NCBI GenBank assembly: GCA_041650335.1
Contig: JBAZLK010000002.1
Location: 124,070 to 188,069, forward strand
Length of the DNA stretch: 64,000 bases
From: Patescibacteria group bacterium
GTDB lineage: Bacteria; Patescibacteriota; Patescibacteriia; JAHIZJ01
Direction: 5' to 3'
In this document: positions 1 through 64,000 of the stretch, one piece after another
Layout: the number at the start of each line of letters is the position of its first letter
How positions within the stretch are numbered: position 1 is the stretch's first letter
The notes under the pieces: generated by a model
What the model was told of the DNA's origin: nothing
Seen by the model: the letters and a program-made list of their open reading frames with translations, nothing else
Databases searched by the model: none
Position numbers and translations under genes: made by a program

Positions 1-264
1 TGAGGCAACCATACTCTCCCCTTTTTCCCACTCGCCTTGCGGAAATTCCCAGGACACTGCCTTGACAGCGTACCGGTAGAGCTGGATCAGGTATATTTTT
101 TTACCCGCAATGGGAATGGTAACGCCGTAATCGGGTTTTTCAACAATGCCATAGACACCTCGACTGCCGTCAGAACGGATAACCCGTTTCTCCAACACTT
201 TCATCCAGTGATTTTGATAAACAATCTTTGAGCTAAGCGTTTTCCAAGGTTTCTTTGACTTCAT
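1..264 (-). CDS. NUDIX hydrolase (ADP-ribose pyrophosphatase-like), N-terminal part; C-terminus lies beyond window start
   Basis: Manual rc translation from ATG at 264: MKSKKPWKTLSSKIVYQNHWMKVLEKRVIRSDGSRGVYGIVEKPDYGVTIPIAGKKIYLIQLYRYAVKAVSWEFPQGEWEKGES..., the N-terminal pattern of ADP-ribose pyrophosphatase-type NUDIX proteins, running into the start of the Nudix box. Not in the ORF track because no stop falls inside the window. Confidence 0.5.
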   Translation of the reverse strand, partial: MKSKKPWKTLSSKIVYQNHWMKVLEKRVIRSDGSRGVYGIVEKPDYGVTIPIAGKKIYLIQLYRYAVKAVSWEFPQGEWEKGESMVAS

Positions 265-440
265 GGTATTCACCATTATTGGCAAGCTTTCATATCTATT
301 GTAGCTGGCCATGAAAAAATACACAAACCACCCTCTTGCATCTGTTGCATAAGTATGGTAAACCGCAGGTATTACCGCCGTTTCTCCAAGCAGTTACGGC
401 ACCACACCAGACGCCCTATTTCCAAGGAGGAGTGTATTCG

Positions 441-875
441 ATGAGGTGCGTAGCCCTGGCTACTCCCGTTGCGCTACCGGCTGAACGCTCGGCGGCGTGG
501 GTCGCGGTCGGCGATCGTGTCATGTGTTACGTGGATGATCGAGCCAGGTTCTTTCCGGACGACGATCAGCTGGCATTCTCGGACAGGTGGGTCCCGGGCC
601 GAGTGACGATTGCTTGCCCGCCCGGTCGGTGCGCCAAACAACCGTATCTGTCCGTGGACCTTGATCGGACGATCTTTCTGCAGCCCAACCCCCATCGTCC
701 GACCATCCCCCTTCGTCGCGAGATCGTCCTGCGCTGGACCAGTCCACGCGTGCTGCGGCAGGAAGAGTATCGCCGGTTGCGCTCGGACTCAGCGACAAGG
801 GATGCCTGGCAGCCGGCAGCCGAGGCGCAGAAAGACCACTCACCGCACTCTCTTGCCTGCTTCAGCCCGGAATGA
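441..875 (+). CDS. hypothetical protein (very high GC ORF)
   Basis: ATG at 441 preceded by AGGAGG 7 nt upstream (ccaaggaggagtgtattcgATG). 144 aa, Arg/Pro/Ala-rich, no recognisable domain. GC is markedly higher than neighbouring genes. The track ORF 336..875 is trimmed to the SD-supported start. Confidence 0.35.
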   Translation: MRCVALATPVALPAERSAAWVAVGDRVMCYVDDRARFFPDDDQLAFSDRWVPGRVTIACPPGRCAKQPYLSVDLDRTIFLQPNPHRPTIPLRREIVLRWTSPRVLRQEEYRRLRSDSATRDAWQPAAEAQKDHSPHSLACFSPE

Positions 876-915
876 ATCCCCGCACCCATGGCCGGCTCGT
901 TCCCTTGTGACTCGC

Positions 916-1410
916 TCACGAGGGCTTTTCTTTTCCCGCTGTTCTCAATACCTTCTCTGCAAACTGTTGGGCTTTTTGACAGTCGTTCGTGTTCGGCCGG
1001 CCACGATATAAGCCGCCGATGTATTTAAATATCCCCCAGCTATCCCAGCCCGGGCAATCAAATTCGCCAATAATCTGGTATTTTTTGTCCACGAGCATCC
1101 GGCGCAACTCTTGGTGGCTGCCGAACCAGGCGCCGTGAGTTGAAAATATAAAAACGGGAAAACCTTCGCGTTTAGGCAGCTGACTGGCAAAATCCAGCAG
1201 CGCCTGGTGGTGTTTCCAAAAATAAATACCCGAACCAAAGCCGACCAAATCATATTCCATAACCTCTTCAGGTTTTATCGTAAACGGCTTCCTCAGGTCA
1301 GCCGACAAAACATCGCCCATCTCCCGGGCGATAGTTTCCGTGTTGTGGTGGTGGATTGATTGGTAGATGATGAGCGTCTTCACTATAATTACCTCATCGG
1401 TTGTATTCAC
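916..1410 (-). CDS. flavodoxin-family protein
   Basis: 164 aa. N-terminal KTLIIYQSIHHHNTETIAREMGDVL resembles the flavodoxin FMN-binding loop (compare KALIVYGSTTGNTE...). Confidence 0.55.
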   Translation of the reverse strand: MNTTDEVIIVKTLIIYQSIHHHNTETIAREMGDVLSADLRKPFTIKPEEVMEYDLVGFGSGIYFWKHHQALLDFASQLPKREGFPVFIFSTHGAWFGSHQELRRMLVDKKYQIIGEFDCPGWDSWGIFKYIGGLYRGRPNTNDCQKAQQFAEKVLRTAGKEKPS

Positions 1411-1489
1411 TCAGCCAACTGAATTTATCTACTACTCATGACAAGTTTGGCTCCGCTTAATCCATGCTATTAACCGCGAATTTATAAGT

Positions 1490-2032
1490 TTAATCGTAAG
1501 CGACTGAAAACATTGGGTATAAGCCTTTGAGAACTATTTTAACTTCATTAAGAGCCCTGATGATATGTCGATTTAAATAGAGTTTTTGATCGCCGAAGAA
1601 AAAACAAACATCGTTTTCGTAATCTGAAACTAATTCCTTCCCTGATATGTTTGCTATTTTTCCTTTACCGTATGCAATATTAAAATAAAAAACAGTTTTA
1701 CCATCTAATAAATAATTATCCGATTCAATGTGGCAAGCAGCATCCCTTACATAACGAACAGCACTTGTTATATCCTTTACAAGCCTTCTACCATTATTAT
1801 ATTTTAAAACAACCATATCATCGGTAAAATTTATTCTCTTTCCAGATTTATCGCACTTCCAAAGCAAATTTTGCAATCTAATTATTAGCTCTGTAAAGGC
1901 TGATTGCACCAATGGATTTTTCCAGTTTCTTTTCTCAAAAATTTTGCTTTCTAATATTTTTGATATCCTATCAAATTCATATAGTGCCTCGCTTTGTTCT
2001 CTAATATTTTTTGGTTGGTTATTATTGCTCAT
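1490..2032 (-). CDS. hypothetical protein (AT-rich, next to tRNA-Gln)
   Basis: 180 aa ORF with roughly 33% GC, much lower than the flanks. No recognisable motif. Confidence 0.5.
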   Translation of the reverse strand: MSNNNQPKNIREQSEALYEFDRISKILESKIFEKRNWKNPLVQSAFTELIIRLQNLLWKCDKSGKRINFTDDMVVLKYNNGRRLVKDITSAVRYVRDAACHIESDNYLLDGKTVFYFNIAYGKGKIANISGKELVSDYENDVCFFFGDQKLYLNRHIIRALNEVKIVLKGLYPMFSVAYD

Positions 2033-2045
2033 AGTTTTGATTTAC

Positions 2046-2119
2046 TGGCTCCGGGGCAGGGACTCGAACCCCGATACCTGCCTCCAAAGGGCAGTGTCCT
2101 ACCATTAGACGACCCCGGA
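2046..2119 (-). tRNA. tRNA-Gln (anticodon TTG)
   Basis: rc reads TCCGGGGTCGTCTAATGGTAGGACACTGCCCTTTGGAGGCAGGTATCGGGGTTCGAGTCCCTGCCCCGGAGCCA. 7-bp acceptor stem TCCGGGG/CCCCGGA, anticodon stem CTGCC/GGCAG with loop CTTTGGA (anticodon TTG), T-loop TTCGAGT, CCA encoded. Confidence 0.8.
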
Positions 2120-2214
2120 TCAAAAACCGCTATTATTATCGACACCCGCCGCGCCTACAAACAAAAAATGGGCGTATCACCCATATCCTAGCAAACAATC
2201 GAAGTTTTTTCAAC

Positions 2215-3543
2215 TCATTTAAGAAATAAGAATATTATGCTCGCAATGGCGACAATAATCATAAAAAAAGTAATTATCCATCCCAGAACATTTACTGGCC
2301 GACTATTGGCGTATTCACCCAGATGTTTTTTGCTGCCACTGATGAGCATGATAAAAATCATCAGAATGGGCGCGATAATACCATTAAGAATGGCCGCGTA
2401 AATCAATGCTTTAATCGGATCAAGACCGATGAAATTGATGGCGAAACCAATGACAATGGCAGCAATAATCACCCCATAAAAAGCATAAGCGTTTTTTAAC
2501 TTCCGATAAAGTCCTTCATGCCAGCGAAAACTTTCTGAAAAAGCATAGGCGGCTGAACCAGCCAACACCGGTATCGCCAGCAGCCCGATCCCGATGATAC
2601 CCACAGCGAAGAGAAGGGTGGCATATTTTCCAGCAAACGGTCGAAGCGCCTCAGCGGCCTGAGCGGCGGTATCGATGTTTGTAATTCCCGCCGGGTGTAA
2701 AACTGCTCCCGTCGTCAAGATAATAAAAAACATGACGATATTTGAAAAGAACATGCCGGTCCATACGTCTTTACGCATAGCCCGGATCTCCGGCCAATTA
2801 TTTTCCTGCGATCGGGCTTTTATCGTCGTTTGGCCGTCTAAGATTTCTTCCTCGACTTCTTGGGAGGCCTGCCAAAAAAAGAGGTACGGCGAAATAGTCG
2901 TGCCAAGAATGCCACAGATCAGGAGGATTTGATCGCGCGATAATTGCAGTGATGGGATAACGGCTCGACGCGCCACGTCTCCCCAGTCAACGCCTTTGAG
3001 CGTTAACGCAGTAATCACGTAGGCCAGCAAGACCAGCGCCAATATTTTTAGCACTTTTGAATACTTGCGATACGAGGTGAATATTTCCAAAATCAGCGTT
3101 ACCACAGTAAAGCCGATAAGCAAGAGAGCGTATTTTAATTGCGGGGCGATGAGATTTGCCGCTTCAGCCATGGCGCCGAGATCCGCGCCGATATTGAATG
3201 TATTGGCAATAAACAGTAGTACCGTGCAAAGATACAGCATCCAGCGGGGAAAGTGGAGACGGATATTGGCCGCTAAGCCGCGGCCGGTAACCAAGCCGAT
3301 CCGGGCGCACATTTCTTGGACAATCGTCATGAACGGAAACGTAAATGCGGCCAGCCAAAGAAGCTGGAAGCCGAAACGGCTTCCCGTCTGCGAATAGGTA
3401 GCAATGCCGGACGGGTCGTCGTCAGCCGCCCCGGTTGTCAGGCCAGGACCAAGCTGATGCCAAAACCGGCCCAGCCTTTTTATGCGATTGGATATGCTGG
3501 GACGCTGAGGGTTAGGCTTTACGGTTGGTGGTTTTTTTGGCAC
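2215..3543 (-). CDS. mntH: NRAMP-family divalent metal (Mn2+/Fe2+) transporter
   Basis: 442 aa multi-TM protein. N-terminal GPGLTTGAADDDPSGIATYSQTG matches the Nramp DPGN-type signature region. Confidence 0.8.
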   Translation of the reverse strand: MPKKPPTVKPNPQRPSISNRIKRLGRFWHQLGPGLTTGAADDDPSGIATYSQTGSRFGFQLLWLAAFTFPFMTIVQEMCARIGLVTGRGLAANIRLHFPRWMLYLCTVLLFIANTFNIGADLGAMAEAANLIAPQLKYALLLIGFTVVTLILEIFTSYRKYSKVLKILALVLLAYVITALTLKGVDWGDVARRAVIPSLQLSRDQILLICGILGTTISPYLFFWQASQEVEEEILDGQTTIKARSQENNWPEIRAMRKDVWTGMFFSNIVMFFIILTTGAVLHPAGITNIDTAAQAAEALRPFAGKYATLLFAVGIIGIGLLAIPVLAGSAAYAFSESFRWHEGLYRKLKNAYAFYGVIIAAIVIGFAINFIGLDPIKALIYAAILNGIIAPILMIFIMLISGSKKHLGEYANSRPVNVLGWIITFFMIIVAIASIIFLFLK

Positions 3544-3577
3544 GCTCTATAAATTATCGAGCACCCGTATCGTAATT

Positions 3578-4489
3578 TTATACCTTCAAATGCCGACCAA
3601 TCGCAATCATTGACGATATCACCGAGAGAATCAGAGCTACAATCAGCTGGAGGCCGAATATTTCGAAGAAATGGCTGGCAAAGTAGCTCGCAATATTCAG
3701 ATCATAACCCTGGAAAAAGTTCGTAATTTGCGGAGAAATGACTTTTAACAACGGATAGAGTATGCCCGTGGAGATTACCGTGCCAAGCAACGCATAGATA
3801 ACGCTTTCGAGAATAAACGGCCCGCGGATAAACCAGCCCGTCGCGCCGACCAAACGCATAATACCGATCTCTTCACGATGTGTGTAAATGGTAATCCGAA
3901 TGGTGTTAAAAATAACCAGGATCGCAATAATGATAAAGGTGACACTCATCACCAGCGCGACTTGATACAAGCGATCGGTGATATTCGTCAGCCGCCGGAT
4001 AACGGTTTGATAGTCTTCGAAATCCCGGTCGTAAATAAGCTGGCTGTAGCTCGGGTCTGATAATACCTGCAAAACCTCGTTTGTTTTATTAAGGTCATTC
4101 ACGCGAACGATCAAGGTTGAGCCCAGCGGATTATCCGCTAATATTTCCAGTGTTTCTTGGATAACCGGATCATCCTTAAAACGTTCTTTGAATGAGGCCA
4201 GCGATTGCTCTTTTGGAATAAACGTCACGTCTTTCACTGAGTCGAGCGTCTGGAGTCGGGCTTGGATGGCCTGGATTTCTTTCTCGGCCACGTCGGGATT
4301 AAAATAGACGCTTAAATCCACTTTTTCTTCAACTGACTGGATCGCGCGATCGCCGATGAAGTTTACCGCTCCCAGCAGACTTACGGAAAAAAGCGTCAGA
4401 ACTAAAATCAATAAGGTGGCGGCGGAAAGCCAAATATTTCGGATGAAGTTCTGCCAGGCAAATTTGAGCGCGCGATAAAACGAAATCAT
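3578..4489 (-). CDS. ftsX: cell-division ABC transporter permease FtsX
   Basis: 303 aa, N-terminal TM plus large periplasmic loop plus 3 C-terminal TMs. Lies immediately downstream of ftsE. Confidence 0.75.
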   Translation of the reverse strand: MISFYRALKFAWQNFIRNIWLSAATLLILVLTLFSVSLLGAVNFIGDRAIQSVEEKVDLSVYFNPDVAEKEIQAIQARLQTLDSVKDVTFIPKEQSLASFKERFKDDPVIQETLEILADNPLGSTLIVRVNDLNKTNEVLQVLSDPSYSQLIYDRDFEDYQTVIRRLTNITDRLYQVALVMSVTFIIIAILVIFNTIRITIYTHREEIGIMRLVGATGWFIRGPFILESVIYALLGTVISTGILYPLLKVISPQITNFFQGYDLNIASYFASHFFEIFGLQLIVALILSVISSMIAIGRHLKV

Positions 4490-4506
4490 GTTTCGTGGCT
4501 AAAGCA

Positions 4507-5226
4507 TTATAAAAGGTATTCTCCTTCCTCTTGATCGGAAATGATCTGGCCGTGATCGAGGGTGATTACCCGTTTCCGGAGCGCGTTGACAATATCGCGG
4601 TTATGCGTCACCAAGACAACGGTCGTGCCGAATTTGTTTATCTTTACCAGCAGGTCGATAATCTCCTGGGCGTTAATCGAGTCCAAATTGCCGGTCGGCT
4701 CATCGGCAATGATGATTTTCGGTCGGTGGACCAGGGAACGCGCAATGACAACTCGTTGCTGTTCGCCACCGGATATTTGGCCCGGAAAGCGGTCTGTTTT
4801 ATCTTCAAGGTTAACGATCTTTAAGGCTTGGGGAACGATTGTCCGGATCTTGGTTGGCGATGCGCCGGCTACCTCCAACGCAAAAGCGACGTTTTCATAG
4901 ACCGTCTTTTTCGGCAGGAGCTTAAAATCCTGAAAAACAACGCCGATTTGCCGACGCAAGGTTGGCACCTCGTCGTGTTTAATGTTGGTGATATCCCAGC
5001 CGCCGATAACAATCCGTCCTTTTGTTACCCTCTCCTCGGCAATAATCAGCCTGGCGAGAGTGGTTTTGCCGGTGCCGGATTGGCCGACGATCGAAACAAA
5101 CTCCCCGGGACGGATATGGAGAGTGACGTTTTTGAGAGCGACCGTGTTCGGTTTATAGTTTTTGGTGACGTTTTTGAGATAGATCATGGCTTGTTTTGGG
5201 AAAAGGTATCCGCTGAATTCCAACAA
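4507..5226 (-). CDS. ftsE: cell-division ABC transporter ATP-binding protein FtsE
   Basis: Walker A GQSGTGKTT, ABC signature LSGGEQQRVVIARSL, Walker B IIIADEPTGNLD. The true start may be the internal MIYLKNV. Confidence 0.85.
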   Translation of the reverse strand: MLEFSGYLFPKQAMIYLKNVTKNYKPNTVALKNVTLHIRPGEFVSIVGQSGTGKTTLARLIIAEERVTKGRIVIGGWDITNIKHDEVPTLRRQIGVVFQDFKLLPKKTVYENVAFALEVAGASPTKIRTIVPQALKIVNLEDKTDRFPGQISGGEQQRVVIARSLVHRPKIIIADEPTGNLDSINAQEIIDLLVKINKFGTTVVLVTHNRDIVNALRKRVITLDHGQIISDQEEGEYLL

Positions 5227-5260
5227 AAATAGTCCCGTTCGATTAGATACTATTATAGCA

Positions 5261-5290
5261 TTGACGCGTCACCTTCCTCATGCGTATAAT
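5261..5290 (+). promoter_or_regulatory. sigma70-like promoter upstream of tRNA-Gly
   Basis: TTGACG (5261-5266), 18-nt spacer, TATAAT (5285-5290). Confidence 0.45.
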
Positions 5291-5432
5291 AAGGAAAGTA
5301 GGGACATCTTAAGTAAAACGTTTCTGGAAGTATTTGTCAAACGGGCGGGCGTCGTTTCCGGCAGAGCCGGACCCGGCTTTGCCGGGCAGTTGGTAGAGTG
5401 CCTGCTTTCTTGGTCCTCGGCGGCAGTTGCCG

Positions 5433-5506
5433 GCGGGATTAGTACAGGGGTAGTATGCTTGCTTCCCAAGCAAGAGACGCGAGTTCGAGTCTCGTATCCC
5501 GCTCCA
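5433..5506 (+). tRNA. tRNA-Gly (anticodon CCC)
   Basis: GCGGGATTAGTACAGGGGTAGTATGCTTGCTTCCCAAGCAAGAGACGCGAGTTCGAGTCTCGTATCCCGCTCCA. Acceptor GCGGGAT/ATCCCGC, anticodon stem CTTGC/GCAAG with loop TTCCCAA, T-arm GCGAG-TTCGAGT-CTCGT, CCA encoded. Confidence 0.8.
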
Positions 5507-5599
5507 TCTGCTCCCGCGAAGGATGCAGTGAGGAGATCGTCGCGCCCGTGGCGGTATCACCCGCTCCAGTTCATGACCGGGCCCCTCGCGGTTTCATCC

Positions 5600-6004
5600 T
5601 TACACCGTTACGTACTGATGCACCTTTTCGATCACGCTGGCGGGCGTTTCAGCGGCTTTGACCAGGTATTCGGCGACGCCCAGCTCTTCCGAGCGTATCC
5701 GATCCTCGTGCGTGTCAATGTTGCTGAACACGAAAACGACCAGCTGGCGCGTCTTCGGATGCTGCCGTAGGTCGGCCAGCAGGTCAAACCCGACCCGCCG
5801 GTCATAGGCGACCATCTCCCCCGGCCGTTCCGGTATGATCAAATCAAGGAGCAACAGTTTTGGCCGGTGTTTTATGGCCAGCTCAATCCCCTGTTCCTTT
5901 GTCTGGGCAACCAAGAGTGTGTAGGTTGAGTGCCGCTCGAAGACCTGTTGGTACAGACGGACCAACGGCTGTTCGTCCTCAACGAGAAGGATTGTTTGTT
6001 TCAT
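5600..6004 (-). CDS. single-domain response regulator (CheY-like receiver)
   Basis: Start reassigned to MKQTILLVEDEQ... (ATG rc at 6002-6004). Receiver motifs: LLVEDE, LLLDLIIP (phospho-acceptor Asp), final K in YLVKAA. The track ORF 5600..6238 has an implausible N-extension that overlaps the hydrolase gene. Confidence 0.7.
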   Translation of the reverse strand: MKQTILLVEDEQPLVRLYQQVFERHSTYTLLVAQTKEQGIELAIKHRPKLLLLDLIIPERPGEMVAYDRRVGFDLLADLRQHPKTRQLVVFVFSNIDTHEDRIRSEELGVAEYLVKAAETPASVIEKVHQYVTV

Positions 6005-6776
6005 GGACGGCCGAGTGTTTATTGATAAAGTCATAGATTGCCCGATAGACCTCAAACCGTTGCGGTGTTTCATAATAATGGTGTTCCGGGCTATCAAGCC
6101 AGTGCAATGCTTTGTCACGAGAAGCGACCTGATCAACGAGATAGTGGGCGCTTCGTGGCTGCACATTGAAATCTTTTCGAGTTTGAACGACCATGATTGG
6201 CGTCTGAATGCGCCGGAGTATTTTCCGGCTGAGAACAATCACTCGATACATCGCGTGAAGCGCGCGTAGTGGCAAGACGAGATACTTCCCCAGCCGTTCA
6301 TAGTGCGCCCGCTGAGCCGGCTTAACCCAGCTTTTGGTCACGCTTTTCTTCAGCCGCATGAGGAGGGGAATAAGAAAACGATGCAGATATTCGTGAGGCA
6401 AGAATAGTGGGGTGTTAATGGTAACAAGGCCGGACGGTTGGAGGGCGTGTTCGGCGGTCACAATCAAGGCGAGATTCCCGCCGAAAGAATAGCCGACTAC
6501 GGCGACTCCACCTCGCGATACCGTTCTCAAACGCTGATATTCGCTGACCACGGCGGCGCTCCAATCCGATGCCCGTTTCGTATTCAAATCATCGGGCGTT
6601 GTCCCGTGTCCGGGCAAGCAAGGGCCTGAAACGGTCAGGCCGTGCTTTGACAAATACTCGCCTAATTCGATAACATCAGATGGTCCGCTGGAAAACCCAT
6701 GGATCATGAGGACGGCCGGCCGATCCGGCTGTCCGGAGAAGAAAAATGGCTGGGCGACAGGAGCGTGACTTTCCAT
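5979..6776 (-). CDS. alpha/beta-hydrolase fold esterase/lipase
   Basis: 265 aa. HGFSSGP oxyanion region and nucleophile elbow GYSFGG (GXSXG). Confidence 0.7.
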   Translation of the reverse strand: MESHAPVAQPFFFSGQPDRPAVLMIHGFSSGPSDVIELGEYLSKHGLTVSGPCLPGHGTTPDDLNTKRASDWSAAVVSEYQRLRTVSRGGVAVVGYSFGGNLALIVTAEHALQPSGLVTINTPLFLPHEYLHRFLIPLLMRLKKSVTKSWVKPAQRAHYERLGKYLVLPLRALHAMYRVIVLSRKILRRIQTPIMVVQTRKDFNVQPRSAHYLVDQVASRDKALHWLDSPEHHYYETPQRFEVYRAIYDFINKHSAVHETNNPSR

Positions 6777-6787
6777 AATTTTTTTAG

Positions 6788-6863
6788 GCCGATGTAGCTC
6801 AATTGGCAGAGCAATCCCTTCGTAAGGGAAAGGTTGTCGGTTCGATTCCGACCATCGGCTCCA
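6788..6863 (+). tRNA. tRNA-Thr (anticodon CGT)
   Basis: GCCGATGTAGCTCAATTGGCAGAGCAATCCCTTCGTAAGGGAAAGGTTGTCGGTTCGATTCCGACCATCGGCTCCA. Acceptor GCCGATG/CATCGGC, D-arm GCTC-AATTGGCA-GAGC, anticodon loop TTCGTAA, T-arm GTCGG-TTCGATT-CCGAC, CCA encoded. Confidence 0.8.
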
Positions 6864-6893
6864 GTAACCTTTTTACGGTTCAGTCTGTGATAT

Positions 6894-6926
6894 AAAACAA
6901 ACCCCGGCTCTTCGGGGTTTGTTTTT
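6894..6926. terminator. bidirectional rho-independent terminator (tRNA-Thr on plus, PPIase gene on minus)
   Basis: AAACAAACCCCGGCTCTTCGGGGTTTGTTTTT: 8-bp GC-rich stem flanked by A-run and T-run. Confidence 0.65.
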
Positions 6927-6934
6927 ATACCATC

Positions 6935-8275
6935 CTATTTAATGTAATTATAGATTTTCGCGGCGGTTTCCTTTTCGGTCAACCATTGATCGACGCCCAT
7001 CGTGTACACCAGGATATGCTGGAGATGATACCGCTCTTCACCTTCGGTGCCATTGTTGGCTGTATCATCAGCCTTCGGTTTTTCGACGAGCTTGATAATG
7101 TGATAACCGTAAACCGTCTGGACAATTGAGCTGACCTCTCCTTCGTTCAGGGCGAATGCGGCCGTGGCGAATTTTTCATCGAGATCAGACCGAGCCACCC
7201 AGCCGAGATCGCCGGTTTCACCGGACGAGGTGTCTTCATTGTACTCTTTGACAAGATCTTCAAACTTCGAGCCATCCTTCAATTTTTGGGCGACTTCGTC
7301 AATGCGCTTTTTGGCGTTTTGGTTATAACTGAGCGAAGCGTCAAAGGCAAGCTTTTCCTGAACTTTCTGGCGCAAGACGTAGCTCTTAAGAATACTTCTT
7401 TCAAAATCAGCGAGTTTCCAGCCGTACATTTCCTGCAAGGTCGCTTCGAGCGCGTCACGACCGCCTGACTCCGTGCTAAGCTTGTCGACCTCAGTATTGA
7501 TATCAGCTTGGGTAGCCGTTATACCTAACGTCTTTGCCTCAATTTCCAGCAGTTTGTCCTTGATGAGTTTATCGATGATGAGCGACCGAAAATCCTCTTC
7601 TGATGGTTTCGTAACCAGATCAGGGGTAAGCGAAGCCTGTTTGTCGTAATACTGTTTCAACGCGGCCAGGTCGTGATTAAAGTCGCTATACCGAACGAGA
7701 TGGTATTTCACTATGGCCGCCGGGTATGGAACGATTTTCATCACCTCGGTCATCACCCGGTTATTCCATTTATAGCGATATAATCCGACGCCAAAGACCA
7801 CGAGGGCAACGACAACGATGCCCAACAAACCTGCGACGACAAATAATACTACTTTCTTCTTAAGGCTGGTGGATTTTTTCTTTTTCGGCTCCTTTATTTC
7901 GGCCTCGGACGGCTTTATCGACGGTGGCGGCGGTTCGGGCGGTGGCGTCGGTTTCGGGGCGACCGGCGGTACTATTTTTTTCACGGGGGGCGGAGCTTGG
8001 ACCTTTGGCGGTGGCGGTGGCGACGCTTTTACGGGTGGGGCCGGTTTTGCCGTTTTCTGCGGTTGCCCTTGTTTTTGATTAGCCGGCATTGCGTCTTTAT
8101 GGATTACCTCAAGGATTTCCTTCCGCGCTTCGGCCATATCTCGATCGCTTAATTCAGATTCAGCGATAGTATCGGATTGGCTTTTTACGTTCGCCGACGC
8201 ACCGTTGCTCTTCTTTTTTAGGTCCTGATTTGCCTCAGTTTTTTTACCTCGGCCGTTTGATGAGTTTCGTGGCAT
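6935..8275 (-). CDS. PpiC/parvulin-type peptidyl-prolyl cis-trans isomerase (SurA/PrsA-like) with N-terminal Pro-rich region and TM anchor
   Basis: The C-terminal rotamase-like region KFEDLVKEYNEDTSSGETGDLGWVARSDLDEKFATAAFAL...GYHIIKL is parvulin-like. The N-terminal third is low complexity (PPPPPKVQAPPPVKK...). Confidence 0.7.
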   Translation of the reverse strand: MPRNSSNGRGKKTEANQDLKKKSNGASANVKSQSDTIAESELSDRDMAEARKEILEVIHKDAMPANQKQGQPQKTAKPAPPVKASPPPPPKVQAPPPVKKIVPPVAPKPTPPPEPPPPSIKPSEAEIKEPKKKKSTSLKKKVVLFVVAGLLGIVVVALVVFGVGLYRYKWNNRVMTEVMKIVPYPAAIVKYHLVRYSDFNHDLAALKQYYDKQASLTPDLVTKPSEEDFRSLIIDKLIKDKLLEIEAKTLGITATQADINTEVDKLSTESGGRDALEATLQEMYGWKLADFERSILKSYVLRQKVQEKLAFDASLSYNQNAKKRIDEVAQKLKDGSKFEDLVKEYNEDTSSGETGDLGWVARSDLDEKFATAAFALNEGEVSSIVQTVYGYHIIKLVEKPKADDTANNGTEGEERYHLQHILVYTMGVDQWLTEKETAAKIYNYIK

Positions 8276-8284
8276 AATGATCCT

Positions 8285-8734
8285 TTATTTTTTAGCAAAA
8301 AAATAATTCCACCATTTTTGCGGAGGGGAAAGCTGGTCATTGTCCGAGCTATCGCTAGCTGTTGTCGTCTGTCCACCGACCCCAGCTGAGCCACCGGCAA
8401 TAGGAACGCTGATTGCTGATTCACCCTCTTTTTGAAGACCAAGCTTTAATCTCGCTTCTTGCTCCTTGTAGTAGTCAGACTGAAAATACGCGACTAAACC
8501 CGATAATTCGGTGTTTTGATTCTGGAGTTCGGCTATTTGCTCTTCAAGCTTCTGTATTTCTTGACGGACTTCCCAGCGCCTGAAAATTTCCTTAATTAAA
8601 GCCACGGAAAACAGCACGATTATTCCCAATTCGATAACGAGAAGGATTTTCGATGTTAGAAAACGCCGCCATGCATTCGTGGGATTCTTCGGTCTCATGG
8701 TACAGATTATACCAAAACCGATAAATTCCGACAA
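8285..8734 (-). CDS. septum formation initiator (FtsB/DivIC-like) coiled-coil membrane protein
   Basis: TM segment followed by coiled coil EIQKLEEQIAELQNQNTELSGLVAYFQSDYYKEQEARLKLGL, typical of FtsB/DivIC. Confidence 0.5.
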   Translation of the reverse strand: MSEFIGFGIICTMRPKNPTNAWRRFLTSKILLVIELGIIVLFSVALIKEIFRRWEVRQEIQKLEEQIAELQNQNTELSGLVAYFQSDYYKEQEARLKLGLQKEGESAISVPIAGGSAGVGGQTTTASDSSDNDQLSPPQKWWNYFFAKK

Positions 8735-8740
8735 GGCAAA

Positions 8741-9379
8741 CTACTTCTTTGGCCTTTTCTGGTTTTTTCCCGCCATCTCCTCTGAGGCAATGAGCTTTTT
8801 GAATTGTTCATCGCTCATCCCCTTCTTTATCCTCATGACGAGATCAATCAATTCCTTGGCTGACAGGTCGTCCGGCGTCTTCTGGGCGGACACTTCGCGT
8901 TGAATTCGAATGATCGTATCCTGCACTTTCTGAGGTTCGGCGATGTCTTTTATCTCCAGGTTTGCCTGAGAGCCGGCAGTCTGTATCTCAAGATCGCCAT
9001 AATTAAATAGTGTTGGCATGACTCCTTTGATGCGAAAACTGACATCCTGAATTTTATCATAGGTCGATTCCGAAACAACTCGTTCAAACAACCCTTTTTG
9101 GTCAAAATCCAAAATGCGCTCCCTGGTCACCACGAGGGCGTTCTGATAATAAATGACGGTCTGACGGAGCGCAAAGATAATTCCGAATACCAGTGCCAGA
9201 AAAAATATGATGATGCCGGCCGTACCCCAGCGGAAAAGCGGATAGAGAAAAAAGAATGGCAGAAGGATGAAGACCAGCGACAAAAAGATGTGAAACGCGT
9301 ACGTCAGGTAGTACCGCCGCACCAGACAGACGATCTCTTCCCCTTCCTTTAAATGTTTGGTAAAATAATGGGTGAACAT
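8741..9379 (-). CDS. membrane protein with bacterial PH (YdbS/YdbT-like) domain
   Basis: Two N-terminal TMs then a bPH_2-like segment (GVMPTLFNYGDLEIQTAGSQANLEIKDIAEP). Confidence 0.45.
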   Translation of the reverse strand: MFTHYFTKHLKEGEEIVCLVRRYYLTYAFHIFLSLVFILLPFFFLYPLFRWGTAGIIIFFLALVFGIIFALRQTVIYYQNALVVTRERILDFDQKGLFERVVSESTYDKIQDVSFRIKGVMPTLFNYGDLEIQTAGSQANLEIKDIAEPQKVQDTIIRIQREVSAQKTPDDLSAKELIDLVMRIKKGMSDEQFKKLIASEEMAGKNQKRPKK

Positions 9380-9507
9380 TGAACTCTATGTTGGTCAATA
9401 AAAATCGTAAGAAAATTCAAATCATCTGGCTGATTATCACGATCATCGGCGTCTTTGCGATGGTCTTCTTCACTGTGCTGCCGGCGTTCGGGCAATAAAC
9501 GAGCTGG

Positions 9508-11313
9508 TCATTTTTTCCGCAAGAGGGCAAGATAGGCCTCTGGCGGGATATCAACCCGCCCCGTCTCGCGCATGCGCTTTTTGCCCTTTTTTTGTTTTTC
9601 CAAGAGCTTCATCTTCCGGGTGACGTCGCCGCCATAGAGCTTGGCCGTGACATCTTTCCGCAACGGGGCTAGCCGGGCAGACGCGATAATCGTACTCGAA
9701 AGCGTAGCCTGTATTTTCACTTCAAAGAGCTGGCGCGGAAGCGTCTCTTTGAGATTCTCAACGATGCGGCGGCCGTTGGCATAGGCTTCGCTTCGCCGCA
9801 CGATCGTCGCCAGCGGCTCGACGACTTCACCCGCAACCACAATGTCCAAACGGACAAGGTCGGCTTTACGGTATTCCAACAACTCATAACTCATCGAGGC
9901 ATAGCCGCGCGTCGCGCTTTTTAGTTTATCATAAAAGTTGATGATGACGCCAGCTAAGGGGATTTCGCAATGGACGACTACGCGCTCCGGATCAAGATAC
10001 TCCATGGTTAAATAAATGCCGTGACTTTCTTCAATCAGCTTCATGAGTGAACCGATAAAGCCGGACGGCGAGACAATATCAACTTTGAGCCACGGCTCTT
10101 CCATCGTTTCGATCTCGGCCAGATTCGGCAGCTCTTGGGGACTCCGGATCGTGATCGACTCGGCTTGTCCGCGCGTGTAGACGTGATAGGCAACGCTCGG
10201 CGCCGTCACGACTAAGTCAATATTATACTCGCGCTGCAAACGTTCCTGAACTATCTCTAAATGAAGCAGACCCAGGAATCCCGCCCGAAAGCCGAAACCC
10301 AAAGCTGGAAAATTCTCAGGCTCATAGGTCAGGGCGGCGTCGTTGAGCTTTAACTTCTCGATCCCCTCGCGGAGCCGCGGGTATTCATTTCCAACCTTGG
10401 CATAGAGTCCGGCAAACACCATCGGCTTCACGGATCGGTAGCCTGGTAGCGCGGCTGGATATGGCGGCGCCTCTTTCACGACCGTATCGCCCACGCGGCA
10501 ATCAGCCACTTCTTTCAAACCCGTGACGATATACCCGATCATGCCGGCCGTCAGCTCATCGCGCTTATCAAGTTTCGGGCTGAAAACACCGACCTCCAAG
10601 GCCTCAGTGACGCGATCAGTCTGTAAAAAACGCACCTTATCGCCGGCCCGAATCGCCCCATCAACCACGCGCACATACGCGACGACGCCGCGGTATTCAT
10701 CATAGACCGAGTCGAAAATCAACGACCGGTACGGCTGTACTTGATCTCCCGAAGGCGGCGGGATAACCTGGACGACGCGTTCGAGAATCTGCTCAATGTT
10801 CTGGCCTGTTTTGGCCGACACCAGAATAACGTCTGCTGGGGCAACGCCGATGAGTTTGACGAGATCTTTTGTGACGCGCTCGGTGTCGGCGTTCGGCAAA
10901 TCAATTTTGTTGATAACTGGGATAATCGTCAGGTTCTCTTCAAGCGCGAGATAGAGATGCGAGAGGGTTTGCGCCTCGATCCCCTGGGTAGCATCAACCA
11001 GCAAAATCGCGCCTTCGACCGCGGCCAACGTCCGGGAGACTTCATACGAAAAATCCACGTGACCGGGCGTATCGATAAAATGCAGAAGATACTGCTGCCC
11101 GTCTTTGGCTTGATATCGCATCTGCACCGGTTGGAGCTTGATCGTTATCCCCCGTTCTCGCTCCAGATCCATTTGATCAAGCAGCTGCTCTTTCATTAGG
11201 CGCTTCGGTACCGTTTTTGTGGCTTCTAAAAAACGGTCGGCCAAGGTCGACTTCCCGTGATCAATATGTGCGATCACGCAAAAATTCCGGATGTGCGTTA
11301 TGGCTTCATTCAT
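9508..11313 (-). CDS. lepA: elongation factor 4 (LepA)
   Basis: Start set to MNEAITHIRNFCVIAHIDHGKSTLADR (ATG rc at 11311-11313). GTPase G1 AHIDHGKST, DTPGH; full-length LepA-like C-terminus. The track ORF is extended 37 codons upstream. Confidence 0.9.
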   Translation of the reverse strand: MNEAITHIRNFCVIAHIDHGKSTLADRFLEATKTVPKRLMKEQLLDQMDLERERGITIKLQPVQMRYQAKDGQQYLLHFIDTPGHVDFSYEVSRTLAAVEGAILLVDATQGIEAQTLSHLYLALEENLTIIPVINKIDLPNADTERVTKDLVKLIGVAPADVILVSAKTGQNIEQILERVVQVIPPPSGDQVQPYRSLIFDSVYDEYRGVVAYVRVVDGAIRAGDKVRFLQTDRVTEALEVGVFSPKLDKRDELTAGMIGYIVTGLKEVADCRVGDTVVKEAPPYPAALPGYRSVKPMVFAGLYAKVGNEYPRLREGIEKLKLNDAALTYEPENFPALGFGFRAGFLGLLHLEIVQERLQREYNIDLVVTAPSVAYHVYTRGQAESITIRSPQELPNLAEIETMEEPWLKVDIVSPSGFIGSLMKLIEESHGIYLTMEYLDPERVVVHCEIPLAGVIINFYDKLKSATRGYASMSYELLEYRKADLVRLDIVVAGEVVEPLATIVRRSEAYANGRRIVENLKETLPRQLFEVKIQATLSSTIIASARLAPLRKDVTAKLYGGDVTRKMKLLEKQKKGKKRMRETGRVDIPPEAYLALLRKK

Positions 11314-12928
11314 AATTGGTTGACTGTCCGTTACGCTGAAAAAGTCGCTTGGCTTTATCAAGCCATTGCCGCAAAGCGCTGATTTCTTCGCAGTGCAGCA
11401 CGTAGGCGATGATAATGTAGGCAATCACGCCGGCCACAAAGGCAATGCTCGTCTGCAGGGCGATACCCAGAAAGGTTTGCATGTTGACACCGGTGGCAAT
11501 AAAATATTTCATGAGCTGAACAATCGCGCCCATGGCGATCGTCGCCACGATAATTTTTAGGGTGGAACGCAGAATTCTTCGTTCATCGAGATCGCCGACA
11601 ACGACACGCAAGGCGATCAATAAGAGTAACGTGTTTACAACGCTCGAGATTGAAAACGCCAACGCCAATCCATAAATACCCCAGCGTTGGCTCAACCAAA
11701 TCCCGAGGCCGATATTCATCGCCATCGAAATCAAGCTGATGATCACCGGCGTCTTCGTGTTTTGAAAGGCATAAAACGAGCGGGTGAGCATCGGTGCCAG
11801 GCTTTGGGCGAAGAGGGATAACGAAAAAAATCCGAGCGTCTGGGCGGTCAGGATGGTATCGTTCCAGTCAAACGCGCCCGCACCCAAGATGATCCGGACA
11901 AATTGAGCGCGAAGCAACAGAATGCCCACCGAAACCGGAATGATGAGAAAAAGGATTCTTCGAAAAGTCTCCGAGAAATGGCGGACAAAGCCGTCGCGAT
12001 CATTTTCCGCCCAAGCCTTACTGAAAACCGGAAATGACGAAATAGCCAGTGAAATCCCAAATACGCCAATGGGGAAACTCTGAAGATTGTTGGCCAGATT
12101 GAAAACCGCTACGCTGCCTGTGCCCAGGTTTGAGGCCAGAACATTGATCACCACCTGGTTGATCTGAACAACGCCGAGGCTTAGCGCCCGCGGTATCATC
12201 AACCGGCCGATTTTTCTCACGCCGGCATGAGCGGTATCAAAAATCCATTTATAGACAAAACCGACGCGGCGCGCCGCCGGCCACTGAACAACCAAGTGAG
12301 CAAACGAACCGATCACAACGCCATAGGCGAGACCTTTCACGCCCCAGTGCGGCGCGAGCACCAATATGCCGAAAATGATTCCGAAATTATACATGATCGG
12401 CGCGAGCGAATACACAAAAAACCGCCGAAACGAATTTAAAATTCCGCTTAAAACATTGCTCACCCCGAAGAAAACGATACTTACCAGCATGATCCGCGTC
12501 AGTAGGGCAGTCGCCGCCTTTTTTTCCGGTGAAAAACCAGGCGCGATAATACCCATTAATTGCGGCGTAAACAGCCACATCAAACCGCCGAGAATAATGA
12601 GCGTGATGGCGATCAGATTCAGAATCGAGTTTGTCATCGGCCAGGCTTGCCGTTCCACCTCCGGTTTTGACTGATCACGATGCCAGTACTCAAGGAAAAC
12701 GGGAATGAACGAAGCGGAAAGCGCGCCGAGGACGAAAATGTTAAAGATAAAGTCAGGCAGCCGAAAAGCGGCATAATACACATCGAGCACCTCGCCGGCG
12801 CCAAACGTTGACGCCAAAAGCCGGTCTCGGATGAGCCCCACCAGCCGACTCAAAACCGAGGCGAACCCAACAATGATGGCGCCGCCGAGGATTGTCGTTT
12901 CCAGACGGTAGAGTATCTTTTTTAGCAT
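11306..12928 (-). CDS. murJ: lipid II flippase MurJ (MviN)
   Basis: 540 aa, about 14 TM. N-terminal SRLVGLIRDRLLASTFGAGEVLDVYYAAFRLPDFIFNIF is the MurJ signature. Overlaps the lepA start by 8 nt. Confidence 0.85.
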   Translation of the reverse strand: MLKKILYRLETTILGGAIIVGFASVLSRLVGLIRDRLLASTFGAGEVLDVYYAAFRLPDFIFNIFVLGALSASFIPVFLEYWHRDQSKPEVERQAWPMTNSILNLIAITLIILGGLMWLFTPQLMGIIAPGFSPEKKAATALLTRIMLVSIVFFGVSNVLSGILNSFRRFFVYSLAPIMYNFGIIFGILVLAPHWGVKGLAYGVVIGSFAHLVVQWPAARRVGFVYKWIFDTAHAGVRKIGRLMIPRALSLGVVQINQVVINVLASNLGTGSVAVFNLANNLQSFPIGVFGISLAISSFPVFSKAWAENDRDGFVRHFSETFRRILFLIIPVSVGILLLRAQFVRIILGAGAFDWNDTILTAQTLGFFSLSLFAQSLAPMLTRSFYAFQNTKTPVIISLISMAMNIGLGIWLSQRWGIYGLALAFSISSVVNTLLLLIALRVVVGDLDERRILRSTLKIIVATIAMGAIVQLMKYFIATGVNMQTFLGIALQTSIAFVAGVIAYIIIAYVLHCEEISALRQWLDKAKRLFQRNGQSTNYE

Positions 12929-12960
12929 AATATCCTTCCTATAGTACCATCAATATCGAC

Positions 12961-12993
12961 AAAAAACAATGGAAAAACCCGCTTCGCGCGGGT
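12961..12993 (-). terminator. rho-independent terminator upstream of murJ
   Basis: Minus sense: ACCCGCGCGAAGCGGGT followed by TTTTTCCATTGTTTTTT. Confidence 0.6.
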
Positions 12994-13198
12994 TGGTCGC
13001 AGACTCGCTCCTGCCGAGTTGAGAGAAGGAGGCGAATAACGAACGGCAAGACGAAAAATCCGAAATTTTGTGTTGCGACGCGCGCAACGAGGATTCTGTT
13101 TGCTGATGTTCGATGACTTCCCTCCCTCACTACCGGCAGGAGTAAATGTGCCACCGGAAGTGTGGATAAGCCATTGTTCGTAGTATATTATACAAAAT

Positions 13199-13266
13199 CA
13201 CACGTTGATTGTGAACGTGTGTCGACATGGTTAAGGGGGCGGATTTGTCCGTCCCCTTTCTTCGGC
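13199..13266 (+). ncRNA. candidate small RNA convergent with the small ORF (possible antitoxin-like sRNA)
   Basis: A weak plus-strand promoter candidate (TGGATA 13163-13168, 18 nt, TATTAT 13187-13192). It is followed by hairpin CACACGTTgattgtgAACGTGTG, then terminator hairpin GGGGGCGGAtttgTCCGTCCCC plus TTTCTTCGG. Purely structural prediction. Confidence 0.25.
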
Positions 13267-13385
13267 TACCGCTGACCAAAGAGATAGCCGAGATACTCCG
13301 GCTGAGTGAGCCAGGTATAGACGATGACCGCGATCTCCAGGAACAGTACGCCGAACATCTGTTTTTCCCAGAATGAGATTTTCAT
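13266..13385 (-). CDS. small hydrophobic peptide (39 aa), not in the ORF track
   Basis: MKISFWEKQMFGVLFLEIAVIVYTWLTQPEYLGYLFGQR with a single TM. Strong SD: GGAAGGAGGAGAGCGGCC then ATG. It has its own promoter and a roughly 250-nt structured leader. The 96-aa track ORF 13231..13521 is in another frame and lacks an SD. Confidence 0.35.
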   Translation of the reverse strand: MKISFWEKQMFGVLFLEIAVIVYTWLTQPEYLGYLFGQR

Positions 13386-13650
13386 GGCCGCTCTCCTCCT
13401 TCCATGGATACCGGCCGGCTGATCGAGAACAACCTGAAGACTTGGAATAATATAAAGAGCAATTTGAAAGCCAAGTCTTCAGATTGTCATTGACCAGAAT
13501 AGTAATGTGCAGTGGTATCACCGCTGGAAAATGGGTGTGTACGCGGCTTCCCTTCCTCGTCTTCCTGTGAAGTGAAGAGAGAACTCAAGCGAGAAACCAT
13601 CACACCCATTTTTCAACGGTCAAGAGGAGAAACAGACGGAATTTTTTTAC

Positions 13651-13690
13651 GACCATCAATAATATACCAAGCTGGCGATTTTGTCAAGGG
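13651..13690 (-). promoter_or_regulatory. sigma70-like promoter driving the leader plus small ORF
   Basis: Minus sense CCCCTTGACA-17 nt-TATTAT (rc of 13682-13687 and 13659-13664). Confidence 0.45.
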
Positions 13691-13726
13691 GAGCTTGGCA
13701 AACGCAGCCGGCGCAATCAGCCAGTC

Positions 13727-16054
13727 TTATTTTTTTATTTGGAATATCGTACCAAGATAATAATCGCGGTCCAATATCTTTTCAAACGTCAACCTATTCG
13801 AATCATTCCGTAATTGTTGTTCGTCTGGCCATTGCCAGACAACCTGATAACCGTCGGGGTAGGTAATCTGGGACCGAAGCAAGGCGTCGAAACTCCCGGC
13901 CTGCCGCTGGATGAAGAGGCTGTACGGAAACGAATAATTTACCAAGTTTTCTGGCTTAATCAGGAACGGTAACCGATAGACGAACCGGACGGTCGCGCTC
14001 TGGCCCGGCTCGACCTGAACCCAATTTCCAAACACCGTCTTCCCAAACTCCTGGTTGATCCGGGTATTCGAGCGTTCGTCAATAATGACCTGACCCTCAA
14101 TCTGAGTCAAATCAGTGTCCGGCTGATACCCGGCCTCCGGCCATTTCATAAGCTTCGGGTCGGGTGCGACAAAGCCGGTCGCCTCGATTAATTCTGACCC
14201 AGCCGGCACATATAGCCGCATAAAGTCGATATTTTTTACACCAGTCCATTGATCGCCAGCCTTCCCGTTATGAACGCGGGTAATTTCAACCGTCGCCGTC
14301 GCCTGGCCGTCAGTACCGATCGCGAGTTGGTGAGAAATAGTTTGGTCGATCACCGCGTCTGTTTTGCCACCACTGATGTTCGTGTTCACGAGCATCAGAT
14401 AATCACCGCTGACCCGTTTGATTTCACCCGCCCAGCCGAGATTAACTACGTTTGTCTGAAGCGTTTCATCGCGGACATAAAAGAGGATATCGCGGCGCTC
14501 AAGCGCATCGCTGATGGCTGAAATGTTGGTAAAAAATTCCTTTTGGCCACCCTCAAATATCCGCTGGAGCAAGATTGGCAGTAAATCGGCGATAAACTGC
14601 TTTGGTTTGTTCTCCTCTTTATCGTATTCTTGTTCGACTTGATTGAGCGTTTCGTCAATAAAATTCTCACTTGTTATTGTAACCCCATACGTGTCTTGAA
14701 GGTCAATTGAGCCGCTGATTTTCAAGAGATTGATCACGACTTCGGGCGTTAAGCTGATGACCCCGTCGACGGTTGGTCCGCCACTTTTTTCATAGAACCA
14801 CATGATCTTCTTGGCTGACGTCGGGAAATCCGGAAACCAATTGGCGTCCTGGAGAAACCAGTGCGGGTTGACGAGATGCAAGGGCGTCGGCGAAACGACC
14901 TGTTCCGTTAGCTGACCCTGAAAATCATAGGGGCCGCCGCCGGGAACCTCGATTTTTTTTATGGCGCCATGATCAATATCGACCAGAGCGAGGCTGCCGA
15001 TGAATCCGCCAGTAGCACGCATTTCGCGGTTGTTCTGAAAAATCATCAGATACCGTTTTGAACCGTCGCCTCCTAATAGTTTTCGAAAGGTTTCGCCGAA
15101 CAATAAGAATTGGTCGAATTGCTGCTGCAATTGCGGCAAGCCTTCTTTCACGCGCTCCATTGCGGTTCGATATTGCGCCGGCAATGAATCGGCGTCGACC
15201 TGATTCAGATGCGTCGAGGCCAGCGCCAGGCGATCCCGGGCTGGTCCCAGGTATTCTTGGCTGGTCGCCAATAAATCGGTGATGTTATTTTGTATTAAAA
15301 AGTCTTTATTTTGGGCAATCTCCGGGTTGTAGGCCTGAATGGCTTGCGTGATATCCTGCCCGGCTAGCGCAATCGCCTGACCGGCCGCCAGGAGGTGTTC
15401 GCCGGACGATAACTGCTTGCCCTTCAGCGGGACAAAGCGCAGCAGGTCGATCACCGTGGCGCCGATTCGGTCCAGCTCGCGCTGAGCGGTCAGAAACGTG
15501 TCTGAGGCCTCGGCAAAACGGGCTCGAGCGGCATTATAATCGCTTTGCGTCGTGGCTTCGCCGGCCAGAACAAGCTGGTCAAAGGCGCGAATAGAGATGG
15601 CGAGAACTTGGCCGCGGACGTCGAGCAGGCGCTGATACCACCATAAGCCGAAGACGAGCAGTATTAAACCGAGCGAGACGGCCATGAATGCCGAGAGCGA
15701 TTTTAAGTGGCGACGCTCGATGCGTATTCTGGGCGGGGTGAACTTGACGGCGCGTTTCGGAGCGGCGGTTGCAGGTTGCGTGAATGTTGTCGGCGGAGCC
15801 AGCTCAACCGATTCAACTTTTTGAGACGGCGCCGGGGCGGCGGTTTTCGACGGCTTGCTGGAGGTCAGCGACTTCAGTTTTCCGAAGACGGTCCCCTTTT
15901 TTCGCTGTTCCAACTCCTGACGTAACCGTTCAACTTCTTTTTGCAACATCAACTCCCGGAGATTGATGACATTCGACTCCGGGATCGAGCCGCCTTCCTG
16001 GAGATGTGAAAGCGGTATTCGCTTGGCGCTGCCTTTTTTCTTCCTTCGTTCCAT
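13727..16054 (-). CDS. DUF4012 domain-containing membrane protein
   Basis: 775 aa, N-terminal TM. Central motif MIFQNNREMRATGGFIGS is the DUF4012 hallmark. Sits directly upstream of the glycosyltransferase cluster. Confidence 0.65.
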   Translation of the reverse strand: MERRKKKGSAKRIPLSHLQEGGSIPESNVINLRELMLQKEVERLRQELEQRKKGTVFGKLKSLTSSKPSKTAAPAPSQKVESVELAPPTTFTQPATAAPKRAVKFTPPRIRIERRHLKSLSAFMAVSLGLILLVFGLWWYQRLLDVRGQVLAISIRAFDQLVLAGEATTQSDYNAARARFAEASDTFLTAQRELDRIGATVIDLLRFVPLKGKQLSSGEHLLAAGQAIALAGQDITQAIQAYNPEIAQNKDFLIQNNITDLLATSQEYLGPARDRLALASTHLNQVDADSLPAQYRTAMERVKEGLPQLQQQFDQFLLFGETFRKLLGGDGSKRYLMIFQNNREMRATGGFIGSLALVDIDHGAIKKIEVPGGGPYDFQGQLTEQVVSPTPLHLVNPHWFLQDANWFPDFPTSAKKIMWFYEKSGGPTVDGVISLTPEVVINLLKISGSIDLQDTYGVTITSENFIDETLNQVEQEYDKEENKPKQFIADLLPILLQRIFEGGQKEFFTNISAISDALERRDILFYVRDETLQTNVVNLGWAGEIKRVSGDYLMLVNTNISGGKTDAVIDQTISHQLAIGTDGQATATVEITRVHNGKAGDQWTGVKNIDFMRLYVPAGSELIEATGFVAPDPKLMKWPEAGYQPDTDLTQIEGQVIIDERSNTRINQEFGKTVFGNWVQVEPGQSATVRFVYRLPFLIKPENLVNYSFPYSLFIQRQAGSFDALLRSQITYPDGYQVVWQWPDEQQLRNDSNRLTFEKILDRDYYLGTIFQIKK

Positions 16055-16062
16055 GCGCGTTG

Positions 16063-17181
16063 TTATGACTCGCGATAATATGCCAGGGTCTGTTCGGCCA
16101 TGCTTTTCCAGCTATATCGCTTCACCTGCTCGAAACCGCGCTGTCGTAAAACCGCGCGTTTTTCTTCATGTTGAATAAGGTCTAAAAGTACTTGTACTAT
16201 AGCATGTTTGTTCTTTGGATCAAAGTAGGCGGCGCTTTGGCCAAGAATTTCAGGCAAACAGGAGTACGCTGAACAGGCGACGGGCGCGCCATATTGCATT
16301 GCCTCCAACGGCGGGAGACCAAAACCTTCTGAAAGTGAGGGAAAAACATAGAGCAACGCCTGGCGATACAGGGCCGGCAAATCCGCGTCGGCGACATAAC
16401 CCGGGAAGATAACAACGTCATCGAGTTTCAACGCTTGGCGTAAAGCGATCAGGCGGTTGTAGAAATAATCCATTTTTCCGACCAAGACCAGCTTTACTTC
16501 CGGACGCTGCCGATGCAGTTCAACAAACGCTTCAAGTAACAGTTCAAGATTTTTATGCGGATAGGCGTTGCCAACATATAACAGATACGGTGATTGAACC
16601 TTCAAGCGACGCAGGATCTGCTCGGGCGCATCCGGGCTCTCCGGGAACGCATCGGCCGCTTCATACGTGACAGCAATTGATTCTTTGGCTAGATGGAAAT
16701 AGTCATGCAATTCATTTTTTACGTATTCAGAAACCGTGATAATCTTCTTGGCGCGCCGCACGGCCGAACGGATCGCGACGGTATAGCCAAGCCTCTTAAA
16801 ATAATACATCACCGGCCCGAGGCGCGTCGCCCGAACCGTCGGAAAATGGGTGATGATTAAATCGTGAATTGTGACAATAAATGGTCGTCGATACAGTATC
16901 GGCACGTTAAAATGAGGAAAATGCATGAGATCAAGGTGATACTTGGCCAAAAGCCGCGGAAAACCGATCTGTTCTTGCCAGGAATACCAGCGATAAGGCG
17001 CCAATACCTTGGCAAAACGCGGATTTTTTGGGTGATAGGTATCGATATTTTCCGGTCGCAAAAATATCGTGTAGCGATTCTCGCGGTCAGTCGCTTCAAG
17101 ATTGGTGATGAGTTTTTCGGTGTATCGCCCAAGCCCCTTGCCGCCTGGGCCGAGGAAGCGAGCGTCAATTCCGATGTGCAT
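16063..17181 (-). CDS. GT4-family glycosyltransferase
   Basis: C-terminal EGFGLPPLEAMQYGAPV (GT4 E-x7-E region), 372 aa. Confidence 0.8.
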   Translation of the reverse strand: MHIGIDARFLGPGGKGLGRYTEKLITNLEATDRENRYTIFLRPENIDTYHPKNPRFAKVLAPYRWYSWQEQIGFPRLLAKYHLDLMHFPHFNVPILYRRPFIVTIHDLIITHFPTVRATRLGPVMYYFKRLGYTVAIRSAVRRAKKIITVSEYVKNELHDYFHLAKESIAVTYEAADAFPESPDAPEQILRRLKVQSPYLLYVGNAYPHKNLELLLEAFVELHRQRPEVKLVLVGKMDYFYNRLIALRQALKLDDVVIFPGYVADADLPALYRQALLYVFPSLSEGFGLPPLEAMQYGAPVACSAYSCLPEILGQSAAYFDPKNKHAIVQVLLDLIQHEEKRAVLRQRGFEQVKRYSWKSMAEQTLAYYRES

Positions 17182-18313
17182 TGTTTACGAGATTGGTAAA
17201 TAAATCGAGTGTTTTTTTGGCAGTCTGTTGCCAGGTATAGTTTTTTAAAACCTCCTGTCGGTGACTGAGCAACAGCTGGCGTAACTTGTCATTTCCGGCG
17301 CTGGCCAGGAGCGCTTCCGTCAATTCTCTGACATTGTAGGGCTGTACTAAAATCGCACTATCGCGCAAAACCTCTGGCAGTGCCGGAGCGGCAGCAGCAA
17401 TAACTGGCGTACCAACCGCTACGCTTTCCAGGGGCGGGAAACCAAAGCCCTCATAGACCGAGGGGTAAATAAAGAGATCGGCTGCCCTCAAGAGACAACG
17501 TTTTTCTCGATCTGACAGATAGCCGAGGAGCCGGATGTCGCGCCCATGTTTGAGTTGTGCAATCATCTTCTGAAGCTGACTGTATTGCCAACCAGCCGCG
17601 CCAACGATAAACAGCGTATGCGGTAATGTGGAGCGTTCTTTAAACTGGTCAAAGGCTTGAAGCAGCGTAACCAGGTTTTTTCTCGGCTCTAGGAAGCCGA
17701 TCGATAGAAAATACGGCTGGGTGAGCTGATGAGCGGCGAGAACCGCCTTTATTTCGGCCGCCGCGCTCTCATGAAAACATTCTTCATCAATACCTGAATA
17801 GATCACCTCAATCCGCTCCGCCGGAATTTCGTACACATCGATCAGGTCTTTTTTTGTTTGCTCGGAGACGGCAATAATCTTGTCGGCCCGTCGGGCGAGT
17901 CGCCGCGGCGATACGCCCGCGTGCCAGAGTCGCCGTTTGATATTTAAGAAGCGCGGGTAAATCTCAAACGATAAATCATGAACCGTCAGAACAAACGGAC
18001 AGTTTTTGGAAAGACTTACAAAATTTATATTTGGCACGAAAAATAGATCAACCGGTCCAATGACGCGATCGAGCTGCGGCCGCCGAAGCAACGCCAAACT
18101 AGAATTATAGAGTTTATTCGGCCACCGCGTTTGCCGTAGTTGCGTGTTCGTTTGCGGAAAAGCGGCGCGTGGACGAGCCCACGAGTTCGAATACAGAATA
18201 TATTCGTTCTGCTGATCCAAGCGCAATAAATGCTCGAGCAACTGGCGAGTATAGCGTGGCACGCCCCCCGGCCGCGCTTCTGAAAGGCATCGGATGTCTA
18301 CACCGATACGCAT
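17165..18313 (-). CDS. GT4-family glycosyltransferase
   Basis: EGFGFPPLESVAVGTPVIAAAAPALPEV, 382 aa. Overlaps its neighbour by 17 nt. Confidence 0.8.
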   Translation of the reverse strand: MRIGVDIRCLSEARPGGVPRYTRQLLEHLLRLDQQNEYILYSNSWARPRAAFPQTNTQLRQTRWPNKLYNSSLALLRRPQLDRVIGPVDLFFVPNINFVSLSKNCPFVLTVHDLSFEIYPRFLNIKRRLWHAGVSPRRLARRADKIIAVSEQTKKDLIDVYEIPAERIEVIYSGIDEECFHESAAAEIKAVLAAHQLTQPYFLSIGFLEPRKNLVTLLQAFDQFKERSTLPHTLFIVGAAGWQYSQLQKMIAQLKHGRDIRLLGYLSDREKRCLLRAADLFIYPSVYEGFGFPPLESVAVGTPVIAAAAPALPEVLRDSAILVQPYNVRELTEALLASAGNDKLRQLLLSHRQEVLKNYTWQQTAKKTLDLFTNLVNNAHRN

Positions 18314-18316
18314 GCG

Positions 18317-18928
18317 TTAGCCGGTCTTAAAATACCGGACAAGGTAGATCACGCCGAGGCTGAGACAAAAACCAAGAACGAGCCCAACAATCGTATTAAT
18401 AATGAGCGGGGGCTTCTGGGCCACAATGACCGGCGTCGAACCGACGACCTCAAATAAGGCCTTTCGATCGGCTGTTTGGTTTAGCGAGGCGCCGCGCTCT
18501 TTTACCGTGTCGATGATTGACTGCGATATTTTTTGGGCAGTCTGTTCATCCCGTTCGGAAAACGTTACGACGATGTTCTGGGCCGAATACTTTCTGGTTT
18601 TGAAACGGCTTGAAAACGTCTCGAGTGACGTGATCGAGGGATCAATCCCGGCGCGATCGTAGATCTCGAGCAGTACCGACGGTGTATAAAACCAGCTGAC
18701 CACCGTCTGCGAGAAAAGATCGCTCGCCTGAATCGCGTAATACCCGTCATACTGGTATTCCGCCGTGTCCTGTTTATTAATCCGGTTGACCGCGAACGAG
18801 ATTGAGGCTTTATGCGTAGTCGGCGACAGATACGTGAAAACGAATGCGGCCGCGGTGACCAAAACCGTAAGAACGATGATCAGGAGGCGATTGCGTTTAA
18901 TAAACTCTTTGTGCTCAGAAAATTTCAT
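18317..18928 (-). CDS. Wzz/YveK-like polysaccharide chain-length determinant protein (short form)
   Basis: 203 aa with an N-terminal TM, periplasmic domain, and C-terminal TM. The position inside the GT/WbaP cluster supports the call. Confidence 0.45.
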   Translation of the reverse strand: MKFSEHKEFIKRNRLLIIVLTVLVTAAAFVFTYLSPTTHKASISFAVNRINKQDTAEYQYDGYYAIQASDLFSQTVVSWFYTPSVLLEIYDRAGIDPSITSLETFSSRFKTRKYSAQNIVVTFSERDEQTAQKISQSIIDTVKERGASLNQTADRKALFEVVGSTPVIVAQKPPLIINTIVGLVLGFCLSLGVIYLVRYFKTG

Positions 18929-18946
18929 AGGCGATATATTGAACGA

Positions 18947-20047
18947 TTAAATATGTTTACGTTGCCGCCAACGTTCTTCAACTAATTTTCCAATTTGTTC
19001 CTTGAACCGGTCCTGATTGAACGTCTCGGCGTGCGCCCGAATTACTGCCGGATCAAATGTTTCCGGCTTGAAACGGAGTACGGCGTCGGCCAAAGCCGCC
19101 CAATGCTGGTCGGCAAAAAATATTCCGGTCTTATTTTCGACGACTGTATCCAAGGCGCCGCCTTTGGCGAAAGCGATTACGGGCCGACCAGCCGCCATTG
19201 CTTCAATGGCCGTGATACCAAAATCCTCTTCTTGAGGGTAGATAAATGCCTTCGCCCGTCGCATCAGCTGAGCTTTCTGTTGTTCGGAAACTGGTCCGAG
19301 AAATTCGATGTTCGCCTTCGCGATTTTTCGGAGGCGTTTTTCTTCCGGTCCATCACCAAATATCTTGAGCGGCAGGCCAAGTTGGTTAAACGCGTGAACA
19401 GCCAAATCATACCGTTTATAGGGCACCAGCCGCCCGCCAATGAGAAAATAGTTATCATAGCCGTCCGACACTTGAAAATTCCGCATTTCGACCGGCGGAT
19501 AGATCACCTCGCTCGAACGTCGGTAGTATTTTGCGATCCGCTGTCGTACCGATTGCGAGTTCGCAATAAATTCGTCAACCCGCTGGGCTGCCAATTGGTC
19601 CCAGAGGCGTATCCGGGGCAGGATAAACGGGATAAGTTTTTTTATCAATAAAGGATAGCGGAGCTCTTGAACGTAACTGTAGGTATCACTCCAGAGGTAC
19701 CGCGTCGGCGAATGACAATAACAAATATGGATACTGTCCGGTCGGGTGATCACGCCCTTGGCAAAGGCGGAACACGATGAAAGGATCACGTCGTATTCCG
19801 ATAAATCATAATGCTCAACCGCCGTTGGCATCCACGGCAAAAACCATTGATAGTGGCGCAAACCGAGGGGTATTTTCTGAATAAAGGAGGTGTAAATTTT
19901 CCGGTCTCGAAACGATGGATTGGCCCGCTTCCGGTCATAAACCAAGGTATACGTTGGCGCGTCCGGATAGAGTTCCTGGAACGCCTGCAGAACTCGTTCG
20001 GCTCCCCCGTCCTGAGCCAAATGCTCGTGAATTAATGCGATTTTCAT
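18947..20047 (-). CDS. GT4-family glycosyltransferase
   Basis: EEDFGITAIEAMAAGRPVIAFAKGGALDTV, 366 aa. Confidence 0.8.
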   Translation of the reverse strand: MKIALIHEHLAQDGGAERVLQAFQELYPDAPTYTLVYDRKRANPSFRDRKIYTSFIQKIPLGLRHYQWFLPWMPTAVEHYDLSEYDVILSSCSAFAKGVITRPDSIHICYCHSPTRYLWSDTYSYVQELRYPLLIKKLIPFILPRIRLWDQLAAQRVDEFIANSQSVRQRIAKYYRRSSEVIYPPVEMRNFQVSDGYDNYFLIGGRLVPYKRYDLAVHAFNQLGLPLKIFGDGPEEKRLRKIAKANIEFLGPVSEQQKAQLMRRAKAFIYPQEEDFGITAIEAMAAGRPVIAFAKGGALDTVVENKTGIFFADQHWAALADAVLRFKPETFDPAVIRAHAETFNQDRFKEQIGKLVEERWRQRKHI

Positions 20048-20050
20048 AGG

Positions 20051-21439
20051 TTAGCTTGCTGATTTAGCACTCAATACGACCCAGGGGGTACGCAAAAGTA
20101 TTTTAAAATCTAATAACGGTGACCAGTGTTCGATATAGTAGATATCAAGTCGCGCCTCCTCGTTAAAGTTCAGTTCCGAACGTCCTGATATCTGCGCCAG
20201 CCCGGTAACACCCGGTTTAATGGCGAGCAATTTCCGCTGTTCTTTTTGGTAGCGGCGGACTTCCTCGGGTTCGTGCGGCCGCGGGCCGACCAGGCTCATT
20301 TCGCCCCGAAGTATATTAAAGAGTTGGGGCAACTCATCAAGACTCGTCCGACGGATGAATTTGCCGAACCGCGTTACCCGGGGATCGTCTTTCATCTTGA
20401 ACAACGGACCATCGCTACGTTCATTAAACTTCATGAGCTCGGGTTTCATAGCGTGTGCGTTCTCCACCATCGAGCGAAATTTATACGCGCCGAAGCGGCG
20501 CTCCCGTTCGCCGACCCGCTCCGAACGATAAAATACCGGTCCGGAGCTGTCGAGCTTGATAATAATCGCGACACAAATCAAGAGCGGCGACAAGATAAGA
20601 AGGATAATGGCCGCAAAAAATGTATCAGTGATTCTTTTCAGGATCCGACCCCAGCCGTCAAGCGGTGTTCGCTTGATCTCAATCATGGGACGGCCGATAA
20701 TGGTTTCAATGGTCACGTTCGAAATTGCCGCATCGAGCAGGTCGGCGGTATATTTGAACGAGACGTGGCGATCGTGACACAGGTCAACCATCTTCAGGCG
20801 TGTTTCTCGGCCAGCAGACGGGTCAGCCAAAATAACTTCATCGATCGGCTGTGCCTGGAGCATACCGCCAAGTTGCTGAATCGCTGCGTCTCCACTCACA
20901 GGTATTTCTGCCAGCACCCGGTACCCCAGTTGCGGACTGGCTCGAAATTGCTTATTGAGTAGACTGGCCGTCTCGCCCGACCCGATGATGAGGACATTGC
21001 GTAAGCCATAGCCTTTTTGCAATAACGCGTGCTGGATTGATCGAACAATCAGGCGACCGATACTGACGGATACGATTGCTAACAGCCAGCCGGCTAAAAT
21101 AATAAACCGCGAGGAGAATAACTCGCGCTGGAAAAAAATTAATACCATGAGAAAGAGGACGCCCGTTGAACAGGCCAGAAATATTTTTACGATTTCGTCG
21201 AGAAATCGCCGCGTTCCCCGCATCGTGTACAAGCCGGACAGCGCAAAGACACATACCCAAATCAAACCAACGCCGATGAGAATCGGTATGAATTCCTTGA
21301 GCGGCAGCTCATAGACGACTGGTCGCAGGCTGGCAATCTCGCGGAAGCGCAATCGATACGCGACCAGTCCGGCTGCCACAATCATCAGATAATCAACTGG
21401 TACTAAAACACCGCTGAAAACGAGTTCAGTTCTTTTCAT
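20051..21439 (-). CDS. undecaprenyl-phosphate sugar phosphotransferase (WbaP/bacterial sugar transferase family)
   Basis: 462 aa with N-terminal TMs. The C-terminal catalytic domain has PLFYRSERVG...YKFRSM...DELPQLFNILRGEMSLVGPRP. Confidence 0.85.
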   Translation of the reverse strand: MKRTELVFSGVLVPVDYLMIVAAGLVAYRLRFREIASLRPVVYELPLKEFIPILIGVGLIWVCVFALSGLYTMRGTRRFLDEIVKIFLACSTGVLFLMVLIFFQRELFSSRFIILAGWLLAIVSVSIGRLIVRSIQHALLQKGYGLRNVLIIGSGETASLLNKQFRASPQLGYRVLAEIPVSGDAAIQQLGGMLQAQPIDEVILADPSAGRETRLKMVDLCHDRHVSFKYTADLLDAAISNVTIETIIGRPMIEIKRTPLDGWGRILKRITDTFFAAIILLILSPLLICVAIIIKLDSSGPVFYRSERVGERERRFGAYKFRSMVENAHAMKPELMKFNERSDGPLFKMKDDPRVTRFGKFIRRTSLDELPQLFNILRGEMSLVGPRPHEPEEVRRYQKEQRKLLAIKPGVTGLAQISGRSELNFNEEARLDIYYIEHWSPLLDFKILLRTPWVVLSAKSAS

Positions 21440-21449
21440 AAAATGTCGT

Positions 21450-22020
21450 TAGCGTCTCAAGAAGACCGATAAGCCGAATTCTGTCTCCGCACCACTCGCT
21501 CCGTTCCACTATCGCTCGGGTGCAGAGCAAGCCCTGTATTGAAATTGGGGGCTTGCTCTGTGCCCAAACATAGCGAAGCGAAGTGAGTGGTACAGAGGAT
21601 GATCATCTCTCTAGGCCCGAGTGTTGCCACTGGGCTCAAGCGACCTACCCGTCCGGTCGACTGACCGGACCTATTCGGTCTTGCACCTGGCAGGGTTTTT
21701 CCCGTCCGATCATTACTGACCGGACCTGTGGGCTCTTGCTTTCACCCGCCGAAGCGGGCTATCCCACGCGAAGGTGGGCCCACTCTTTTCACCCTTACTA
21801 ACAGAGGCACCAAGTTTATGCCTCCATTAGCGGTATTGTTTCTGTGACACTCTCCCTGGCTTACGCGCGCCTCAAAAGTCTATAGTGCTCTTCAGACCAC
21901 GCGTTTCCGCCTCCATTTCGAAGGTGCCAACTTACCCGGCCGCATGACCGGGTGGTGTTCGGACTTTCCTCCCTCAGGCATTTATTTGCCTGACGGCGAT
22001 CATCTGGTCTTCTCAAGACT
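21450..22020 (-). ncRNA. rnpB: RNase P RNA (bacterial type, unusually long)
   Basis: Minus sense shows the conserved P4/J regions: GGAGGAAAGTCCGAAC, AGGTCGCTTGAGCCCAGTGGCAACACTCGGGCCTAGA, GTAAGGGTGAAA, and 3' ACAGAATTCGGCTTATCGGTC. P1 pairs 5' AGTCTTGAGAAGACC with 3' GGTCTTCTTGAGAC. About 570 nt, owing to extra hairpins including two related GTCCGGTCAGT...CCGGACGGG elements. Confidence 0.8.
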
Positions 22021-22115
22021 TCAATACCATACCGTATTATCTGTTTTTTGTCAATAATAATAAGAGCAACTGTTTATACATAATCAAAAGGGTTGCCTGC
22101 TTCGAATTTTGCCTA

Positions 22116-22535
22116 TTATGATTTCAAATTATTGTCGAGCGCTTGATTTACAAGCTGGTCGGCAATCTTATTTTTTTCCCGCGGAATCGCGTGGAAAGAT
22201 GCTTTTTTGAATTGATGAATGAGGTTCCACGTTTTCACGAAATACGGCCCCAGCCCTTGATTCTTCACCTTGTATTTCAGATTTAACTGCTGAACAACCA
22301 GCTCGCTGTCGAGATAGCACTCGACTTCATGGGCGCCGAGCTCGAGCGCCCGCGCCAACGCAAATTCAATCGCTTGATACTCCGCCTGATTATTCGTCGC
22401 CACGCCGATAAAGGATGAAATTTTATCGACCACTGTTATTCCGTCCGCCGCAAACAGAACCGCTCCGACTGCCGCGGGGCCGGGGTTACCGCGCGCGCCA
22501 CCGTCAGAGTAAATTATAATTTTGCTTTGTTCCAT
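22116..22535 (-). CDS. rnhA: ribonuclease HI
   Basis: IIYSDGGARGNPGPAAVGAV (RNase H DxG region) with C-terminal catalytic Asp/His region. 139 aa. Confidence 0.8.
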   Translation of the reverse strand: MEQSKIIIYSDGGARGNPGPAAVGAVLFAADGITVVDKISSFIGVATNNQAEYQAIEFALARALELGAHEVECYLDSELVVQQLNLKYKVKNQGLGPYFVKTWNLIHQFKKASFHAIPREKNKIADQLVNQALDNNLKS

Positions 22536-24040
22536 ACGTATGAATAATATGATGTATCAGTCATCAATTCGATCGGCGCCCGATTGTCGGTAAAGACGAG
22601 GCCGTGGGTTGGTCGATAGAATTCAATCGCGTCCGTAATTCCTTCGGCGAGCGGCTTGACTGATGCAGGGTAAACAGCATTCGCGAAGTCAAGCGGCGCC
22701 TGACTCGCCATAACCAGGTAATTGACGGCATTTGGCTGCCTGATAAACGCTACCGTCGGAAAAGCCGTGCCCAGGGTGCGTAAAAAAGAATCAAATAGGG
22801 TTGAATTTTTGTTCGGAGCGACGAAGTTAATAGCCACCGCCCCGTTCGGCTGGAGGTGGTCGGCGACCAACATAAAAAATTCCTTGGTGGCTAAATGGAA
22901 CGGGATCGCCATTTGATTCGTATAGACATCAACGACGATGAGGTCGTACTTCCCGGTCTGCTGACGCAAAAACGAGCGCCCATCGGCGATGTGAATGGCA
23001 ACCGGCAGCGTGCCGAGCTCAAAAAATTTCCGTCCGGCTTCGATTAAACCGGGATCAATATCAACGCCGTCCATTGTTAAGTCATAGTCGCGTCCATAGA
23101 CTTGTTCATACAGCCGCGCCCCCGTCCCCCCGGCAACGCCGATAAATAGGACGTCGAGGGGCTGCCCGGCTTTTTTAAGCGTCGGCGGAAGAAGCGTTAA
23201 ATAATCAAAGTAATGTCCCGTGAAAACCGAATTTTTCATATAGACGGATTGCAGCGCGTGGCCTTCATTCGTGATCAGTAGACGCTCGTTGTTGCGTTCG
23301 AGCACTTGGATGAACTGGTAGGGCGTTTCACGCTCGTAAATCACATCAGCCCGTGGTCGGATTTTTCCGTTTGCGAAAAATATGGTGGAAAGCGATAAAA
23401 GCGTAAATAATCCGGCCGGTATAAAAATAAGGAGCAGGACGGATTTTCTCCAACCGAAAGCGCCCAGGATTAATAAGACCGCCGCCGATATAAAAATCGT
23501 TTCTTGAGTGCCAACATAGGGGATCGCGACAAATGCGGTAATAAAGGTCCCGACAATACTGCCGACTGTTGACCAGGCGTAGAGCGAGCCAGCCGAGGAG
23601 CCGGTTTGTTCAACCGCTGAGGTAGCCAAACGGACGGCGAACGGACTGACCATGCCGAGTAAAAAGACGGGCGGGGCAAACAGGCACAGTATCAGAATAA
23701 ACGCGCCAAACGACAAGGAGAGGGCGTTCTGGCTAAAGTTGTCGAGCACGGCCGGCGCGAGCGCCCGATAGACAAAGGGCACTACGCTCACATAAAGACC
23801 GGCCATAATCGTGATTTTCATGAGCAGGGTCAGGGACGGTTTCCGGTCAGCGAGCCGCCCGCCATACCAGTAGCCGAGCGCGAGGGCGATGAGTATAATC
23901 CCGATAATATTCGCCCAAATAAATATGCTGGCGCCAAAATACGGGGCCAGCAAGCGCGAGGCCGCCATTTCCAGGACGAGGACGACAAAACCTGTTCCAA
24001 AAACGAAAAATCGAAGATAGCGCAGTTGTCCGGGCGTCAT
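22514..24040 (-). CDS. membrane-anchored spermidine synthase-like aminopropyltransferase
   Basis: About 200 aa of N-terminal multi-TM region, then a Rossmann-fold methyltransferase-like domain (VLFIGVAGGTGARL...MDGVDIDPGLIEAGRKFF...YDLIVVDVY) typical of SpeE-like proteins. Confidence 0.65.
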   Translation of the reverse strand: MTPGQLRYLRFFVFGTGFVVLVLEMAASRLLAPYFGASIFIWANIIGIILIALALGYWYGGRLADRKPSLTLLMKITIMAGLYVSVVPFVYRALAPAVLDNFSQNALSLSFGAFILILCLFAPPVFLLGMVSPFAVRLATSAVEQTGSSAGSLYAWSTVGSIVGTFITAFVAIPYVGTQETIFISAAVLLILGAFGWRKSVLLLIFIPAGLFTLLSLSTIFFANGKIRPRADVIYERETPYQFIQVLERNNERLLITNEGHALQSVYMKNSVFTGHYFDYLTLLPPTLKKAGQPLDVLFIGVAGGTGARLYEQVYGRDYDLTMDGVDIDPGLIEAGRKFFELGTLPVAIHIADGRSFLRQQTGKYDLIVVDVYTNQMAIPFHLATKEFFMLVADHLQPNGAVAINFVAPNKNSTLFDSFLRTLGTAFPTVAFIRQPNAVNYLVMASQAPLDFANAVYPASVKPLAEGITDAIEFYRPTHGLVFTDNRAPIELMTDTSYYSYVWNKAKL

Positions 24041-25743
24041 GAGGTCCGATGAAGATCAATGATTTTCAATTGTAGCTCTTGGGTGCCATTCCACTGGTTC
24101 ACGCCGACTTCGTAGGCGATTTCAACCGGCGCGTCGACCAATAATTCGTCACCGCGCGCGCCAAAGCCGAAACCAATGAAACGGCGGCTTACCGTTGCCT
24201 CGTCTCGGGTGACGAGCCGTAAATGGTTGCGATTGGCGCCGACCCGTTCCCAATCAATCACCGTCAATCGCGTACTGGCGAAAACTGGTGACGGGTTGCC
24301 CTCGCCAAATGGCGCGAACGCCTCGAGCGCTTCGACCAGCGGCCAATCGATCTGGCTGAATTGTATTTCCGCGTCAACCGTCAGCTGGGGGCGTAATTCC
24401 AAACCGTGCAAACTGTCAGCGGCCAGCTGCGAAAGCGCCTTTGTAAAATCTGTCACGCTGACGTCTTCTTTCAACGTAAAACCGCAGGCCTGACGATGCC
24501 CTCCATAATGAACCAGCAGATGTTCTATTTTTTTCAGCGCTTCGGTAATATGAAATTCGGCGATGCTCCGACCGGACCCAATGATCAGGTTTTGCCGCCG
24601 GCCGATGATGACCGCCGGCCGATGGTGTTTTTCGCAAAGCCGCGAGGCGACCAGCCCGATTAATCCAGCCGGCCAGTCGTTCCCCTGCGCCACCACGAGA
24701 TATTGCTCAGGCAAAACGTTGCCGATTTGCTCTTCAGCCTGTTGAGCAATTTGCTCAGTCAGGCGCTGGCGCGATTGGTTCAGCTGATGGAGATTCTGGG
24801 CAAACTCTGCTGCTTCGTCCCGCAAGCCAGTCATTAGGAGCGCATAGGCGGCATTGGCGTGGTCCACTCGTCCCGCCGCGTTCAAGCGCGGCACGATCTG
24901 GAAAGCGACCGACCGCGCATCAATGCTTTCGGGTTTCAAGCCCATAACCTGATATAGCGCTTCGAGTCCGACGCGCCGGGTTTTTTGGAGCACAATTAAG
25001 CCATACTTCGTCAAGGTTCGGTTTTCACCGACCAGCGGTACGTAATCAGCGATGGTGCCAAGCGCGACGAGATCGAGGAGCCATTTTTCTTCGGCTTCAG
25101 GGTGGTTTGCCCGCCGCAAGAGCGCTTGTGATAGTTTAAATGCGACGCCAGTGCCGGACAGCTTGGCAAATGGATACGTTTCCTCAGCTAATGACGGGTT
25201 TATGATGCAGTCGGCTGGCGGTAGTTCTCCATGGGCAAGATGATGGTCGGTGATAATGACATCCATCCCCTTTTTCTTCGCCAACGCCACCTCGGCCGTA
25301 TTAGTCGTGCCACAATCAACGGTAATAATCAATTGGGTGCCCTTTTTCGCCAGCTCAGTAATCGTGGCAATATTTAAACCGTAGCCCTCGATCTCACGAT
25401 GCGGCAAATACACTTCGATCGCACTCTCCGGGGCGATTAAGCGCAGGGTGGAAACCAGCGTTGCCGTTCCGCAGACACCGTCGGCGTCATAGTCGCCGTG
25501 AACGACAATTTTTTCCTTTTCCGACAAGGCCTTCTGTATCCGAACAACCGCCCGCTCCATATCGCGAAATAGAAACGGATCATGGACGTCTTGGCTATAG
25601 TCGGGATTGAGAAATTCATCAATCGCCGCCTGGGTCCGTAAGCCACGGTTCCAGAGCAATTGCAAAACAATCGGATGAATTTCCGGAAAGGCATTGCGTT
25701 CTTTCTGGGTGAGCTTCGGCGCTACCCGCCAAACATGATCCAT
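24037..25743 (-). CDS. recJ: single-stranded-DNA-specific exonuclease RecJ
   Basis: DHH motifs VVHGDYDADGVCGTA, DHH (ITDHHLA), and DHHA1 C-terminal region. 568 aa. Confidence 0.85.
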   Translation of the reverse strand: MDHVWRVAPKLTQKERNAFPEIHPIVLQLLWNRGLRTQAAIDEFLNPDYSQDVHDPFLFRDMERAVVRIQKALSEKEKIVVHGDYDADGVCGTATLVSTLRLIAPESAIEVYLPHREIEGYGLNIATITELAKKGTQLIITVDCGTTNTAEVALAKKKGMDVIITDHHLAHGELPPADCIINPSLAEETYPFAKLSGTGVAFKLSQALLRRANHPEAEEKWLLDLVALGTIADYVPLVGENRTLTKYGLIVLQKTRRVGLEALYQVMGLKPESIDARSVAFQIVPRLNAAGRVDHANAAYALLMTGLRDEAAEFAQNLHQLNQSRQRLTEQIAQQAEEQIGNVLPEQYLVVAQGNDWPAGLIGLVASRLCEKHHRPAVIIGRRQNLIIGSGRSIAEFHITEALKKIEHLLVHYGGHRQACGFTLKEDVSVTDFTKALSQLAADSLHGLELRPQLTVDAEIQFSQIDWPLVEALEAFAPFGEGNPSPVFASTRLTVIDWERVGANRNHLRLVTRDEATVSRRFIGFGFGARGDELLVDAPVEIAYEVGVNQWNGTQELQLKIIDLHRTS

Positions 25744-25837
25744 GGGTTTACTGTACCATCAATTATTCTATCGGTAAAGAAAAAATCGGGTGATTTCCCC
25801 GCTTGAAATCTTCCTGGTCGTTACTCGGTACCCGCTT

Positions 25838-26380
25838 TCACTGGGCCGGGCTATAATTACCAATCGCCGAGGTGACGCCACCGCTGACGACCTGGCAAGG
25901 CGCTGTACTCCGTTCTAGACAGGTGCTTAAATGATAGGTCTGATTTGATAAGACCTCGCTATCATTCGCATCACGGACGCAGGCTTGCCCGGTACCAGGT
26001 TCATAATGGCAGTAATAGTATCGATACCCCTGGCCGCAGGAGCAGCCGGTCGTGGCGTTGACCGGATCGAGTGGTATCGCCGCGAGGTATTTCAGATCGA
26101 CCAATTCTTGTAAAGGATTTCCAATCGTTTGGGCGCTGCCGTTTTTCCATTCAGAATCGGTGCTAAAACCCTCGCCGATCGGGTAATGGCCGAATTTTTT
26201 ATAATACCGATCAAGCGCGACCGTAATTTGCGCGAGGTTATCCCTCCGTTGATTATCGCGCTTGTTGATTTTAAAACGGTGCATGTAATAGACGCCGATA
26301 ACCGTAATTAGACATATGACAAAAATTATCGCCATTATCGCCATAACCGTTACACCGCTGATATTTTTTTGCTTTTTCAT
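25838..26380 (-). CDS. type IV pilin/pseudopilin-like protein with non-canonical N-terminus
   Basis: Hydrophobic N-terminal helix followed by RRDNLAQITVALDRYYKKFGHYP (GspG/ComGC-like), and multiple Cys in the C-terminal half. Lacks the classic G-FTLIE cleavage motif. Confidence 0.4.
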   Translation of the reverse strand: MKKQKNISGVTVMAIMAIIFVICLITVIGVYYMHRFKINKRDNQRRDNLAQITVALDRYYKKFGHYPIGEGFSTDSEWKNGSAQTIGNPLQELVDLKYLAAIPLDPVNATTGCSCGQGYRYYYCHYEPGTGQACVRDANDSEVLSNQTYHLSTCLERSTAPCQVVSGGVTSAIGNYSPAQ

Positions 26381-26384
26381 AAGG

Positions 26385-26915
26385 CTATTTTAGCATTATT
26401 TTTCCGCCGGGCAAATACCCGTGCGCCCGCAGCTGGTCATGCACTTGCCGGAGAATTACTTTTTGATTCAGGTATCTCAACAAACGGATGGCCTCTGGGT
26501 ATGCGCACCAACGATAGGCCGTGTGTTCATTAGACAAACGGACGCGGCCGCTCCCAAAGCCGGCAAAGAGATATACGGTTTTACATATCTGCTGCTGGCC
26601 GACCCGGAAGTGATACCGCATGAGTTTTTGAAATTGTGGCAAGATGCAAATTTTCTTTAAACCCACCTCCTCGCGTACCTCCCGCCGCGCCGCCGTTTCC
26701 ACGGTCTCGCCGGATTCGATCTTCCCCTTCGGCCACTCCCACCGCGGGCTCAGACTGGTCTTGACGAGTAGGATTTTTTTCGTCACGGCATGAAAAATAA
26801 CGATACCAGCTGAGCGCTGATAATGTTTTTTTGTTTTCGCGCGCTTCATAATCTTAGAGACTTTGAAGGATTGAGGAAATACGCTGCGCCTCATCTCGGA
26901 CAACCTCGGAATCAT
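26385..26915 (-). CDS. NUDIX hydrolase
   Basis: Nudix box GKIESGETVETAARREVREEVGL. Confidence 0.6.
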   Translation of the reverse strand: MIPRLSEMRRSVFPQSFKVSKIMKRAKTKKHYQRSAGIVIFHAVTKKILLVKTSLSPRWEWPKGKIESGETVETAARREVREEVGLKKICILPQFQKLMRYHFRVGQQQICKTVYLFAGFGSGRVRLSNEHTAYRWCAYPEAIRLLRYLNQKVILRQVHDQLRAHGYLPGGKIMLK

Positions 26916-27159
26916 ATTCCCCAGCGTGGGCGTGTCCGTCCTCGTAAGTTGGCTGTTTCGCGTCGAGATGGAGGTTAACCGTTAAGCCGCCAGCGACTGT
27001 CCGTTCAAGATAAATGTGAAACTGCGGGTAGCGCACCCGGCGCAACGGTCGGACATAACTCACCTCACCGGTCCGACGATTATAAAATTCCGCGTAGCCA
27101 CACTGACGCATGAGATTCCGTTCGTTATCGCGAAAAGCCTTCTCAAACAGTATTTTCAT
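26854..27159 (-). CDS. hypothetical small protein
   Basis: 101 aa ORF that overlaps the neighbouring gene by 62 nt. No motif recognised. Confidence 0.3.
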   Translation of the reverse strand: MKILFEKAFRDNERNLMRQCGYAEFYNRRTGEVSYVRPLRRVRYPQFHIYLERTVAGGLTVNLHLDAKQPTYEDGHAHAGEYDSEVVRDEAQRISSILQSL

Positions 27160-29242
27160 GGACCTCCGTGATTACCGCGCGGGCGTCAACCACGACTCCG
27201 CCGTCGCCGCTGGCTCCGACCAGATATGGATTGATATCCAGTTCCGATATTTGTGGATAGGTTTGAAGCATTTGTCCGAGTTGAGCGGCCGCGTGATAGA
27301 GCGCGTTTCGATCAAGCGAGCGATCACCGACCGACTGACGCAGTTGGTTCGCCAGCGGAGATTCCTCAAGCTGCCGTCGAATGGCCTGGGTTGTAAACGG
27401 CGGCAAGAGCGTTAGGATCCTTGCTTCGTTCTCCACTTCGGTGCCGCCAACGCCGATGATAACCACCGGTCCAAAGGTCGCATCGCGTTTTCCGCCGAGA
27501 AACCACTCGCGACGACCTGACACCATGCGCTGCACCATCCAGCCCTCGTCAGCGCCCCGCCGATACGAGGCGGGAAATTGTCGTTCAGCCTGCCGCAATT
27601 GCCGGCGGAGCTGAGCCGGATCGTCTAGCTGAAGCCAGATCGCTTTCTTTTTTGCCTTATGGATAACCCGATGGCTGAGGAGCTTTATAGCCAGGGGAAA
27701 GTGAAGTTTTTTCGAAACGCGGATTGCCTCGATAGCGTTCTTCGCCACCTGATACGGTGCGATCCGAAAACCAAACCGTCGCAACAGTCTCTGCGTAGCG
27801 GGCGGTAACAACAAGCCGTCCACCGGCATCTGCGAACGCGTGAAGAATTTAAGCCGCGGAAAAATGATTCGCTGTCGTGGCAACCGCCGCGCTGTTTCAT
27901 ACTCAAACAGCCGCTGAAATGCCCGGATGCCGTTTTCCGGATAAGTAAAATGCGGTAAGCGGTTTTTTTCAAAGATCGCGTAAGCGCCAGCGACTGATTT
28001 TCCGCCGAGAAAAGCGGCCAGAATCGGTTTCTCTGGATAGCGTCGCTGCACCTGAACTATTGTTTCAGCTGTCGCTGTCGGCTGAGTAACAACCTGGGGG
28101 GTCAGGATCACCAACATGCCGTCCACGGTCGGGTCAGCCGCGAGTATATTCAAAGCGCGGCGATACCGCGATTCGTCAGCATCGCCAATCAGGTCAATCG
28201 GATTGGTTAGGCTGGCTGATGGCGGCAGGGCGCGTGTTAATTTCCGCGCGGTGGCAGCCGTGAGCGTACTTAAGCGCAGCGGCGTTTGGGCAACGGCATC
28301 GGTCGCGATAATCGCGGGGCCGCCGGCATTCGTCACAATCGCCAAACGGCGCCCATGGAGGCGCCGACCGGTCGAAAAAACCATCGCCAAATCATAGAGC
28401 TCCTCTACGGTTGTGGCCACCAGCACGCCGGCGCTTTGGAGCGCCGCCAGCGTGACCTCGCGCGATGAGGCGAGAGCGCCGGTATGGGATTTGGCCGCGG
28501 TTTGACCAAGCTCTGAGAGGCCGGCCTTAAAGACAATGACTGGCTTTACTTTTATGGCCCGCTTCGCTTCTTCCAAGAAGGCGGGGCCGTTTGAAATGCT
28601 TTCCAGATAGAGCAGGATCGCTTTCGTCTTTTTATCCTGACGAAAATGGCTGAGAAAATCAGTTTCAGTTAGGCCGGCGCTGTTGCCCAGGCTAACCACG
28701 GCTCGAAATCCAACCTTGGCCCGTTTGCCCCAATCAGTGATCGCCGCGGCTAATGCGCCTGACTGAGAAATCAGCGCCACGGTTCCGCCTGGTTCAAGCG
28801 GACGACTGAATGAGGCGTTGATCCTGTTGTCGCCATGGAGAAAACCGAGGCAGTTTGGCCCGAGCAATCGGAGGTTGTACTTCCCGGCCCGTCGTTTCAG
28901 GTCACGCTCTCGCGCTTCTCCGGCTGGACCGATTTCTTTGAAACCCGATGAAATCACGATGCCGTACGGAATTCGCGCCCGGCCGCATTCTTCAATGATC
29001 CCAGGGACAGTCGGCGCCGGCGTGACGATAATTGCCACATCAATCCGGCCCGGCACTGCCAGCACGTTTGAAAAACAGCGGTGGCCAGCCACCTGTGAAA
29101 TATTCGGATTTACCGGAATGAGCCGGCCGCGGTAGCCGCCGTCGTGAAGATTGTAATACACCCGACTGCCCAGCTTATTCTTATTGCGCGAAACGCCGAT
29201 GACGGCGATCGTCCGGGGCGAAAAAAAATTTTGCATGTTCAT
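27143..29242 (-). CDS. acetate--CoA ligase (ADP-forming), fused alpha/beta domains
   Basis: N-terminal CoA-binding domain (RTIAVIGVSRNKNKLG), succinyl-CoA-synthetase-like domain with GPNCLGF, C-terminal ATP-grasp region. Start set to MNMQNFF (29242). Confidence 0.75.
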   Translation of the reverse strand: MNMQNFFSPRTIAVIGVSRNKNKLGSRVYYNLHDGGYRGRLIPVNPNISQVAGHRCFSNVLAVPGRIDVAIIVTPAPTVPGIIEECGRARIPYGIVISSGFKEIGPAGEARERDLKRRAGKYNLRLLGPNCLGFLHGDNRINASFSRPLEPGGTVALISQSGALAAAITDWGKRAKVGFRAVVSLGNSAGLTETDFLSHFRQDKKTKAILLYLESISNGPAFLEEAKRAIKVKPVIVFKAGLSELGQTAAKSHTGALASSREVTLAALQSAGVLVATTVEELYDLAMVFSTGRRLHGRRLAIVTNAGGPAIIATDAVAQTPLRLSTLTAATARKLTRALPPSASLTNPIDLIGDADESRYRRALNILAADPTVDGMLVILTPQVVTQPTATAETIVQVQRRYPEKPILAAFLGGKSVAGAYAIFEKNRLPHFTYPENGIRAFQRLFEYETARRLPRQRIIFPRLKFFTRSQMPVDGLLLPPATQRLLRRFGFRIAPYQVAKNAIEAIRVSKKLHFPLAIKLLSHRVIHKAKKKAIWLQLDDPAQLRRQLRQAERQFPASYRRGADEGWMVQRMVSGRREWFLGGKRDATFGPVVIIGVGGTEVENEARILTLLPPFTTQAIRRQLEESPLANQLRQSVGDRSLDRNALYHAAAQLGQMLQTYPQISELDINPYLVGASGDGGVVVDARAVITEVHENTV

Positions 29243-29243
29243 A

Positions 29244-30269
29244 TCAGAGACGTTCTTTATAAATCTTTCGGTAGCGTTCAAATAGTTCGGCTCGCCGGAG
29301 TAATCCTTTTTGCGGTCCGATCGTGCCAACAACAGAGCTGCTGTTTATCATTGCGAGCCGCAGTGCGCGACGCAGATCGTTTTTACATAAACGCAGCCCA
29401 GCGGTCAGGGTTGAGCCAAAGGCGTCGCCTGCGCCGGTAGTGTCCACGTCGTGCGTGCCAACCGCTTTTTCAAAATATCGTTTCTCACCGTCAAACGCCG
29501 TACTGCCGCGCTCGCCAGCCGTGACCACGGCAATTTTCGGTCCCCATGACCGCAAAATTTTAGCTAAGACTAGCGGGTTTTTTAAGCCAGCCGTCCGGCC
29601 TTGGGCGCGGAGGATTAATTCGGTCGCCTCGTCGACATTGACGATAAATACCTCGGTCAATTTCAGCAAACGGGCCAAACCCTTCCGGCCGGCGGCAAGC
29701 TGCTTCTGGCCGGGATTCCATACGAGTTTCACCTGCTTTCGCTGGGACAGAAAAGCTACCAGATTCGATACGCTCTGCGACCACGATGGTGCAGTCAATG
29801 ATGCCAGATACAGCCACCGCGCCGGCGCTCGAAGTAATTCTGCCTGAGCCATTCTCATCCGATCATTCGCGCCCCGATACAGAAAGGCGGCGTGCTCCTT
29901 GGTCTTGTTCTGAATGGCCATAAATGAAAAACCTGTCGCCACGGTCGCATCTTGTTCGATAAATTTCGTCTCAATCCCCTCGCGCCGCAAGGAGGCGATA
30001 ATTCCAGCGCCGTCATGATCTCGACCGACCCTGACAAATGCGCCGGTCCGCAAGCCCAGACGACGGAACGTTATCGCTGAATTGCACCCGCCGCCGCCAT
30101 ACACGAAATAAATTGCGGTCGGTAAAATCTTGGCCCCGTATTCGAAGCCAATCAATTTTTGACGCAGCAGGTCTTTCGGATTTGGCACCACGCAGCCTTC
30201 GGCCGTATAAAACATGATATCGCGAGTGGCTCCGCCGATGGTGATAACATCGAAACGTCTTCGAAACAT
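29244..30269 (-). CDS. PfkB-family carbohydrate/nucleoside kinase
   Basis: N-terminal GG motif (TIGGATRD) and C-terminal DTTGAGDAF anion-hole motif. Confidence 0.75.
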   Translation of the reverse strand: MFRRRFDVITIGGATRDIMFYTAEGCVVPNPKDLLRQKLIGFEYGAKILPTAIYFVYGGGGCNSAITFRRLGLRTGAFVRVGRDHDGAGIIASLRREGIETKFIEQDATVATGFSFMAIQNKTKEHAAFLYRGANDRMRMAQAELLRAPARWLYLASLTAPSWSQSVSNLVAFLSQRKQVKLVWNPGQKQLAAGRKGLARLLKLTEVFIVNVDEATELILRAQGRTAGLKNPLVLAKILRSWGPKIAVVTAGERGSTAFDGEKRYFEKAVGTHDVDTTGAGDAFGSTLTAGLRLCKNDLRRALRLAMINSSSVVGTIGPQKGLLRRAELFERYRKIYKERL

Positions 30270-30279
30270 AGGCTTTTTG

Positions 30280-31854
30280 TTAGGTGTCTAAAAATCCTTT
30301 TGGAAAACGGGCCAGTACTTTTCCCGTCATTTCTTTTGGCGGCTTTATCTTATAGAGATTCAAGATTGTTGGAGCAATGTCCCCGGCGACGCCGTTCTTT
30401 CGTAGGTGCAGCCCTGTATATTGGTTGGAGATGATATAAAACGGCACCGGATTTGACGTGTGGTTCGTGTGCACCTCGCCTGATTTCAGATCGATCTTTT
30501 GTTCGGCATTCCCATGATCGCTGGTGATGAAAACGACCCCTTTCTTTTCTAAAACCGCTTCGACAACCTGGCCGATACATTCATCAACCACTTCGACCGC
30601 CCGAATCGTCGCCGCCAGGTTGCCGGTATGACCAACCATATCCGGATTGGCATAGTTCATCACGTAAAAATCGTACACATCCATTTGGACATTATTAACC
30701 ACCACCTGGGTAACTTGATACGCACTCATTTCCGGCTTTTGATCATACGATTTGACGTCCGGCGAAGGGATCAGCACCCGCTGTTCACCCGCGACCGGCT
30801 CGGCGTAGCCGCCGTTGAAAAAATAAGTCACGTGAGCGTATTTCTCGGATTCAGCGATATAGAGCTGGCGAAAATGCCGCAGGGCCATCGGCAACGTCCC
30901 CTTGAGATCGACGCTCGGAAACGCCGTCAACACGCCCGGCAAGTCCGGTCCGAAATCGGTCATGGCAATAAAACGTAAGCCGGAAATCGCTTTGCACCGT
31001 TTAAAACCAGGGAAATCGCTTTGCACGAAAGCCTTGGTCAATTGTCGCGTCCGATCAGACCGGAGATTAAAAAAGATGATCGAGTCATTATTGTTGACCG
31101 TCCCGATTGGTTTACCCTTTTCGTAAAAAACAGTCGGGCGGATGAACTCGTCGCTCTCGCCGCGGTTATAGGAAGAGATGACGGCCTTGATCGGGTCCGT
31201 CTGCTCCAGCCCCTGTCCGCAGACAATCGCGTTAAACGCCTTTTCCGTGCGCGACCAGACCTTTTTCCGATCCATCGCATAAAAACGTCCCTGGAGAGAG
31301 GCTATTTTTACCTCGGGATATCGCTTCAATGCCACCAAGAGATCGCGCAGATAGCCGACTGAGGCGTACTGAGGAGAATCCCGGCCGTCGGTAAAGAGGT
31401 GCAGGCACACATTCTTCAGGCCTTCGCCATGAGCTAACGAGAGCAGGGCCAACAAATGATCCGGATCGCTGTGCGCGCTTTGTTCGGCCGTCAGCAAGCC
31501 CATAAGGTGAAGGGTTGAGTGGTTCCGCTTCACGTGTCCAATGGCTTCATGAAAAGCGGGGTTCTTAAAAAACGTACCCTCATTGATGGATTTTGAGATA
31601 ATTACCGAGTCCTGATCGACAATCCGCCCGGCGCCGATATTCATGTGGCCGGCCTCGGAGTTGCCGTCTTGTCCGATCGGAAGACCGACCAGGCTGCTCG
31701 CCGCTTTCAGCAGGGTATGCGGGTATTTTGCGTCGAGCTGATCAAAAACGGGTGTCTTGGCCAGTCGGATGGCGTTACCCGAATTCGGCGGCGCCACGCC
31801 CCAGCCGTCAATGACGATCAGAACAACTGGTTTGATTGTTTTTTTAGCTGCCAT
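30280..31854 (-). CDS. gpmI: 2,3-bisphosphoglycerate-independent phosphoglycerate mutase
   Basis: VVLIVIDGWG N-terminus and iPGM core motifs (SDHGN, TSDHGN-like). 524 aa. Confidence 0.9.
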   Translation of the reverse strand: MAAKKTIKPVVLIVIDGWGVAPPNSGNAIRLAKTPVFDQLDAKYPHTLLKAASSLVGLPIGQDGNSEAGHMNIGAGRIVDQDSVIISKSINEGTFFKNPAFHEAIGHVKRNHSTLHLMGLLTAEQSAHSDPDHLLALLSLAHGEGLKNVCLHLFTDGRDSPQYASVGYLRDLLVALKRYPEVKIASLQGRFYAMDRKKVWSRTEKAFNAIVCGQGLEQTDPIKAVISSYNRGESDEFIRPTVFYEKGKPIGTVNNNDSIIFFNLRSDRTRQLTKAFVQSDFPGFKRCKAISGLRFIAMTDFGPDLPGVLTAFPSVDLKGTLPMALRHFRQLYIAESEKYAHVTYFFNGGYAEPVAGEQRVLIPSPDVKSYDQKPEMSAYQVTQVVVNNVQMDVYDFYVMNYANPDMVGHTGNLAATIRAVEVVDECIGQVVEAVLEKKGVVFITSDHGNAEQKIDLKSGEVHTNHTSNPVPFYIISNQYTGLHLRKNGVAGDIAPTILNLYKIKPPKEMTGKVLARFPKGFLDT

Positions 31855-31865
31855 GCAAGTATTGC

Positions 31866-33140
31866 TTATTTCTGCCGTTCGACTTCGTCCTCGATTTCCA
31901 TCAATCGATTATATTTCACCACCCGTTCGCCGCGCGAGACTGAGCCGGCTTTCAAATAATCGGCGTTCAGACCGACGGCCAGATCAACAATCGTCGTGTC
32001 GGTTGTTTCGCCCGAGCGATGCGAGCAAATGATTTTATAGCCGTTCTGCTTGGCTGTCTCCATGGTTTCAATCGTTTCACTGATCGTGCCAACCTGATTC
32101 GGCTTGATCAGAATACCCGTTCCAACCTGGCGCTGGATGGCTTCCTTTAATATTTTCAGATTAGTGCAAAACATATCATCGCCAATAATCGTCATTTTTC
32201 CGCTCAATGCTTTGGTCAGTCGCTGCCAGCCGCTCCAGTCGTCCTCGCGCAAACCGTCTTCGAGCAACGTGATCGGGTAGGTATCCGCCCAGCGGCTATA
32301 GAGATCGATCAGCTTGTCGGTATCAAACGCGGCGTCCTCGACTTCAATAAAATAGGTATCGCGTTCTTTGTCGTAAAACGAGTTCGCGCCCGCGTCAATG
32401 CCGAGGAAGACGTCTTTGCCGGGCTTATACTTGCTGGCTTTAATTGCCTGGATAATCCATTCAAGCGCGTCAATGCTTGAATTAATGTCCGGCGCGTAGC
32501 CGCCTTCATTGCCCGTGTCCGTATCGAGCCCTTCAGCTTGCAGCACGTCCTTCAGCTTATGAAAAACTTCCGCGCCCATTCGGATACGTTCGCGGGCCGT
32601 CGAGGCGGAATACGGGATGATCCAAAATTCCTGGAAATCAAGGTTTGTGTCAGCGTGCTTGCCGCCGTTGAAAATATTCATCACCGGCGTCGGCATGGAA
32701 TACTCTTTTGAGCTGGCCAGCGAGGATAATTGCCGCAGATATTGATACAAGGGCAGATGGAGCGCTTTTGTGGCCGCCCGGAGCACGCTCAACGAAACCG
32801 CCAGCGTCGTATTGGCGCCGAGCTTTGATTTATTCTCCGTTCCATCCAGCGCGATCAGCTTTTTATCGACGGCTTTCTGATCGGCGGCGTCGAAACCCTT
32901 CAGCTCTTTCGTGATGAGGGTGTTTATGAACTGACAGGGCTTCAACACCCCCTGCCCGCCATACCGTTTCATATCACCGTCGCGCAATTCGAGCGCTTCT
33001 TTCGACCCTTTCGAAGCGCCGGCCGGGACTGAGGCGCGTCCACGCACGCCGCCGGCTAACGTCGTCCGCACCTCGATCGTCGGATTCCCGCGCGAATCAA
33101 GAATTTCCCGGGCATTCAGGTGTTCAATTTTTGTGGACAT
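31866..33140 (-). CDS. eno: enolase
   Basis: MSTKIEHLNAREILDSRGNPTIEV; 424 aa; conserved SHRSGETED. Confidence 0.95.
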   Translation of the reverse strand: MSTKIEHLNAREILDSRGNPTIEVRTTLAGGVRGRASVPAGASKGSKEALELRDGDMKRYGGQGVLKPCQFINTLITKELKGFDAADQKAVDKKLIALDGTENKSKLGANTTLAVSLSVLRAATKALHLPLYQYLRQLSSLASSKEYSMPTPVMNIFNGGKHADTNLDFQEFWIIPYSASTARERIRMGAEVFHKLKDVLQAEGLDTDTGNEGGYAPDINSSIDALEWIIQAIKASKYKPGKDVFLGIDAGANSFYDKERDTYFIEVEDAAFDTDKLIDLYSRWADTYPITLLEDGLREDDWSGWQRLTKALSGKMTIIGDDMFCTNLKILKEAIQRQVGTGILIKPNQVGTISETIETMETAKQNGYKIICSHRSGETTDTTIVDLAVGLNADYLKAGSVSRGERVVKYNRLMEIEDEVERQK

Positions 33141-33161
33141 AACTCGTCTCCGCTTATGAAT

Positions 33162-34346
33162 TTATCGTTTATTCAGATAGCGCAAGCCCGGCAGGGCGAC
33201 GCCAGAAAGAAAATCAAGCATTGCGCCGCCGCCCGTCGAAACAAAATCAATCTTTTTTTCAACACCCGACATTTCCAGGGCTGCTTCCGTATCTCCCCCG
33301 CCGACCACGCTGCGGCCTTTTATCCGGGCAATTGCCCGGGCCACGGCAAAGGTCCCGCGGGCGAAAGGCGCTAGCTCGAAATAGCCCATCGGCCCGCTCC
33401 AAAGTACTGTTTTCGCCCGTTTTATTATTTCACCATATAGCTTCACCGTATCCGGACCGATATCGAGCAGATACTCGTTTGGTTTAACGTTACCGACGGC
33501 CCGGACGGCGGTGGCGGCATCCTTGCTTATCCGGGTAGCAGTCACGACGTCGACCGGTATTTTTATTTTTACATCAGTCAGTTTCAGGCTCCGGGCGACC
33601 CGGGCAGCTGCCCCGCTCACCCGCGATCGGCCGACGGCGATGCCTTTTATCTGGAGTATCGTGTTGGCGGCCACGCCGCCCAATAAGACAAAATCTGCTT
33701 TTGTTAATAATCGAGTTAACAGCGCCACCTTATCCTCTATTTTTGCGCCGCCGATTACCGCCACAAACGGACGTTTCGGCTGCCGCATCAGTCGGCTGAG
33801 CGTATCGATCTCGCTCATTACCGTAAAACCAGAGACCGTCGGCAGATATCGCTGCGGACCGACGATGGAGGCGACGTCGCGGTGCGCCTGCGCAAATGCA
33901 TCAAAAACTTGGATTTCTCCGAGCGCCGCCAGTTCTTTCATGAAGCCGGCGTCTTTCGCTTCTTCCTCGGCATGAAAACGCACATTTTCAAGTAAAATCA
34001 CCTCGCCTGGTTTTTGGACTGCCAGCGCCTTCGTCACGGTTGGACCAATGCAATCGTCGAGCTTTTTTACCCGCTGGCCTAACAGCCGGCTGAGGCTTCG
34101 GGCTACTGGGTCCAATTTGTACTTTGCCACCTGCTTACCATCCGGCCGGCCGCACCAGGTCAGGATAACGATTCGGCAGCGCTGGCGGATAAGATATCGC
34201 AGGGTCGGGATGGTTGCCACAAGACGCGTATCATCGCGGACAACATATCCTTTTTTCGCCTTTTCCAGCGGAACATCATAGGCCGTCCGGTACAACACAC
34301 GCTTTCCCCGCAGGTTGACCATCCGAAGGGTTTTCGCATTTTTCAT
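33162..34346 (-). CDS. pgk: phosphoglycerate kinase
   Basis: Start set to MKNAKTL (34346). LLENVRFH...EE motif and GGGD/A region present. Confidence 0.9.
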   Translation of the reverse strand: MKNAKTLRMVNLRGKRVLYRTAYDVPLEKAKKGYVVRDDTRLVATIPTLRYLIRQRCRIVILTWCGRPDGKQVAKYKLDPVARSLSRLLGQRVKKLDDCIGPTVTKALAVQKPGEVILLENVRFHAEEEAKDAGFMKELAALGEIQVFDAFAQAHRDVASIVGPQRYLPTVSGFTVMSEIDTLSRLMRQPKRPFVAVIGGAKIEDKVALLTRLLTKADFVLLGGVAANTILQIKGIAVGRSRVSGAAARVARSLKLTDVKIKIPVDVVTATRISKDAATAVRAVGNVKPNEYLLDIGPDTVKLYGEIIKRAKTVLWSGPMGYFELAPFARGTFAVARAIARIKGRSVVGGGDTEAALEMSGVEKKIDFVSTGGGAMLDFLSGVALPGLRYLNKR

Positions 34347-34423
34347 GGTATGAATTATACCATAATATTGAAAAAAATAAAAATGCCCGAAAGCCGGCAT
34401 ATTTCTGTGTTTGTCGGGAAGTA

Positions 34424-35326
34424 TTAGAGGTGATCGCCCGCAAACTGCAGCACGCGTTTCTTATATTCTTCCCGTTGGCCCATGAACAACGATTCGTAAT
34501 TTCCGGACACGGTCCAGAGTTCCGTCCCTTTCGAGATTACGTTTTGGTGGATATCCCGTGCACTCTGCGCTGATCCTTCATCGTTGTTCTCGGCGGCCAT
34601 GAGCAATATCGGCGCGGTGGTATTCCGGACGCTGTCCGCCGGCACAAATTTGCTCGGATTTGTCTGGGCTAGAAATCGAAACCATTGGCCAGTCATCCAG
34701 GCGAGCGGCTTTCTCAGGAATGAATATTGCTCATACATCGTATCCAATCTGGTAGAAAAACGATCAGTCGCGCTGTCAGCAATAACCATCCGGATGTCGG
34801 CTGTTTCAGCCGCCGCGAGTATGGCGGCGTTTGCGCCAATGTCATACCCAAAAACTCCAATCCGCGTCCGATCGACGTCTGATCGGGTTTTCAGATATTC
34901 GAGTGCACCGAGAACATCCTTCGATTCCTTATAACCGAATGTCACCGGCTTCACCCCGCTACTCCCATGTCCCCGAAAATCGAACAGGAACAAGTTATAT
35001 GTATCATGCAGGTAATGACACCAATCCAAGGCCTCGGCCCTGGTCAGGCCGTATCCGTGGAGAACGATAACCGTCGCCGGATTTTTATTTTCTTCCTTTT
35101 TCTTCGCCGGTATAAACCACCCCTTCAACGCCACGTTGTCGGTACTGTTAAAGTTTACGTTCTCATAGGAAAACTTCAGTGTTTCCGGGGTTCGCTCGCT
35201 CACCTCGGTTTTCGGGTAGGCGTTCGTCCGGAAGGTATAATACGTAATAATCAAACTCGATACCACGACGATCAGTATGATATCTCGGATGATTTTTCGC
35301 GTTACAATGTAGGAGGTATATAACAT
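34424..35326 (-). CDS. membrane-anchored alpha/beta hydrolase (S9/dienelactone-hydrolase-like)
   Basis: N-terminal TM. VLHGYGLTR and nucleophile elbow GVFGYDIGA. Confidence 0.55.
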   Translation of the reverse strand: MLYTSYIVTRKIIRDIILIVVVSSLIITYYTFRTNAYPKTEVSERTPETLKFSYENVNFNSTDNVALKGWFIPAKKKEENKNPATVIVLHGYGLTRAEALDWCHYLHDTYNLFLFDFRGHGSSGVKPVTFGYKESKDVLGALEYLKTRSDVDRTRIGVFGYDIGANAAILAAAETADIRMVIADSATDRFSTRLDTMYEQYSFLRKPLAWMTGQWFRFLAQTNPSKFVPADSVRNTTAPILLMAAENNDEGSAQSARDIHQNVISKGTELWTVSGNYESLFMGQREEYKKRVLQFAGDHL

Positions 35327-35518
35327 GATAGGTCTATTATACCATTTTTAAAAAATAAAAAAAGCGACAATAACAATCTTGTACCGATAATGCGCCGTGC
35401 TTTCAGACTATTTTCAGCCAGAAACAGTTTTAGATTTATAATTTATCCCGCCGTAAATCTATTTAGCTGTTAACCGTGCCGTTTCTGTGTCATTTACCCA
35501 GTTTAATATGTGCCTATG

Positions 35519-36256
35519 TTACATTATCGGGGTGACTGAATTCACTAAAGCATACATTAAGTCAATTTCATCTATGAGACTTTTTGCTGATTTTGGCGGC
35601 TCACCAGAAAGGCTATTAGTGTACGTCTGGAAATCTTGTCTTGAAATTCTAGTGTTTGATGAAAGTGACATAACCAGCGTTTTATCTGGGTCAGCGTTTT
35701 TTCTAAGAAAATATATCTTTGCAATAATTCCAATATCACTGTTCTCCGAAAGATAATCAGGAATATATTTATACGCTGTAAATCCGTTAAATTTGGTATT
35801 TACATCATTGATACTTTTACATTGAGCAAAATCGACCAAGCTTGTAAGATTGTTGCAAGATATATTCTTTAAATCACTAATAGCTGATAGTTCATTCAGC
35901 GTCGGAAATGATGTTTCAAAGGCACAACCGTTATTTAATCGATAGCTCAGCCAGAAAAAATTATTTTGAAGCGTATCGTGCGATAGATAGCCACACGTGA
36001 GATCGGAATCCCAGTCTGTTTTGTTATATTTGGTGAGATCCTGATCAGTGATGTTAAAAAGCGCCTTTGGCAACTTCAAGCTGACGCGAGCGTACGGTAG
36101 ATGAACCTCTTGACCATCGGTCGCAGGCTTGATCGTGACTAAATCGGGCAAGGTGCTTTTCTCGCTTTTTATGCCCTTAGCCAGCCAGAAGAAGCCGGCG
36201 GTAGCCAGTAAGAATAAACCGACCATCAATGAAATGAATAAGCCATTGCTTTTCAT
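35519..36256 (-). CDS. hypothetical secreted protein (AT-rich)
   Basis: Start reassigned to MKSNGLFISLMVGLFLLATAGFFWLA (signal anchor) at 36256. The upstream part of the track ORF overlaps the M23 gene terminator region. Confidence 0.5.
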   Translation of the reverse strand: MKSNGLFISLMVGLFLLATAGFFWLAKGIKSEKSTLPDLVTIKPATDGQEVHLPYARVSLKLPKALFNITDQDLTKYNKTDWDSDLTCGYLSHDTLQNNFFWLSYRLNNGCAFETSFPTLNELSAISDLKNISCNNLTSLVDFAQCKSINDVNTKFNGFTAYKYIPDYLSENSDIGIIAKIYFLRKNADPDKTLVMSLSSNTRISRQDFQTYTNSLSGEPPKSAKSLIDEIDLMYALVNSVTPIM

Positions 36257-36302
36257 GGGAGGGGGATTTAAAAAATGATTATTTCTAACCATATTATGGC
36301 AC

Positions 36303-36346
36303 GAAGAAAAAGGCCGGGGAAGGCAGTTAAAGATAATGCCTTCCCC
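36303..36346 (-). terminator. rho-independent terminator after the M23 peptidase gene
   Basis: Minus sense GGGGAAGGCAttatctttaacTGCCTTCCCC then GGCCTTTTTCTTCG. Confidence 0.65.
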
Positions 36347-36359
36347 GCGGACCCGAATC

Positions 36360-37016
36360 TTAGCAGAAAAAGAAGACAATACAGGCGTAATATTCAGAAT
36401 CACAGAGTGTTGGTATGACAGGATCTCCGTTGGCGTCGAAGTGATCGATGTTTTCGTACCCGACAAGATGAAGATGCGGACCCGAGGAGGTATTCCCAAT
36501 TCTGCCGAGGTACTGCCTGGCCGTGACATACTGTCCCTTCTGGACCGCCGTGGACTGGAGGTGCGCATAACGCAGGGCAACGTGCCGAGCAGGATCATAG
36601 ATCACTACCTGGAGTCCTTGGCCATAACCAGAACCAACTTTCACGACTGTTCCGTTGAACCCGGCGTATACCTTACGGCCAACTCCATGCTCATCCAAAG
36701 TTGTTCCGTCAATCCGGCTGATGTCGCGGGCATAGTAATCAGCCCCTTGATGCGAATTCATCGTTTGCCCGCAGGCATCGATGGTACCGCCTCCGGTCCT
36801 AATACCGCTCATTCCGCGCCAATCATCCGGATCCTCCCCTGGCCCAATCGGCGAAGCGATGCCCATATAGGCACCACGAACCATGGGCATTCCGCTCGAA
36901 AGATCGTCGCTGATCTCTTCGGGCGACGGGTTTGACACTGCCCCCTCCTTCGCGCATCCGACGAGAAACGACAGGGGGAGGGCGAGGATAAGGCAGAAAA
37001 AACTGAACCTCTTCAT
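36360..37016 (-). CDS. M23-family peptidoglycan metalloendopeptidase, lipoprotein
   Basis: Lipobox signal MKRFSFFCLILALPLSFLVGC. M23 motifs HxxxD-like region and HLHLVGYE (HxH). Confidence 0.8.
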   Translation of the reverse strand: MKRFSFFCLILALPLSFLVGCAKEGAVSNPSPEEISDDLSSGMPMVRGAYMGIASPIGPGEDPDDWRGMSGIRTGGGTIDACGQTMNSHQGADYYARDISRIDGTTLDEHGVGRKVYAGFNGTVVKVGSGYGQGLQVVIYDPARHVALRYAHLQSTAVQKGQYVTARQYLGRIGNTSSGPHLHLVGYENIDHFDANGDPVIPTLCDSEYYACIVFFFC

Positions 37017-37121
37017 TAGTTTGCCTCCATTTCAGAAATGCGGCCTCACTCCACTACAACAAGTAACGTGATTCTTCCAGCTCAGGTCTAGCTACCTCCT
37101 TTTTCTAGACCAGGGAAACGG

Positions 37122-37286
37122 GTTGTCGAAAGAACGGGCAATCATTACGGTCTCATACCCCTTTCAGATATGAAAAACCGGCCAATGCCCGTCGCGTTGG
37201 TTCTTGGTAAATAAATAAACGAGCCGTGAAAGCCCACCTCTCTTCACTTACAAAGTGCAAAATCAGTAAGACGCTGCTTATCCACC
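37122..37286 (-). repeat. conserved promoter plus leader element, copy A (upstream of M23 lipoprotein gene)
   Basis: Contains promoter module (rc GGTGGATAAGC ... GAAGAGAGGTGGGCTTTCACGGCTCG) and the ~95-nt leader module (rc CCAACGCGACGGGCATTGGCCGG...GATTGCCCGTTCTTTCGACAAC). Confidence 0.7.
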
Positions 37287-37342
37287 GATGGTCATTTTGA
37301 AGCTATCGCTGTGCTTGCATATTAATCTGTTTGCTCTTCGAA

Positions 37343-37945
37343 TTATTCGTTCACACTAATACTTTCAAGGATCGTGCTATACGTATCACGTACGTTTTCT
37401 AAGTCATCAGCGGTAAAAGTTGAGATTGATCCTGTTGGAGTCGATGGAGCGGTTTGTTCAATGTAGAAATTATACTTATCTCCTTGGTTGTCTTGAAATA
37501 TCGTGCTAATATACACACCAACACCGCTCAGCTTTTCAATACGATAACCTGGTAGTGAATGGAAGGTGATATTTTTAAGCGATGAACGATAGTCATCAGA
37601 TATTATCTGCTCCATATACGATTCTAGACTGGTGGCGTCTCGCGGTATGTTCTTGGTAAGATCATATTCCAGATCTCCAATGGCTGGATGCGTCATGATA
37701 GTAATTTGCCAGCTGGAACCACTAACTGTTTGTGGAACCATATCTGACCCTGTTGGAATACGTAATGTAACATTGTAATCTGTCAAAGTCTTCGTCTCGA
37801 AATCTGCGATGGTATAGTTATTTCTATTATTATTAATAATCGTAGCATTGTCATTTTGATTATTACGACCGTCGAGATAAAGCCACGCACCTACTGTGAT
37901 TGCAGCCATTATTACGACTGACCATAATACAACCTGTTTTTTCAT
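37343..37945 (-). CDS. hypothetical secreted protein (AT-rich)
   Basis: 200 aa with N-terminal signal anchor MKKQVVLWSVVIMAAITVGAWLY. No recognisable domain. Confidence 0.5.
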   Translation of the reverse strand: MKKQVVLWSVVIMAAITVGAWLYLDGRNNQNDNATIINNNRNNYTIADFETKTLTDYNVTLRIPTGSDMVPQTVSGSSWQITIMTHPAIGDLEYDLTKNIPRDATSLESYMEQIISDDYRSSLKNITFHSLPGYRIEKLSGVGVYISTIFQDNQGDKYNFYIEQTAPSTPTGSISTFTADDLENVRDTYSTILESISVNE

Positions 37946-38004
37946 TGTTTTTATAATAATAGTAATTTGTTAGAATAAGGGGAAGTTGGATTCCTCCCCC
38001 TAGT

Positions 38005-38625
38005 TTACCACACATTGTACTGTGAGAGGATATGACCCCACATCGGCAGAACGTGACGAGTAATCCTGTTGGATTCGATGAAATTTGAGTCGATCACATC
38101 CAGTCTTGTCGGATGTCCGACCCCATCCCTTTCCATAACCTGGAAAACGATGGCGGTATGAGGGATTCGTCCACCGGCATTTGATCGTTGAATGACCTGT
38201 CCGGGCCTCACCACGTTGATGCTTCGTGTCGCATAGGCATACCCGCTGGGCAGCGTGACTATCCCACCCGTCGCCCGTGAAACGATGGTGCTCCCAAACG
38301 ACTTACACTGCCCCCCGATGCCGACGCCAAGCCCACGATAATTCCAATCCCCCGCGAACCAGCAACCATCGTTACAGATAATCTCGTCCGAGGCACCCCA
38401 GTCGTTGTTGTTGTAGTGATCTCTCGAGAGAGCGTAGCAGATCTCACGATAGACTGCATACTCCCACTGCTCCGGAAGCTGTGATTGTGGTATTGGGAAA
38501 ATGCCGTTGGGCGGCCATTCCTCCTGTGACTCAGGTGATAACACACCTCCCCTCTTTCCGCAGCCAAGCAATAACCCTCCAGCAATTACCGGCAAGACCT
38601 TCAGAAAATCCCTGCGTGTGTTCAT
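38005..38625 (-). CDS. CHAP-domain-like peptidoglycan amidase/peptidase, Tat-type lipoprotein
   Basis: Start at MNTRRDFLKVLPVIAGGLLLGCG (RR motif plus lipobox). GGAGG SD. Cys/His pair GGQCKSFGSTIV ... PHTAIVFQV resembles the CHAP catalytic dyad. Confidence 0.5.
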   Translation of the reverse strand: MNTRRDFLKVLPVIAGGLLLGCGKRGGVLSPESQEEWPPNGIFPIPQSQLPEQWEYAVYREICYALSRDHYNNNDWGASDEIICNDGCWFAGDWNYRGLGVGIGGQCKSFGSTIVSRATGGIVTLPSGYAYATRSINVVRPGQVIQRSNAGGRIPHTAIVFQVMERDGVGHPTRLDVIDSNFIESNRITRHVLPMWGHILSQYNVW

Positions 38626-38650
38626 CCTCCTCTCCTTTTCTATTGGTAGT

Positions 38651-38752
38651 GTTGTCGAAAGAACGGGCAATCATTACGGTCTCATACCCCTTTCAGATAT
38701 GAAAAACCGGCCAATGCCCGTCGCGTTGGATCTCTTGGTAAAAAAATAAACG
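38651..38752 (-). repeat. conserved leader element, copy B (leader module only; about 25 nt upstream of the CHAP gene start)
   Basis: Near-identical to copies A and C across about 95 nt (gttgtcgaaagaacgggcaatcattacggtctcatacccctttcagatatgaaaaaccggccaatgcccgtcgcgttggatctcttggtaaaaaaataaacga). Confidence 0.7.
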
Positions 38753-38915
38753 AACTGACTTCAGTATAATTTATGGCTCTCGATTATCGACTGATACTAA
38801 TATATGGTTTCTATTGCAGTAATTGCCGTAGAAACCGCGGTCCGATCGCCTTGCTAGCTACCCCATCCGATTGGCCCAGTCTTTTTAGCGGACACACAAC
38901 CACTTCTTCGCTATA

Positions 38916-39557
38916 TTACTTAAGGCTCACCGATTCAGCAATCGTCATCAGCGTTTCTTCAGAAACGTCGTTTGAGATTAGTACCAGTATTTCGTTCGAG
39001 GTAATAAAATACAGGTATTGCCCAACCGCACCGCCAACCCCATTTCCCTGGTGGGTGAGTACAATTGTGTTTAGGCCGACGACGCGCGTTTCGTTTCTGA
39101 CAATAGTTTCACCAGGCATGTTCCGCTCAATCCACGGCGCCAGCCGACCCCATTGGTCAGATGAAATATTTTCATCGTTGGTATAAACTGCCAGGTGCAT
39201 GACGTCGTCCGCAAAGGTATTGAATCCATCGGGCGTATTACGGTTATGCCCCTCACTGGTGTTTTTATTTGTTCGAGAAAAACGAACCAATAAACTCTCT
39301 GTTTTAATTGGCGGCACGACCTGATAAGAAAACTCACTCGGCACGACAAGCGAAAAACCATAGCGAGCACTAATATACGCAGTCGTCTGTCCGGCGCTGT
39401 TTAACGGCCTAAATGCCGGATCGGCTTGCGTTTGACTGAGGCTAATTTGATCGGATGGTTCTGTTTTTGCCCGGCTGACCGCGAAAAGCCAGGCGCCAAG
39501 CACCACTGATAAAACCAGAATGACGGCAAAGGAAATGATGGTTGTTGGTTGTTTCAT
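38916..39557 (-). CDS. hypothetical signal-anchored protein
   Basis: 213 aa, N-terminal TM MKQPTTIISFAVILVLSVVLGAWLFAV. Confidence 0.5.
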   Translation of the reverse strand: MKQPTTIISFAVILVLSVVLGAWLFAVSRAKTEPSDQISLSQTQADPAFRPLNSAGQTTAYISARYGFSLVVPSEFSYQVVPPIKTESLLVRFSRTNKNTSEGHNRNTPDGFNTFADDVMHLAVYTNDENISSDQWGRLAPWIERNMPGETIVRNETRVVGLNTIVLTHQGNGVGGAVGQYLYFITSNEILVLISNDVSEETLMTIAESVSLK

Positions 39558-39639
39558 GGGTTGTATGCTTAATTATAGTTTATTTTATATCGTATCGTCA
39601 GAAAAGGGAAGTCGTTTTCACGGCTTCCAGGTAATCTCA

Positions 39640-40341
39640 CTATCGCCTGACTGGTACATATATCTTCCCCTGCGTAGCCCAGGAAGCCTCAAAGTCACTG
39701 ACCGAAATCTGTCTGTAACAGCCGTACGAGCTTCCCGGATCGTGTAGAATGACGTTTCCGTTCCAGCCAACTGCGAGAACCCAGTGTGCCGTTCCGCCGG
39801 AACTGACGATGCGGCCTTTTTTGATCATGACGCCGCAAATCACGGGATGTCCGTGCGCCACCTCGTTTATCACGTCATTGGCGCGATTGCCATAGTAGAC
39901 GGTGTAATGAAGTCCGTGGAATTCAGTCAGAAGGATGCCCAGGGCGTTTCGTCCGGAGAAGTTAGTGTACCATCCGTTGGGACTGTCGAAACGCGAATCA
40001 TCGAGGCGATCGGCTAAGAACTGATTTTCCGCGGTGATGACCCATGGTTCGACGTAGCCATTGTTAAAGTAGCCGCCCAGCATCACCCCGCAGGCCTGAC
40101 CGCAGTTCTTCGTGTTGTACTGATCGCCGGGCGGGAACTGGCGGAGCCAACGCATGTTGAGATGGAAACAGTAGCCAGGGTAGTCTGCCAGCAAACCGAC
40201 AATCGGTGCCAGTGAGTCCGGCAGCAACTGCTCTCCCGAGTGATCAACGGGTTCGGTTGATACGGCCTGCTCCTGCCCGCACCCCATAATTAACGTAAGG
40301 GGGAGAGCGAGAATAAGGCAGAAAAAACCGGAGCGTTTCAT
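39640..40341 (-). CDS. C39-like (papain-fold) cysteine peptidase domain lipoprotein
   Basis: Start at MKRSGFFCLILALPLTLIMGC (paralogous to the M23 signal peptide). Cys region NCGQACGVMLGGY and His region AHWVLAVGW resemble the Peptidase_C39-like catalytic dyad. Confidence 0.5.
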   Translation of the reverse strand: MKRSGFFCLILALPLTLIMGCGQEQAVSTEPVDHSGEQLLPDSLAPIVGLLADYPGYCFHLNMRWLRQFPPGDQYNTKNCGQACGVMLGGYFNNGYVEPWVITAENQFLADRLDDSRFDSPNGWYTNFSGRNALGILLTEFHGLHYTVYYGNRANDVINEVAHGHPVICGVMIKKGRIVSSGGTAHWVLAVGWNGNVILHDPGSSYGCYRQISVSDFEASWATQGKIYVPVRR

Positions 40342-40462
40342 TGGATTTACCTCCCTGTCGTACCGAACGACAGTGGTTGAGATGATGAGCAATAACACAC
40401 CCTGAAACCGAGACTCAACGCCTCCTTTTCCTCCTTTCTTAATAGAGACAGTAGCGATAGGT

Positions 40463-40638
40463 ATTGTCAAAAGAACGGGCAATCATTACGGTCTCATACC
40501 CCTTTCGGATATGCAAAACCGGCCAATGCCCGTCGCGTTGGATCTCTTGGTAAAAAAATAAACGAGCCGTGAAAGCCCGTCTTCTTTCTGCCTTTAGTAT
40601 GCGCCATCAATAATACCTGTCAATGTAGCTTATCCACC
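40463..40638 (-). repeat. conserved promoter plus leader element, copy C (upstream of C39-like lipoprotein gene)
   Basis: Has both modules. Promoter module rc GGTGGATAAgctacaTTGACA-17 nt-ATACTA then AGAAAGAAGACGGGCTTTCACGGCTCG; leader module as in copies A and B. Confidence 0.7.
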
Positions 40639-40662
40639 GACGGCTTTATGACGCGACGGCTG

Positions 40663-40698
40663 ATAAAAAAACGGACCACATGGTCCGTTTTATTTATT
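40663..40698. terminator. bidirectional rho-independent terminator
   Basis: AAAAAAACGGACCACATGGTCCGTTTTATTTATT. Confidence 0.7.
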
Positions 40699-40709
40699 AC
40701 TGCCTCGAC

Positions 40710-41336
40710 TTATTCGAGTTTTACGCTGTCAAAAATATCGCTCACCGTCTGACTCGCTTTGAGATAGGTAGCCGAGTCGGGATTTGGGTCAAATATTTCG
40801 GCTCGGATCTGCCAGATACCTGTTCCGGTCTGGATATAATAGGTGTGATATGAATCCGTGATCGGATTGCCCTGGAACCAAATCCATTGGCGGATGCCGA
40901 TATTCCCGTCGCGGTCATCCCGGGTACGGACTTTTTCGTTCGCTGTTTCGGATTTCGCATTGATAAAATCAGGCAATGAAAGATTTTCGGCGTTTGGCTC
41001 TTTGCTAATCGCCAGTCTGATAAGCGATTCAGTCACGTCTTGCTTCGAGAGCGGATCAGTGATGGTCGCCTGTTCAGTCGACTCAAGTTCGCCCACCGTC
41101 GTCGAGCCGTTTTCAGCCGAAATCGAAAGAAGCGTCAGATTTTTTGGGTACATGAAGGTAATTCCCTGCGCTTGGAACGTTTCGGTCAGCGGCGGCACTT
41201 CCGTATTTCTGTTTGTTTTCACAGAGCACATCGTGGTGGCGAAGCTCGGCACTGATTGCAAGCCATACATCACCGCCGCACCCCCGGTGAGCGCCGCCAG
41301 TAGAAAAATGACAAAGTACCAAAAATTTTTACGCAT
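40710..41336 (-). CDS. hypothetical secreted protein
   Basis: 208 aa with signal anchor MRKNFWYFVIFLLAALTGGAAVMYG. Confidence 0.5.
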   Translation of the reverse strand: MRKNFWYFVIFLLAALTGGAAVMYGLQSVPSFATTMCSVKTNRNTEVPPLTETFQAQGITFMYPKNLTLLSISAENGSTTVGELESTEQATITDPLSKQDVTESLIRLAISKEPNAENLSLPDFINAKSETANEKVRTRDDRDGNIGIRQWIWFQGNPITDSYHTYYIQTGTGIWQIRAEIFDPNPDSATYLKASQTVSDIFDSVKLE

Positions 41337-41466
41337 ACATAGCTATTTTAATGCCAAATGGTCAATATTCCCATATATTTGCGCTCCTGACGAACGGCAT
41401 GGGCGGCTTTTCGTGCTTGATAATAGTATACTACACTTATAATTTTTTTCATATGATATTTTCCCA

Positions 41467-41499
41467 GCAATAAAACGGGCACGAACTTGCGTTCGCGCC
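41467..41499 (-). terminator. rho-independent terminator after the 913-aa gene
   Basis: Minus sense GGGCGCGAACGCAAGTTCGTGCCC then GTTTTATTG. Confidence 0.55.
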
Positions 41500-41528
41500 C
41501 AGAGGACGTTTGTGCGATGTTTGTTTTC

Positions 41529-44270
41529 CTAACGGACCACGATCAGCCGGCGCTCGGATTGTTCGATGCCTGACCGGACGCGGCAGAAGTAGATGCCGCT
41601 CGCTACCCGCTGACCCTGATCGTCGCGGCCGTTCCAGATAATGGCCTGGGGTCCGGACGGCAGCTCGCCAGTGAACAGCGTCTGCACCCGCCGGCCGGAT
41701 ACGTCGTAGATCTCGACAGCCACCGGTTTCGCCTGGTTAAGGGTGAAGGAGATAGTCGTCGAGGGGTTGAGGGGATTCGGCGTGGCGGATAGCGTCTTGG
41801 CCATGCTGGCCGACGCCGACTGCCGCCACTGGACGCTGATGTCCCTCAGCCAGACTGAACCAGCGTCCTGGCCGAGGTAGAAGATGAGCTTCGCGGCCGG
41901 GTCGGTGACTTCCGGCCAGAACGGCAGGACGATCGGCTGATCGGCCGAGGCCAGAGTGAGATTGACGCCTTGCCACAGCGGCTTGGCACCGTTCGAACAC
42001 TCGATCACAGCCGTGATCGCGCACGGCGGATTAGCCGCGCCGGTAAAAACGAGCTCGCACGCGCTTCCGGCCTGCGTGTAAACCCAGTCCTGCGTGAGAG
42101 AAAGCTCGTGCCACTGCCGGGCATGGTCCACGCTCACTCTGAGAGTGTGATCGTCCTGGACCACCGGCACCAGCCAGTCGAGACCGGCCGGCTTGGTGAA
42201 TTGCCAGCAGTCAAGGCCGCGGGTGAAGCTGCCGTTGCTGATGAAGCTGCCCGGATCATCCTCGCCCGTGCAGGTTGGAGGTGGCGGGGGTGGTGGAGGC
42301 GGCGGACTGTCGTCAGACACGAGCCGGATATTGCGGATCCGGAACATGCTTCCGCCGGTCTCGCCGAACGCCCAGGTCAGCTTCGCCGTTGAAGCAGTCC
42401 TGGTAACGGTGATGGGAAAACGGTGCTCTTCCCAGCCGCCCGGCGACTGGCGATAATCCTGCCACAAACCGCAGTTGACGTACTGGCCGTTCACCTGCAC
42501 GGTCAGACCGAGCATAGTGTGGACGGTCCGCACGCTCTGCTGTTCATAGCTCAGGATCAGCTTCTCGCCGGCCGTGATCCGGGGCAGGGTTTGTGACAGC
42601 TGGACGCTCCAGATGTCGGCATTCCCGTGCATGACGAATTCGGCCATGGGCGTCGCCAGATTAATGTCGCAGTGCTCGGTCGGCCAGATCGGCGTTTCCC
42701 AGCAGTCGAGACAGCTCTCGAAGCTTCCGTTTGCGATAAGGTTGTCAGGAGAACGATAGCACTCGTCTGCCCCAGCCTTGGCCATCTTGTTCTCGTCCAC
42801 GCACCGGCTCAAGTCGATCTCGGAAACGGAATGTCCGTCCGTCTCTAAACGCCAGTGCTTGCCGCTTCGATGTTCGTAGAAGTCCTGGGTAATTTTACCG
42901 TCCATCTCGAACTGATCGGTGGTCGGATACCCAAACCTGTCTACGTCGCCGTGGCTTTCGAAATACGCCAGGATATTCCTGTCGTAGACGCAGTGGGCTT
43001 CAGCCGTACAGGAGTTATGGATAGCGCCGGCCGGATCATAGAAGATGATTGCCTTGGACCCGTCCGGACGCCTGAAGTCCTGAACGTCATAGCCGTCCCA
43101 GTTGTGGACCCGAGCCGTGCCGCTTCCGCCTGGAATAGCATGACCCAGATTCTGGGAGCCGCCGTTCCGGTTGTAGCACTCGGCAAAGAGATAGCTTGAT
43201 TCTGGGTGCCAGCCATTTTCGTAGTAGCCGGGGGCGCAGTTGGGATACCAGGCGAAATGCGGCAGACCATTGGCCCAGAGCATCACACCGTCCGTGCACT
43301 CCTGGATAGCGGAGATGCCGTCAAGCCGCGTAACGGCGTTCTCTTTGTAGTTTTGCTTGTAGTAACTTCGGAGATTCGATGGTACGTTGCTCTCGTCCCG
43401 GATCGGCATCTTGGCCGGGCATCTCGGGCCGCCACGCTGCGTCCAGAAAGTCCATAGGCCTGAATGCAAGACAATCGCGGCTCTGGCTCCTCCCAGCGCA
43501 TCGTAAACGATGGCGTTATCGCCGAAGAACCCGCCGTTGAAGTGCCAGATAGCGCAATTCTTCGGCATGCCCCGAGCGTCGTAGAGATCATTCGGATCCC
43601 AGGCGTAGTACCAGGGATGGCTGGAATTAGCCCGACGGGCTGCGTCCAAATCCCACATCTGATACTCAGGGTAACCAATCATGGCCGAGCCGTAGCGACT
43701 GTAAGCCTGGTCAAACAGGGCGGTGTTGCGGGAAACAACAATACTGCCATAGATAGGATTTCCACCGTCCGAAAAGCTTGATGAGATCGACTGGCCGTTT
43801 GGGTTGTCGCCTTGTTGTCGCTGATAATGGAGATGCGCGTTGTATCTTCCATCGGCATCACCCATCAAGCCGATTACCTGGCCAGCTTTTACCTCTTCAC
43901 CAGGCTTGACGAACAACTTCTCTAGATGTCCATTCAAACCCTCATCTTCTTCCGCGCCCTTGTAGCGAATAACCGCGCAGTTACCCCAATCGTCTTGGCC
44001 AGGTCGGTAATCCTGGGCATAAACAACCACTCCATCTTCAGTTGCGACGATGGGATAACCAATGTTTCGCTCCCTATAAAGTCCATTAACACAGAAATCC
44101 CACGCGAACTCAAGCTTGCTGCCTCGAAGATGGGTTGGGGTATCAGCGTTTCCTTGCCCACAAACCAATACAGTGCCACCGATGACGGGGAGATTCTGTT
44201 CAGCTACTGACGCGGATGAATACACAAAACCAAGCACCAAAAACAACCCCAGGATCGATGCTGACTTCAT
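41529..44270 (-). CDS. large secreted multidomain protein: N-terminal M23 peptidase domain, central beta-rich region, poly-Pro linker, C-terminal Por/FlgD-Ig-like sorting-type tail
   Basis: Signal peptide MKSASILGLFLVLGFVYSSASVA. M23 motifs (GTVLVCGQGN..., HLHYQ). An 11xPro run. The last ~85 aa, SATPNPLNPSTTISFTLNQAKPVAVEIYDVSGRRVQTLFTGELPSGPQAIIWNGRDDQGQRVASGIYFCRVRSG..., match the T9SS/FlgD-like C-terminal domain pattern. Confidence 0.7.
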   Translation of the reverse strand: MKSASILGLFLVLGFVYSSASVAEQNLPVIGGTVLVCGQGNADTPTHLRGSKLEFAWDFCVNGLYRERNIGYPIVATEDGVVVYAQDYRPGQDDWGNCAVIRYKGAEEDEGLNGHLEKLFVKPGEEVKAGQVIGLMGDADGRYNAHLHYQRQQGDNPNGQSISSSFSDGGNPIYGSIVVSRNTALFDQAYSRYGSAMIGYPEYQMWDLDAARRANSSHPWYYAWDPNDLYDARGMPKNCAIWHFNGGFFGDNAIVYDALGGARAAIVLHSGLWTFWTQRGGPRCPAKMPIRDESNVPSNLRSYYKQNYKENAVTRLDGISAIQECTDGVMLWANGLPHFAWYPNCAPGYYENGWHPESSYLFAECYNRNGGSQNLGHAIPGGSGTARVHNWDGYDVQDFRRPDGSKAIIFYDPAGAIHNSCTAEAHCVYDRNILAYFESHGDVDRFGYPTTDQFEMDGKITQDFYEHRSGKHWRLETDGHSVSEIDLSRCVDENKMAKAGADECYRSPDNLIANGSFESCLDCWETPIWPTEHCDINLATPMAEFVMHGNADIWSVQLSQTLPRITAGEKLILSYEQQSVRTVHTMLGLTVQVNGQYVNCGLWQDYRQSPGGWEEHRFPITVTRTASTAKLTWAFGETGGSMFRIRNIRLVSDDSPPPPPPPPPPTCTGEDDPGSFISNGSFTRGLDCWQFTKPAGLDWLVPVVQDDHTLRVSVDHARQWHELSLTQDWVYTQAGSACELVFTGAANPPCAITAVIECSNGAKPLWQGVNLTLASADQPIVLPFWPEVTDPAAKLIFYLGQDAGSVWLRDISVQWRQSASASMAKTLSATPNPLNPSTTISFTLNQAKPVAVEIYDVSGRRVQTLFTGELPSGPQAIIWNGRDDQGQRVASGIYFCRVRSGIEQSERRLIVVR

Positions 44271-44405
44271 GACCGGTTACCTCCTTCCGCATTGCGGATA
44301 CAAACATGTCAATGTGCTAACACCCTCTCAATTTCGAGAGGCCTTTCACTACCTGCTAACAGGCGGCGAAAGCGCTCTCGAAATGAAAATGTGTCGTTTC
44401 GCTTC

Positions 44406-45563
44406 TTACTCAGCTTTCAGGCTAAACATAATAGTATTAAACACATCGAGCATATCGTAATCAAACCAGGCCCCGAGTGAAATATTTATCAGATTTTCAT
44501 TCAGCTGGATATATGCTTCACGATGTATAGCATTTCCGGCATATTCATATTGGTATGCCTTCCCGCTTAGCGGTTGAGGAAGGTCGATTAGCTGATCATT
44601 AATACCCTTATCTCTTATCCATTTTTCCAGATCATTTGGTTTCGTTTTTTCCCATGAAATCGCAAATATGGGAGTTTCTGTCTCTCTATCAATATATTCT
44701 TTTTTTGTGATGTATAACGTATTTCCCTCCTGGTTTCTAATACCGTAATCAGAGGGATAAAGGAAAAAAAAGCCAAGCTCGCTATTCGTATACTTCTGCC
44801 AATTTGCCGTATCCAGTTTTGTACTCAGATCAAAGGCCATGTTGTTTGTAAATTCCAGACTTCGAGCGATCTGGTCGGCGGTATTGAGCAGGTTTTCATC
44901 GCCAGACAACACGACCGCTGAAAGTTCTAACACCTGTTGATTGTGTTTTATATAGTAGTTTGTTATTTTACCATCTAGCCATTCTGTATCGACTTGAACT
45001 TTCGGTGTTTTTCCGGTCGTGATTTTTTCGATTATGGCATCGTTACCGTCAATTGCCGTTTGCTCCGTTGTGACATCAAAATATATATCTCTGCGATTAA
45101 CTTTTAAATATTCGTCAAACCACCCTGTTAAACTTAAACTTGATATCTTGTAGACATGAACATCAACATTAATCTCACCCTTTTGAGGATGGTATACGTC
45201 TAGATTTTCAGAATAATTTTGAATGTATGCCGTTTGAATTCCTTGTGTTACTAATTGCACTTCTTCATCATTATCAATTTGGACAAGTTGCCACTCTTTC
45301 GGAAATTTCAATCTATAACTATATTTATCGTTTGTGTATATGTTCCAACCCGTCACCGGATCAATCGTAATGTTAACGTTGGTGTTCTGATTTGTTGTAT
45401 TTGTGTTTGCATTACCATTCACATTGCTATTGATATTCTGATTTGAATTAGTATTGATTTTTTTGTTAAATCCCCACCACACTGCGCCTCCAGCCAAGAT
45501 GATAACAATAACAATCAAGACAATGGCGATTGCAGAGACTCCTTTGTTGTTAAATTTCTTCAT
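44406..45563 (-). CDS. hypothetical membrane-anchored protein with Asn-rich low-complexity region (AT-rich)
   Basis: 385 aa. TM MKKFNNKGVSAIAIVLIVIVIILAGGAVWW, then NTNSNQNINSNVNGNANTNTTNQNTN. Confidence 0.5.
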   Translation of the reverse strand: MKKFNNKGVSAIAIVLIVIVIILAGGAVWWGFNKKINTNSNQNINSNVNGNANTNTTNQNTNVNITIDPVTGWNIYTNDKYSYRLKFPKEWQLVQIDNDEEVQLVTQGIQTAYIQNYSENLDVYHPQKGEINVDVHVYKISSLSLTGWFDEYLKVNRRDIYFDVTTEQTAIDGNDAIIEKITTGKTPKVQVDTEWLDGKITNYYIKHNQQVLELSAVVLSGDENLLNTADQIARSLEFTNNMAFDLSTKLDTANWQKYTNSELGFFFLYPSDYGIRNQEGNTLYITKKEYIDRETETPIFAISWEKTKPNDLEKWIRDKGINDQLIDLPQPLSGKAYQYEYAGNAIHREAYIQLNENLINISLGAWFDYDMLDVFNTIMFSLKAE

Positions 45564-45800
45564 GGTTATTCTCCCTGTCTAAAAAGTAAATAACGACATC
45601 CATTGAAGGATCCCGTCTTTCCTTTTTTCATTAATAATATTCAATTGTTTAGGTTGTTTTGTTTGCATTATTTAGTGTAAAGCAAAGGTCATCTTTTGTC
45701 AAATAAAAACATTAACTAACTAGGAAAGAAAACGCAGCCTAGTCGTTCGTGAAAAAATATATATTACGCATTTACGATCGACGCAATTCCTGCCCGATTA

Positions 45801-48572
45801 TTATTCTACCGGCAGAGTAAATATAAACGTGCTCCCCTTGCCCAAACCTTCGCTCTCGACCCAGATCTGTCCGCCGTGGGCGTCGACGATGCGCTTGGCA
45901 ATATAGAGACCGAGACCGGACCCGTCCGGCTGGACTTGGGCGATGCCCTCCCCGCGGACAAACTTCGTGAACAGCCGCTTGGCGTCATCCGGCGGGATAC
46001 CGCGGCCCGTGTCCTTCACGGAAACGCTGATATTGCCGTTGATCTTCTGAACCGAAACCGTGACGCTGCCCTGCGGTGTGTATTTTATCGCGTTATCGAC
46101 GAGATTCAAAATGACGTCTTTCAATTTATCCGAATCAACCATCAGGGCGGGCAGTTTTTTGGCCGGCTTTTTGTATTCCAGCTTGAGGCCTTTTTCCTCA
46201 GCCACCTTGATGATTTCGATCAATTCGGTCTGGATCAGTTCTTCGATTTGCGCCGGTTTCTTATCGAGTACGAATTTACCCGCCTCGATCTTCGTAATAT
46301 TGAGGAATAAATTTACCATCCGGACCATGCGCTTGCTCGCATCCAGCACTTGTTTCAAAATATTCAGTTTTTCTTCGTCAATCTTTCCGAAATCGCCGTC
46401 CACCAGCATGGACAGCCAGCCCTGGATGCCGGTCAGCGGGGTGCGCAATTGGTGCGAGGCGATGGAGATAAACTCGTTCTTCGCCTCGTCGAGCTGTTTC
46501 AAATGATCGTTCGCCTTGGCCAGCTCGGTATTCGTCAGCCGTAGCTCCTCGACCAACTTCAGATTCCTAGTGACAATACCCATCTGATCGGCCAGCGACT
46601 CCATCATCTGGATCTCGTCCTCAGATACTTCTTTCTTGGATTTTTGGATGACAAACACGATCGATCCGATGATCTCCTTTTCCGAGAAAATCGGCGCGGC
46701 CACGATCGTCTTCGCGCCCACGAGCTTTTGCATAGCATAGCAGATCGGCTTTGGAATCGGCGGGGACAGGAAATCAGATAGCGATTCGCTGATCTGGATA
46801 TTTCCCGTGCGGATTGCCTCCGTCGCCAGATCCTTATCCGCCATCGTGCCGCTGTATTGTTCGAGCTGTTTGGGCAGGAGTTTGACCGCGGCTTGAGTGA
46901 TTTTTGTCATCGTGATGGCCACCGGATGCGTTTTTTCACCTTCTCCGCGTAAAATAATAACCCCCCCGATGTACCCCAGCTCATTGGCGATGCCGTCAAC
47001 GATCGCCTGGGTAACCTTCTTGAAGTCGAGCGACCGAGTGATGATATTGCCGATACTCTGGAGAGCGTTCAAGTAGACATTCCGGTTCTTTAGCTCCACG
47101 TTGGCCATCTGAAGATCGGCCGTGGCGTGCTCGACCTCAACCTTCAGCTTTTCACTGAATGATTTTACCTCGTCATAGAGCCGCGACTTCTCGATCGCCG
47201 ACCCCATGAGCGGGCTCAAGACTTCGAGCAGTTTCAGGTCGTTTCCGCTATAGACATCGCCGGATCGCTTCTGGCCCAGCACATAGAGGCCAGTCACCTC
47301 GCCCTCGAGCATGATCGGCGCGATCACTGCCGCGCCCGTGGCTTTTACCTCAGCTAGTGATTTCTCGAGCTGTTTGCGCTCGCGTTCATCGGCCGTATCG
47401 GAGATTTTTCGCTCAAGCTCTTCGAGGACAACCACTTTTTCGGTTTTTTGAACGTATTTGGCGACCGAGCCATTCGCATCGACGCGCGTATTATTACCGT
47501 TACCGTTGTTATTTCTACGCTTGCTGTATGACTGTTTGTTTTTCGTGAGCAATAATATGTCCGCATATTTGATTTTCAGAATACTGGCGAGCTTCCACTC
47601 CACTGACGACAGCAGATCATCGAGCTCGATCTTCACACTGACCATTTCGGTCAGTATCTGGGTGGCTTCGGTATAGTCCACCTCGCCTTTGAAGAATATT
47701 GCATCGGTAATTTTTGCCAGTAAACGCTTCAACGGATCAAAACCGAAAACTATTACAAGCGAGACAAGGATAGTCGCGAGAAACCCCGACCCGCCAAGCT
47801 CTTGGATAAAAAGACCGGTCAGAAACGTAGCTGAAGTGAAAGCAAACGTAGTAAAAAGAATGAGAAAGAAATAGATAATGGAGCGAGATATAACCACCCT
47901 AATATCAAACAATCTGTGTTTGACGATTGCATAGGCGGTAATAATCGCATAAATGAAAACAAAATAATTACCAACAGGATAAATATTTAATCTAAAATCT
48001 AGTAAAAAATTTGTAGATCCACCAACAAATCCAATCAATGACGCGACAAACATGTATAATAACTGTTGTGATCTGAGACCAAGAGCTTTTTTATATTCAA
48101 TATATATATTTCTGATACTCCAAAAAACGACTGCAACAAAATATATAAGAAATGTTGGGTATATGCTTCCAGTTTTTACCGGCCAATAGCCAAAATATGT
48201 CCTGGGACTCACTTGCTCGATAAACAATTTAGAAAAAACGAGAATCGAAAATATTACCGAAATGACATACAAAAAAATAGTAATATACAAGTATTTCTTT
48301 TTTGTCCTGCCGGTTAATACAACGCTATAACGAAAAAATACGGCGGGTAATAACGCAGTACCAATATACAACAACCTTTGCCAAATCAATGCCTGATCAG
48401 AGTTATTAGCAATGACGGTACCGAATAAACCTATAGTCCATATTGAAGTTACACAACTGACAAGAAACCATATTTGATTTAATTCTTTCTTCCTATTTCC
48501 AAATAAAACAAACAGTCCTAGTGCAACAGTTAATATCGCGGTTAAAAGACAGGTATACGCAAAAGTGTTCAT
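45801..48572 (-). CDS. sensor histidine kinase with N-terminal 7TM sensor module and GAF domains
   Basis: 923 aa. The first ~300 aa are multi-TM. H-box FISIASHQLRTPLTGIQGWLSML, N/G boxes (NLVDNAIKYT, DTGRGI, GSGLGLYI). Confidence 0.8.
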   Translation of the reverse strand: MNTFAYTCLLTAILTVALGLFVLFGNRKKELNQIWFLVSCVTSIWTIGLFGTVIANNSDQALIWQRLLYIGTALLPAVFFRYSVVLTGRTKKKYLYITIFLYVISVIFSILVFSKLFIEQVSPRTYFGYWPVKTGSIYPTFLIYFVAVVFWSIRNIYIEYKKALGLRSQQLLYMFVASLIGFVGGSTNFLLDFRLNIYPVGNYFVFIYAIITAYAIVKHRLFDIRVVISRSIIYFFLILFTTFAFTSATFLTGLFIQELGGSGFLATILVSLVIVFGFDPLKRLLAKITDAIFFKGEVDYTEATQILTEMVSVKIELDDLLSSVEWKLASILKIKYADILLLTKNKQSYSKRRNNNGNGNNTRVDANGSVAKYVQKTEKVVVLEELERKISDTADERERKQLEKSLAEVKATGAAVIAPIMLEGEVTGLYVLGQKRSGDVYSGNDLKLLEVLSPLMGSAIEKSRLYDEVKSFSEKLKVEVEHATADLQMANVELKNRNVYLNALQSIGNIITRSLDFKKVTQAIVDGIANELGYIGGVIILRGEGEKTHPVAITMTKITQAAVKLLPKQLEQYSGTMADKDLATEAIRTGNIQISESLSDFLSPPIPKPICYAMQKLVGAKTIVAAPIFSEKEIIGSIVFVIQKSKKEVSEDEIQMMESLADQMGIVTRNLKLVEELRLTNTELAKANDHLKQLDEAKNEFISIASHQLRTPLTGIQGWLSMLVDGDFGKIDEEKLNILKQVLDASKRMVRMVNLFLNITKIEAGKFVLDKKPAQIEELIQTELIEIIKVAEEKGLKLEYKKPAKKLPALMVDSDKLKDVILNLVDNAIKYTPQGSVTVSVQKINGNISVSVKDTGRGIPPDDAKRLFTKFVRGEGIAQVQPDGSGLGLYIAKRIVDAHGGQIWVESEGLGKGSTFIFTLPVE

Positions 48573-49216
48573 TGTATTGTATTCTGTTTTTCCACTAAAT
48601 TGACAATCTTTTTGGCTATTTGTCGTTTTCCTTTAATAAAAATGATATTATTGGCATGGTCTAATATAAATGCCTCGTGAACCCCTCTAACTCTTTTATA
48701 TTCGTTTGCCACCATGAAATCGGCGCGTGACTCCGCCATACTTTTGGACGCGATCTGAATTAATTGTTTTGATGTTTTGTTTACTTCCAACTTGAACTTA
48801 ACAAGAATGGTACTGGGGGTAATTTTTTTAATATAATTTACTATTTTTTTTGTTGGCTTCAGTTTCAAAAATATCGTTTTCTTGCCACTTTTTATTTTCC
48901 CACTATATTTTTTTGATAACTGATAATCGGATATTGCGGCGGAATGAAATATTGCGTCGTATTTATTTTCTTTAATTTCTTTAATGAATATCCGAAACAA
49001 TTCATCATAATAGTGAAATTTTATTAATCTAACTTTAATAGATCTAAGTTTATGATCACAAACTCTTCCTGGTCCTAACATCAGTGTAACCTTGTGTCCT
49101 CTTCTGCTAGCGATTTTTGCTATTTCAAAACCAAGATTACCTGCAAAAACATTCGTAATTACTCTTACTTTATCGATGGGAACCCAAACTGGACCGGCGG
49201 TCACTAATACTCTCAT
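48569..49216 (-). CDS. coaB: phosphopantothenate--cysteine ligase-like (CoaB domain)
   Basis: MRVLVTAGPVWVPIDKVRVITNVFAGNLGFEIAKIASRRGHKVTL matches the CoaB pattern VLVTSGGT.EPID.VRFI.N.SSG. Confidence 0.55.
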   Translation of the reverse strand: MRVLVTAGPVWVPIDKVRVITNVFAGNLGFEIAKIASRRGHKVTLMLGPGRVCDHKLRSIKVRLIKFHYYDELFRIFIKEIKENKYDAIFHSAAISDYQLSKKYSGKIKSGKKTIFLKLKPTKKIVNYIKKITPSTILVKFKLEVNKTSKQLIQIASKSMAESRADFMVANEYKRVRGVHEAFILDHANNIIFIKGKRQIAKKIVNLVEKQNTIQ

Positions 49217-50012
49217 TTTTTACTATATAATTATTTTTTACTTTTTTATACCATTTCCATGGAGTCCTAAACAAATTGTATTTTACGTATAGTGATAAAT
49301 GATTTTGTTTAAACCATTTGATAAACTCTTTATCAATATCTTCTCTACTTCTTATTTGATGTCCCCTTTTCCTGAGAAAATCGATATAGATATTACCTAT
49401 TGGAAAGATAAAATGTTTAGTAATATATCTCGGTTTTTTCTCTAGTTGATAATCAATATTATCCAAAGGCTCACTCATGCTAATAATGTGCTTTTCATTT
49501 ATTGGATGCACTGCATCATGTTCCCCATCCCATATAATCAAATCTGTGAGATTATCAATATGTTTTGTCTTCAATGAAAGTTCTGTATCCGTTGATGGGT
49601 CGCATTTTATCCAGCGATTATCTATATATACAAAGCAAACTATATGCACCGATGAACTACTAATACTTTCCTTGATAAAAGAAGGAAGAATATGCCCAAA
49701 AGATTCCCCGCCAATTACCTTATATATACAATATCCGCTCGGTATACCTGCAGCTCTAAAAAGCGCAACAAGTAAATTTGTACTAGTGGTACACATGCCC
49801 GTCTGACTCTCCATAGTTTCAGAAGCTCTCTTACTCCATGCGCCAACCCTGTATTTAATATTATCCCTTACATATTCAAAAAGTGCTATCGCAAGATCCT
49901 TATCATTCTGATTGACCTTTTTATAACTTTTAACAAAATCTATAATATTGTGATTATCATAATCACAATATTTTGTAACAGCTAAATACTTTTGCTTATT
50001 TATTTTTTCCAT
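49170..50012 (-). CDS. transglutaminase-like cysteine protease superfamily protein
   Basis: Core GMCTTSTNLLVALFRAAGIPSGY (catalytic Cys), then His/Asp region (SFGHIL...VYIDNRWIKCDPS). Overlaps coaB by 47 nt and coaC by 13 nt. Confidence 0.55.
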   Translation of the reverse strand: MEKINKQKYLAVTKYCDYDNHNIIDFVKSYKKVNQNDKDLAIALFEYVRDNIKYRVGAWSKRASETMESQTGMCTTSTNLLVALFRAAGIPSGYCIYKVIGGESFGHILPSFIKESISSSSVHIVCFVYIDNRWIKCDPSTDTELSLKTKHIDNLTDLIIWDGEHDAVHPINEKHIISMSEPLDNIDYQLEKKPRYITKHFIFPIGNIYIDFLRKRGHQIRSREDIDKEFIKWFKQNHLSLYVKYNLFRTPWKWYKKVKNNYIVKNESISDRRSSLGSHR

Positions 50013-50578
50013 TGCTTTAATAATTTTTCGATGTTATTTTGAAGGACATCATTTCCAATTAGCGCTCCTTCACCCTCATAACCGCATGCTAATTTTCCTT
50101 TGATCGGTCCAACGATGCTATATTTATCCAAGTTGCCTATTTTAATATTTCTCAATTTGCTAATATTTGACTGGATTATTTCATTTTCCCACATATGACA
50201 ATTCATAGCGGGCGCAATAAGTACTGGCGTTTTTTTCGGGAGTGCGCACATTACTGTTGTAAGTAAATTATCAGCTATTCCACATGATAATTTACTTATT
50301 GTATTTGCAGTCGCCGGTGCTAATACAAAAATGTCGCACCAATCAGCTAAATGTATGTGCTCAACAACGGTTTTATCGTGCGTTTCAAAGGTATCTAAAT
50401 ATACTTGCGAATTAGACAATGTCTGTATAGTTACCAGTGAAATCAATTGCGTGGCAGCCGCCGACATAATAACTTTAACAGTTGCCCCTGAAGCCTTTAG
50501 TCTATTTATTAAACTACACATTCTATAAGCACCAATACATCCAGTAATTCCTAATAATATCTTTTTGTTCTTTAACAT
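50000..50578 (-). CDS. coaC: phosphopantothenoylcysteine decarboxylase-like flavoprotein (CoaC domain)
   Basis: KKILLGITGCIGAYRMCSLINRLKASGATVKVIMS... and PAMNCHMWEN match the HFCD flavoprotein family. Confidence 0.6.
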   Translation of the reverse strand: MLKNKKILLGITGCIGAYRMCSLINRLKASGATVKVIMSAAATQLISLVTIQTLSNSQVYLDTFETHDKTVVEHIHLADWCDIFVLAPATANTISKLSCGIADNLLTTVMCALPKKTPVLIAPAMNCHMWENEIIQSNISKLRNIKIGNLDKYSIVGPIKGKLACGYEGEGALIGNDVLQNNIEKLLKQWKK

Positions 50579-50640
50579 ACCATTTAATTAAATTATTATA
50601 TATTAAAATTCTTTATAAAACATATAGGACAAAGATCCAA

Positions 50641-51324
50641 CTACTTCTTCAATACTATCACTGCAATCATAACCGCCACGACACCGGCAAATAGCGGAGA
50701 ATATGCCATGTTAATTGATAAATCAAAAAGGGGGAAGATGCGATCCATAACCACGCCAACTAAACCGCTAATACCAATTATTATAGTAACGGCGGTTACC
50801 TGTTTTTTTAGTTGCACCGAGACAATGTTTATTTTTTTTATTAACAAATATAGTGATAACAACAAATATATCAACGATACTATGAAGAGCGCCCAGAACG
50901 CATTACCTGGTTTAATATCGATAAATCCTTCATTTACATTAACATCATTAATGAAGCTTGGCTGTAATATTATTGCTGGCAAGACAATAAATATTGATCC
51001 AAATATTACCAATCGGCGAACAAGAGGATCCATATTTGTCGGCAACGGATAATACATTGCCAATGCAAGGAGACTTACGAAACTGGCCGTACCAGAGTAG
51101 AATGCTGCCCTGGCAATAATCAACTTTGACATTTCTGTATTCGAAGTCATGAGAAGTCCAACAAAGAAGGACATTAGTGAAAAACCAAAAAGCATAGCGC
51201 AGAGCGCATAGATAGACTGAGTTTTTTGATATCGAAAATAAATATACAATGCGAGAATCAATTCTAATATGGAAAGAGACCAAAGAATTATTGTATTTGC
51301 TTCAGTAATGATACTCATTTTCAT
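50641..51324 (-). CDS. hypothetical polytopic membrane protein
   Basis: 227 aa, about 6-7 TM, AT-rich. Confidence 0.45.
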   Translation of the reverse strand: MKMSIITEANTIILWSLSILELILALYIYFRYQKTQSIYALCAMLFGFSLMSFFVGLLMTSNTEMSKLIIARAAFYSGTASFVSLLALAMYYPLPTNMDPLVRRLVIFGSIFIVLPAIILQPSFINDVNVNEGFIDIKPGNAFWALFIVSLIYLLLSLYLLIKKINIVSVQLKKQVTAVTIIIGISGLVGVVMDRIFPLFDLSINMAYSPLFAGVVAVMIAVIVLKK

Positions 51325-51642
51325 ACCGCTTTTTTCTTAAATAGAATAGGTGTAAGAAACTTAATTGTTACCGATTCACAAAAAGCATATAAAAAAGCCA
51401 GCGCAAAAAGCAAGCCAGCTTCAATAAGTAAAATGTAGTTTTGTATCTGCATCCTTGTCTACTATGAAAAATTAGGATTCCAGTCGGATGCCTTTTAGTT
51501 ACAGAGATATTATACAAAAATCTGCGGAAAAGTCAAATCTGAAATAATTACACTAAATATGACACGATGCACATAAAAATGTGCGATAAATGGTCTATTT
51601 GTGTGAATATATCGAAGTACTCACTTTTGTTACATTTCGTTG

Positions 51643-51996
51643 TCATCCTGAACTTGCTTCAGGATCTCCATACCACTTTTCCGCTAGGTCAATATAATTT
51701 GGATTCTGCTTTTGAATCAAATTCATTTTCCACACCCGATGCCAATTCTTCAATTGTTTTTCTCTCGTGATAGCCGCACAGATGTCATCGGTTTCTTCAT
51801 AATACAATAATTTGGTCAGATTATATCTCGCACTGAAACCCCTAACTAAATGATTCTTGTGTTCATACATCCTCCGTATTAAATCATTAGTCACACCGAT
51901 GTAAAGCGTTGTGTAGAGAGTGTTGGATATAATATAGACATAATAGGTTTTCATAAATTCTATGTTGATTATGAGATGCTGAAACAAGTTCAGCAT
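51643..51996 (-). CDS. GIY-YIG nuclease family protein
   Basis: YYVYIISNTLYTTLYIGVTNDLIRRMYEHKN is a canonical GIY-(10-11)-YIG plus Arg/Glu region. 117 aa. Confidence 0.7.
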   Translation of the reverse strand: MLNLFQHLIINIEFMKTYYVYIISNTLYTTLYIGVTNDLIRRMYEHKNHLVRGFSARYNLTKLLYYEETDDICAAITREKQLKNWHRVWKMNLIQKQNPNYIDLAEKWYGDPEASSG

Positions 51997-52048
51997 GACA
52001 ATAAAATAAAAAACAGGGTTTATGTCTCCCTGCTTTCTTTTATCTTTT

Positions 52049-53509
52049 TTAAACTTTTACCCCAATCCGCTCAAGCGCGTTTTTATAAAGTATCACATTT
52101 TCTAATGCATAGGCCGCCTCCTGCGCGACATTCTGTAAATATCTGACGTCTTCTGTTGTATACGGTTCGTTCGATGTCTTACTGCCAAGAAGAACAAGCG
52201 CAGAAAGTCCGTGGCGCGTAGCTAGCGGCAATACCGCTTCGGTTTTCAGATTGTCCATTTCCTTTTCGCACTGCTCGAGCCGTCGCTGTTCAAGACCGAA
52301 TGCTTCCTGAAATAGATACGGGATTTCTTCACGGATTAGCATTTTCATGGAATCTTTCAAAAAACTCGGTAATGCTTCTTCTGCGCGAATACTGATATTG
52401 CCGTCTAATGAGTCATATGTTCCCTGGCGCTTGTTTACTATTAAACAAGTTATTCGATTCACGTTCACAACCTTTAATATTTCACCCGATAGCTCTCGGC
52501 AAAACTCTTCCAAGTCCACTAAACCGATCACGCGCTGCCGAACATCTTCAATCATCTGTTTCATATTCGGCTGGCGCGAAAAAAACAAACGGTTAATTAT
52601 TCGTATCAACCATTTACGAAATGGGATAAAGGTTACGGCAATAACAAGCACTGAAGCAAAATTCACAAATGCACGGTTGAATGCGTACTTCTGGACTAAA
52701 TAATCATTCGCAAGCAGAACTAAATAACCATAGACGATTAGTAATAATATAAGAACCAGCGTATGGGCCGCGCCCTTTTTCATTACTATCCTTACGTCCA
52801 TAAAACGATACCGTAGTATGGCATACGCAATAAGCCACGTAAACACAGCTAAACCAATCAAACTTAGAGGATATAATTTATTGTAACCAAGCGATGGCAG
52901 TAGTAAATTAAATAGTAAAGAAAATGTCGCAACGCAAATAAACGCAAAGATAATATAACGTAGTTGAATCTTTGTAACTTTTGATGTAGTTGATTTGAAA
53001 ATATTGAATAATTTTTTCAATCCAAAAAATGCATATATTAATAAATAAATAATATATGCAGGATACAATTGACTAATACTCGGACGATAACCGTAATTTT
53101 CAATATATTCGACATCAGAGATGTTATACCTTGTCGGAACTATTGCTACAATGGCTATGGATGGTAAAAAAAGTAGCAAAATTTGCCACCACGAAAATGG
53201 CGTCTTTTTTTTATAGAGAGTATACGCAAAAAGTAAAAATAATGTCGGGGAAAACGCCGGTCCGAGAAAAGTCAGTCTCGCCCATAAAAGAGCGGCTTCT
53301 TTGCCACCAACAAGATCGGACATAATGTTCGCAAACAACCACACAGAGAGACTTAGCACTAACGATCCAAAGAAGATCAGATTTGGTCTTTTTTTGCTCT
53401 TAATAAATACGGTAATGGATATTACCAGGAGCGCAAAAAAACAAATTACTGAGGTAACTTCAATAATTTGGATCTCTAGACTATGATATATTCCAGGATT
53501 AATCTCCAT
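52049..53509 (-). CDS. membrane sensor with N-terminal 7TM module and C-terminal GAF-like domain (no kinase domain)
   Basis: The first ~300 aa are multi-TM and resemble the N-terminus of the 45801..48572 kinase. The C-terminus is GAF-like (ALVLLGSKTSNEPYTTEDVRYLQNVAQEAAYALENVILY). Confidence 0.5.
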   Translation of the reverse strand: MEINPGIYHSLEIQIIEVTSVICFFALLVISITVFIKSKKRPNLIFFGSLVLSLSVWLFANIMSDLVGGKEAALLWARLTFLGPAFSPTLFLLFAYTLYKKKTPFSWWQILLLFLPSIAIVAIVPTRYNISDVEYIENYGYRPSISQLYPAYIIYLLIYAFFGLKKLFNIFKSTTSKVTKIQLRYIIFAFICVATFSLLFNLLLPSLGYNKLYPLSLIGLAVFTWLIAYAILRYRFMDVRIVMKKGAAHTLVLILLLIVYGYLVLLANDYLVQKYAFNRAFVNFASVLVIAVTFIPFRKWLIRIINRLFFSRQPNMKQMIEDVRQRVIGLVDLEEFCRELSGEILKVVNVNRITCLIVNKRQGTYDSLDGNISIRAEEALPSFLKDSMKMLIREEIPYLFQEAFGLEQRRLEQCEKEMDNLKTEAVLPLATRHGLSALVLLGSKTSNEPYTTEDVRYLQNVAQEAAYALENVILYKNALERIGVKV

Positions 53510-53617
53510 GGTGTTTGTCTTATGTGTTATACAGAATCATACCAAAATCAGCGAAAAAGTCAAATTCTTTAGTTAATTACAAAACCGGGGACAACCCCGG
53601 TTTTGTACATTATCCGC

Positions 53618-54154
53618 TTATTGTACTTTTTCAATCTCATTGGTTAATTTGGTCTTCGCATATTCCGTGCCAGCCTCGTCGCGAAAGATATTACCCGGCA
53701 GTGCAGTGAAAATCGCCTGCATCGTTGAAAGCGGGGTGTATGCCTGTAAATCATCGCGATAATACAGATAGAGCAGGCGCTCATCGCCGGGTTTGAGGTT
53801 CTGTCCGCCTTGGGTGTCGGCGATGACGACGAGATTTCCATTTTCACCCCCAAGAATTGACACAATAAGTTTTTTCGACGCAGTTCCCTTCCAGACTTCC
53901 TGCGGCTCCACCTGCCAATCCGTGTAAATCATTTTCTCTCCCGTATCTTTCTCGAAGACTTCCCGGACATTGCTCGAGATGAATCGGCCGGTAAGAACAA
54001 TCTGTGATTCTTTTGCCAGATCGGCTGGCGTAAGTGTCACCTCTAACTTGCTAACACTTGTGGTAGGTTTATCGCCGCGCAGTGCGATTATCGCAATGAG
54101 ACTTCCGATAATAAACACGCCGGCCAAACCAATGATGATTGTTCGCTTTTTCAT
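53618..54154 (-). CDS. hypothetical secreted protein
   Basis: 178 aa, signal anchor MKKRTIIIGLAGVFIIGSLIAIIAL. Confidence 0.45.
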   Translation of the reverse strand: MKKRTIIIGLAGVFIIGSLIAIIALRGDKPTTSVSKLEVTLTPADLAKESQIVLTGRFISSNVREVFEKDTGEKMIYTDWQVEPQEVWKGTASKKLIVSILGGENGNLVVIADTQGGQNLKPGDERLLYLYYRDDLQAYTPLSTMQAIFTALPGNIFRDEAGTEYAKTKLTNEIEKVQ

Positions 54155-54172
54155 ATTTTTTTACATAAAGTA

Positions 54173-54736
54173 TTAGATGCCATATATTGCCCTGATGCCG
54201 GAAATATCATCCGAATGCAACGTGCGCTTATATGTCTCACCGGGTGCCCCGCTTCCATACATTGTTTTCCAATAATCTCCGCCGCTGTACAGATCATTGA
54301 GCATAAGCCAGTGTCCAAATTCATGCGCCATGACATTTTCAACGTCATATTTGTTCGGGTCCCCGTTCACGTCCCAAGAAAAGCGCGAGTTTATGTATGT
54401 ATCACGATCAGTGATGCGATTATTGTTCCATCCTTCTCGCACATACGTTATGGCAAGTGCATGTGGGTCAGACAAATACTGGAGACGCACTTCATGCCCT
54501 TGCGAGCCAGCAATAAACCGATACTTTGCGCCCGCCTGATTCCACGATGACATAGCGTGGGATATGGCCGGTACCCAGGCGGGCAGGATACTACTGTGCA
54601 TGTAGACCGATACCCGGGTCGGATTGCCATAGTCCCAGTGATGGCCGGAATTGTAGTAGGCTTGGGCGTTAGGCGCACTAATGCCGGCCATAGCCGCAAC
54701 AAAGAACGCGACTAATGCTAAAAACTTTTTTCTCAT
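54173..54736 (-). CDS. secreted zinc metalloprotease (HExxH)
   Basis: Start at MRKKFLALVAFFVAAMAGISAPNAQA (signal peptide). Motif VMAHEFGHWLMLND. Confidence 0.55.
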   Translation of the reverse strand: MRKKFLALVAFFVAAMAGISAPNAQAYYNSGHHWDYGNPTRVSVYMHSSILPAWVPAISHAMSSWNQAGAKYRFIAGSQGHEVRLQYLSDPHALAITYVREGWNNNRITDRDTYINSRFSWDVNGDPNKYDVENVMAHEFGHWLMLNDLYSGGDYWKTMYGSGAPGETYKRTLHSDDISGIRAIYGI

Positions 54737-54806
54737 CTTGTACCCTTTTCCACCCGTCATATTAATTATAGCTATGTCAATGGATAATTGGAAATAAAGC
54801 AAAAAA

Positions 54807-54882
54807 CGAGCCCGAAAGCCCGTCTCTTTCTAACACTAGAATACTCTCTACGTATATTATGTCAACTACCTGTTATCCACCC
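54807..54882 (-). repeat. conserved promoter element, copy D (upstream of secreted metalloprotease gene)
   Basis: rc GGGTGGATAAcaggtagTTGACA-16 nt-TATTCT-agtgtt-AGAAAGAGACGGGCTTTCGGGCTCG. Confidence 0.65.
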
Positions 54883-55520
54883 GCCCCCGCAACTTGATAT
54901 AATGCTTCCAACTCTACTTTTGTCCACCGGATACCGTACACAGCTCGAAATATTCGTGGAAATATTTCGGGTGAATTTGTCTGGCCAAGCTTTCGCAGCA
55001 ACGTAAGCATTTTTTTCTCGCCGTATTTCCGGATCAGCGCGTTGACCCAGAAATACCCGACCGGATATGCCATGACAGAGAAGTTACCCATGGGTCTTGT
55101 TACTGAGAGCGCCAGCGCCAATGGCGGCGTGCGTTTTTTCTGACCAGCCAACCAGCAAGCCAAGCCTTCGTTCAGCCATTTCGGCACATTCCAACCCGCA
55201 ACACTGCGGATGTACAGATGCGCGTGTTCGTGGCGCAGGGTGGTCCAGAATTCAGATCGGCGCCTATGGTTTGACTCGCTGACGTATTTTTCCGGGCTCA
55301 GAATATAAATTACCCGTTCTCTCGTCCAGCCGACTGACCAATCCTCAGTTTTTCTTCCCCAAAGAGCGTCGATCTGACGTCGCGAGGTGAGAAGAACGAC
55401 CAACGGTTCAGAAAGCTTGTATCCGAAGAAACGGTCAAGTTCTTTCGTTTGCATTTTTATCTGGCGTCGCAGTTTCGGCAGTTGGCGAACCCGACTTATT
55501 TCCACACATAGGTTTTTCAT
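54873..55520 (-). CDS. hypothetical protein with HExxH motif (putative metal-dependent hydrolase)
   Basis: TTLRHEHAHLYIRS; 215 aa. Confidence 0.35.
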   Translation of the reverse strand: MKNLCVEISRVRQLPKLRRQIKMQTKELDRFFGYKLSEPLVVLLTSRRQIDALWGRKTEDWSVGWTRERVIYILSPEKYVSESNHRRRSEFWTTLRHEHAHLYIRSVAGWNVPKWLNEGLACWLAGQKKRTPPLALALSVTRPMGNFSVMAYPVGYFWVNALIRKYGEKKMLTLLRKLGQTNSPEIFPRIFRAVYGIRWTKVELEALYQVAGAGG

Positions 55521-55534
55521 TGTATCGTTTTTTA

Positions 55535-56122
55535 CTATTTCTCAACCTTATGAGCGATCATTCTGACCACATGATGCTGATGGGGTTCTTCCTTGCCTGG
55601 GTGTCCCGGATCGTCAATCACCGCTTCGCGATAAAAATCAACATCAAAATCGGAAAACAGATCGCGTAGCTGCCCTTTTTGGAAATAACAGGCGTCCGGT
55701 CGTTTTTGATAGGACGGCTCATCAACCGTGAAACCAGATACAATGATATACCCGCCTGGATGGAGGGCGTTTTTTACTCGCTGGATTAAGTCGAGCGCTT
55801 TTGGTTTTTCTATAAACTGGAGGACATTGAAAAGCTGGATTATGGAGTATCGATCAGGCTCTATCTCGAAATCCTCTGCCCGACCCTGGATGATTTTGAT
55901 CGGCAGTTTGTTAAAGTCAGGTGTTTTTTTCATTTCAGCAATTTCGTCTGGCGACCTTTCCACCGCCACAACGCGCCAGCCGTTTTGCGCCATGAACAAA
56001 CTGTCACGCCCTTGACCGGCGCCAAAATCAAGGAAGGAATGTGCACGATCAGCGTTTTGCCAAATCCTCTGCAATAATTTGTTGGGCATACTGATTGGGT
56101 TTTGTGTAATCGACACGGGCAT
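55535..56122 (-). CDS. class I SAM-dependent methyltransferase (TehB-like)
   Basis: LDFGAGQGRDSLFMAQNGWRVVAVERSPDEI (motif I and post-I). Confidence 0.65.
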   Translation of the reverse strand: MPVSITQNPISMPNKLLQRIWQNADRAHSFLDFGAGQGRDSLFMAQNGWRVVAVERSPDEIAEMKKTPDFNKLPIKIIQGRAEDFEIEPDRYSIIQLFNVLQFIEKPKALDLIQRVKNALHPGGYIIVSGFTVDEPSYQKRPDACYFQKGQLRDLFSDFDVDFYREAVIDDPGHPGKEEPHQHHVVRMIAHKVEK

Positions 56123-56445
56123 AATTCGTTAGATAATAGCAATATATAGTATAAATATGGAAGCGCCTTCGTACAAATATACGAACGTCATCTATTGGCT
56201 CATGCACAGCGATAAAAACTTTTTCTTGATTGTCGCGTTTAATTCCTTGCTAAGTTCGCGTTGAAACGCTAGTTCAACTGGTTCAGACGTTTGTATATGT
56301 CCTCCCGGTAAAAAATTTGAATCAGCTCCGCGTATATACAATTACCAATAATTTTTTTATGAATCATTCCTCCTGGACTACCAGCAACCTCGCATCACGT
56401 ACAGATTTATTAGCTATAATATTTTGATATTAGTGAGGCGTTTTA

Positions 56446-56865
56446 TCATGATCTTAAATGTTTTATTACGGTTCTCTTGTATCCACTCTCCATCTTAAGC
56501 ATCCTTACTCCAGCTGCAGTCACCCAACGCCATTTGTCATGTTCCTCACTCAGATAGAATCGGCTCTTCGATATCCGGCATTCAAAAACCACAACGCAAA
56601 AATGATACCTGGCAATATCATGGAATTTCGTCATGATATTAAACACTGATATTGGTCGGCCAATTTCTACCCGGGTAATTCCAAGTTCCTCTTTTAATTC
56701 TCGGCACAGGACCGCCTGCGGCGTTTCTCCAAATTCCATCTTTCCTCCGGGCAATTCCCAGGAACCGCCGGGCGTATGTACAAATAATACTTTATTATCG
56801 CGTAGGATCAACGCTTTTATTGTAATGCGTAATCGCCGTTCCATTTTTGGATAGTAACCCTTCAT
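56446..56865 (-). CDS. NUDIX hydrolase
   Basis: Nudix box GGKMEFGETPQAVLCRELKEELGI. Confidence 0.6.
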   Translation of the reverse strand: MKGYYPKMERRLRITIKALILRDNKVLFVHTPGGSWELPGGKMEFGETPQAVLCRELKEELGITRVEIGRPISVFNIMTKFHDIARYHFCVVVFECRISKSRFYLSEEHDKWRWVTAAGVRMLKMESGYKRTVIKHLRS

Positions 56866-57437
56866 AACTTTTTATTATTCAATTTATCAATAAACATTGC
56901 GAATGTATTTTCTTTAAGAGAAATATGACGGCCGTACCATCGTTCCACTAATCCACTGAATTCTATTATTCGAGTAAACCCGGAATTTCGGTCGTGGTTT
57001 ATCTGCTTTCGATACCACGACTTACCTTCTGTCTCGCTGATATGAATAGCATTTAAACAACGGACAAAGTATTCCTCAAGATTGTCACGGAATGTTTGCC
57101 CTCGATAGTTATCGGGAAGTCCAATTTCACATTCCTGGACAAAATGACTGACCGACATTTTTGTCTTTATCAGTGAATGCAGGGCTTCGTGTCGCACGGT
57201 ATTCCAGGGGAAGCTATGATCTGGGTGGGGATGTAAACGAATAATATGTTTTACTCCGTCATGTGATACTCGACCGTTCCCCAAGGGCAGATGCTCGTCA
57301 ATTTTTATTTCCAAAATCAACGAACAATCATCTTCGTTCCACCGTAATAGGTCAACTGCCTCAAGGACGGTTGATCTGCACTTCTCCATAAACCCATCTA
57401 TTTTCGATAATTTTTTGGCTAGTTTAATATCGATCAT
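56862..57437 (-). CDS. hypothetical HExxH protein (putative metallopeptidase) downstream of the radical SAM gene
   Basis: RHEALHSLI motif; 191 aa; AT-rich compared with the flanking rSAM gene. Confidence 0.4.
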   Translation of the reverse strand: MIDIKLAKKLSKIDGFMEKCRSTVLEAVDLLRWNEDDCSLILEIKIDEHLPLGNGRVSHDGVKHIIRLHPHPDHSFPWNTVRHEALHSLIKTKMSVSHFVQECEIGLPDNYRGQTFRDNLEEYFVRCLNAIHISETEGKSWYRKQINHDRNSGFTRIIEFSGLVERWYGRHISLKENTFAMFIDKLNNKKL

Positions 57438-57516
57438 TATTTTCTAGATTACGCCACAAGGTGCAAAAAGTAAAATCCCTTCGATCTCGGCATCAAAGGG
57501 GTATAGCAACATCCAG

Positions 57517-58785
57517 TCACTTGATTGGCTCCGGTGGAAGACCGAGCTCCATCCGGAGAATTGCCCGAGTGAAAAAGCGTATCCCCTCACAACGGTGGCT
57601 AACCCGCCTAGCGAAACCAGCCCCGTACGCCGACGCTCGCACATGGCAACAGTCGCCTTTGCAATTGCTCATGGCATAACAGTCATGACATTGGGGCACC
57701 GAATCCGCTGTATAGCCGGCCAATTGTTGATACGATTTCCCGGATATTTCGGGACCCGTGCCATGGGGCGTTATTTTGCCATAATGGAAGCATGCCGCTA
57801 GCGGATCGCGGGAATCGCTGACTCGCGTACAGGCCGTTACGTTGCCCTCCGGATCGATGCCGAAGATTCTGCCGTTGACCCCGCAGAAGCTGAGCCGGCA
57901 TACGTGCGACTTGAAGGTTGCCAATGAGGAACGCAGCTGCAAGTTATTTGCTTTCGCAATCGCCAGCAAGCCTACATACTGCTGAGCAAACACTCGAAGA
58001 TCCGGCGGTTGCGCATTGGTGTCGATGCACCTTCCGGTATACTCCAGCGGCTCGATGCCGATGACCACATTCGGCCAGCGACGGTGCAAAAACAGCACAT
58101 TGTCTTCGAGATCGTTGACGCTCTCTGCCGAAACAGTCATCCGAAAGCCTATACCGATGGTACCAACACCACTTAGCGCGTCGATGTTGGCCGCCACGAT
58201 ATTGAACGACGGTCGTCCGTCGGCCAGCGGCCTCTGTTTGTTCTGTATCATCGGAGGTCCGTCGATTGAGATCGAGATGTTCGTGAAGTTGTCAACGATG
58301 AAGCGCCGAAGCTTGGAGGAAAAGCAGCCGTTGCTGACAATGGCGAGTTTGCACCGGAGCCCCGTTTCGGACTCCTTCTGCCTGCAGTAGGCCACGATTT
58401 TACGCACCAGCCTCAAAGACAACAGCGGTTCCCCGCCGCCGGTCAGCGTAACGTCGAAGTGTGATAGCCCCAACTCTTTCGCATCTTTGGCCACCTGGTC
58501 GATAGCCTGGCAGGCTATGGGAAATGGCATTTCCCGTCGCTGTTGCGTACCGGAATTCGCGTGGCAGTAAATGCAGCGCAAATTACAGAAGTTGTTGAGC
58601 ACCAGATCACAACGGGGAAACCTCCCGTCCGGCGCGCGTTCAGTGGAATGCGTCTCAACTGTTGCGTCAAACAGGTCGGGTACTTGGATGCTCTGCGGAA
58701 CAAGCCGGACCGTGCGAAGCTGGGGAATGTACACGATCTTGTTCCCGCTTTCAACCGGAATCTGAAAAGCGCGAACCGCAGTCAT
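57517..58785 (-). CDS. radical SAM / SPASM-domain peptide-modifying enzyme
   Basis: CNLRCIYCH (CxxxCxxC). C-terminal Cys cluster CHDCYAMSNCKGDCCH fits the SPASM Cx2Cx5Cx3C pattern, plus additional upstream Cys. GGAGG SD. Confidence 0.8.
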   Translation of the reverse strand: MTAVRAFQIPVESGNKIVYIPQLRTVRLVPQSIQVPDLFDATVETHSTERAPDGRFPRCDLVLNNFCNLRCIYCHANSGTQQRREMPFPIACQAIDQVAKDAKELGLSHFDVTLTGGGEPLLSLRLVRKIVAYCRQKESETGLRCKLAIVSNGCFSSKLRRFIVDNFTNISISIDGPPMIQNKQRPLADGRPSFNIVAANIDALSGVGTIGIGFRMTVSAESVNDLEDNVLFLHRRWPNVVIGIEPLEYTGRCIDTNAQPPDLRVFAQQYVGLLAIAKANNLQLRSSLATFKSHVCRLSFCGVNGRIFGIDPEGNVTACTRVSDSRDPLAACFHYGKITPHGTGPEISGKSYQQLAGYTADSVPQCHDCYAMSNCKGDCCHVRASAYGAGFARRVSHRCEGIRFFTRAILRMELGLPPEPIK

Positions 58786-58812
58786 TGGTCACCTCCTGAG
58801 AAAGGATTGAGT

Positions 58813-58836
58813 GGGGCCGGCGGTGAAACCGGCCCC
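58813..58836 (-). promoter_or_regulatory. intergenic hairpin between precursor peptide and radical SAM gene (putative attenuator/partial terminator)
   Basis: GGGGCCGGcggtgaaaCCGGCCCC, perfect 8-bp GC stem, 30 nt after the peptide stop. Confidence 0.5.
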
Positions 58837-58853
58837 CTACCGCGTTGACTCGA

Positions 58854-59018
58854 TCAGTCGCTCGAGCAGATGTAGTCGTCGCAGCAGTTGTCGCAGCAGG
58901 CTTGCCCGTTCTGCGAATATTGCCGATCGCTCAGCGTTGCTTCTCGCACGCTGACCTGATCCAGCTCCGACAGCGTCGCAATTGAACGGGTTTCCGTGCC
59001 ATGGCTCGACGCATTCAT
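58854..59018 (-). CDS. candidate RiPP precursor peptide (54 aa, Cys/Asp-rich C-terminus), absent from the ORF track
   Basis: MNASSHGTETRSIATLSELDQVSVREATLSDRQYSQNGQACCDNCCDDYICSSD. SD GGAGAGGAGGG lies 8 nt before ATG. Directly upstream of the rSAM/SPASM gene. Confidence 0.55.
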   Translation of the reverse strand: MNASSHGTETRSIATLSELDQVSVREATLSDRQYSQNGQACCDNCCDDYICSSD

Positions 59019-59178
59019 TTAGCTACCCTCCTCTCCGCCCATAGGAGTCAGGTTGATTAGCCAGAGGTTCCGGCATTCGGAATGTGGCAAAACCGCCAGA
59101 GACCGATGGGTCTTTTGTTGTAAAAGATCGATAACACAAAAAGAGCCGGTTTTTCTGCCTGCCTTCGGAAGGCAAGAA

Positions 59179-59247
59179 AGAAAGCCCGTCTCTTTCTGCC
59201 TGCATGATACACCATCTAGAGAACCGGTCAAGATCGTTTTATCCACT
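59179..59247 (-). repeat. conserved promoter element, copy E (upstream of the precursor peptide)
   Basis: rc GTGGATAAaacgatcTTGACC-16 nt-TATCAT-gcaggc-AGAAAGAGACGGGCTTTC. Confidence 0.65.
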
Positions 59248-59346
59248 CAGCTAGATATAAATTAGATAATTGCCTGTTCGTTTGAAATAAAAATGACCGA
59301 ACGGGAGGTCCGGTCAAGAAGTAGCTCGGTTGCCAGCAATGTACAT

Positions 59347-60513
59347 TTAGGGTGGGCCGATGATGGCGAGCTCCCGTTCCAGCTCGCAGTCAAAACTCCA
59401 GGGAGAGTAGGTCGAATGAACCAGGTTGTTCGTGGCAGAGATAGCGTACCGCCGGCGCGCTTCCTTCTTCCAGCAGAGCGCGCGATAGTATCCGCCCCGG
59501 CCGGCGACCAGCACCGCGAGCGATTCGCCGCGTGCCAGCAATGCGACCGCTTCTTCGTACCAGTCATCAGCGCGCGATGCCTGGTACCACGTCTGCGCTT
59601 CGGCCTGAGTAAACCGGTGCGGCCAGGTCCGGACGATGTTCAACCCGTACCGATTAAGCAGTTTGAGCAATTCGGCTTCAAGTCCCCGGCGGCGCGCTTC
59701 CGGCTTCAGCAGTATGAGCGAGCGCTCGATGCGGTCCGGCTGGAGCGAGCCTTTTGGGCACAGCGTCAGCCAGCGGTAATAGCCCGGTTCATTGATGAAC
59801 GTGCGGCTCAGCGTGAGATCGCCGGGCGTATTGATGTTGCAGCACAGGTCGTCGCCGACCAGGCCCAGGATCCGGAAGTTCCGCATTAGCAGCAGCCGAA
59901 CCAGGTAGTCCCAGCCGAGCGAATAGGCCTGAAACTGATAGTTCTGCCAGTTACGAAAATCCTCTACCCAGCCACCGCTCAACCGCTCGAGGCTGGATGT
60001 CCGGAACGCCCACAGCACCAGGAGCGTCGGTATCTCGTGCCCTGGCACTTCTTCAAGTTCACACACCCAGCCGTTTTCAACCCGGTACCGCCAGTAGATC
60101 CAGTCAGAGGTGATGAACGGCCGGCAGACCGTGGTGATGAGCACGGCGCCATCCGCCGAGGACTCCTGTTCCAGCGCCTGAAGCAAGCGGTCAGCGCTGG
60201 CTGGATGCCAGAGCGTATCCCCGTTCACTCCGACAATGATGTCAGGCTGATATTGCCGGGCGGCGTTGAAGAAACAGGTCGTCAGCGGTTCGACACACCC
60301 GGCCGCGACGTTGACGCGTCCGGCGGTATGCTCGATCAGCGCCTCCTTCCCGTCGTCGACACCCATTACGATCGAATTGAAACCGGTCGTCAGGCCAGCC
60401 TCGATTATCCGATCAATAATCGGCCGCCCCTCAACTTCAACCAGCGATTTCGGCCCGGCACATCCGAGTCGGCGTCCCTGGCCGCCGGCGGCGATGAAGA
60501 GTTGCGTTTTCAT
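59347..60513 (-). CDS. fusion protein: N-terminal sugar-phosphate nucleotidyltransferase-like domain plus C-terminal nucleoside-diphosphate-kinase-like domain
   Basis: N-terminus AAGGQGRRLGCAGPKSLV (NTP-transferase G-x-G-x-R-x-n-K). C-terminus RSLILLKPEARRRGLEAELLKLLNRYGLNIV ... NNLVHSTYS resembles the NDK motifs (IKPD..., N.IHGSDS). Confidence 0.5.
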   Translation of the reverse strand: MKTQLFIAAGGQGRRLGCAGPKSLVEVEGRPIIDRIIEAGLTTGFNSIVMGVDDGKEALIEHTAGRVNVAAGCVEPLTTCFFNAARQYQPDIIVGVNGDTLWHPASADRLLQALEQESSADGAVLITTVCRPFITSDWIYWRYRVENGWVCELEEVPGHEIPTLLVLWAFRTSSLERLSGGWVEDFRNWQNYQFQAYSLGWDYLVRLLLMRNFRILGLVGDDLCCNINTPGDLTLSRTFINEPGYYRWLTLCPKGSLQPDRIERSLILLKPEARRRGLEAELLKLLNRYGLNIVRTWPHRFTQAEAQTWYQASRADDWYEEAVALLARGESLAVLVAGRGGYYRALCWKKEARRRYAISATNNLVHSTYSPWSFDCELERELAIIGPP

Positions 60514-61478
60514 ACACCGATCTCCTTCTCATGCCAGCGCCAGAAAGGTTCTGAGACGCGGTAGCCGCCTTTGGCGAACGAAAGCCGCAGTTTGGCGAAC
60601 CATGGCCCATCTAGACTAATCCCGAGATCGACCAGCTGACCCCCGCTTTCCTGGGTATCGGCCCGGCCTTCAATGAGGTCAGCCGCCGCGGAACAGCCGT
60701 GGCGAGCCAGGTACTCCAGCACAAACAGGTAGTACTGCGGAACTTGCCGATGGCCCAAGAAACGATAGGCATCGATGAGACGCAGCTCGTGTTCGGACAG
60801 CGGGCGTTTCGCCCGGTAGCCGTCAAGAAAGTACTGGAGACCGTCGAAATAATGGCGGTAACTCCAGCCGCCGTCCGTGACTAACAGGATCATGAAGGAC
60901 AGCGAGGCGCCGATGTCATAGACCGGCCAGCATACGCCGGAGTGCTCCCAGTCATAGGTGATCATCGGCTCGGCACTGAACAAGTTCTGGATTGTGTAAT
61001 CGCCGTGGATATAGACCGGCGCCAGACCATTCAAAGCAAGCCGGGCAGCCGACATGGTAGCGGCGGCTGCAGCCAGGGCCCCTTCGGGCAGATTGCTGCG
61101 CCGCAAGACATCCGTCTGCAGATCCTGAAACCGGCGGTTAATGAGCGCCGCGGTCGGCTCGCCATCGCACGTAAGGCCATGGATGTCGGCCAGCGTAGAT
61201 CCAATCGCCTGGAACGCCGACGGCTGCGGATTGCCCCACAACACCTGGTCAACGCGCGGGGCATAGATGCGCTCCATCACTGTCCAGCCGCCCCAGCGCC
61301 CGATGCCAGACTTCAGCACCCGCGGCGTACAGATACCTCCGTTCCCGGCCAAGGTAAGACCGCGCATTTCCGCCGCGTGCCGTTCCGGCCACATCCCCTT
61401 TTTCGTGAAGGTCGTTTCCGTCTGCTCATACTCTTTGCGCATTCCACCCAGCTTCAAATAAGCGTCCATAACAAACAC
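60510..61478 (-). CDS. aminoglycoside-phosphotransferase/choline-kinase-like small-molecule kinase
   Basis: YIHGDYTIQNL (Brenner HGD..N catalytic loop) and DWEHSG (D-x-E). Confidence 0.6.
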   Translation of the reverse strand: MFVMDAYLKLGGMRKEYEQTETTFTKKGMWPERHAAEMRGLTLAGNGGICTPRVLKSGIGRWGGWTVMERIYAPRVDQVLWGNPQPSAFQAIGSTLADIHGLTCDGEPTAALINRRFQDLQTDVLRRSNLPEGALAAAAATMSAARLALNGLAPVYIHGDYTIQNLFSAEPMITYDWEHSGVCWPVYDIGASLSFMILLVTDGGWSYRHYFDGLQYFLDGYRAKRPLSEHELRLIDAYRFLGHRQVPQYYLFVLEYLARHGCSAAADLIEGRADTQESGGQLVDLGISLDGPWFAKLRLSFAKGGYRVSEPFWRWHEKEIGV

Positions 61479-61571
61479 CCCCTGCTCGCTGTCTGAAACA
61501 GCGCGTTGTCAAAGATCATCGGGCCGGGGCTCGCCGGAACCCTCCGATCAACCGTCTAGCAACCGTGTCAA

Positions 61572-62234
61572 CTAAGTAATATCCCCGGCTTGTGCCTCCA
61601 TCCTAATCTGACGGAGCAAATTGTCAAGCCTGGCATATCGCTTCTTAGCGATGGCTTTTATTATTGGAAAATAGAACTGGCGCAGGTAATTTTTCGCGCT
61701 AACCCGGGCTCCTTCGGTCACCCAATACTCGTACAGCCGGTCAAGCCCTTTTTTATCGTAATGGGCATAGGTGATGTGACGCCAAATCTGCAGACAACCG
61801 TAATTATCCAAACGATCCGCATCCTTGACCATTTTCGCCTCCACGCTGAGCGCCTTTTTCCCGTGTTGCTGGTCTATTATGGACTGGACTTTCTTTATCT
61901 TGTCCCGGCCCAGTCCTGACCGGCCGATATATTTTACCACCAGCCGTGACCCGATTTCTGCGTGCCGCCGGTCAGCGTCAGAGTCATAGCGCAGCTCGCC
62001 TTTCGCATTCAACGACTTTATTTTGCCAACATCTGAAAATAAGGCGGCTACAAGCAAAACATCCTTGTCGATGTTCATTTTTTTGAAAAATGGCAGAGTC
62101 AGGAATTTCTCGCAGTATCGCATAACGCGCACTCCGTGATCGTATCGAAATTCGTACCCGCCGCCCGCCTCGTACGTATTCCGGAAGATGGCGTGATACT
62201 TTTGCAACAAACCGGCCCTTAAATTTTTTTGCAT
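61572..62234 (-). CDS. HD-domain phosphohydrolase
   Basis: LVAALFSDVGK, RHAEIGS, KDADRLD match HD motifs. Confidence 0.55.
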   Translation of the reverse strand: MQKNLRAGLLQKYHAIFRNTYEAGGGYEFRYDHGVRVMRYCEKFLTLPFFKKMNIDKDVLLVAALFSDVGKIKSLNAKGELRYDSDADRRHAEIGSRLVVKYIGRSGLGRDKIKKVQSIIDQQHGKKALSVEAKMVKDADRLDNYGCLQIWRHITYAHYDKKGLDRLYEYWVTEGARVSAKNYLRQFYFPIIKAIAKKRYARLDNLLRQIRMEAQAGDIT

Positions 62235-63331
62235 AATTTTTTATATATTTGTAAAAACGGCTCGAGACAGCGCGGCCAATGGTAATACCGTTCAACAAAC
62301 TTCCGGCCGCGCACCGTCATTGTACTATAGCTCCCGTAATTTTGCATAATGCCATGTATTCGGTCAGCGTACGCCGTGATATCATCCTCAATTATACAGG
62401 CATCGCGTACCGACGGATGCAGTCCTCGTACGCTCACGCTCGTGGCCACCAGTGGTAGTCCGGACGCCAGATAGTCAAGCACTTTTAAACTTGTCCCGGA
62501 CGCTTCCAGAATCGGCGCCACGGCAATGTCAGAGGCGAGTAACTCACGGCTGAGGTTCTTCGTGCCTCCGAAAAATACCGTTCCCGGGCCGCTGTATTTA
62601 TTTCTCAACGCCTCGGACACCGGGCCCATGATATTGATGCAATATCGGCGATCAAGCTTTTTCAGCTTAGGCAGAACGATCGTGGCCAGACGCCGGATCG
62701 CGTTTTCATTCGGCGGATAATAACCATGGCCCAAAAAAGCGATCCGAAATCTCTTCCGCTTCCGTATCTTGAACTGGATCGCGTTCGCGTCAATTGCCCC
62801 GCGATAGACGGTGATAGCGTGCCGCGAGCTATTCAGGCCAGCCAGCTGGCGCCTGTCTCGATTCGACCGGCAGAGCGTGTGGTTGGCCACGGTTATGGCG
62901 CGCGCTTGCTGTTTTTTCATAAACCGGACCATTTGGCTGTTCCGGTCGAGGCCGCCATAGAGAGTATGGTCAACATTGATGGCTTCATAAATAATTTTCA
63001 AACCGTATTTTTTTAAGACTGGCCCGAGGGCATTTATTTCCTCGGCGTTGCACATGTGAAGGCAATCAATATCGAATGCCGAGCACGCATAGGCCAAAGC
63101 CCGGGCTTTGTCGGGACGCGCTGTCGCCGGCACAAAAATCGTGGTAAACGGCTGTTTTGAGTACAATTTAGGGTCATCCCAGCCGCGGTAATTTATAATC
63201 AAATAAGGACGCACGCGACCGGTAGCGGCGAGATATTTCATGAGGTTGTAAATAGAGTAGAAAACGCCGTTCCGGATCGGTAAAAACGACCCATCCACAT
63301 AAAAGCCTACGCGGTAAATTTTTTTATTCAT
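62219..63331 (-). CDS. GT4-like glycosyltransferase
   Basis: C-terminal EASGTSLKVLDYLASGLPLVAT. Confidence 0.65.
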   Translation of the reverse strand: MNKKIYRVGFYVDGSFLPIRNGVFYSIYNLMKYLAATGRVRPYLIINYRGWDDPKLYSKQPFTTIFVPATARPDKARALAYACSAFDIDCLHMCNAEEINALGPVLKKYGLKIIYEAINVDHTLYGGLDRNSQMVRFMKKQQARAITVANHTLCRSNRDRRQLAGLNSSRHAITVYRGAIDANAIQFKIRKRKRFRIAFLGHGYYPPNENAIRRLATIVLPKLKKLDRRYCINIMGPVSEALRNKYSGPGTVFFGGTKNLSRELLASDIAVAPILEASGTSLKVLDYLASGLPLVATSVSVRGLHPSVRDACIIEDDITAYADRIHGIMQNYGSYSTMTVRGRKFVERYYHWPRCLEPFLQIYKKLCKKI

Positions 63332-63996
63332 AGCTTGTTTCGGATCATGGCTTCAAGCGCTTCCATTTTCTCGGTGCCGGGCAGCGTTATTATTTCGGTT
63401 TGCGGCTCGAGTTTTGGAAATACCTCTACGTAATATTGGCGGAAGCGGCGCAAGAAATTTACATTCAGCCACATGTTCGGGCTGGTCCGCGCCGGCACGC
63501 GTTCTTTCCGTCGGCTAGAAACGTTTACAGAAAGGTCGATATAGAACACCCGCCACGGTTTGATTATCAATTTTTTTACCAGCGCTCGGCGGTACCAGCG
63601 CAGCGCCGTCTGATACATCGTCGCCGACTTCACCCGATCATAAGCCCAATAGAATGCCAGCGTGCTGGGATAATAACGGTCGAGCACAAATTCTTTCTTC
63701 GGCGAGCGCATGATTGCCCGAGTCTTCAGCTCTTCGCTCCGAAAATAATAAGCCTGGCCCATCGCCTGGTCATTGGCCGGCTCAGTCGGTAATATTTGCG
63801 GAACCCGACCCATGCGTTTGTTGCCGCGCGTTAATAAAATAGCCAGGCTTGTCTTTCCGGCGCCCGGCAGACCCTCGAGCGCGTAGAGTTTTTTATCAAA
63901 AACCGAGACCGTTCCAGAATTTGCCGCGACAAAGCCGTAGAGCGCGTCATTGGGCAAATGATATATTTTTTTCGGCTTAAAGCCTCGCCGCAGCAC
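63328..63996 (-). CDS. P-loop kinase (deoxynucleoside/thymidylate-kinase-like); 5' end may lie beyond window
   Basis: Walker A GLPGAGKTS; 222 aa. The listed first codon is GTG at the window edge. Confidence 0.5.
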   Translation of the reverse strand: MLRRGFKPKKIYHLPNDALYGFVAANSGTVSVFDKKLYALEGLPGAGKTSLAILLTRGNKRMGRVPQILPTEPANDQAMGQAYYFRSEELKTRAIMRSPKKEFVLDRYYPSTLAFYWAYDRVKSATMYQTALRWYRRALVKKLIIKPWRVFYIDLSVNVSSRRKERVPARTSPNMWLNVNFLRRFRQYYVEVFPKLEPQTEIITLPGTEKMEALEAMIRNKL

Positions 63997-64000
63997 CTCG

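Follow-up and report, generated by a model that had tools for sequence, protein, structure and literature searches.

PapB is a radical SAM (rSAM)/SPASM enzyme from Firmicutes, encoded beside the short precursor PapA (freyrasin), and it makes thioethers from the sulfur of Cys to the beta carbon of Asp. QhpD, the thioether maturase of quinohemoprotein amine dehydrogenase (QHNDH), makes Cys-Asp and Cys-Glu thioethers on an enzyme subunit within the QHNDH operon. The CteB/CteA system (SCIFF, thermocellin) combines a Cys-rich precursor with a maturase of three-cluster rSAM-SPASM architecture, for which structures are available (PDB 5WGG/5WHY). In ChlB/ChlH and the TIGR04267 pairs or fusions, an rSAM/SPASM enzyme works in a RiPP cluster with an HExxH partner. 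These aKG-HExxH enzymes fold like zincins and for a long time were wrongly annotated as peptidases; they are often partners of rSAM enzymes, and their targets in RiPPs are Asp, His, Gln, Phe and Pro (PMC12636437, PMC13060819); Asp is a known target of those hydroxylases that are paired with rSAM-SPASM enzymes (PMC12636437). The Patescibacteria (candidate phyla radiation) have tiny genomes in which few or no biosynthetic gene clusters are usually reported (PMC11613949, PMC8692599).

Here, we describe a patescibacterial locus that shares features with all of these systems. In the window (the whole stretch of 64,000 nucleotides that was analysed) three minus-strand genes for a peptide, an rSAM enzyme and an HExxH protein lie in a row, as the earlier note had reported, and translation returned the motifs at their positions. 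The three proteins are NCBI MFA5107195-7.1, encoded on a 368-kb contig and labelled 'MAG: ... Patescibacteria group bacterium', which fits the earlier guess of a streamlined, host-associated genome. The order peptide, rSAM, HExxH recurs in 11 further distinct metagenomic loci, giving 12 loci with the window. On balance we favour the reading that the genes form a self-contained RiPP cassette, with a ranthipeptide-type thioether product and leader cleavage by the HExxH protein. They probably define a new, rare, Patescibacteria-centred and ranthipeptide-like family of rSAM RiPPs, for which Cys-Asp thioether chemistry would be expected. The features are the following:

59294..59316, minus strand: intrinsic-terminator-like hairpin with a T-run, at the end of the upstream NTP-transferase/NDK gene
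59204..59231, minus strand: promoter-like site TTGACC-16-TATCAT of the precursor operon (10/12 matches)
59134..59201, minus strand: long hairpin and trailing U-run in the 5' mRNA leader of the precursor gene
58854..59018, minus strand: precursor peptide gene, 54 aa (NCBI annotation: hypothetical protein)
58813..58836, minus strand: GC-rich hairpin GGGGCCGG-N-CCGGCCCC, after the stop codon of the precursor gene and before the ribosome binding site (RBS) of the rSAM gene
57517..58785, minus strand: radical SAM/SPASM peptide maturase, 422 aa
57477..57500, minus strand: terminator-like hairpin and T-rich tail in the 79 nt that separate the rSAM gene from the HExxH gene
56862..57437, minus strand: HExxH zincin-fold protein, 191 aa
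56446..56865, minus strand: NUDIX hydrolase gene, its start codon overlapping the stop of the HExxH gene (ATGA), co-transcribed here
45801..48572, minus strand: 7TM-GAF-HisKA-HATPase histidine kinase, a recurrent neighbour of the cassette

The 54-aa peptide has the Cys/Asp-dense C-terminus that had been described for it and reads ...QACCDNCCDDYICSSD at this end. Residues 1-40 (58899..59018) make up the leader, in which L19, L29, P32 and G38 are conserved, and residues 41-54, CCDNCCDDYICSSD (58857..58898), the core. The pattern CCDxCCDDY[IV]C is invariant across the loci (C41, C42, D43, C45, C46, D47, D48, Y49 and C51), and the five Cys of the core are matched by five candidate acceptors, namely D43, N/Q44, D47, D48 and D/E54. 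This Cys-containing precursor adjoins the gene of its rSAM/SPASM maturase, as the definition of the ranthipeptide class asks. Like PapA, the core pairs Cys with Asp. However, the likeness to freyrasin-type CxxxD peptides suggested earlier does not extend to the spacing, since the repeated CX3D of PapA is missing and vicinal CC pairs are followed by D, N/Q or DD. Compared with the NCBIfam precursor models, the six-Cys-in-45 model of SCIFF included, the peptide gave no match at E <= 0.01, in which it also differs from CteA. Its invariant Tyr may hint at cross-links of another type.

The maturase contains the motifs CNLRCIYC (C67/C71/C74; CX3CX2C at 58564..58587) and CHDCYAMSNCKGDCCH. C67-x3-C71-x2-C74 is invariant in 20 homologues, and a score of 45.5 bits with PF04055 (cut-off 29.5) places the protein in the radical SAM superfamily. 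The SPASM region with its 7 Cys covers residues 301-399 (57589..57885), where the motif is complete and invariant throughout (C301-x12-G314-x4-C319, C366xxC369x5C375x3C379, C399). TIGR04085 recognizes it as SPASM with 31.1 bits (cut-off 27), and the Pfam SPASM model (PF13186) lies just under its threshold with 18.5 versus 21.5. The CxxxCxxC motif and the SPASM-type auxiliary cluster of the initial proposal are hence both borne out. The best HMM matches are PapB (NF047865, 1.3e-36, 317/330 profile positions covered), nif11-rSAM, QhpD (TIGR03906, 1.4e-26, nearly full-length over residues 61-411) and the SCIFF maturase (TIGR03974, 2e-23). The nearest relatives are therefore RiPP thioether maturases, as had been supposed, and not anaerobic sulfatase maturases (anSME), which match with 1e-16. 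None of the curated family cut-offs is reached. PapB as the best-scoring family stays at 126.5 bits against an equivalog cut-off of 340, QhpD at 93 against 453, SCIFF at 83.4 against 425 and the anaerobic sulfatase maturase TIGR03942 at 60.6 against 349, the latter over the rSAM core only (residues 65-205). Assignments as anSME, QhpD or a mycofactocin/PQQ-type cofactor maturase were rejected because these scores are low or partial and the partner genes are absent; a search of the flanks of the cassette found no sulfatase, QHNDH or mycofactocin genes.

The arrangement of an rSAM/SPASM gene beside a short precursor is the same as for PapB/PapA. In contrast to PapB, the enzyme described here carries a 60-residue N-terminal extension that is all-beta, has a dedicated HExxH partner and occurs in Patescibacteria. 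Among solved structures, CteB comes closest in sequence (E = 7e-16) as well as in fold (E = 1.5e-18, TM 0.72-0.74), and the enzyme shares its three-cluster architecture. The two differ at the N-terminus. In CteB about 100 residues form an RRE there and the rSAM core begins at residue 102, whereas the core begins at residue 62 here. Residues 1-45 (58651..58785) are predicted in the AF2 model as five beta-strands with no helix (pLDDT about 90), and residues 1-60 matched none of the family models. With an all-beta model and no family match, a canonical PqqD-like RRE of three strands and three helices was rejected, and the peptide-binding domain sought in the enzyme by the earlier note is not there in its canonical form.

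We propose that the 54-aa precursor is transcribed from its own promoter and that its leader of about 40 residues would dock on the rSAM/SPASM enzyme. Because a canonical RRE is absent, docking would probably occur by beta-strand pairing with the small all-beta N-terminal domain. SAM-derived 5'-deoxyadenosyl radicals and the two auxiliary Fe-S clusters would then introduce cross-links at the invariant Cys of CCDxCCDDY[IV]C, most likely to side-chain carbons of adjacent Asp or Asn/Gln. The product would contain thioethers of the ranthipeptide type, S-C(beta/gamma), with as many as five cross-links within 14 residues. It seems unlikely that the same cassette yields a sactipeptide, in which the rSAM enzyme links the Cys sulfur to C-alpha (sactionine links). 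The two classes are closely related in their CteB-like and SPASM enzymes, and regiochemistry is not predictable from sequence alone; the sactisynthases RumMC (4.9e-13) and StsB (3.7e-12) match weakly, and SkfB is listed in the fold search. The ranthipeptide-type and Cys-Asp/Glu thioether enzymes nevertheless match better by 10 to 20 orders of magnitude, and a core rich in Asp, Asn and Gln acceptors resembles the PapA and QhpC substrates.

The third gene of the cassette is constant as well. The 191-aa HExxH protein, picked out before by its sequence RHEALHSL, has a zincin peptidase-like fold with H83-E84-x-x-H87 at 57177..57191 and the invariant E121-E122 at 57072..57077 on the next helix. The invariant H83, E84 and H87 together with N119-x-E121-E122 make up the gluzincin pattern, a metal site assigned from sequence and secondary structure. 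The AF2 model (pLDDT 91) has the putative Zn metallopeptidase 4l7a as its top Foldseek match, and distant members of the family pass the Pfam DUF4932 cut-off. The HExxH helix, the Glu on the following helix and the thermolysin-like fold are those of gluzincins (MA clan), and from the model we can confidently predict a minimal gluzincin fold that is closest to the catalytic domains of M1 aminopeptidases. Unlike M1 enzymes, the protein is a minimal stand-alone domain of 190 aa and lacks the GxMEN exopeptidase motif. The family itself is matched by none of the Pfam or NCBIfam models, and a search of PDB sequences with its profile gave no match at E <= 10. Four basic residues are invariant (R82, K91, R117 and R126) and would suit an acidic core. 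In the mechanism that we propose, this gluzincin-like protein would most likely cut off the leader after modification, near the junction of the conserved G-x-[AGC] with CC.

The HExxH protein could instead be an aKG/Fe tailoring oxygenase that hydroxylates Asp in the core, which we regard as rather unlikely. The aKG/Fe HExxH beta-hydroxylases of the ChlB/ChlH, PflC, BpmH and PesO type occur together with rSAM/SPASM enzymes or as fusions to them, their fold and their Asp targets are as described above, and the core is rich in Asp. Membership in TIGR04267/IPR026337 was rejected, however, as 0/17 family members match TIGR04267 at E <= 10, while PflC as positive control scores 98.5 bits with TIGR04267.2. 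In hhalign, the family profile and PflC align with a probability of 0.4%. With about 190 aa versus about 340 aa the protein is half as large as aKG-HExxH domains, and the invariant Glu-Glu after the active-site helix is that of gluzincins. NiFe hydrogenase and PFOR genes neighbour the distant relative L018, and from these genes and the affiliation with Patescibacteria we infer anaerobic hosts, which makes an O2-dependent enzyme less likely.

Chemistry of another kind, that is a C-C or C-S link at the invariant Tyr or another modification of Cys, with a metal-binding peptide as product, appears improbable. Such a product would be a metallophore or chaperone and not a thioether knot. Y49 is indeed invariant and the D-Y-x-C submotif is found again in the distant L018 precursors, yet in L016, a deeper relative, the Tyr is located elsewhere in the core and Cys and acidic residues persist. 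Likewise, cyclophane maturases match the enzyme (YhhB 4e-13, FxsB 4e-10, AmcB 5e-10) and ChlB is its third-best structural neighbour, but the scores of the cyclophane families are far lower than those of the thioether families, and the canonical aromatic-X-X repeats of cyclophane substrates are missing. By its HMM matches, the enzyme is nearer to the thioether-forming maturases than to the cyclophane-forming ones. Cores dense in Cys and Asp typically act as metal ligands, and the lack of a conserved exporter would also agree with a metal-binding role; neither an exporter nor an immunity gene conserved with the cassette was found among the loci.

Whether the small ORF is conserved with the rSAM gene in relatives had been set beforehand as a point on which the proposal could fail, and the ORF always adjoins the rSAM gene. 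Six loci (L009-L014) were retrieved only by the back-translated DNA pattern of the core, one of them on the same contig as L003, and in all six the genes for the rSAM enzyme and the HExxH protein follow directly downstream. The core is under purifying selection. Codon changes per pair amount to 0-3 non-synonymous versus 1-8 synonymous, so that almost only synonymous sites differ, whereas the leader diverges freely between loci. Recurrence of the cassette and conservation of the core are far beyond chance. The idea of a chance ORF next to an unrelated housekeeping SPASM enzyme (a sulfatase or cofactor maturase), to which the weak matches of the anSME and MftC models might point, can be taken as effectively refuted by the codon pattern of the core and its conservation in 12 loci. 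The restriction of the anSME match and the absent partner genes described above also speak against it. The same logic is seen further out. L016 has a Cys/Glu/Asp-rich core, an rSAM enzyme with 40% identity and a relative of the HExxH protein, and rSAM relatives at 33-34% identity adjoin other Cys-rich small genes, one of which ends in CDDYDCSSD. NUDIX, methyltransferase and Peptidase_MA_2 genes were considered as core members and rejected, each recurring in 2-3 loci only.

The cassette is rare. The core pattern matches 3/185,579 species genomes, and the HExxH family comprises 17 protein clusters among 5.8 billion and 27 representatives among 1.84 billion proteins. While rSAM RiPP systems are a known type, this family, the missing peptide-binding domain and the small metalloenzyme partner have not been described before; our literature search found nothing specific on the cassette family, on Patescibacteria/CPR with ranthipeptides or on the core motif string. 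A cassette that is strictly conserved and strongly selected in several Patescibacteria implies that its product is worth the cost to an episymbiont. Signalling, interaction with the host, competition and metal handling are possible roles of this product. To enzymologists, the locus offers a compact rSAM/SPASM maturase without canonical RRE, a vicinal-Cys substrate with an extreme density of possible cross-links and a very small new zincin family, with a role as leader peptidase or another one.

Relatives of the histidine kinase are located beside the cassette in L002, L008, L005, L009, L003 and L001. The 7TM-GAF-HisKA-HATPase kinase is a possible regulator or sensor of the cassette, and we do not claim it as a member. 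Quite unlikely, and speculative at this stage, is a bolder reading in which a 14-residue, hyper-cross-linked Cys/Asp knot is made by a route unlike that of known ranthipeptides, with an RRE-less maturase and an obligatory minimal zincin not described before, and acts as a signal or weapon tied to this kinase. Such a product would be extracellular, made by episymbiotic Patescibacteria, and the kinase would be tied to its production or perception. If true, members of the candidate phyla radiation would use peptides for signalling.

Several signals frame the genes. The hairpin and T-run at 59294..59316 mark the upstream limit of the cassette. Both promoter hexamers, TTGACC and TATCAT, are kept in L008 and L001 where the flanks have diverged, and the precursor gene has a strong RBS, GGAGAGGAGGG, 8 nt 5' of the ATG. 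The hairpin at 59134..59201 (-32.8 kcal/mol, z = -3.9; 0/200 shuffles fold equally well) is possibly an attenuator. In L008 its outer stem is retained and the inner hairpin is swapped for another (z = -2.4), and in L001 the hairpin is absent, so that support comes from two sequences. Between precursor and rSAM gene, the hairpin at 58813..58836 has a clear 9-bp GC stem without U-tract, within an 81-nt segment that as a whole is not unusual versus shuffles (z = -1.2); it could set the transcript ratio of precursor to enzyme or stabilise the transcript. The NUDIX gene adjoins the cassette also in L008 (upstream) and L011 (downstream) and is absent at the other loci. Against a single unit, the HExxH gene is set apart from the rSAM gene by a terminator-like hairpin and by an offset in GC that is constant. 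The terminator-like sequence at 57477..57500 is also readable in L008, and its position matches the drop in GC from 56% in the rSAM and peptide genes to 40% in the HExxH gene. A recent splice or horizontal-transfer junction at this step was rejected, since in 10/10 loci measured the GC content of the rSAM gene exceeds that of the HExxH gene, whatever the GC content of the host.

Three minus-strand open reading frames, which the earlier note had claimed for this part of the DNA, were found at exactly the coordinates it gave, and translation reconfirmed both these coordinates and the presence of the motifs it had quoted. All three products come, at NCBI, from a "Patescibacteria group bacterium" MAG (368-kb contig). 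The genes of this cassette and its transcription signals are the following.

58854..59018, minus strand: precursor peptide gene, 54 aa, MNASSHGTETRSIATLSELDQVSVREATLSDRQYSQNGQACCDNCCDDYICSSD (NCBI MFA5107197.1, hypothetical)
57517..58785, minus strand: radical SAM/SPASM (rSAM) gene, 422 aa (NCBI MFA5107196.1, radical SAM protein)
56862..57437, minus strand: HExxH gene, 191 aa (NCBI MFA5107195.1, hypothetical)
59316..59294, minus strand: terminator-like hairpin ending the upstream NTP-transferase/NDK fusion gene
59231..59204, minus strand: promoter-like site, TTGACC-16-TATCAT
59134..59201, minus strand: stable hairpin and U-run in the 5' leader of the precursor mRNA (z = -3.9)

Both promoter hexamers are kept in two related loci in which the flanking DNA has diverged. 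Because of this site and the terminator-like hairpin upstream of it, the cassette looks like a transcription unit of its own. The peptide gene is preceded by a strong Shine-Dalgarno sequence and followed, immediately 5' of the rSAM ribosome-binding site, by a GC hairpin of 9 bp that has no U-tract. A terminator-like hairpin between the rSAM and HExxH genes is kept in L008, one of the related loci (given L numbers) on other contigs. The 5'-leader hairpin lies just 3' of the conserved promoter; its counterpart in L008 (about 5240..5305) keeps the outer stem and has an inner hairpin of other sequence, and it is not present in L001. Judged from two sequences, the hairpin and U-run may form a transcription attenuator.

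A search of 5.8 billion protein clusters yielded just 28 relatives of the rSAM, 11 of them with at least 49% identity. On the contig of each of the closest ones, a small ORF ending CCD[NQ]CCDDY[IV]C... is followed by the rSAM gene and then by the gene for a roughly 190-aa protein carrying FPWNT[VI]RHExxH. As an independent test, the back-translated core, i.e. the Cys/Asp-rich C-terminus of the precursor (TGYTGYGAYNNNTGYTGYGAYGAYTAYRTNTGY), was searched in genome and metagenome collections. The pattern matched three times among 185,579 species genomes and as often in JGI metagenome contigs, and the rSAM and HExxH genes lay immediately 3' of every match. Counting the window, the same small ORF stands ahead of the rSAM and HExxH genes in 12 loci, which bears out its proposed tie to the rSAM. 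The named hosts are Patescibacteria and Candidatus Uhrbacteria, and as far as names go the cassette is confined to Patescibacteria; one 11.5-kb contig is binned as Gammaproteobacteria. In the precursor alignment C41, C42, D43, C45, C46, D47, D48, Y49 and C51 of the core are invariant, while few leader positions are kept (L19, L29, P32, G38). The last 15 codons differ per pair by 1-8 synonymous and 0-3 non-synonymous changes, and the leader in more distant pairs by 16-23 non-synonymous ones. The alignment and this codon comparison both speak for translation of the small ORF and for selection on it.

The assignment of the second gene to the radical SAM enzymes with a SPASM domain holds. Pfam matches are Radical_SAM and Fer4_12, and the C-terminal 133 residues exceed the TIGR04085 SPASM cut-off (31.1 vs 27 bits). 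In 20 homologues C67, C71 and C74 are invariant, C253 is nearly so, and the full SPASM pattern is common to all (C301-x12-G314-x4-C319, C366-x2-C369-x5-C375-x3-C379, C399). The enzyme stays below the cut-off of each curated NCBIfam maturase family compared, namely the following and the sactisynthase (around 1e-12 to 1e-13) and cyclophane-former (around 1e-10 to 1e-13) models.

Matches of the rSAM to curated NCBIfam families
PapB ranthipeptide maturase: E 1.3e-36, 126 bits, cut-off 340
nif11-peptide maturase: E 4.8e-32, 111.3 bits, cut-off 518.7
QhpD: E 1.4e-26, 93.2 bits, cut-off 453
SCIFF maturase: E 1.6e-23, 83.4 bits, cut-off 425
anSME: E 1e-16, 60.6 bits, cut-off 349

The SCIFF maturase CteB is the nearest solved structure by sequence (E = 7e-16) and also the nearest fold to the confident AF2 model (pLDDT 89; Foldseek E = 1.5e-18, TM 0.72-0.74), followed by anSME and ChlB at 2e-12. 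Judged from its nearest relatives (PapB, QhpD, CteB) and from the make-up of the core, the enzyme would join the five core cysteines by intramolecular thioethers, most likely to beta or gamma carbons of D43, N/Q44, D47, D48 and D/E54. Alternatively, it may link Cys to C-alpha, making the product a sactipeptide, a less likely reading that the sactisynthase matches favour and the better PapB match speaks against. Other radical SAM chemistry at the invariant core Tyr, possibly giving a metal-binding product, is a further alternative. The enzyme departs clearly from CteB at its N-terminus: the rSAM core starts at residue 62, compared with about 102 there. Residues 1-45 are modelled as five beta-strands with no helices, and profile searches matched no family to the N-terminal segment. 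We therefore reject a canonical PqqD-like leader-binding domain (RRE); leader docking, if any, would be by strand addition to the small N-terminal sheet.

The HExxH protein has no Pfam or NCBIfam match. Its family is very small, with 17 clusters in a search of 5.8 billion proteins and 27 representatives in a full HMM search of 1.84 billion. Among the invariant residues are H59, R82, H83, E84, H87, K91, Y111, Q114, R117, N119, E121, E122, Y123 and R126. In the AF2 model (pLDDT 91.4) a four-stranded sheet is followed by the HExxH helix (residues 78-93) and a long helix (116-137) with N-x-E-E, and this predicted layout is the gluzincin arrangement. The best Foldseek match is 4l7a, a putative Zn metallopeptidase, and behind it come Wss1, YbeY, MMPs and thermolysin. 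Those family members that lay furthest out in the profile search exceed the threshold of Pfam DUF4932, which we take to be the family of 4l7a. Going by the model, the protein is a minimal gluzincin-like enzyme whose substrate and reaction we infer: once the rSAM has acted, it would cut off the leader close to the conserved junction G-x-[AGC]|CC, and it may recognise the acidic core through its four invariant basic residues. The rival reading is an oxygenase instead of a peptidase. ChlH, an aKG/Fe beta-hydroxylase, is the partner of a fused rSAM/SPASM enzyme. Enzymes of the aKG-HExxH type, once mistaken for peptidases, act on RiPPs by hydroxylating Asp and other residues (PMC12636437, PMC13060819). 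However, the positive control PflC (sequence from the supplement of PMC12636437) scored 98.5 bits against the aKG-HExxH beta-hydroxylase model TIGR04267.2, whereas none of 17 family members matched even at E <= 10, and hhalign of the family profile with PflC gave 0.4% probability. Thus, the protein is not a recognisable aKG-HExxH hydroxylase.

The combination of precursor, rSAM/SPASM enzyme and possible protease is already a known kind of architecture. The differences are that the window rSAM does not reach the curated membership threshold of PapB, nor the window system that of SCIFF, that the RRE is missing, and that the core motif is unlike CX3D repeats. The HExxH partner is an undescribed, obligatory family. 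Our literature search found no paper describing the cassette family, and the related loci share no conserved exporter or immunity gene. Near P0053, a distant HExxH relative of 312 aa, a 39-aa ORF ending NCCEEMGEACTDCCCDVGCQYT precedes an rSAM 40% identical to that of the window, so that the grouping of a Cys/acidic core with an rSAM and an HExxH protein is, by sequence, kept at greater evolutionary depth. Relatives of the rSAM at 33-34% identity have no HExxH partner at their loci and adjoin other Cys-rich small genes, such as a CGC-repeat peptide gene in a Hydrogenedentes genome. At L018, also without an HExxH partner, the C-terminal halves of two small gene products are extremely Cys/Asp/Tyr-rich with a recurring D-Y-x-C submotif, one ending ...CNCDDYDCSSD.

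L018 3435..3948, minus strand: tandem small genes (80 and 76 aa), divergent from an rSAM 34% identical to that of the window

In the window, GC3 is 0.39 for the HExxH gene and 0.66 for the rSAM gene. This step recurs throughout the family instead of marking a local splice, since the HExxH gene lies 4-16 GC points (4-26 in GC3) under the rSAM gene in all ten loci measured (window, L001-L005, L008, L009, L012, L014), among which host GC varied. Of about 9 loci whose flanks could be used, 7 have a 7TM(HisKA_7TM)-GAF-HisKA-HATPase histidine kinase or 7TM-only paralogues near the cassette, with position and strand varying from locus to locus. They may reflect a regulatory or sensing link, or mere synteny among related genomes. 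At L003 there is also a response regulator, oriented divergently to the peptide gene.

Window 45801..48572 (minus strand), also 50641..51324 and 52049..53509: 7TM-GAF histidine kinase and 7TM paralogues
L002 2547..5339, L008 1297..4113, L005 25..978: histidine kinase or 7TM relatives
L009 271..1281, L001 8419..9864, L003 11291..11389: further such relatives

Other neighbours are these.

59347..61478, minus strand: gene pair of high GC (about 61%), next to the cassette on its upstream side
48569..53509, minus strand: low-GC block (32-38%)
54173..55520 and 41529..44270, minus strand: further metalloprotease genes
L009 5781..6806: a second rSAM gene, distantly related (24% identity), 3' of the HExxH gene at a distance of about 1.2 kb
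21454..22015, minus strand: bacterial RNase P RNA (class A) match

The two overlapping genes of the high-GC pair, one for a MobA-like nucleotidyltransferase fused to a nucleoside-diphosphate-kinase domain (388 aa) and one for an APH-type phosphotransferase (322 aa), are not kept beside the cassette in other loci. In the low-GC block the CoaBC halves are encoded by two genes (Flavoprotein, DFP) that flank a transglutaminase-like gene; 7TM sensor-like proteins follow. Nearby are also an M10/snapalysin-like protein with an apparent (by eye) N-terminal hydrophobic signal-like segment, a 913-aa M23 peptidase with a Por_Secre_tail-like C-terminus, and a Peptidase_MA_2 protein of a kind that adjoins the cassette in L001 and L009 as well; on the latter, a Patescibacteria contig, the relative follows the second rSAM gene. 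The RNase P RNA carries large insertions, since its match spans 562 nt against a 367-position model.

Follow-up and report, generated by a model that had tools for sequence, protein, structure and literature searches.

The window, a 64,000-nt stretch of DNA from a Patescibacteria group bacterium, carries a cassette of three genes on the reverse strand, in which a short open reading frame (ORF) is followed by a gene for a radical SAM/SPASM enzyme and a gene for a protein with an HExxH motif. The positions of these genes and of the signals surrounding them are listed in Table 1. The ORF listing reproduced the coordinates that the first-pass annotation had proposed for the short ORF, a 54-codon frame with a strong SD, and the spacer between this ORF and the start codon of the enzyme gene, which had been given as 68 nt, was counted as exactly 68 nt. 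The last 16 residues of the encoded peptide, QACCDNCCDDYICSSD, contain the five Cys residues that had been reported, but four Asp residues instead of five. The peptide had also been described as unannotated, which is correct for the ORF track, where it is missing because its 54 aa are below the track minimum of 60 aa, but incorrect for GenBank, which lists an identical entry, 'hypothetical protein WC497_02605 [Patescibacteria group bacterium]', derived from a MAG. The NCBI names of the enzyme and of the HExxH protein stem from the same MAG. In searches of Pfam and NCBIfam (the latter at E ≤ 0.1) the peptide did not match any family. In total, 124 ORFs of at least 30 aa overlap the 52-64 kb region of the window; as an ORF of 54 aa is unremarkable by its size alone, the reality of the peptide gene rests on comparative evidence.

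Table 1. Genes and sequence signals of the three-gene cassette, with positions in the window
Feature	Position	Strand	Details
Terminator-like hairpin with T-run, ending the upstream gene	59316-59294	-	
Promoter-like site TTGACC-16 nt-TATCAT	59204..59231	-	Top sigma-70-like match in 56400-59700 (10/12)
Structured 5' leader of the peptide mRNA	59019..59200	-	About 180 nt; contains SD GGAGAGGAGGG
SD of the peptide ORF, GGAGAGGAGGG	59026-59036	-	7 nt 5' of the ATG
Precursor peptide ORF (candidate)	58854..59018	-	ATG start; 54 aa, MNASSHGTETRSIATLSELDQVSVREATLSDRQYSQNGQACCDNCCDDYICSSD; stop TGA 58854-58856
Leader part, residues 1-40	58899..59018	-	Conserved T-L-x-E-L…S…L-x-x-P motif; 13-member alignment
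Core, residues 41-54, CCDNCCDDYICSSD	58857..58898	-	13-member alignment, codon analysis, single motif match
Spacer hairpin, GC-rich (GGGGCCGGU…GCCGGCCCC)	58813..58836	-	Perfect 9-bp GC stem in the 68-nt peptide-enzyme spacer
Radical SAM/SPASM peptide maturase	57517..58785	-	422 aa; ATG at 58785; SD AGGAGG at 58792-58797
HExxH protein, putative leader peptidase	56862..57437	-	191 aa; unclassified family

We compared the window with 12 further distinct loci, the enzymes being 49-76% identical. Seven of these loci were obtained by tracing homologues of the enzyme to their contigs, and five new ones were found by the peptide motif alone. For the latter approach the core was back-translated to a degenerate DNA pattern, with which GTDB (one genome per species) and JGI metagenomes were scanned. 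Only six matches were obtained in these genome and metagenome collections, each located 5' of a homologue of the same enzyme; one of them lay on a contig already known from the enzyme-based sampling, and the other five were the new loci, all of which contain the peptide, then the enzyme and then the third gene. Within the window the core motif occurs once, with zero occurrences expected from 100 shuffles even if two mismatches are allowed. Scanning a viral contig collection with the motif resulted in zero matches, and a phage link of the cassette was thus rejected, although in one of the loci (L006) the cassette adjoins genes for a recombinase and RuvC.

All 13 loci have a small ORF at the same position just 5' of the enzyme gene, separated from it by a spacer of 57-68 nt, and its conservation across the loci shows that the ORF in the window is not a chance occurrence. 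An SD located 5-9 nt 5' of the inferred start was also seen in other loci. The order of the genes (peptide, radical SAM enzyme, HExxH protein of about 190 aa) is the same under both sampling routes, and the linkage of the three genes is strict across the loci. The encoded peptides comprise 46-60 aa and all end with CCD(N/Q)CCDDY(I/V)C, followed by SSD, SSE, RD or KD and the stop codon. In the 13-member alignment C41, C42, D43, C45, C46, D47, D48, Y49 and C51 are invariant, position 44 is N or Q, and 12 members end with Asp and one with Glu. Of the 11 residues C41-C51, nine are Cys or Asp; the spacings in the core are C-x0, x1 or x2-D, with no Cys having an Asp or Glu at i+4, i.e. no C-x3-D/E spacing. 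In the leader L19 and L29 are invariant, and P32 is found in 12 of the 13 members, being replaced by Arg in the copy of the window.

When 1.84 billion cluster representatives were searched exhaustively with phmmer, only about five clusters were obtained for the peptide family, plus one repetitive protein of 1290 aa (P0036), whose match (E 1e-7) was rejected as a compositional false positive. The family is thus genuinely rare and mainly Patescibacterial, its named sources being Patescibacteria, Candidatus Uhrbacteria and one MAG labelled Gammaproteobacteria. Among the seven homologous loci that were supplied with gene calls the precursor had been missed by the gene callers in five, and in one of these five the called start of the enzyme was over-extended across the precursor.

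Several signals flank the peptide gene. The closest locus, L004, has a counterpart to the promoter-like site of the window, TTGACG-16-TATACT, at the equivalent position, and this is the sole such site upstream of its peptide. The 5' leader of the peptide mRNA is structured, with a minimum free energy of -65.9 kcal/mol and a z-score of -3.2 in the window (none of 200 shuffles was equally stable) and a z-score of -3.1 in L004. Both leaders share a block of 18 nt just after the -10 box that is identical in 18 of 18 positions and a block of 89 nt with 73% identity. No known riboswitch or leader was matched when the 56-60 kb region was searched against Rfam at E ≤ 1. The ORF track contains a 75-aa ORF at 59019..59246 that overlaps this region and had been regarded as probably spurious, a view that our analysis supports: it spans the promoter-like site (59231-59204) with its GTG start lying 5' of the -35 box, it shares its frame with the peptide, from which one TAA separates it, and translates the SD, and it resembles only L004, where two of its frames match equally well, indicating conservation of a leader at the DNA level.

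The spacer between peptide and enzyme gene contains a GC-rich hairpin of 9-14 bp in nearly every locus, its sequence being different each time. In nine of 11 loci the z-score of this hairpin is -3 or lower; in the window it is -1.3, which is not significant as compared to shuffles, and in L006 it is -0.5. The hairpin of L004 was flagged as terminator-like by the scan, and a canonical intrinsic terminator at the hairpin of the window is unsupported as the T-run is absent after it. Hairpins 3' of the precursor gene are a common means of setting the ratio of precursor to enzyme in RiPP operons.

The first-pass annotation had named two observations that would speak against a peptide gene, a frame that is not conserved in homologous loci and conservation of the region merely at the nucleotide level as a UTR. 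We observed neither of them. The ORF is present in all 12 other loci, and in none of the 12 tested loci is the peptide frame interrupted over its final 44 codons, whereas stop codons occur in each of the other five frames in 9-12 of the 12; another coding frame or strand over the peptide was therefore rejected. In a codon-level analysis of eight loci the numbers of columns of the 15-codon core varying at codon positions 1, 2 and 3 were 4, 2 and 14, respectively, and the synonymous swaps TGC/TGT and GAC/GAT occur at the codons of the invariant Cys and Asp residues. Summed over pairs, pS was 0.92 and pN 0.089 in the core, and 0.72 and 0.42, respectively, in the leader, with a pairwise dN/dS of 0.09-0.5 wherever dS was unsaturated. 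One might argue that the ORF is untranslated and that the radical SAM gene has a conserved 5' UTR or a regulatory RNA in this region, as the peptide belongs to no Pfam or NCBIfam family, is skipped by gene callers in most of the loci with gene calls, and is flanked by a leader and a spacer that are structured RNA. The codon-periodic substitutions with a pS/pN ratio of about 10 in the core, the silent exchanges at invariant residues, the fact that the peptide frame is the sole one that is open throughout, and the lack of an Rfam match make this scarcely conceivable, and we regard the non-coding reading as effectively refuted. The 54-codon ORF is a real gene under strong purifying selection.

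The adjoining gene, which had been called a radical SAM gene, codes for a radical SAM/SPASM peptide maturase with all expected Cys residues. In Pfam the enzyme matches Radical_SAM (E 1.2e-11) and Fer4_12, and no match to the Pfam SPASM model was reported. The CX3CX2C motif (C67-x3-C71-x2-C74) is invariant in 28 aligned homologues. We also searched for the seven-Cys pattern of SPASM domains, CX9-15GX4C … CX2CX5CX3C … C, and found it in the enzyme as C301-x12-G314-x4-C319, C366-x2-C369-x5-C375-x3-C379 and C399, these residues being invariant in the 28 sequences down to 20% identity. The best NCBIfam match is the PapB ranthipeptide maturase (NF047865) with 126.5 bits as compared to a cutoff of 340, followed by rSAM_nif11 (nif11-peptide maturase; 111 bits, N-terminal half only, below cutoff), QhpD (93.2 bits, cutoff 453, nearly full length), the SCIFF maturase (TIGR03974; 83.4 bits, cutoff 425) and the mycofactocin maturase (54 bits). 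As the enzyme reaches only about one third of the PapB cutoff, homology does not permit a transfer of function. Among solved structures CteB is the closest, both by sequence (phmmer E 7e-16) and by fold (Foldseek E 2e-19, TM about 0.72, with an enzyme model of pLDDT 90), and further fold neighbours are anSME, the cyclophane-forming ChlB and PqqE.

No match to PqqD or to an RRE (PqqD-like winged helix) was found in Pfam or NCBIfam. Residues 1-41 of the enzyme are modelled as five β-strands without helices (pLDDT about 90) and are conserved within the clade, and this all-β region may be a non-canonical leader-binding module. As in radical SAM/SPASM-matured RiPPs of the sactipeptide/ranthipeptide kind, the small precursor gene adjoins the gene of the maturase and is inherited together with it, and its leader varies whereas its Cys-rich core is conserved. 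The proposal that the ORF encodes a candidate precursor peptide is thus supported by the conservation of the frame and of the protein and by the location next to a bona fide peptide maturase, and the peptide very probably gives rise to a modified natural product that is as yet uncharacterised. The enzyme also has a distant relative, L015 (34% identity), with small Cys/Asp-rich ORFs on its flanks, one of which ends with CDDYDCSSD. Upstream of two other distant relatives, L014 and L016, no comparable peptide is present, which renders these two loci uninformative on the chemistry; L014 has a different Cys-rich ORF of 114 aa downstream.

The third gene of the cassette, which codes for the HExxH protein, is found in all 13 loci. 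The invariant residues of the protein are the R-H-E-x-x-H motif, K91, N119, E121, E122 and Y123, with the EE pair located on the next helix. It does not reach the threshold of any Pfam or NCBIfam family, giving merely weak matches to DUF4932 and M78; a profile search of the PDB resulted in noise only, and three related proteins were retrieved by a word-indexed search. In a structure prediction that is built on a three-sequence alignment one helix carries the HExxH motif and the next one a Glu ligand, and the protein has a zincin fold, all of which are the hallmarks of gluzincins (clan MA(E)). According to this model the fold of the third protein resembles that of gluzincin metallopeptidases. 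It shares the HExxH motif on the active-site helix, the acidic residue on the next helix and the zincin fold with M1/thermolysin-type gluzincins as well as with αKG-HExxH oxygenases such as ChlH and PflC, but differs from these proteins in being a stand-alone 190-aa domain without a Pfam or NCBIfam family at threshold and in having a spacing of about 33 residues between HExxH and Glu, with a low-confidence insert.

The surroundings of the cassette are less uniform. Neighbouring genes in the window code for NTP-transferase/NDK, APH, HD, GT, NUDIX, methyltransferase and peptidase proteins, and the NUDIX and methyltransferase genes, the MA_2 and matrixin-like peptidases and the upstream set of nucleotide-metabolism genes vary across the loci. 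No transporter or exporter is conserved in the cassette across the compared loci. We also considered whether a CoaC-like flavoprotein at 50000..50578 might be a LanD-type Cys decarboxylase, and rejected this because a CoaB-type (DFP) gene is located nearby at 48569..49216, the flavoprotein gene is 6 kb away and is not conserved together with the cassette, and the peptide has no C-terminal Cys. We further observed three copies of HisKA_7TM sensors beside the cassette, at 45.8-53.5 kb, and none elsewhere in the window. HisKA_7TM genes are also found near the cassette in L001, L002, L007 and L008, and L004 has a GAF-HisKA kinase close by, for which a 7TM region was not recorded. This clustering may reflect a signalling role of the peptide or shared synteny.

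Taking these data together we propose, with moderate confidence, that the three genes form a RiPP cassette in which the ORF is the precursor (A), the radical SAM/SPASM enzyme the maturase (B) that introduces Cys-Asp thioethers, and the HExxH protein the factor that subsequently removes the leader. In this model the peptide would be transcribed from its own promoter, and the hairpin following its stop codon probably stabilises the transcript or partly terminates transcription, resulting in more message for the precursor than for the enzyme. The hydrophilic leader of about 40 residues with its T-L-x-E-L…S…L-x-x-P motif would then dock on the enzyme, possibly on the all-β N-terminal mini-domain, and we infer that the peptide is the substrate of this enzyme. 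Reductive cleavage of SAM would give the 5'-deoxyadenosyl radical, which would abstract hydrogen from acceptors in the 14-residue core, so that the sulfurs of the five Cys residues could form intramolecular thioethers. The likeliest acceptors would be the four invariant acidic residues, via their β-carbons, and perhaps also Asn or Gln. This would correspond to the ranthipeptide-type chemistry of PapB and QhpD, but with a tighter spacing, C-x0-2-D instead of C-x3-D. Finally, the gluzincin-like HExxH protein would cleave off the leader. One may speculate that the core consists of five C-x-(D/N/Q) units, C41/D43, C42/N44, C45/D47, C46/D48 and C51 with the terminal D/E, providing five donors and five acceptors.

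The proposal of Cys-Asp crosslinks is based on the invariant composition of the core with its conservative D/E and N/Q replacements, on the fact that PapB and QhpD, the two characterised enzymes forming Cys-Asp/Glu thioethers (PMC8326336), are among the top three family matches, on the Cys/Asp-rich ORFs flanking the relative in L015, and on published data. PapB links Cys to Cβ of Asp or Cγ of Glu and accepts C-Xn-D with n = 0-6, handling C-x0-D only inefficiently (PMC9413430), and it also links C-terminal residues to Cys (PMC12373016). Asn serves as acceptor for the enzyme NxxcB in the peptide NxxcA (PMC8326336). Against the cassette model speak the low PapB score of the enzyme, the lack of an RRE match and of a conserved exporter, and the insignificant z-score of the spacer hairpin in the window. 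Some features of the core argue against the Cys-Asp model, as C-x3-D spacings are absent, adjacent CC pairs would require very small or interlocked rings, five Cys residues face four acidic residues, and the invariant Tyr49 has no role in it. The last two points could be accommodated if the peptide were a RiPP precursor of the radical SAM enzyme with another chemistry, i.e. Cα thioethers as in sactipeptides, Cys-Tyr or other C-C or C-S crosslinks involving Tyr49, oxidation of Cys to formylglycine as by anSME, or epimerisation. SPASM enzymes catalyse many reactions, anSME and ChlB are fold neighbours of the enzyme besides CteB, and all NCBIfam scores are far under their cutoffs, which leaves room for such a reaction. 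Still, hardly any residues other than Cys and Asp are invariant, a carboxylate or an amide is retained in the D/E and N/Q swaps, and the top characterised families make Cys-Asp/Glu thioethers, so that we give these other chemistries a minor chance.

The composition of the core also raises the question whether the peptide, instead of being a secreted product, chelates metals through thiols and carboxylates or serves as precursor of a small redox cofactor, processed from the C-terminus like PQQ or mycofactocin. The stretch from C41 to C51 consists almost entirely of the metal-liganding residues Cys and Asp, the invariant Tyr lies beside acidic residues, reminiscent of PQQ, which derives from Glu and Tyr, a C-terminal core combined with a SPASM partner is also found for PqqE, which is among the fold matches, and MftC, and the cassette has no conserved exporter. 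On the other hand, no conserved neighbour is a dehydrogenase or another protein that would use a cofactor, the score for the mycofactocin maturase is well below those for PapB, QhpD and SCIFF, and the rare and patchy occurrence of the family fits better to an accessory trait; a chelator or cofactor is therefore quite improbable. The last alternative concerns the third gene, which might code for an αKG/Fe(II)-dependent HExxH oxygenase that carries out β-hydroxylation of Asp (or Asn/Gln) or oxidative backbone cleavage, rather than for a leader peptidase. ChlH, BpmH and PflC, which are HExxH αKG/Fe oxygenases, provide a precedent (PMC12636437), and the predicted fold is common to both enzyme types. 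The sequence of the third protein falls outside the αKG-dependent HExxH β-hydroxylase family (IPR026337), and we consider an oxygenase unlikely. This alternative concerns a single step, and the other parts of the cassette model would hold with it.

The Cys-Asp model can be compared to characterised systems. Like PapA/PapB, which produce freyrasin in Paenibacillus polymyxa, the cassette combines a small precursor having a Cys/Asp-rich C-terminal core with an adjoining radical SAM/SPASM maturase. The enzyme is, however, outside NF047865 by its score, and the core lacks the C-x3-D repeat of PapA, containing two CC-acid-acid quartets and a terminal C-x1-2-D/E instead. Moreover, the cassette has a dedicated HExxH partner, and its hosts are Patescibacteria, not Firmicutes. 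The SCIFF/CteB system, whose product thermocellin has a thioether between Cys and Cγ of Thr, resembles the cassette in that a short Cys-rich precursor is followed by a SPASM enzyme, CteB being the nearest structure by sequence and fold. It differs in that the enzyme is far below the cutoff for SCIFF maturases, the peptide does not match the SCIFF model (TIGR03973), and the extension ahead of CX3CX2C, which comprises about 100 residues in CteB, has 60 residues here and is modelled as an all-β mini-domain. QhpD and QhpC of quinohemoprotein amine dehydrogenase correspond to the model in the types of donor and acceptor, as Cys-Asp and Cys-Glu thioethers are formed (PMC8326336). The score of the enzyme is far under the QhpD cutoff, no dehydrogenase subunits are encoded nearby, and, in contrast to QhpC, the substrate would be a free peptide of 46-60 aa with a leader. 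Judged by its sequence features, the cassette works like a ranthipeptide/sactipeptide system that lies outside the PapB, SCIFF and QhpD families by curated thresholds, and neither Pfam nor NCBIfam has an entry for the precursor family, the enzyme clade or the HExxH family. By analogy to these systems, the best reading is a rare, mainly Patescibacterial family of ranthipeptide-like RiPPs, in which the crosslinks would be of the Cys-Asp type.

As substrate of a maturase the core would be extreme, with Cys and Asp accounting for nine of its 11 central residues, with spacings unlike the C-x3-D rule and with an enzyme that has no recognisable RRE. The system could thus extend our knowledge of thioether-forming radical SAM enzymes, which are under development as catalysts for peptide stapling (PMC9413430, PMC12373016). 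A practical lesson is that gene callers overlooked the precursor in the majority of the loci supplied with gene calls. Patescibacteria (CPR) have minimal genomes for which few or no biosynthetic gene clusters with roles unknown have been reported (PMC9765116, PMC11613949), and the retention of the three-gene cassette under strong purifying selection in several Patescibacteria lineages suggests that its product matters to them, be it in competition, host interaction or signalling. A bolder combination of these elements, to which we assign a low probability, would be a new Patescibacteria-specific type of RiPP that has up to five short, interlocked Cys-x-(Asp/Asn/Gln) rings, is recognised via a β-domain instead of an RRE and serves as a signal for the HisKA_7TM kinases. 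Its ring topology, two CC-acid-acid quartets and a C-terminal ring, is not known from PapB-type ranthipeptides. If true, these ultra-small episymbiotic bacteria would have their first proposed peptide-signalling system.

The peptide gene is missing from the gene calls in L001, L002, L003 and L007, loci with homologues of the radical SAM/SPASM enzyme, and two further loci of this kind carry artefactual calls. In L005 the enzyme was called as a 468-aa protein (6001-7407) whose start is over-extended across the peptide ORF (5886-6077), and in L004, the closest locus, the called peptide (6001-6243) has 26 extra N-terminal residues, reading through the SD. Comparing the peptides themselves, we found that codon 32 of the window peptide (58923-58925) encodes Arg vs Pro in 12 of the 12 other family members. 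This is the sole departure from a near-invariant leader position, which lies near the likely leader/core boundary.

The 5' leader of the peptide mRNA, about 180 nt long (window 59019-59200, minus strand), is structured, with a z of about -3.2, and may be a regulatory element. Comparison of this leader with Rfam matched no family. Directly 3' of the -10 box of the promoter-like site upstream of the peptide lies an 18-nt block, AGAAAGAGACGGGCTTTC, that is identical in L004 (leader 5893-6078). Within the cassette, a terminator-like hairpin followed by a T-rich tail (window 57477-57500, minus strand) is located between the stop of the radical SAM gene (57517) and the start of the HExxH gene (57437). 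Expression of this third gene may differ in level from that of the enzyme gene.

The flanks of the window cassette are unusual (see table), and its HExxH gene overlaps the NUDIX gene by 4 nt. When the flanking genes were checked against the other loci none was kept in all of them; L001 and L008 likewise have a Peptidase_MA_2 protein close to the cassette, and in L004 the peptide gene is directly preceded by a NUDIX gene. The stretch 48001-52000 of the window is low in GC (0.33 vs 0.49 for the whole window) and contains a split CoaB/CoaC-like pair, the two genes of which, DFP and Flavoprotein, are separated by a transglutaminase-core ORF, as well as a 7TM-only protein. In L006 a large serine recombinase, an HTH protein and two RuvC-like genes (255-4963) lie directly upstream of the cassette, hinting at a mobile element; a scan of viral contigs for the peptide motif gave zero matches.

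Coordinates of genes around the cassette and in related loci
Feature	Location	Strand	Position relative to cassette
NTP-transferase/NDK fusion, APH-type kinase, HD phosphohydrolase, GT4 glycosyltransferase, dNK-like ORF	window 59347-63996	-	upstream
NUDIX, TehB-like methyltransferase, Peptidase_MA_2 protein, matrixin-like protein	window 54173-56865	-	downstream
DFP	window 48569-49216		
Flavoprotein	window 50000-50578		
HisKA_7TM protein	window 45801-48572	-	
HisKA_7TM protein	window 50641-51324	-	
HisKA_7TM protein	window 52049-53509	-	
HisKA_7TM protein	L001 8419-11787		
HisKA_7TM protein	L002 2547-5339		
HisKA_7TM protein	L007 310-978		
HisKA_7TM protein	L008 598-1281		
GAF-HisKA kinase	L004 1954-4770		near
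Small Cys/Asp-rich ORF	L015 3435-3677	-	
Small Cys/Asp-rich ORF	L015 3718-3948	-	

HisKA_7TM (PF16927) sensor proteins, consisting of the 7TM region alone or joined to GAF/HisKA/HATPase, are grouped about 1.5-10 kb from the cassette, an arrangement seen in the window and shared by at least four other loci. They could act as receptors for the peptide, or their proximity to the cassette could be nothing but shared synteny. The three proteins of the window are the sole 7TM homologues within its 64 kb, and in two of these other loci the enzymes are just 49% identical to the window enzyme; for the kinase near the cassette in L004 a 7TM region is not on record.

A second radical SAM gene is present near the cassette in some loci (L005, 2474-4781; L008, 5781-6806). 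The protein in L005 comprises 359 aa, its gene being preceded by ORFs of 62 and 38 aa and followed by a methyltransferase, and the match in L008 is 24% identical. These genes may represent additional RiPP cassettes. L015, the locus of a distant enzyme relative (34% identity), harbours two small ORFs that are transcribed divergently and encode 80 and 76 aa; their products have a very high Cys and Asp content and the leader motif LEGL-x-G-x-VDF in common. One of them ends in CDDYDCSSD, resembling the window peptide, and together the two ORFs suggest that Cys/Asp-rich precursors form a wider superfamily.

Follow-up and report, generated by a model that had tools for sequence, protein, structure and literature searches.

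A self-contained cassette of kinase, nucleotidyltransferase and glycosyltransferase genes that travels between distant bacteria

Routes in which a kinase, a nucleotidyltransferase and a glycosyltransferase follow each other are textbook biochemistry. In the salvage of peptidoglycan sugars, the anomeric MurNAc/GlcNAc kinase AmgK is paired with the MurNAc-1-P uridylyltransferase MurU, and RiPP pathways include the Ser/Thr kinases LxmK (class V lanthipeptide) and TvaE (thioamitide). Furthermore, the lasso peptide pseudomycoidin receives a phosphate and then one or more hexoses from the kinase PsmK and the NTP-transferase-like protein PsmN (PMC6993621). The cassette that we describe here differs from the textbook route: its nucleotidyltransferase (NTase) is fused to a nucleoside-diphosphate kinase (NDK) domain, a dedicated NMP kinase is encoded in the operon, and the whole unit moves between phyla. 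We found no description of such a kinase–NTase–glycosyltransferase version in the literature, and nothing relevant on the domain combination, on NTase–NDK fusions or on 'ACGX'.

The cassette lies at the end of the window, by which we mean the whole stretch of 64,000 nucleotides that was analysed. Its five ORFs are all co-directional on the minus strand and are found where an earlier note on this DNA had placed them:

63328..64000, minus strand: TMK-like P-loop NMP kinase (Pfam Thymidylate_kin), cut by the window end
62219..63331, minus strand: GT4-like (GT-B fold) glycosyltransferase (Pfam Glyco_trans_1_4 and a weak Glyco_transf_4 match)
61572..62234, minus strand: HD-superfamily protein of the YpgQ/YedJ-like group (Pfam HD), HD dyad degenerate (His→Ser) in this lineage
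60510..61469, minus strand (ORF 60510-61478): APH-fold (aminoglycoside-phosphotransferase-like) small-molecule or peptide kinase of an isolated family (Pfam APH, 47 bits)
59764..60513, minus strand: NTase domain of the fusion (residues ~1-250; NTP_transf_3)
59347..59730, minus strand: NDK domain of the fusion and stop codon (residues ~262-388; Pfam NDK)

The fusion is a single protein of 388 aa (59347-60513). Starts and stops overlap between TMK and GT4 (4 nt), GT4 and HD (16 nt) and APH and NTase (4 nt), and a gap of ~100 nt separates HD from APH. Profile searches bear out the five domain calls of the earlier note, each exceeding its Pfam gathering score. The gene set as it had been delimited consists of five real genes but is incomplete: the window end clips ~17 codons off the TMK-like gene, which encodes 240 aa in full on the source contig (L001, 9282-10004) and starts ~50 nt past position 64000, and a sixth co-directional gene, encoding a 222-aa canonical HD paralog, lies upstream of it just outside the window.

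The TMK-like protein belongs to Thymidylate_kin at the domain level (33.2 bits against a cut-off of 27, E 5.4e-8) and scores far below the dTMP-kinase equivalog TIGR00041 (36.6 bits against 83.25). Its family profile aligns with the Thermotoga maritima thymidylate kinase 3hjn through the DRY motif and the LID (E 8e-7), and the P-loop EGLPGxGKT, the motif DRYYxSTLAFYWAYD and the LID R-K-x-R are invariant; among 5.8 billion clusters there are only 7 relatives. By its sequence, the glycosyltransferase is of the GT4-type GT-B class: the C-terminal domain matches Glyco_trans_1_4 (54.4 bits against 27, E 2.1e-14), and the N-terminal match to Glyco_transf_4 is sub-threshold (18.8 against 28.5 bits, E 1.7e-3). 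A profile search of the PDB gave no close solved structure for it, and its identity is 43-73% across every full cassette. The HD protein (PF01966, 40.3 bits against 22, E 4.3e-10) matches the HD hydrolases 3djb, 3b57, 2pq7, 5dqv and 3gw7. Its dyad reads FSD in the window and L016, FAD in L003, L019, L005 and L006, and FHD in L014, L020 and L023; thus, the histidine is gone in most lineages. In the window the dyad is Ser-Asp, whereas the upstream paralog keeps His-Asp.

For the APH kinase, the best PDB match by profile is amicoumacin kinase (6e-5, remote), and among its structural neighbours LxmK ranks 1st, MtnK 2nd, NahK 19th and LicA 23rd, a ranking that does not favour sugar substrates. Distant relatives of the kinase are located in glycosyltransferase-rich clusters with phosphatases. 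We dropped a role in 5-deoxyribose/MTR salvage because the scores of the nearest outgroups of the family against MtnK, LxmK or Bud32 stay far under the cut-offs. The NTase domain (NTP_transf_3, 36.2 bits) has the fold and the PK…/NGD motifs of sugar- or alcohol-phosphate NTases, with MurU as one among many equally good structural neighbours. The NDK domain scores above the Pfam gathering threshold (PF00334, 37.3 bits) and has the NDK fold. Aligned to 3vvt and 3zto, it keeps the catalytic His (NxxH[GA]S), the KPD lysine and the nucleotide-binding Tyr, and its Kpn loop is ~10 residues shorter; the catalytic His is missing in P0010 and L023. Across lineages, the catalytic motifs of the kinase, NTase, NDK and TMK-like proteins are kept at 40-50% identity. 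Only remote matches were obtained for all five families in the PDB profile search.

The five genes recur as a block in ~10 divergent lineages, which include Patescibacteria, a Gammaproteobacteria MAG and a T9SS/TonB-bearing organism, and this conservation rules out a chance adjacency of housekeeping genes. Within the block, there are two fixed sub-blocks of overlapping genes, [TMK-GT4-HD] and [APH-NTase], whose order is permutable. The cassette is extremely rare: its protein families have about 13-18 representatives among 1.84 billion proteins (13 at E≤1e-30 for the APH family). In the collections searched, none of them belongs to a cultured organism, and the plasmid, phage and IMG/VR collections hold no relatives. 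Among curated models, no NCBIfam equivalog exists for any of the five proteins, and PHROGs gave marginal generic matches only, to a thymidylate-kinase family (TMK-like protein) and to one PHROG of unknown function (fusion). Some lineages carry variants. In L013, where a related GT4 and a fusion-like protein are encoded, an NT5C-type 5'-nucleotidase next to them stands in place of HD. In L023/L024, the genes for HD, APH and NTase overlap in a single operon that also encodes two rSAM enzymes and a NUDIX protein, and GT4 and TMK are absent from the available sequence. Three lineages do without the NDK domain.

Downstream, a spacer of 328 nt separates the cassette from the precursor gene of the peptide/rSAM cluster. 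It holds a terminator-like hairpin with a T-run and a promoter-like site, so that the earlier description of five co-directional genes directly before the precursor promoter was correct. The flanking elements are as follows:

59294..59316, minus strand: intrinsic-terminator-like hairpin and T-run at the end of the cassette operon (consensus scan; 9-bp stem, then TTTTTATTT)
59204..59231, minus strand: sigma-70-like promoter (TTGACC-16-TATCAT; consensus scan, 10/12 matches) of the precursor/rSAM operon, outside the cassette
59130..59213, minus strand: 84-nt direct repeat, copy 2, before the precursor gene, holding the -10 box and a 63-nt perfect hairpin leader
L001 8299-8382: 84-nt direct repeat, copy 1, upstream of the cassette and outside the window (repeat search)

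The cassette and the precursor/rSAM operon are separate transcription units, divided by a terminator and a separate candidate promoter. The repeat copies are 92% identical over 84 nt and spaced 5,820 nt apart. Both contain the same 63-nt core, which folds as a long hairpin followed by a U-run and occurs once in the window; the -35/-10 boxes are conserved, and the spacer between them differs. Rfam gave no credible match on the spacer, with one spurious miRNA-like match only. Long direct repeats also bound the cassette-bearing segment in L016 (~95 nt) and L003 (148 nt), and the GC content of the cassette departs from that of its flanks in opposite directions in different hosts.

The closest relative, L016, has the same six genes at ~76% aa identity. 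The terminator stem (TGACCG…CGGTCA) and T-run are kept there, the DNA homology to the window ends just past this terminator, and L016 has no downstream peptide/rSAM genes. We thus conclude that the cassette is autonomous, moves between distant bacteria and is not bound to the peptide-modification cluster.

What does the cassette do? Its probable function is to activate a building block with a nucleotide and to transfer this block to a target. We put the probability at roughly 45% that it is an autonomous, horizontally mobile cassette of five core genes, with an extra HD gene here, in which a kinase, an NTase and a GT4 act in series with built-in NMP→NTP regeneration. The APH-fold kinase would phosphorylate a hydroxyl substrate X, most likely a sugar; the translationally coupled NTase domain would join X-phosphate and NTP to NDP-X; and the GT4 would move X onto an acceptor, releasing NDP. 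The fused NDK (NDP→NTP) and the TMK-like kinase (NMP→NDP) would regenerate the nucleotide and make the cassette independent of the host nucleotide pool. The HD protein may hydrolyse a nucleotide or phospho-intermediate, a role for which its own dyad is degenerate here and that of the upstream paralog is canonical. We infer the order of the reactions, the sugar as substrate and the acceptor from the domain set, and a cellular or envelope glycoconjugate is the more likely acceptor than the neighbouring peptide. In favour of this explanation, we count the domain calls and conserved motifs, the joint travel of the two sub-blocks, the NTase, NDK and TMK folds, the L016 locus, the repeats, the GC content and the glycosyltransferase-rich surroundings of the kinase outgroups. 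Against it, we count the structural-neighbour ranking of the kinase, the loss of the HD histidine, the rSAM/SPASM genes near the cassette in three of ~6 informative contexts and the L023/L024 variant, where the direct substrate of kinase and NTase may be the product of an rSAM enzyme. The earlier proposal that the genes activate and transfer a phospho- or nucleotidyl-substrate is thus partly supported: it fits the domain set and the strict co-conservation, and stays an interpretation of them.

The alternative that survives best, possible if on the unlikely side, is that the cassette is a dedicated RiPP tailoring unit whose target is the Cys-rich, rSAM-crosslinked peptide encoded next to it. 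In one version, the APH kinase would phosphorylate Ser/Thr (the C-terminus is …ICSSD), with NTase and GT4 building a phospho-nucleotidyl or phospho-glycosyl decoration; in the other, the cassette would supply an NDP-sugar that GT4 places on the peptide. Genes for rSAM/SPASM peptide maturases adjoin the cassette in the window and share an overlapping operon with cassette genes in L023, and in L003 the rSAM of an ACGX system (TIGR04340, 425 bits, above cut-off) lies 3.7 kb from the cassette with a 61-aa Cys-rich peptide. The earlier note had looked to neighbourhood conservation with the rSAM cluster, and such genes do recur near the cassette in three lineages, but when compared these rSAM proteins are not orthologous, and the closest relative has none. 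The methyltransferase of the window (55535-56122) shares 46% identity with its counterpart next to the rSAM gene of L003, and a NUDIX gene comes after the window cluster as well as after the L024 variant; in both L001 and L003, however, the peptide genes fall outside the repeat-bounded segment. Both operons of L001 are preceded by the identical 63-nt leader hairpin and similar -35/-10 boxes, but L016, which has no RiPP, carries a comparable repeat with a promoter, so that we down-weighted the shared leader as not specific to RiPP co-regulation; moreover, the terminator and separate promoter divide the two units. Pseudomycoidin offers a precedent for a phospho-hexose on a RiPP, whereas characterised RiPP glycosyltransferases are mostly GT2 (PMC11912497), and the window kinase falls below the LxmK model with no HopA1-type lyase present. 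Transfer to the modified peptide is conceivable, given the recurrence of rSAM in three lineages, the L003 methyltransferase and the common promoter and leader. A broader form of this idea, which we regard as doubtful, is a portable module that would form phospho-nucleotidyl or phospho-glycosyl conjugates of rSAM-crosslinked, Cys-rich ribosomal peptides, or of some other product of rSAM chemistry, and bring its own NMP→NDP→NTP regeneration to metabolically minimal hosts such as Patescibacteria.

It is quite improbable that the pathway is centred on nucleotides and serves to make or process one that is modified (or a modified nucleoside), for instance a glycosylated or derivatised (d)NMP, with HD/NUDIX generating the monophosphate and TMK-like kinase and NDK rebuilding the triphosphate. 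Nucleotide enzymes make up three or four of the six or seven genes (TMK-like, NDK, YpgQ-like HD and the extra HD), a NUDIX gene is nearby and L013 has its 5'-nucleotidase; however, base-modifying enzymes (ThyA-like or similar) are absent, the motifs and fold of the NTase are those of X-phosphate nucleotidylyltransferases, phage/PHROG relatives are limited to the generic TMK, and some lineages manage without the NDK domain. An anti-phage defence or conflict system on mobile islands is very improbable, since the cassette has no effector-like domain, is missing from the plasmid, phage and IMG/VR collections and gave no significant match to the PADLOC v2 defence models (TMK-like marginal only, 0.0039, sub-threshold PDC-M51B), despite the mobility indicated by repeats and anomalous GC, the PLD-like nuclease and XRE-type HTH gene adjoining the L006 cassette, and the lone fusion gene of L004, whose island also encodes ParA, DUF87, an integrase, a TIR-pentapeptide protein and a zeta-toxin-like kinase.

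Should the cassette provide its own nucleotide pool, it would show how a pathway with activated donors can run in metabolically reduced bacteria. Decoration of the neighbouring peptide, if it takes place, would be a new RiPP modification. A portable tailoring module would add a new class to the known RiPP decorations and would be a new type of biosynthetic module, one that brings along its cofactor supply.

Lastly, we compare the cassette to the known systems. The earlier note had named two things together as speaking against its proposal: occurrence of the gene set without the rSAM cluster and a match to a known pathway. The former is found (L016, and L005 and L006 in the available sequence), but the cassette matches no known pathway in the Pfam, NCBIfam, PADLOC, PHROGs and PDB profile searches and the kinase-outgroup comparison. 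The NCBIfam and PDB profile searches did not place it in the AmgK/MurU pair at the level of sequence, and with its GT4, TMK-like kinase, HD protein and fused NDK domain the cassette goes beyond such a pair. In contrast to the LicA/LicC CDP-choline pathway, the window kinase has no Pfam Choline_kinase match, and the loci examined have a GT4 and no gene for the LicB transporter or the LicD transferase. The likeness of the window kinase to LxmK is structural only, as the equivalog model NF038156 is unmatched at E≤0.01 and no HopA1-like lyase is nearby. The resemblance to pseudomycoidin is an analogy only: PsmK is of the HPr-kinase type and PsmN is like aminoglycoside 2''-nucleotidyltransferases, folds that differ from the APH kinase and GT-A NTase of the cassette. 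The two nucleotide kinases keep the folds and catalytic residues of housekeeping NDK and thymidylate kinase, whereas the TMK-like protein has a conserved N-terminal extension of ~45 residues (PQWLKEVLxRGFKPxKIYH) and the NDK domain is fused to the NTase and has a shortened Kpn loop.

The five co-directional genes described in the earlier note are present as minus-strand open reading frames, and its family calls were all confirmed, each above the Pfam gathering score.

Cassette genes in the window (domain calls from Pfam)
63328-63996, minus strand: thymidylate-kinase-like (TMK-like) P-loop kinase
62219-63331, minus strand: GT4-type glycosyltransferase
61572-62234, minus strand: HD protein
60510-61469, minus strand: APH-fold (aminoglycoside-phosphotransferase-like) kinase
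59347-60513, minus strand: fusion of a nucleotidyltransferase (NTase, NTP_transf_3) and a nucleoside-diphosphate kinase (NDK) domain, 388 aa

NCBIfam holds no equivalog for any of the five proteins. The window comes from a 368-kb metagenomic contig (L001) of sample ERZ27247363, and the proteins of this contig carry the NCBI label Patescibacteria. On L001, the complete TMK-like gene encodes 240 aa and begins about 50 nt past the window end; ahead of it lies a sixth co-directional gene, for a 222-aa canonical HD protein. Thus, the gene set is cut by the window end.

The NDK domain superposes on the NDK of S. aureus at 1.7 Å and keeps the Lys, Tyr and catalytic His, with a Kpn loop that is short by about 10 residues. 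The TMK-like protein aligns with the thymidylate kinase of T. maritima through the DRY motif and the LID, and about 45 further conserved residues extend its N-terminus. The HD protein belongs to a YpgQ/YedJ-like group. Its dyad His (residue ~67) is replaced by Ser in the window and in its closest relative, locus L016, and by Ala in four other lineages; the His is retained in L014, L020 and L023 as well as in the canonical upstream paralog. This second HD gene is found only in the lineages with the Ser dyad, which are the two Patescibacteria lineages.

We judged the co-occurrence of the five genes wherever enough of a contig was available. All five occur together at 40-55% identity in L003/L019, L005, L006-L012, L018 and L014/L020, and at about 76% identity in L015-L017. 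The NDK domain is absent in three lineages (L005, L014 and L020). The genes form two invariant sub-blocks, TMK-GT4-HD and APH-NTase, whose mutual order is permuted among lineages; in the window, adjacent genes inside each sub-block overlap at their start and stop codons. In every lineage, the GC content of APH-NTase lies 2-12 points above that of TMK-GT4-HD, with a difference of about 8-10 points in L001, L003, L005 and L016 (for example, 0.60-0.61 compared to 0.49-0.52 in the window and 0.35 compared to 0.24-0.30 in L003). This gap holds at any overall GC content. Compared to its flanks, the cassette deviates in GC content in opposite directions in different hosts.

For the fusion, the kinase and the TMK-like protein alike, homologues are exceedingly scarce. 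A word-indexed search of 5.8 billion clusters yielded 13, 12 and 7 matches, respectively. In an exhaustive HMMER search of 1.84 billion proteins with the kinase profile, 13 representatives passed E≤1e-30 and 18 passed E≤1e-10, with a gap between these and generic APH proteins. Among 185,579 species genomes there was a single match, from an uncultured Gammaproteobacteria MAG, and JGI metagenomes gave three matches. No relatives of the cassette were found in the plasmid, phage and IMG/VR collections, and in PADLOC the TMK-like protein alone had a match, a marginal one that was not significant.

Several loci hold variants of the cassette. In L023 (578-6271) and L024, overlapping genes encode a B12-binding radical-SAM (rSAM) protein, a SPASM rSAM protein, an HD protein, an APH kinase, an NTase-NDK protein and a NUDIX protein. 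The NDK domain is degenerate there (catalytic His to Phe), and neither TMK nor GT4 was seen in the available sequence. In L013 (2830-5938), a related GT4 gene (34% identity) and an NT5C-type 5'-nucleotidase gene are divergent to a fusion-like gene that has lost the NDK His; the nucleotidase appears to take the place of the HD protein. L004 carries the fusion gene (10001-11197) without the other four genes, on an island with ParA, DUF87, an integrase, a TIR-pentapeptide protein and a zeta-toxin-like kinase.

The cassette is delimited by a hairpin and by repeats.

Boundary features of the cassette
59316-59294, minus strand: terminator-like hairpin after the fusion gene, 9-bp stem and T-run
L001 8299-8382 (equivalent to ~64950-65033, beyond the window): 84-nt direct repeat, copy 1
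59130-59213, minus strand (L001 14119-14202): 84-nt direct repeat, copy 2

The hairpin stem and T-run are kept in L016, and DNA homology between the window and L016 stops directly past them. The two repeat copies enclose all six genes in L001 and are 92% identical overall. They share an identical 63-nt core, which is preceded by conserved -35/-10 boxes and folds into a long hairpin with a U-run behind it. No Rfam family was found for this repeat; it may act as a shared leader or attenuator in regulation, or it may be a scar left by recombination. A different but analogous repeat, about 95 nt long and likewise bearing a promoter-like site, occupies the same two positions in L016 (6512-6596 and 12226-12319). 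In L003, a 148-nt repeat (5291-5438 and 12919-13066) brackets a 7.6-kb segment holding the cassette; its second copy corresponds to a 3'-terminal piece of an adjacent gene, a layout that suggests a Campbell-type or duplicative insertion.

The cassette genes have recognisable domains, carry conserved motifs and are inherited together, and the most economical reading is that they form a self-contained activation-and-transfer pathway. The kinase would produce an X-phosphate, the NTase, coupled to it, would convert this to NDP-X, and the GT4 enzyme would move X onto an acceptor. The NDK domain and the TMK-like kinase could rebuild NTP from NDP and NMP, and the HD protein may act on a nucleotide or a phospho-intermediate. 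What we infer here is the order of these reactions, what X is and which acceptor receives it; glycoconjugate chemistry is favoured since more distant kinase relatives (in L021 and L022) sit in glycosyltransferase-rich clusters with phosphatases.

Alternatively, the cassette might be a dedicated tailoring unit for the neighbouring RiPP genes. The neighbourhood comparison proposed in the earlier note gave a mixed answer: rSAM genes lie near the cassette in L003 and L023/L024, but the rSAM cluster is absent in L016, where the downstream genes are for an M23 peptidase and a pilin-like protein, in place of the precursor and rSAM genes. In favour of a link, the window rSAM protein is a PapB-like SPASM maturase adjoining a Cys-rich peptide, and L003 encodes, at a distance of 3.7 kb from its cassette, an ACGX-system rSAM/SPASM protein (TIGR04340, above cut-off) together with a Cys-rich peptide of 61 aa. 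The methyltransferase beside this L003 rSAM protein is 46% identical to that of the window. Furthermore, in L023/L024 the B12-rSAM and SPASM rSAM genes share one overlapping operon with the HD (45% identity), APH (37%) and fusion-like NTase (33%) genes, and a NUDIX gene comes next, as it does in the window; the best structural match of the kinase is a RiPP kinase, LxmK. Against an obligate link, the cassette and the peptide cluster are separate transcription units, RiPP genes are absent from the available sequence of L005 and L006, the rSAM proteins beside different cassettes are not orthologous, and in L001 and L003 the repeat-bounded segment does not include the RiPP genes. In pseudomycoidin, a kinase and an NTP-transferase-like protein put a phospho-hexose on a lasso peptide (PMC6993621), which is a functional precedent, although the enzyme folds are different; the RiPP glycosyltransferases characterised so far are mostly GT2 (PMC11912497). 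On this evidence, we consider a dedicated role in RiPP tailoring rather unlikely.

Further genes of the window are all on the minus strand where a strand is given here. A 191-aa reading frame after the rSAM gene (56862-57437, minus) has no family match and an HExxH motif (VRHEALHSL), and two small metalloprotease-like genes lie downstream (54873-55520, minus, Peptidase_MA_2 with HEHAH; 54173-54802, minus, M10-like); each of the three could encode a leader peptidase that serves the peptide cluster. At 48569-50578 (minus, 32-34% GC), Flavoprotein (CoaC/EpiD-like), transglutaminase-core and DFP (CoaB-like) genes could amount to a split CoaBC or have a function of the peptide-decarboxylase type, and three HisKA_7TM proteins are encoded nearby (45801-48572, 50641-51324 and 52049-53509). 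A 913-aa protein (41529-44270, minus) combines an M23 peptidase domain with a C-terminal FlgD_ig/Por_Secre_tail-like (T9SS sorting) region, which is unexpected on a contig labelled Patescibacteria; its Por_Secre_tail score is slightly under the Pfam cut-off.

Regarding known systems, we likened the self-contained pathway to the kinase/nucleotidyltransferase pairs AmgK/MurU and LicA/LicC; membership in either was unsupported by the tests run. None of the papers in the library that we searched covers the fusion of NTase and NDK, the dedicated NMP kinase or the mobility of the cassette. These three features are new, and the function of the cassette can be tested experimentally.
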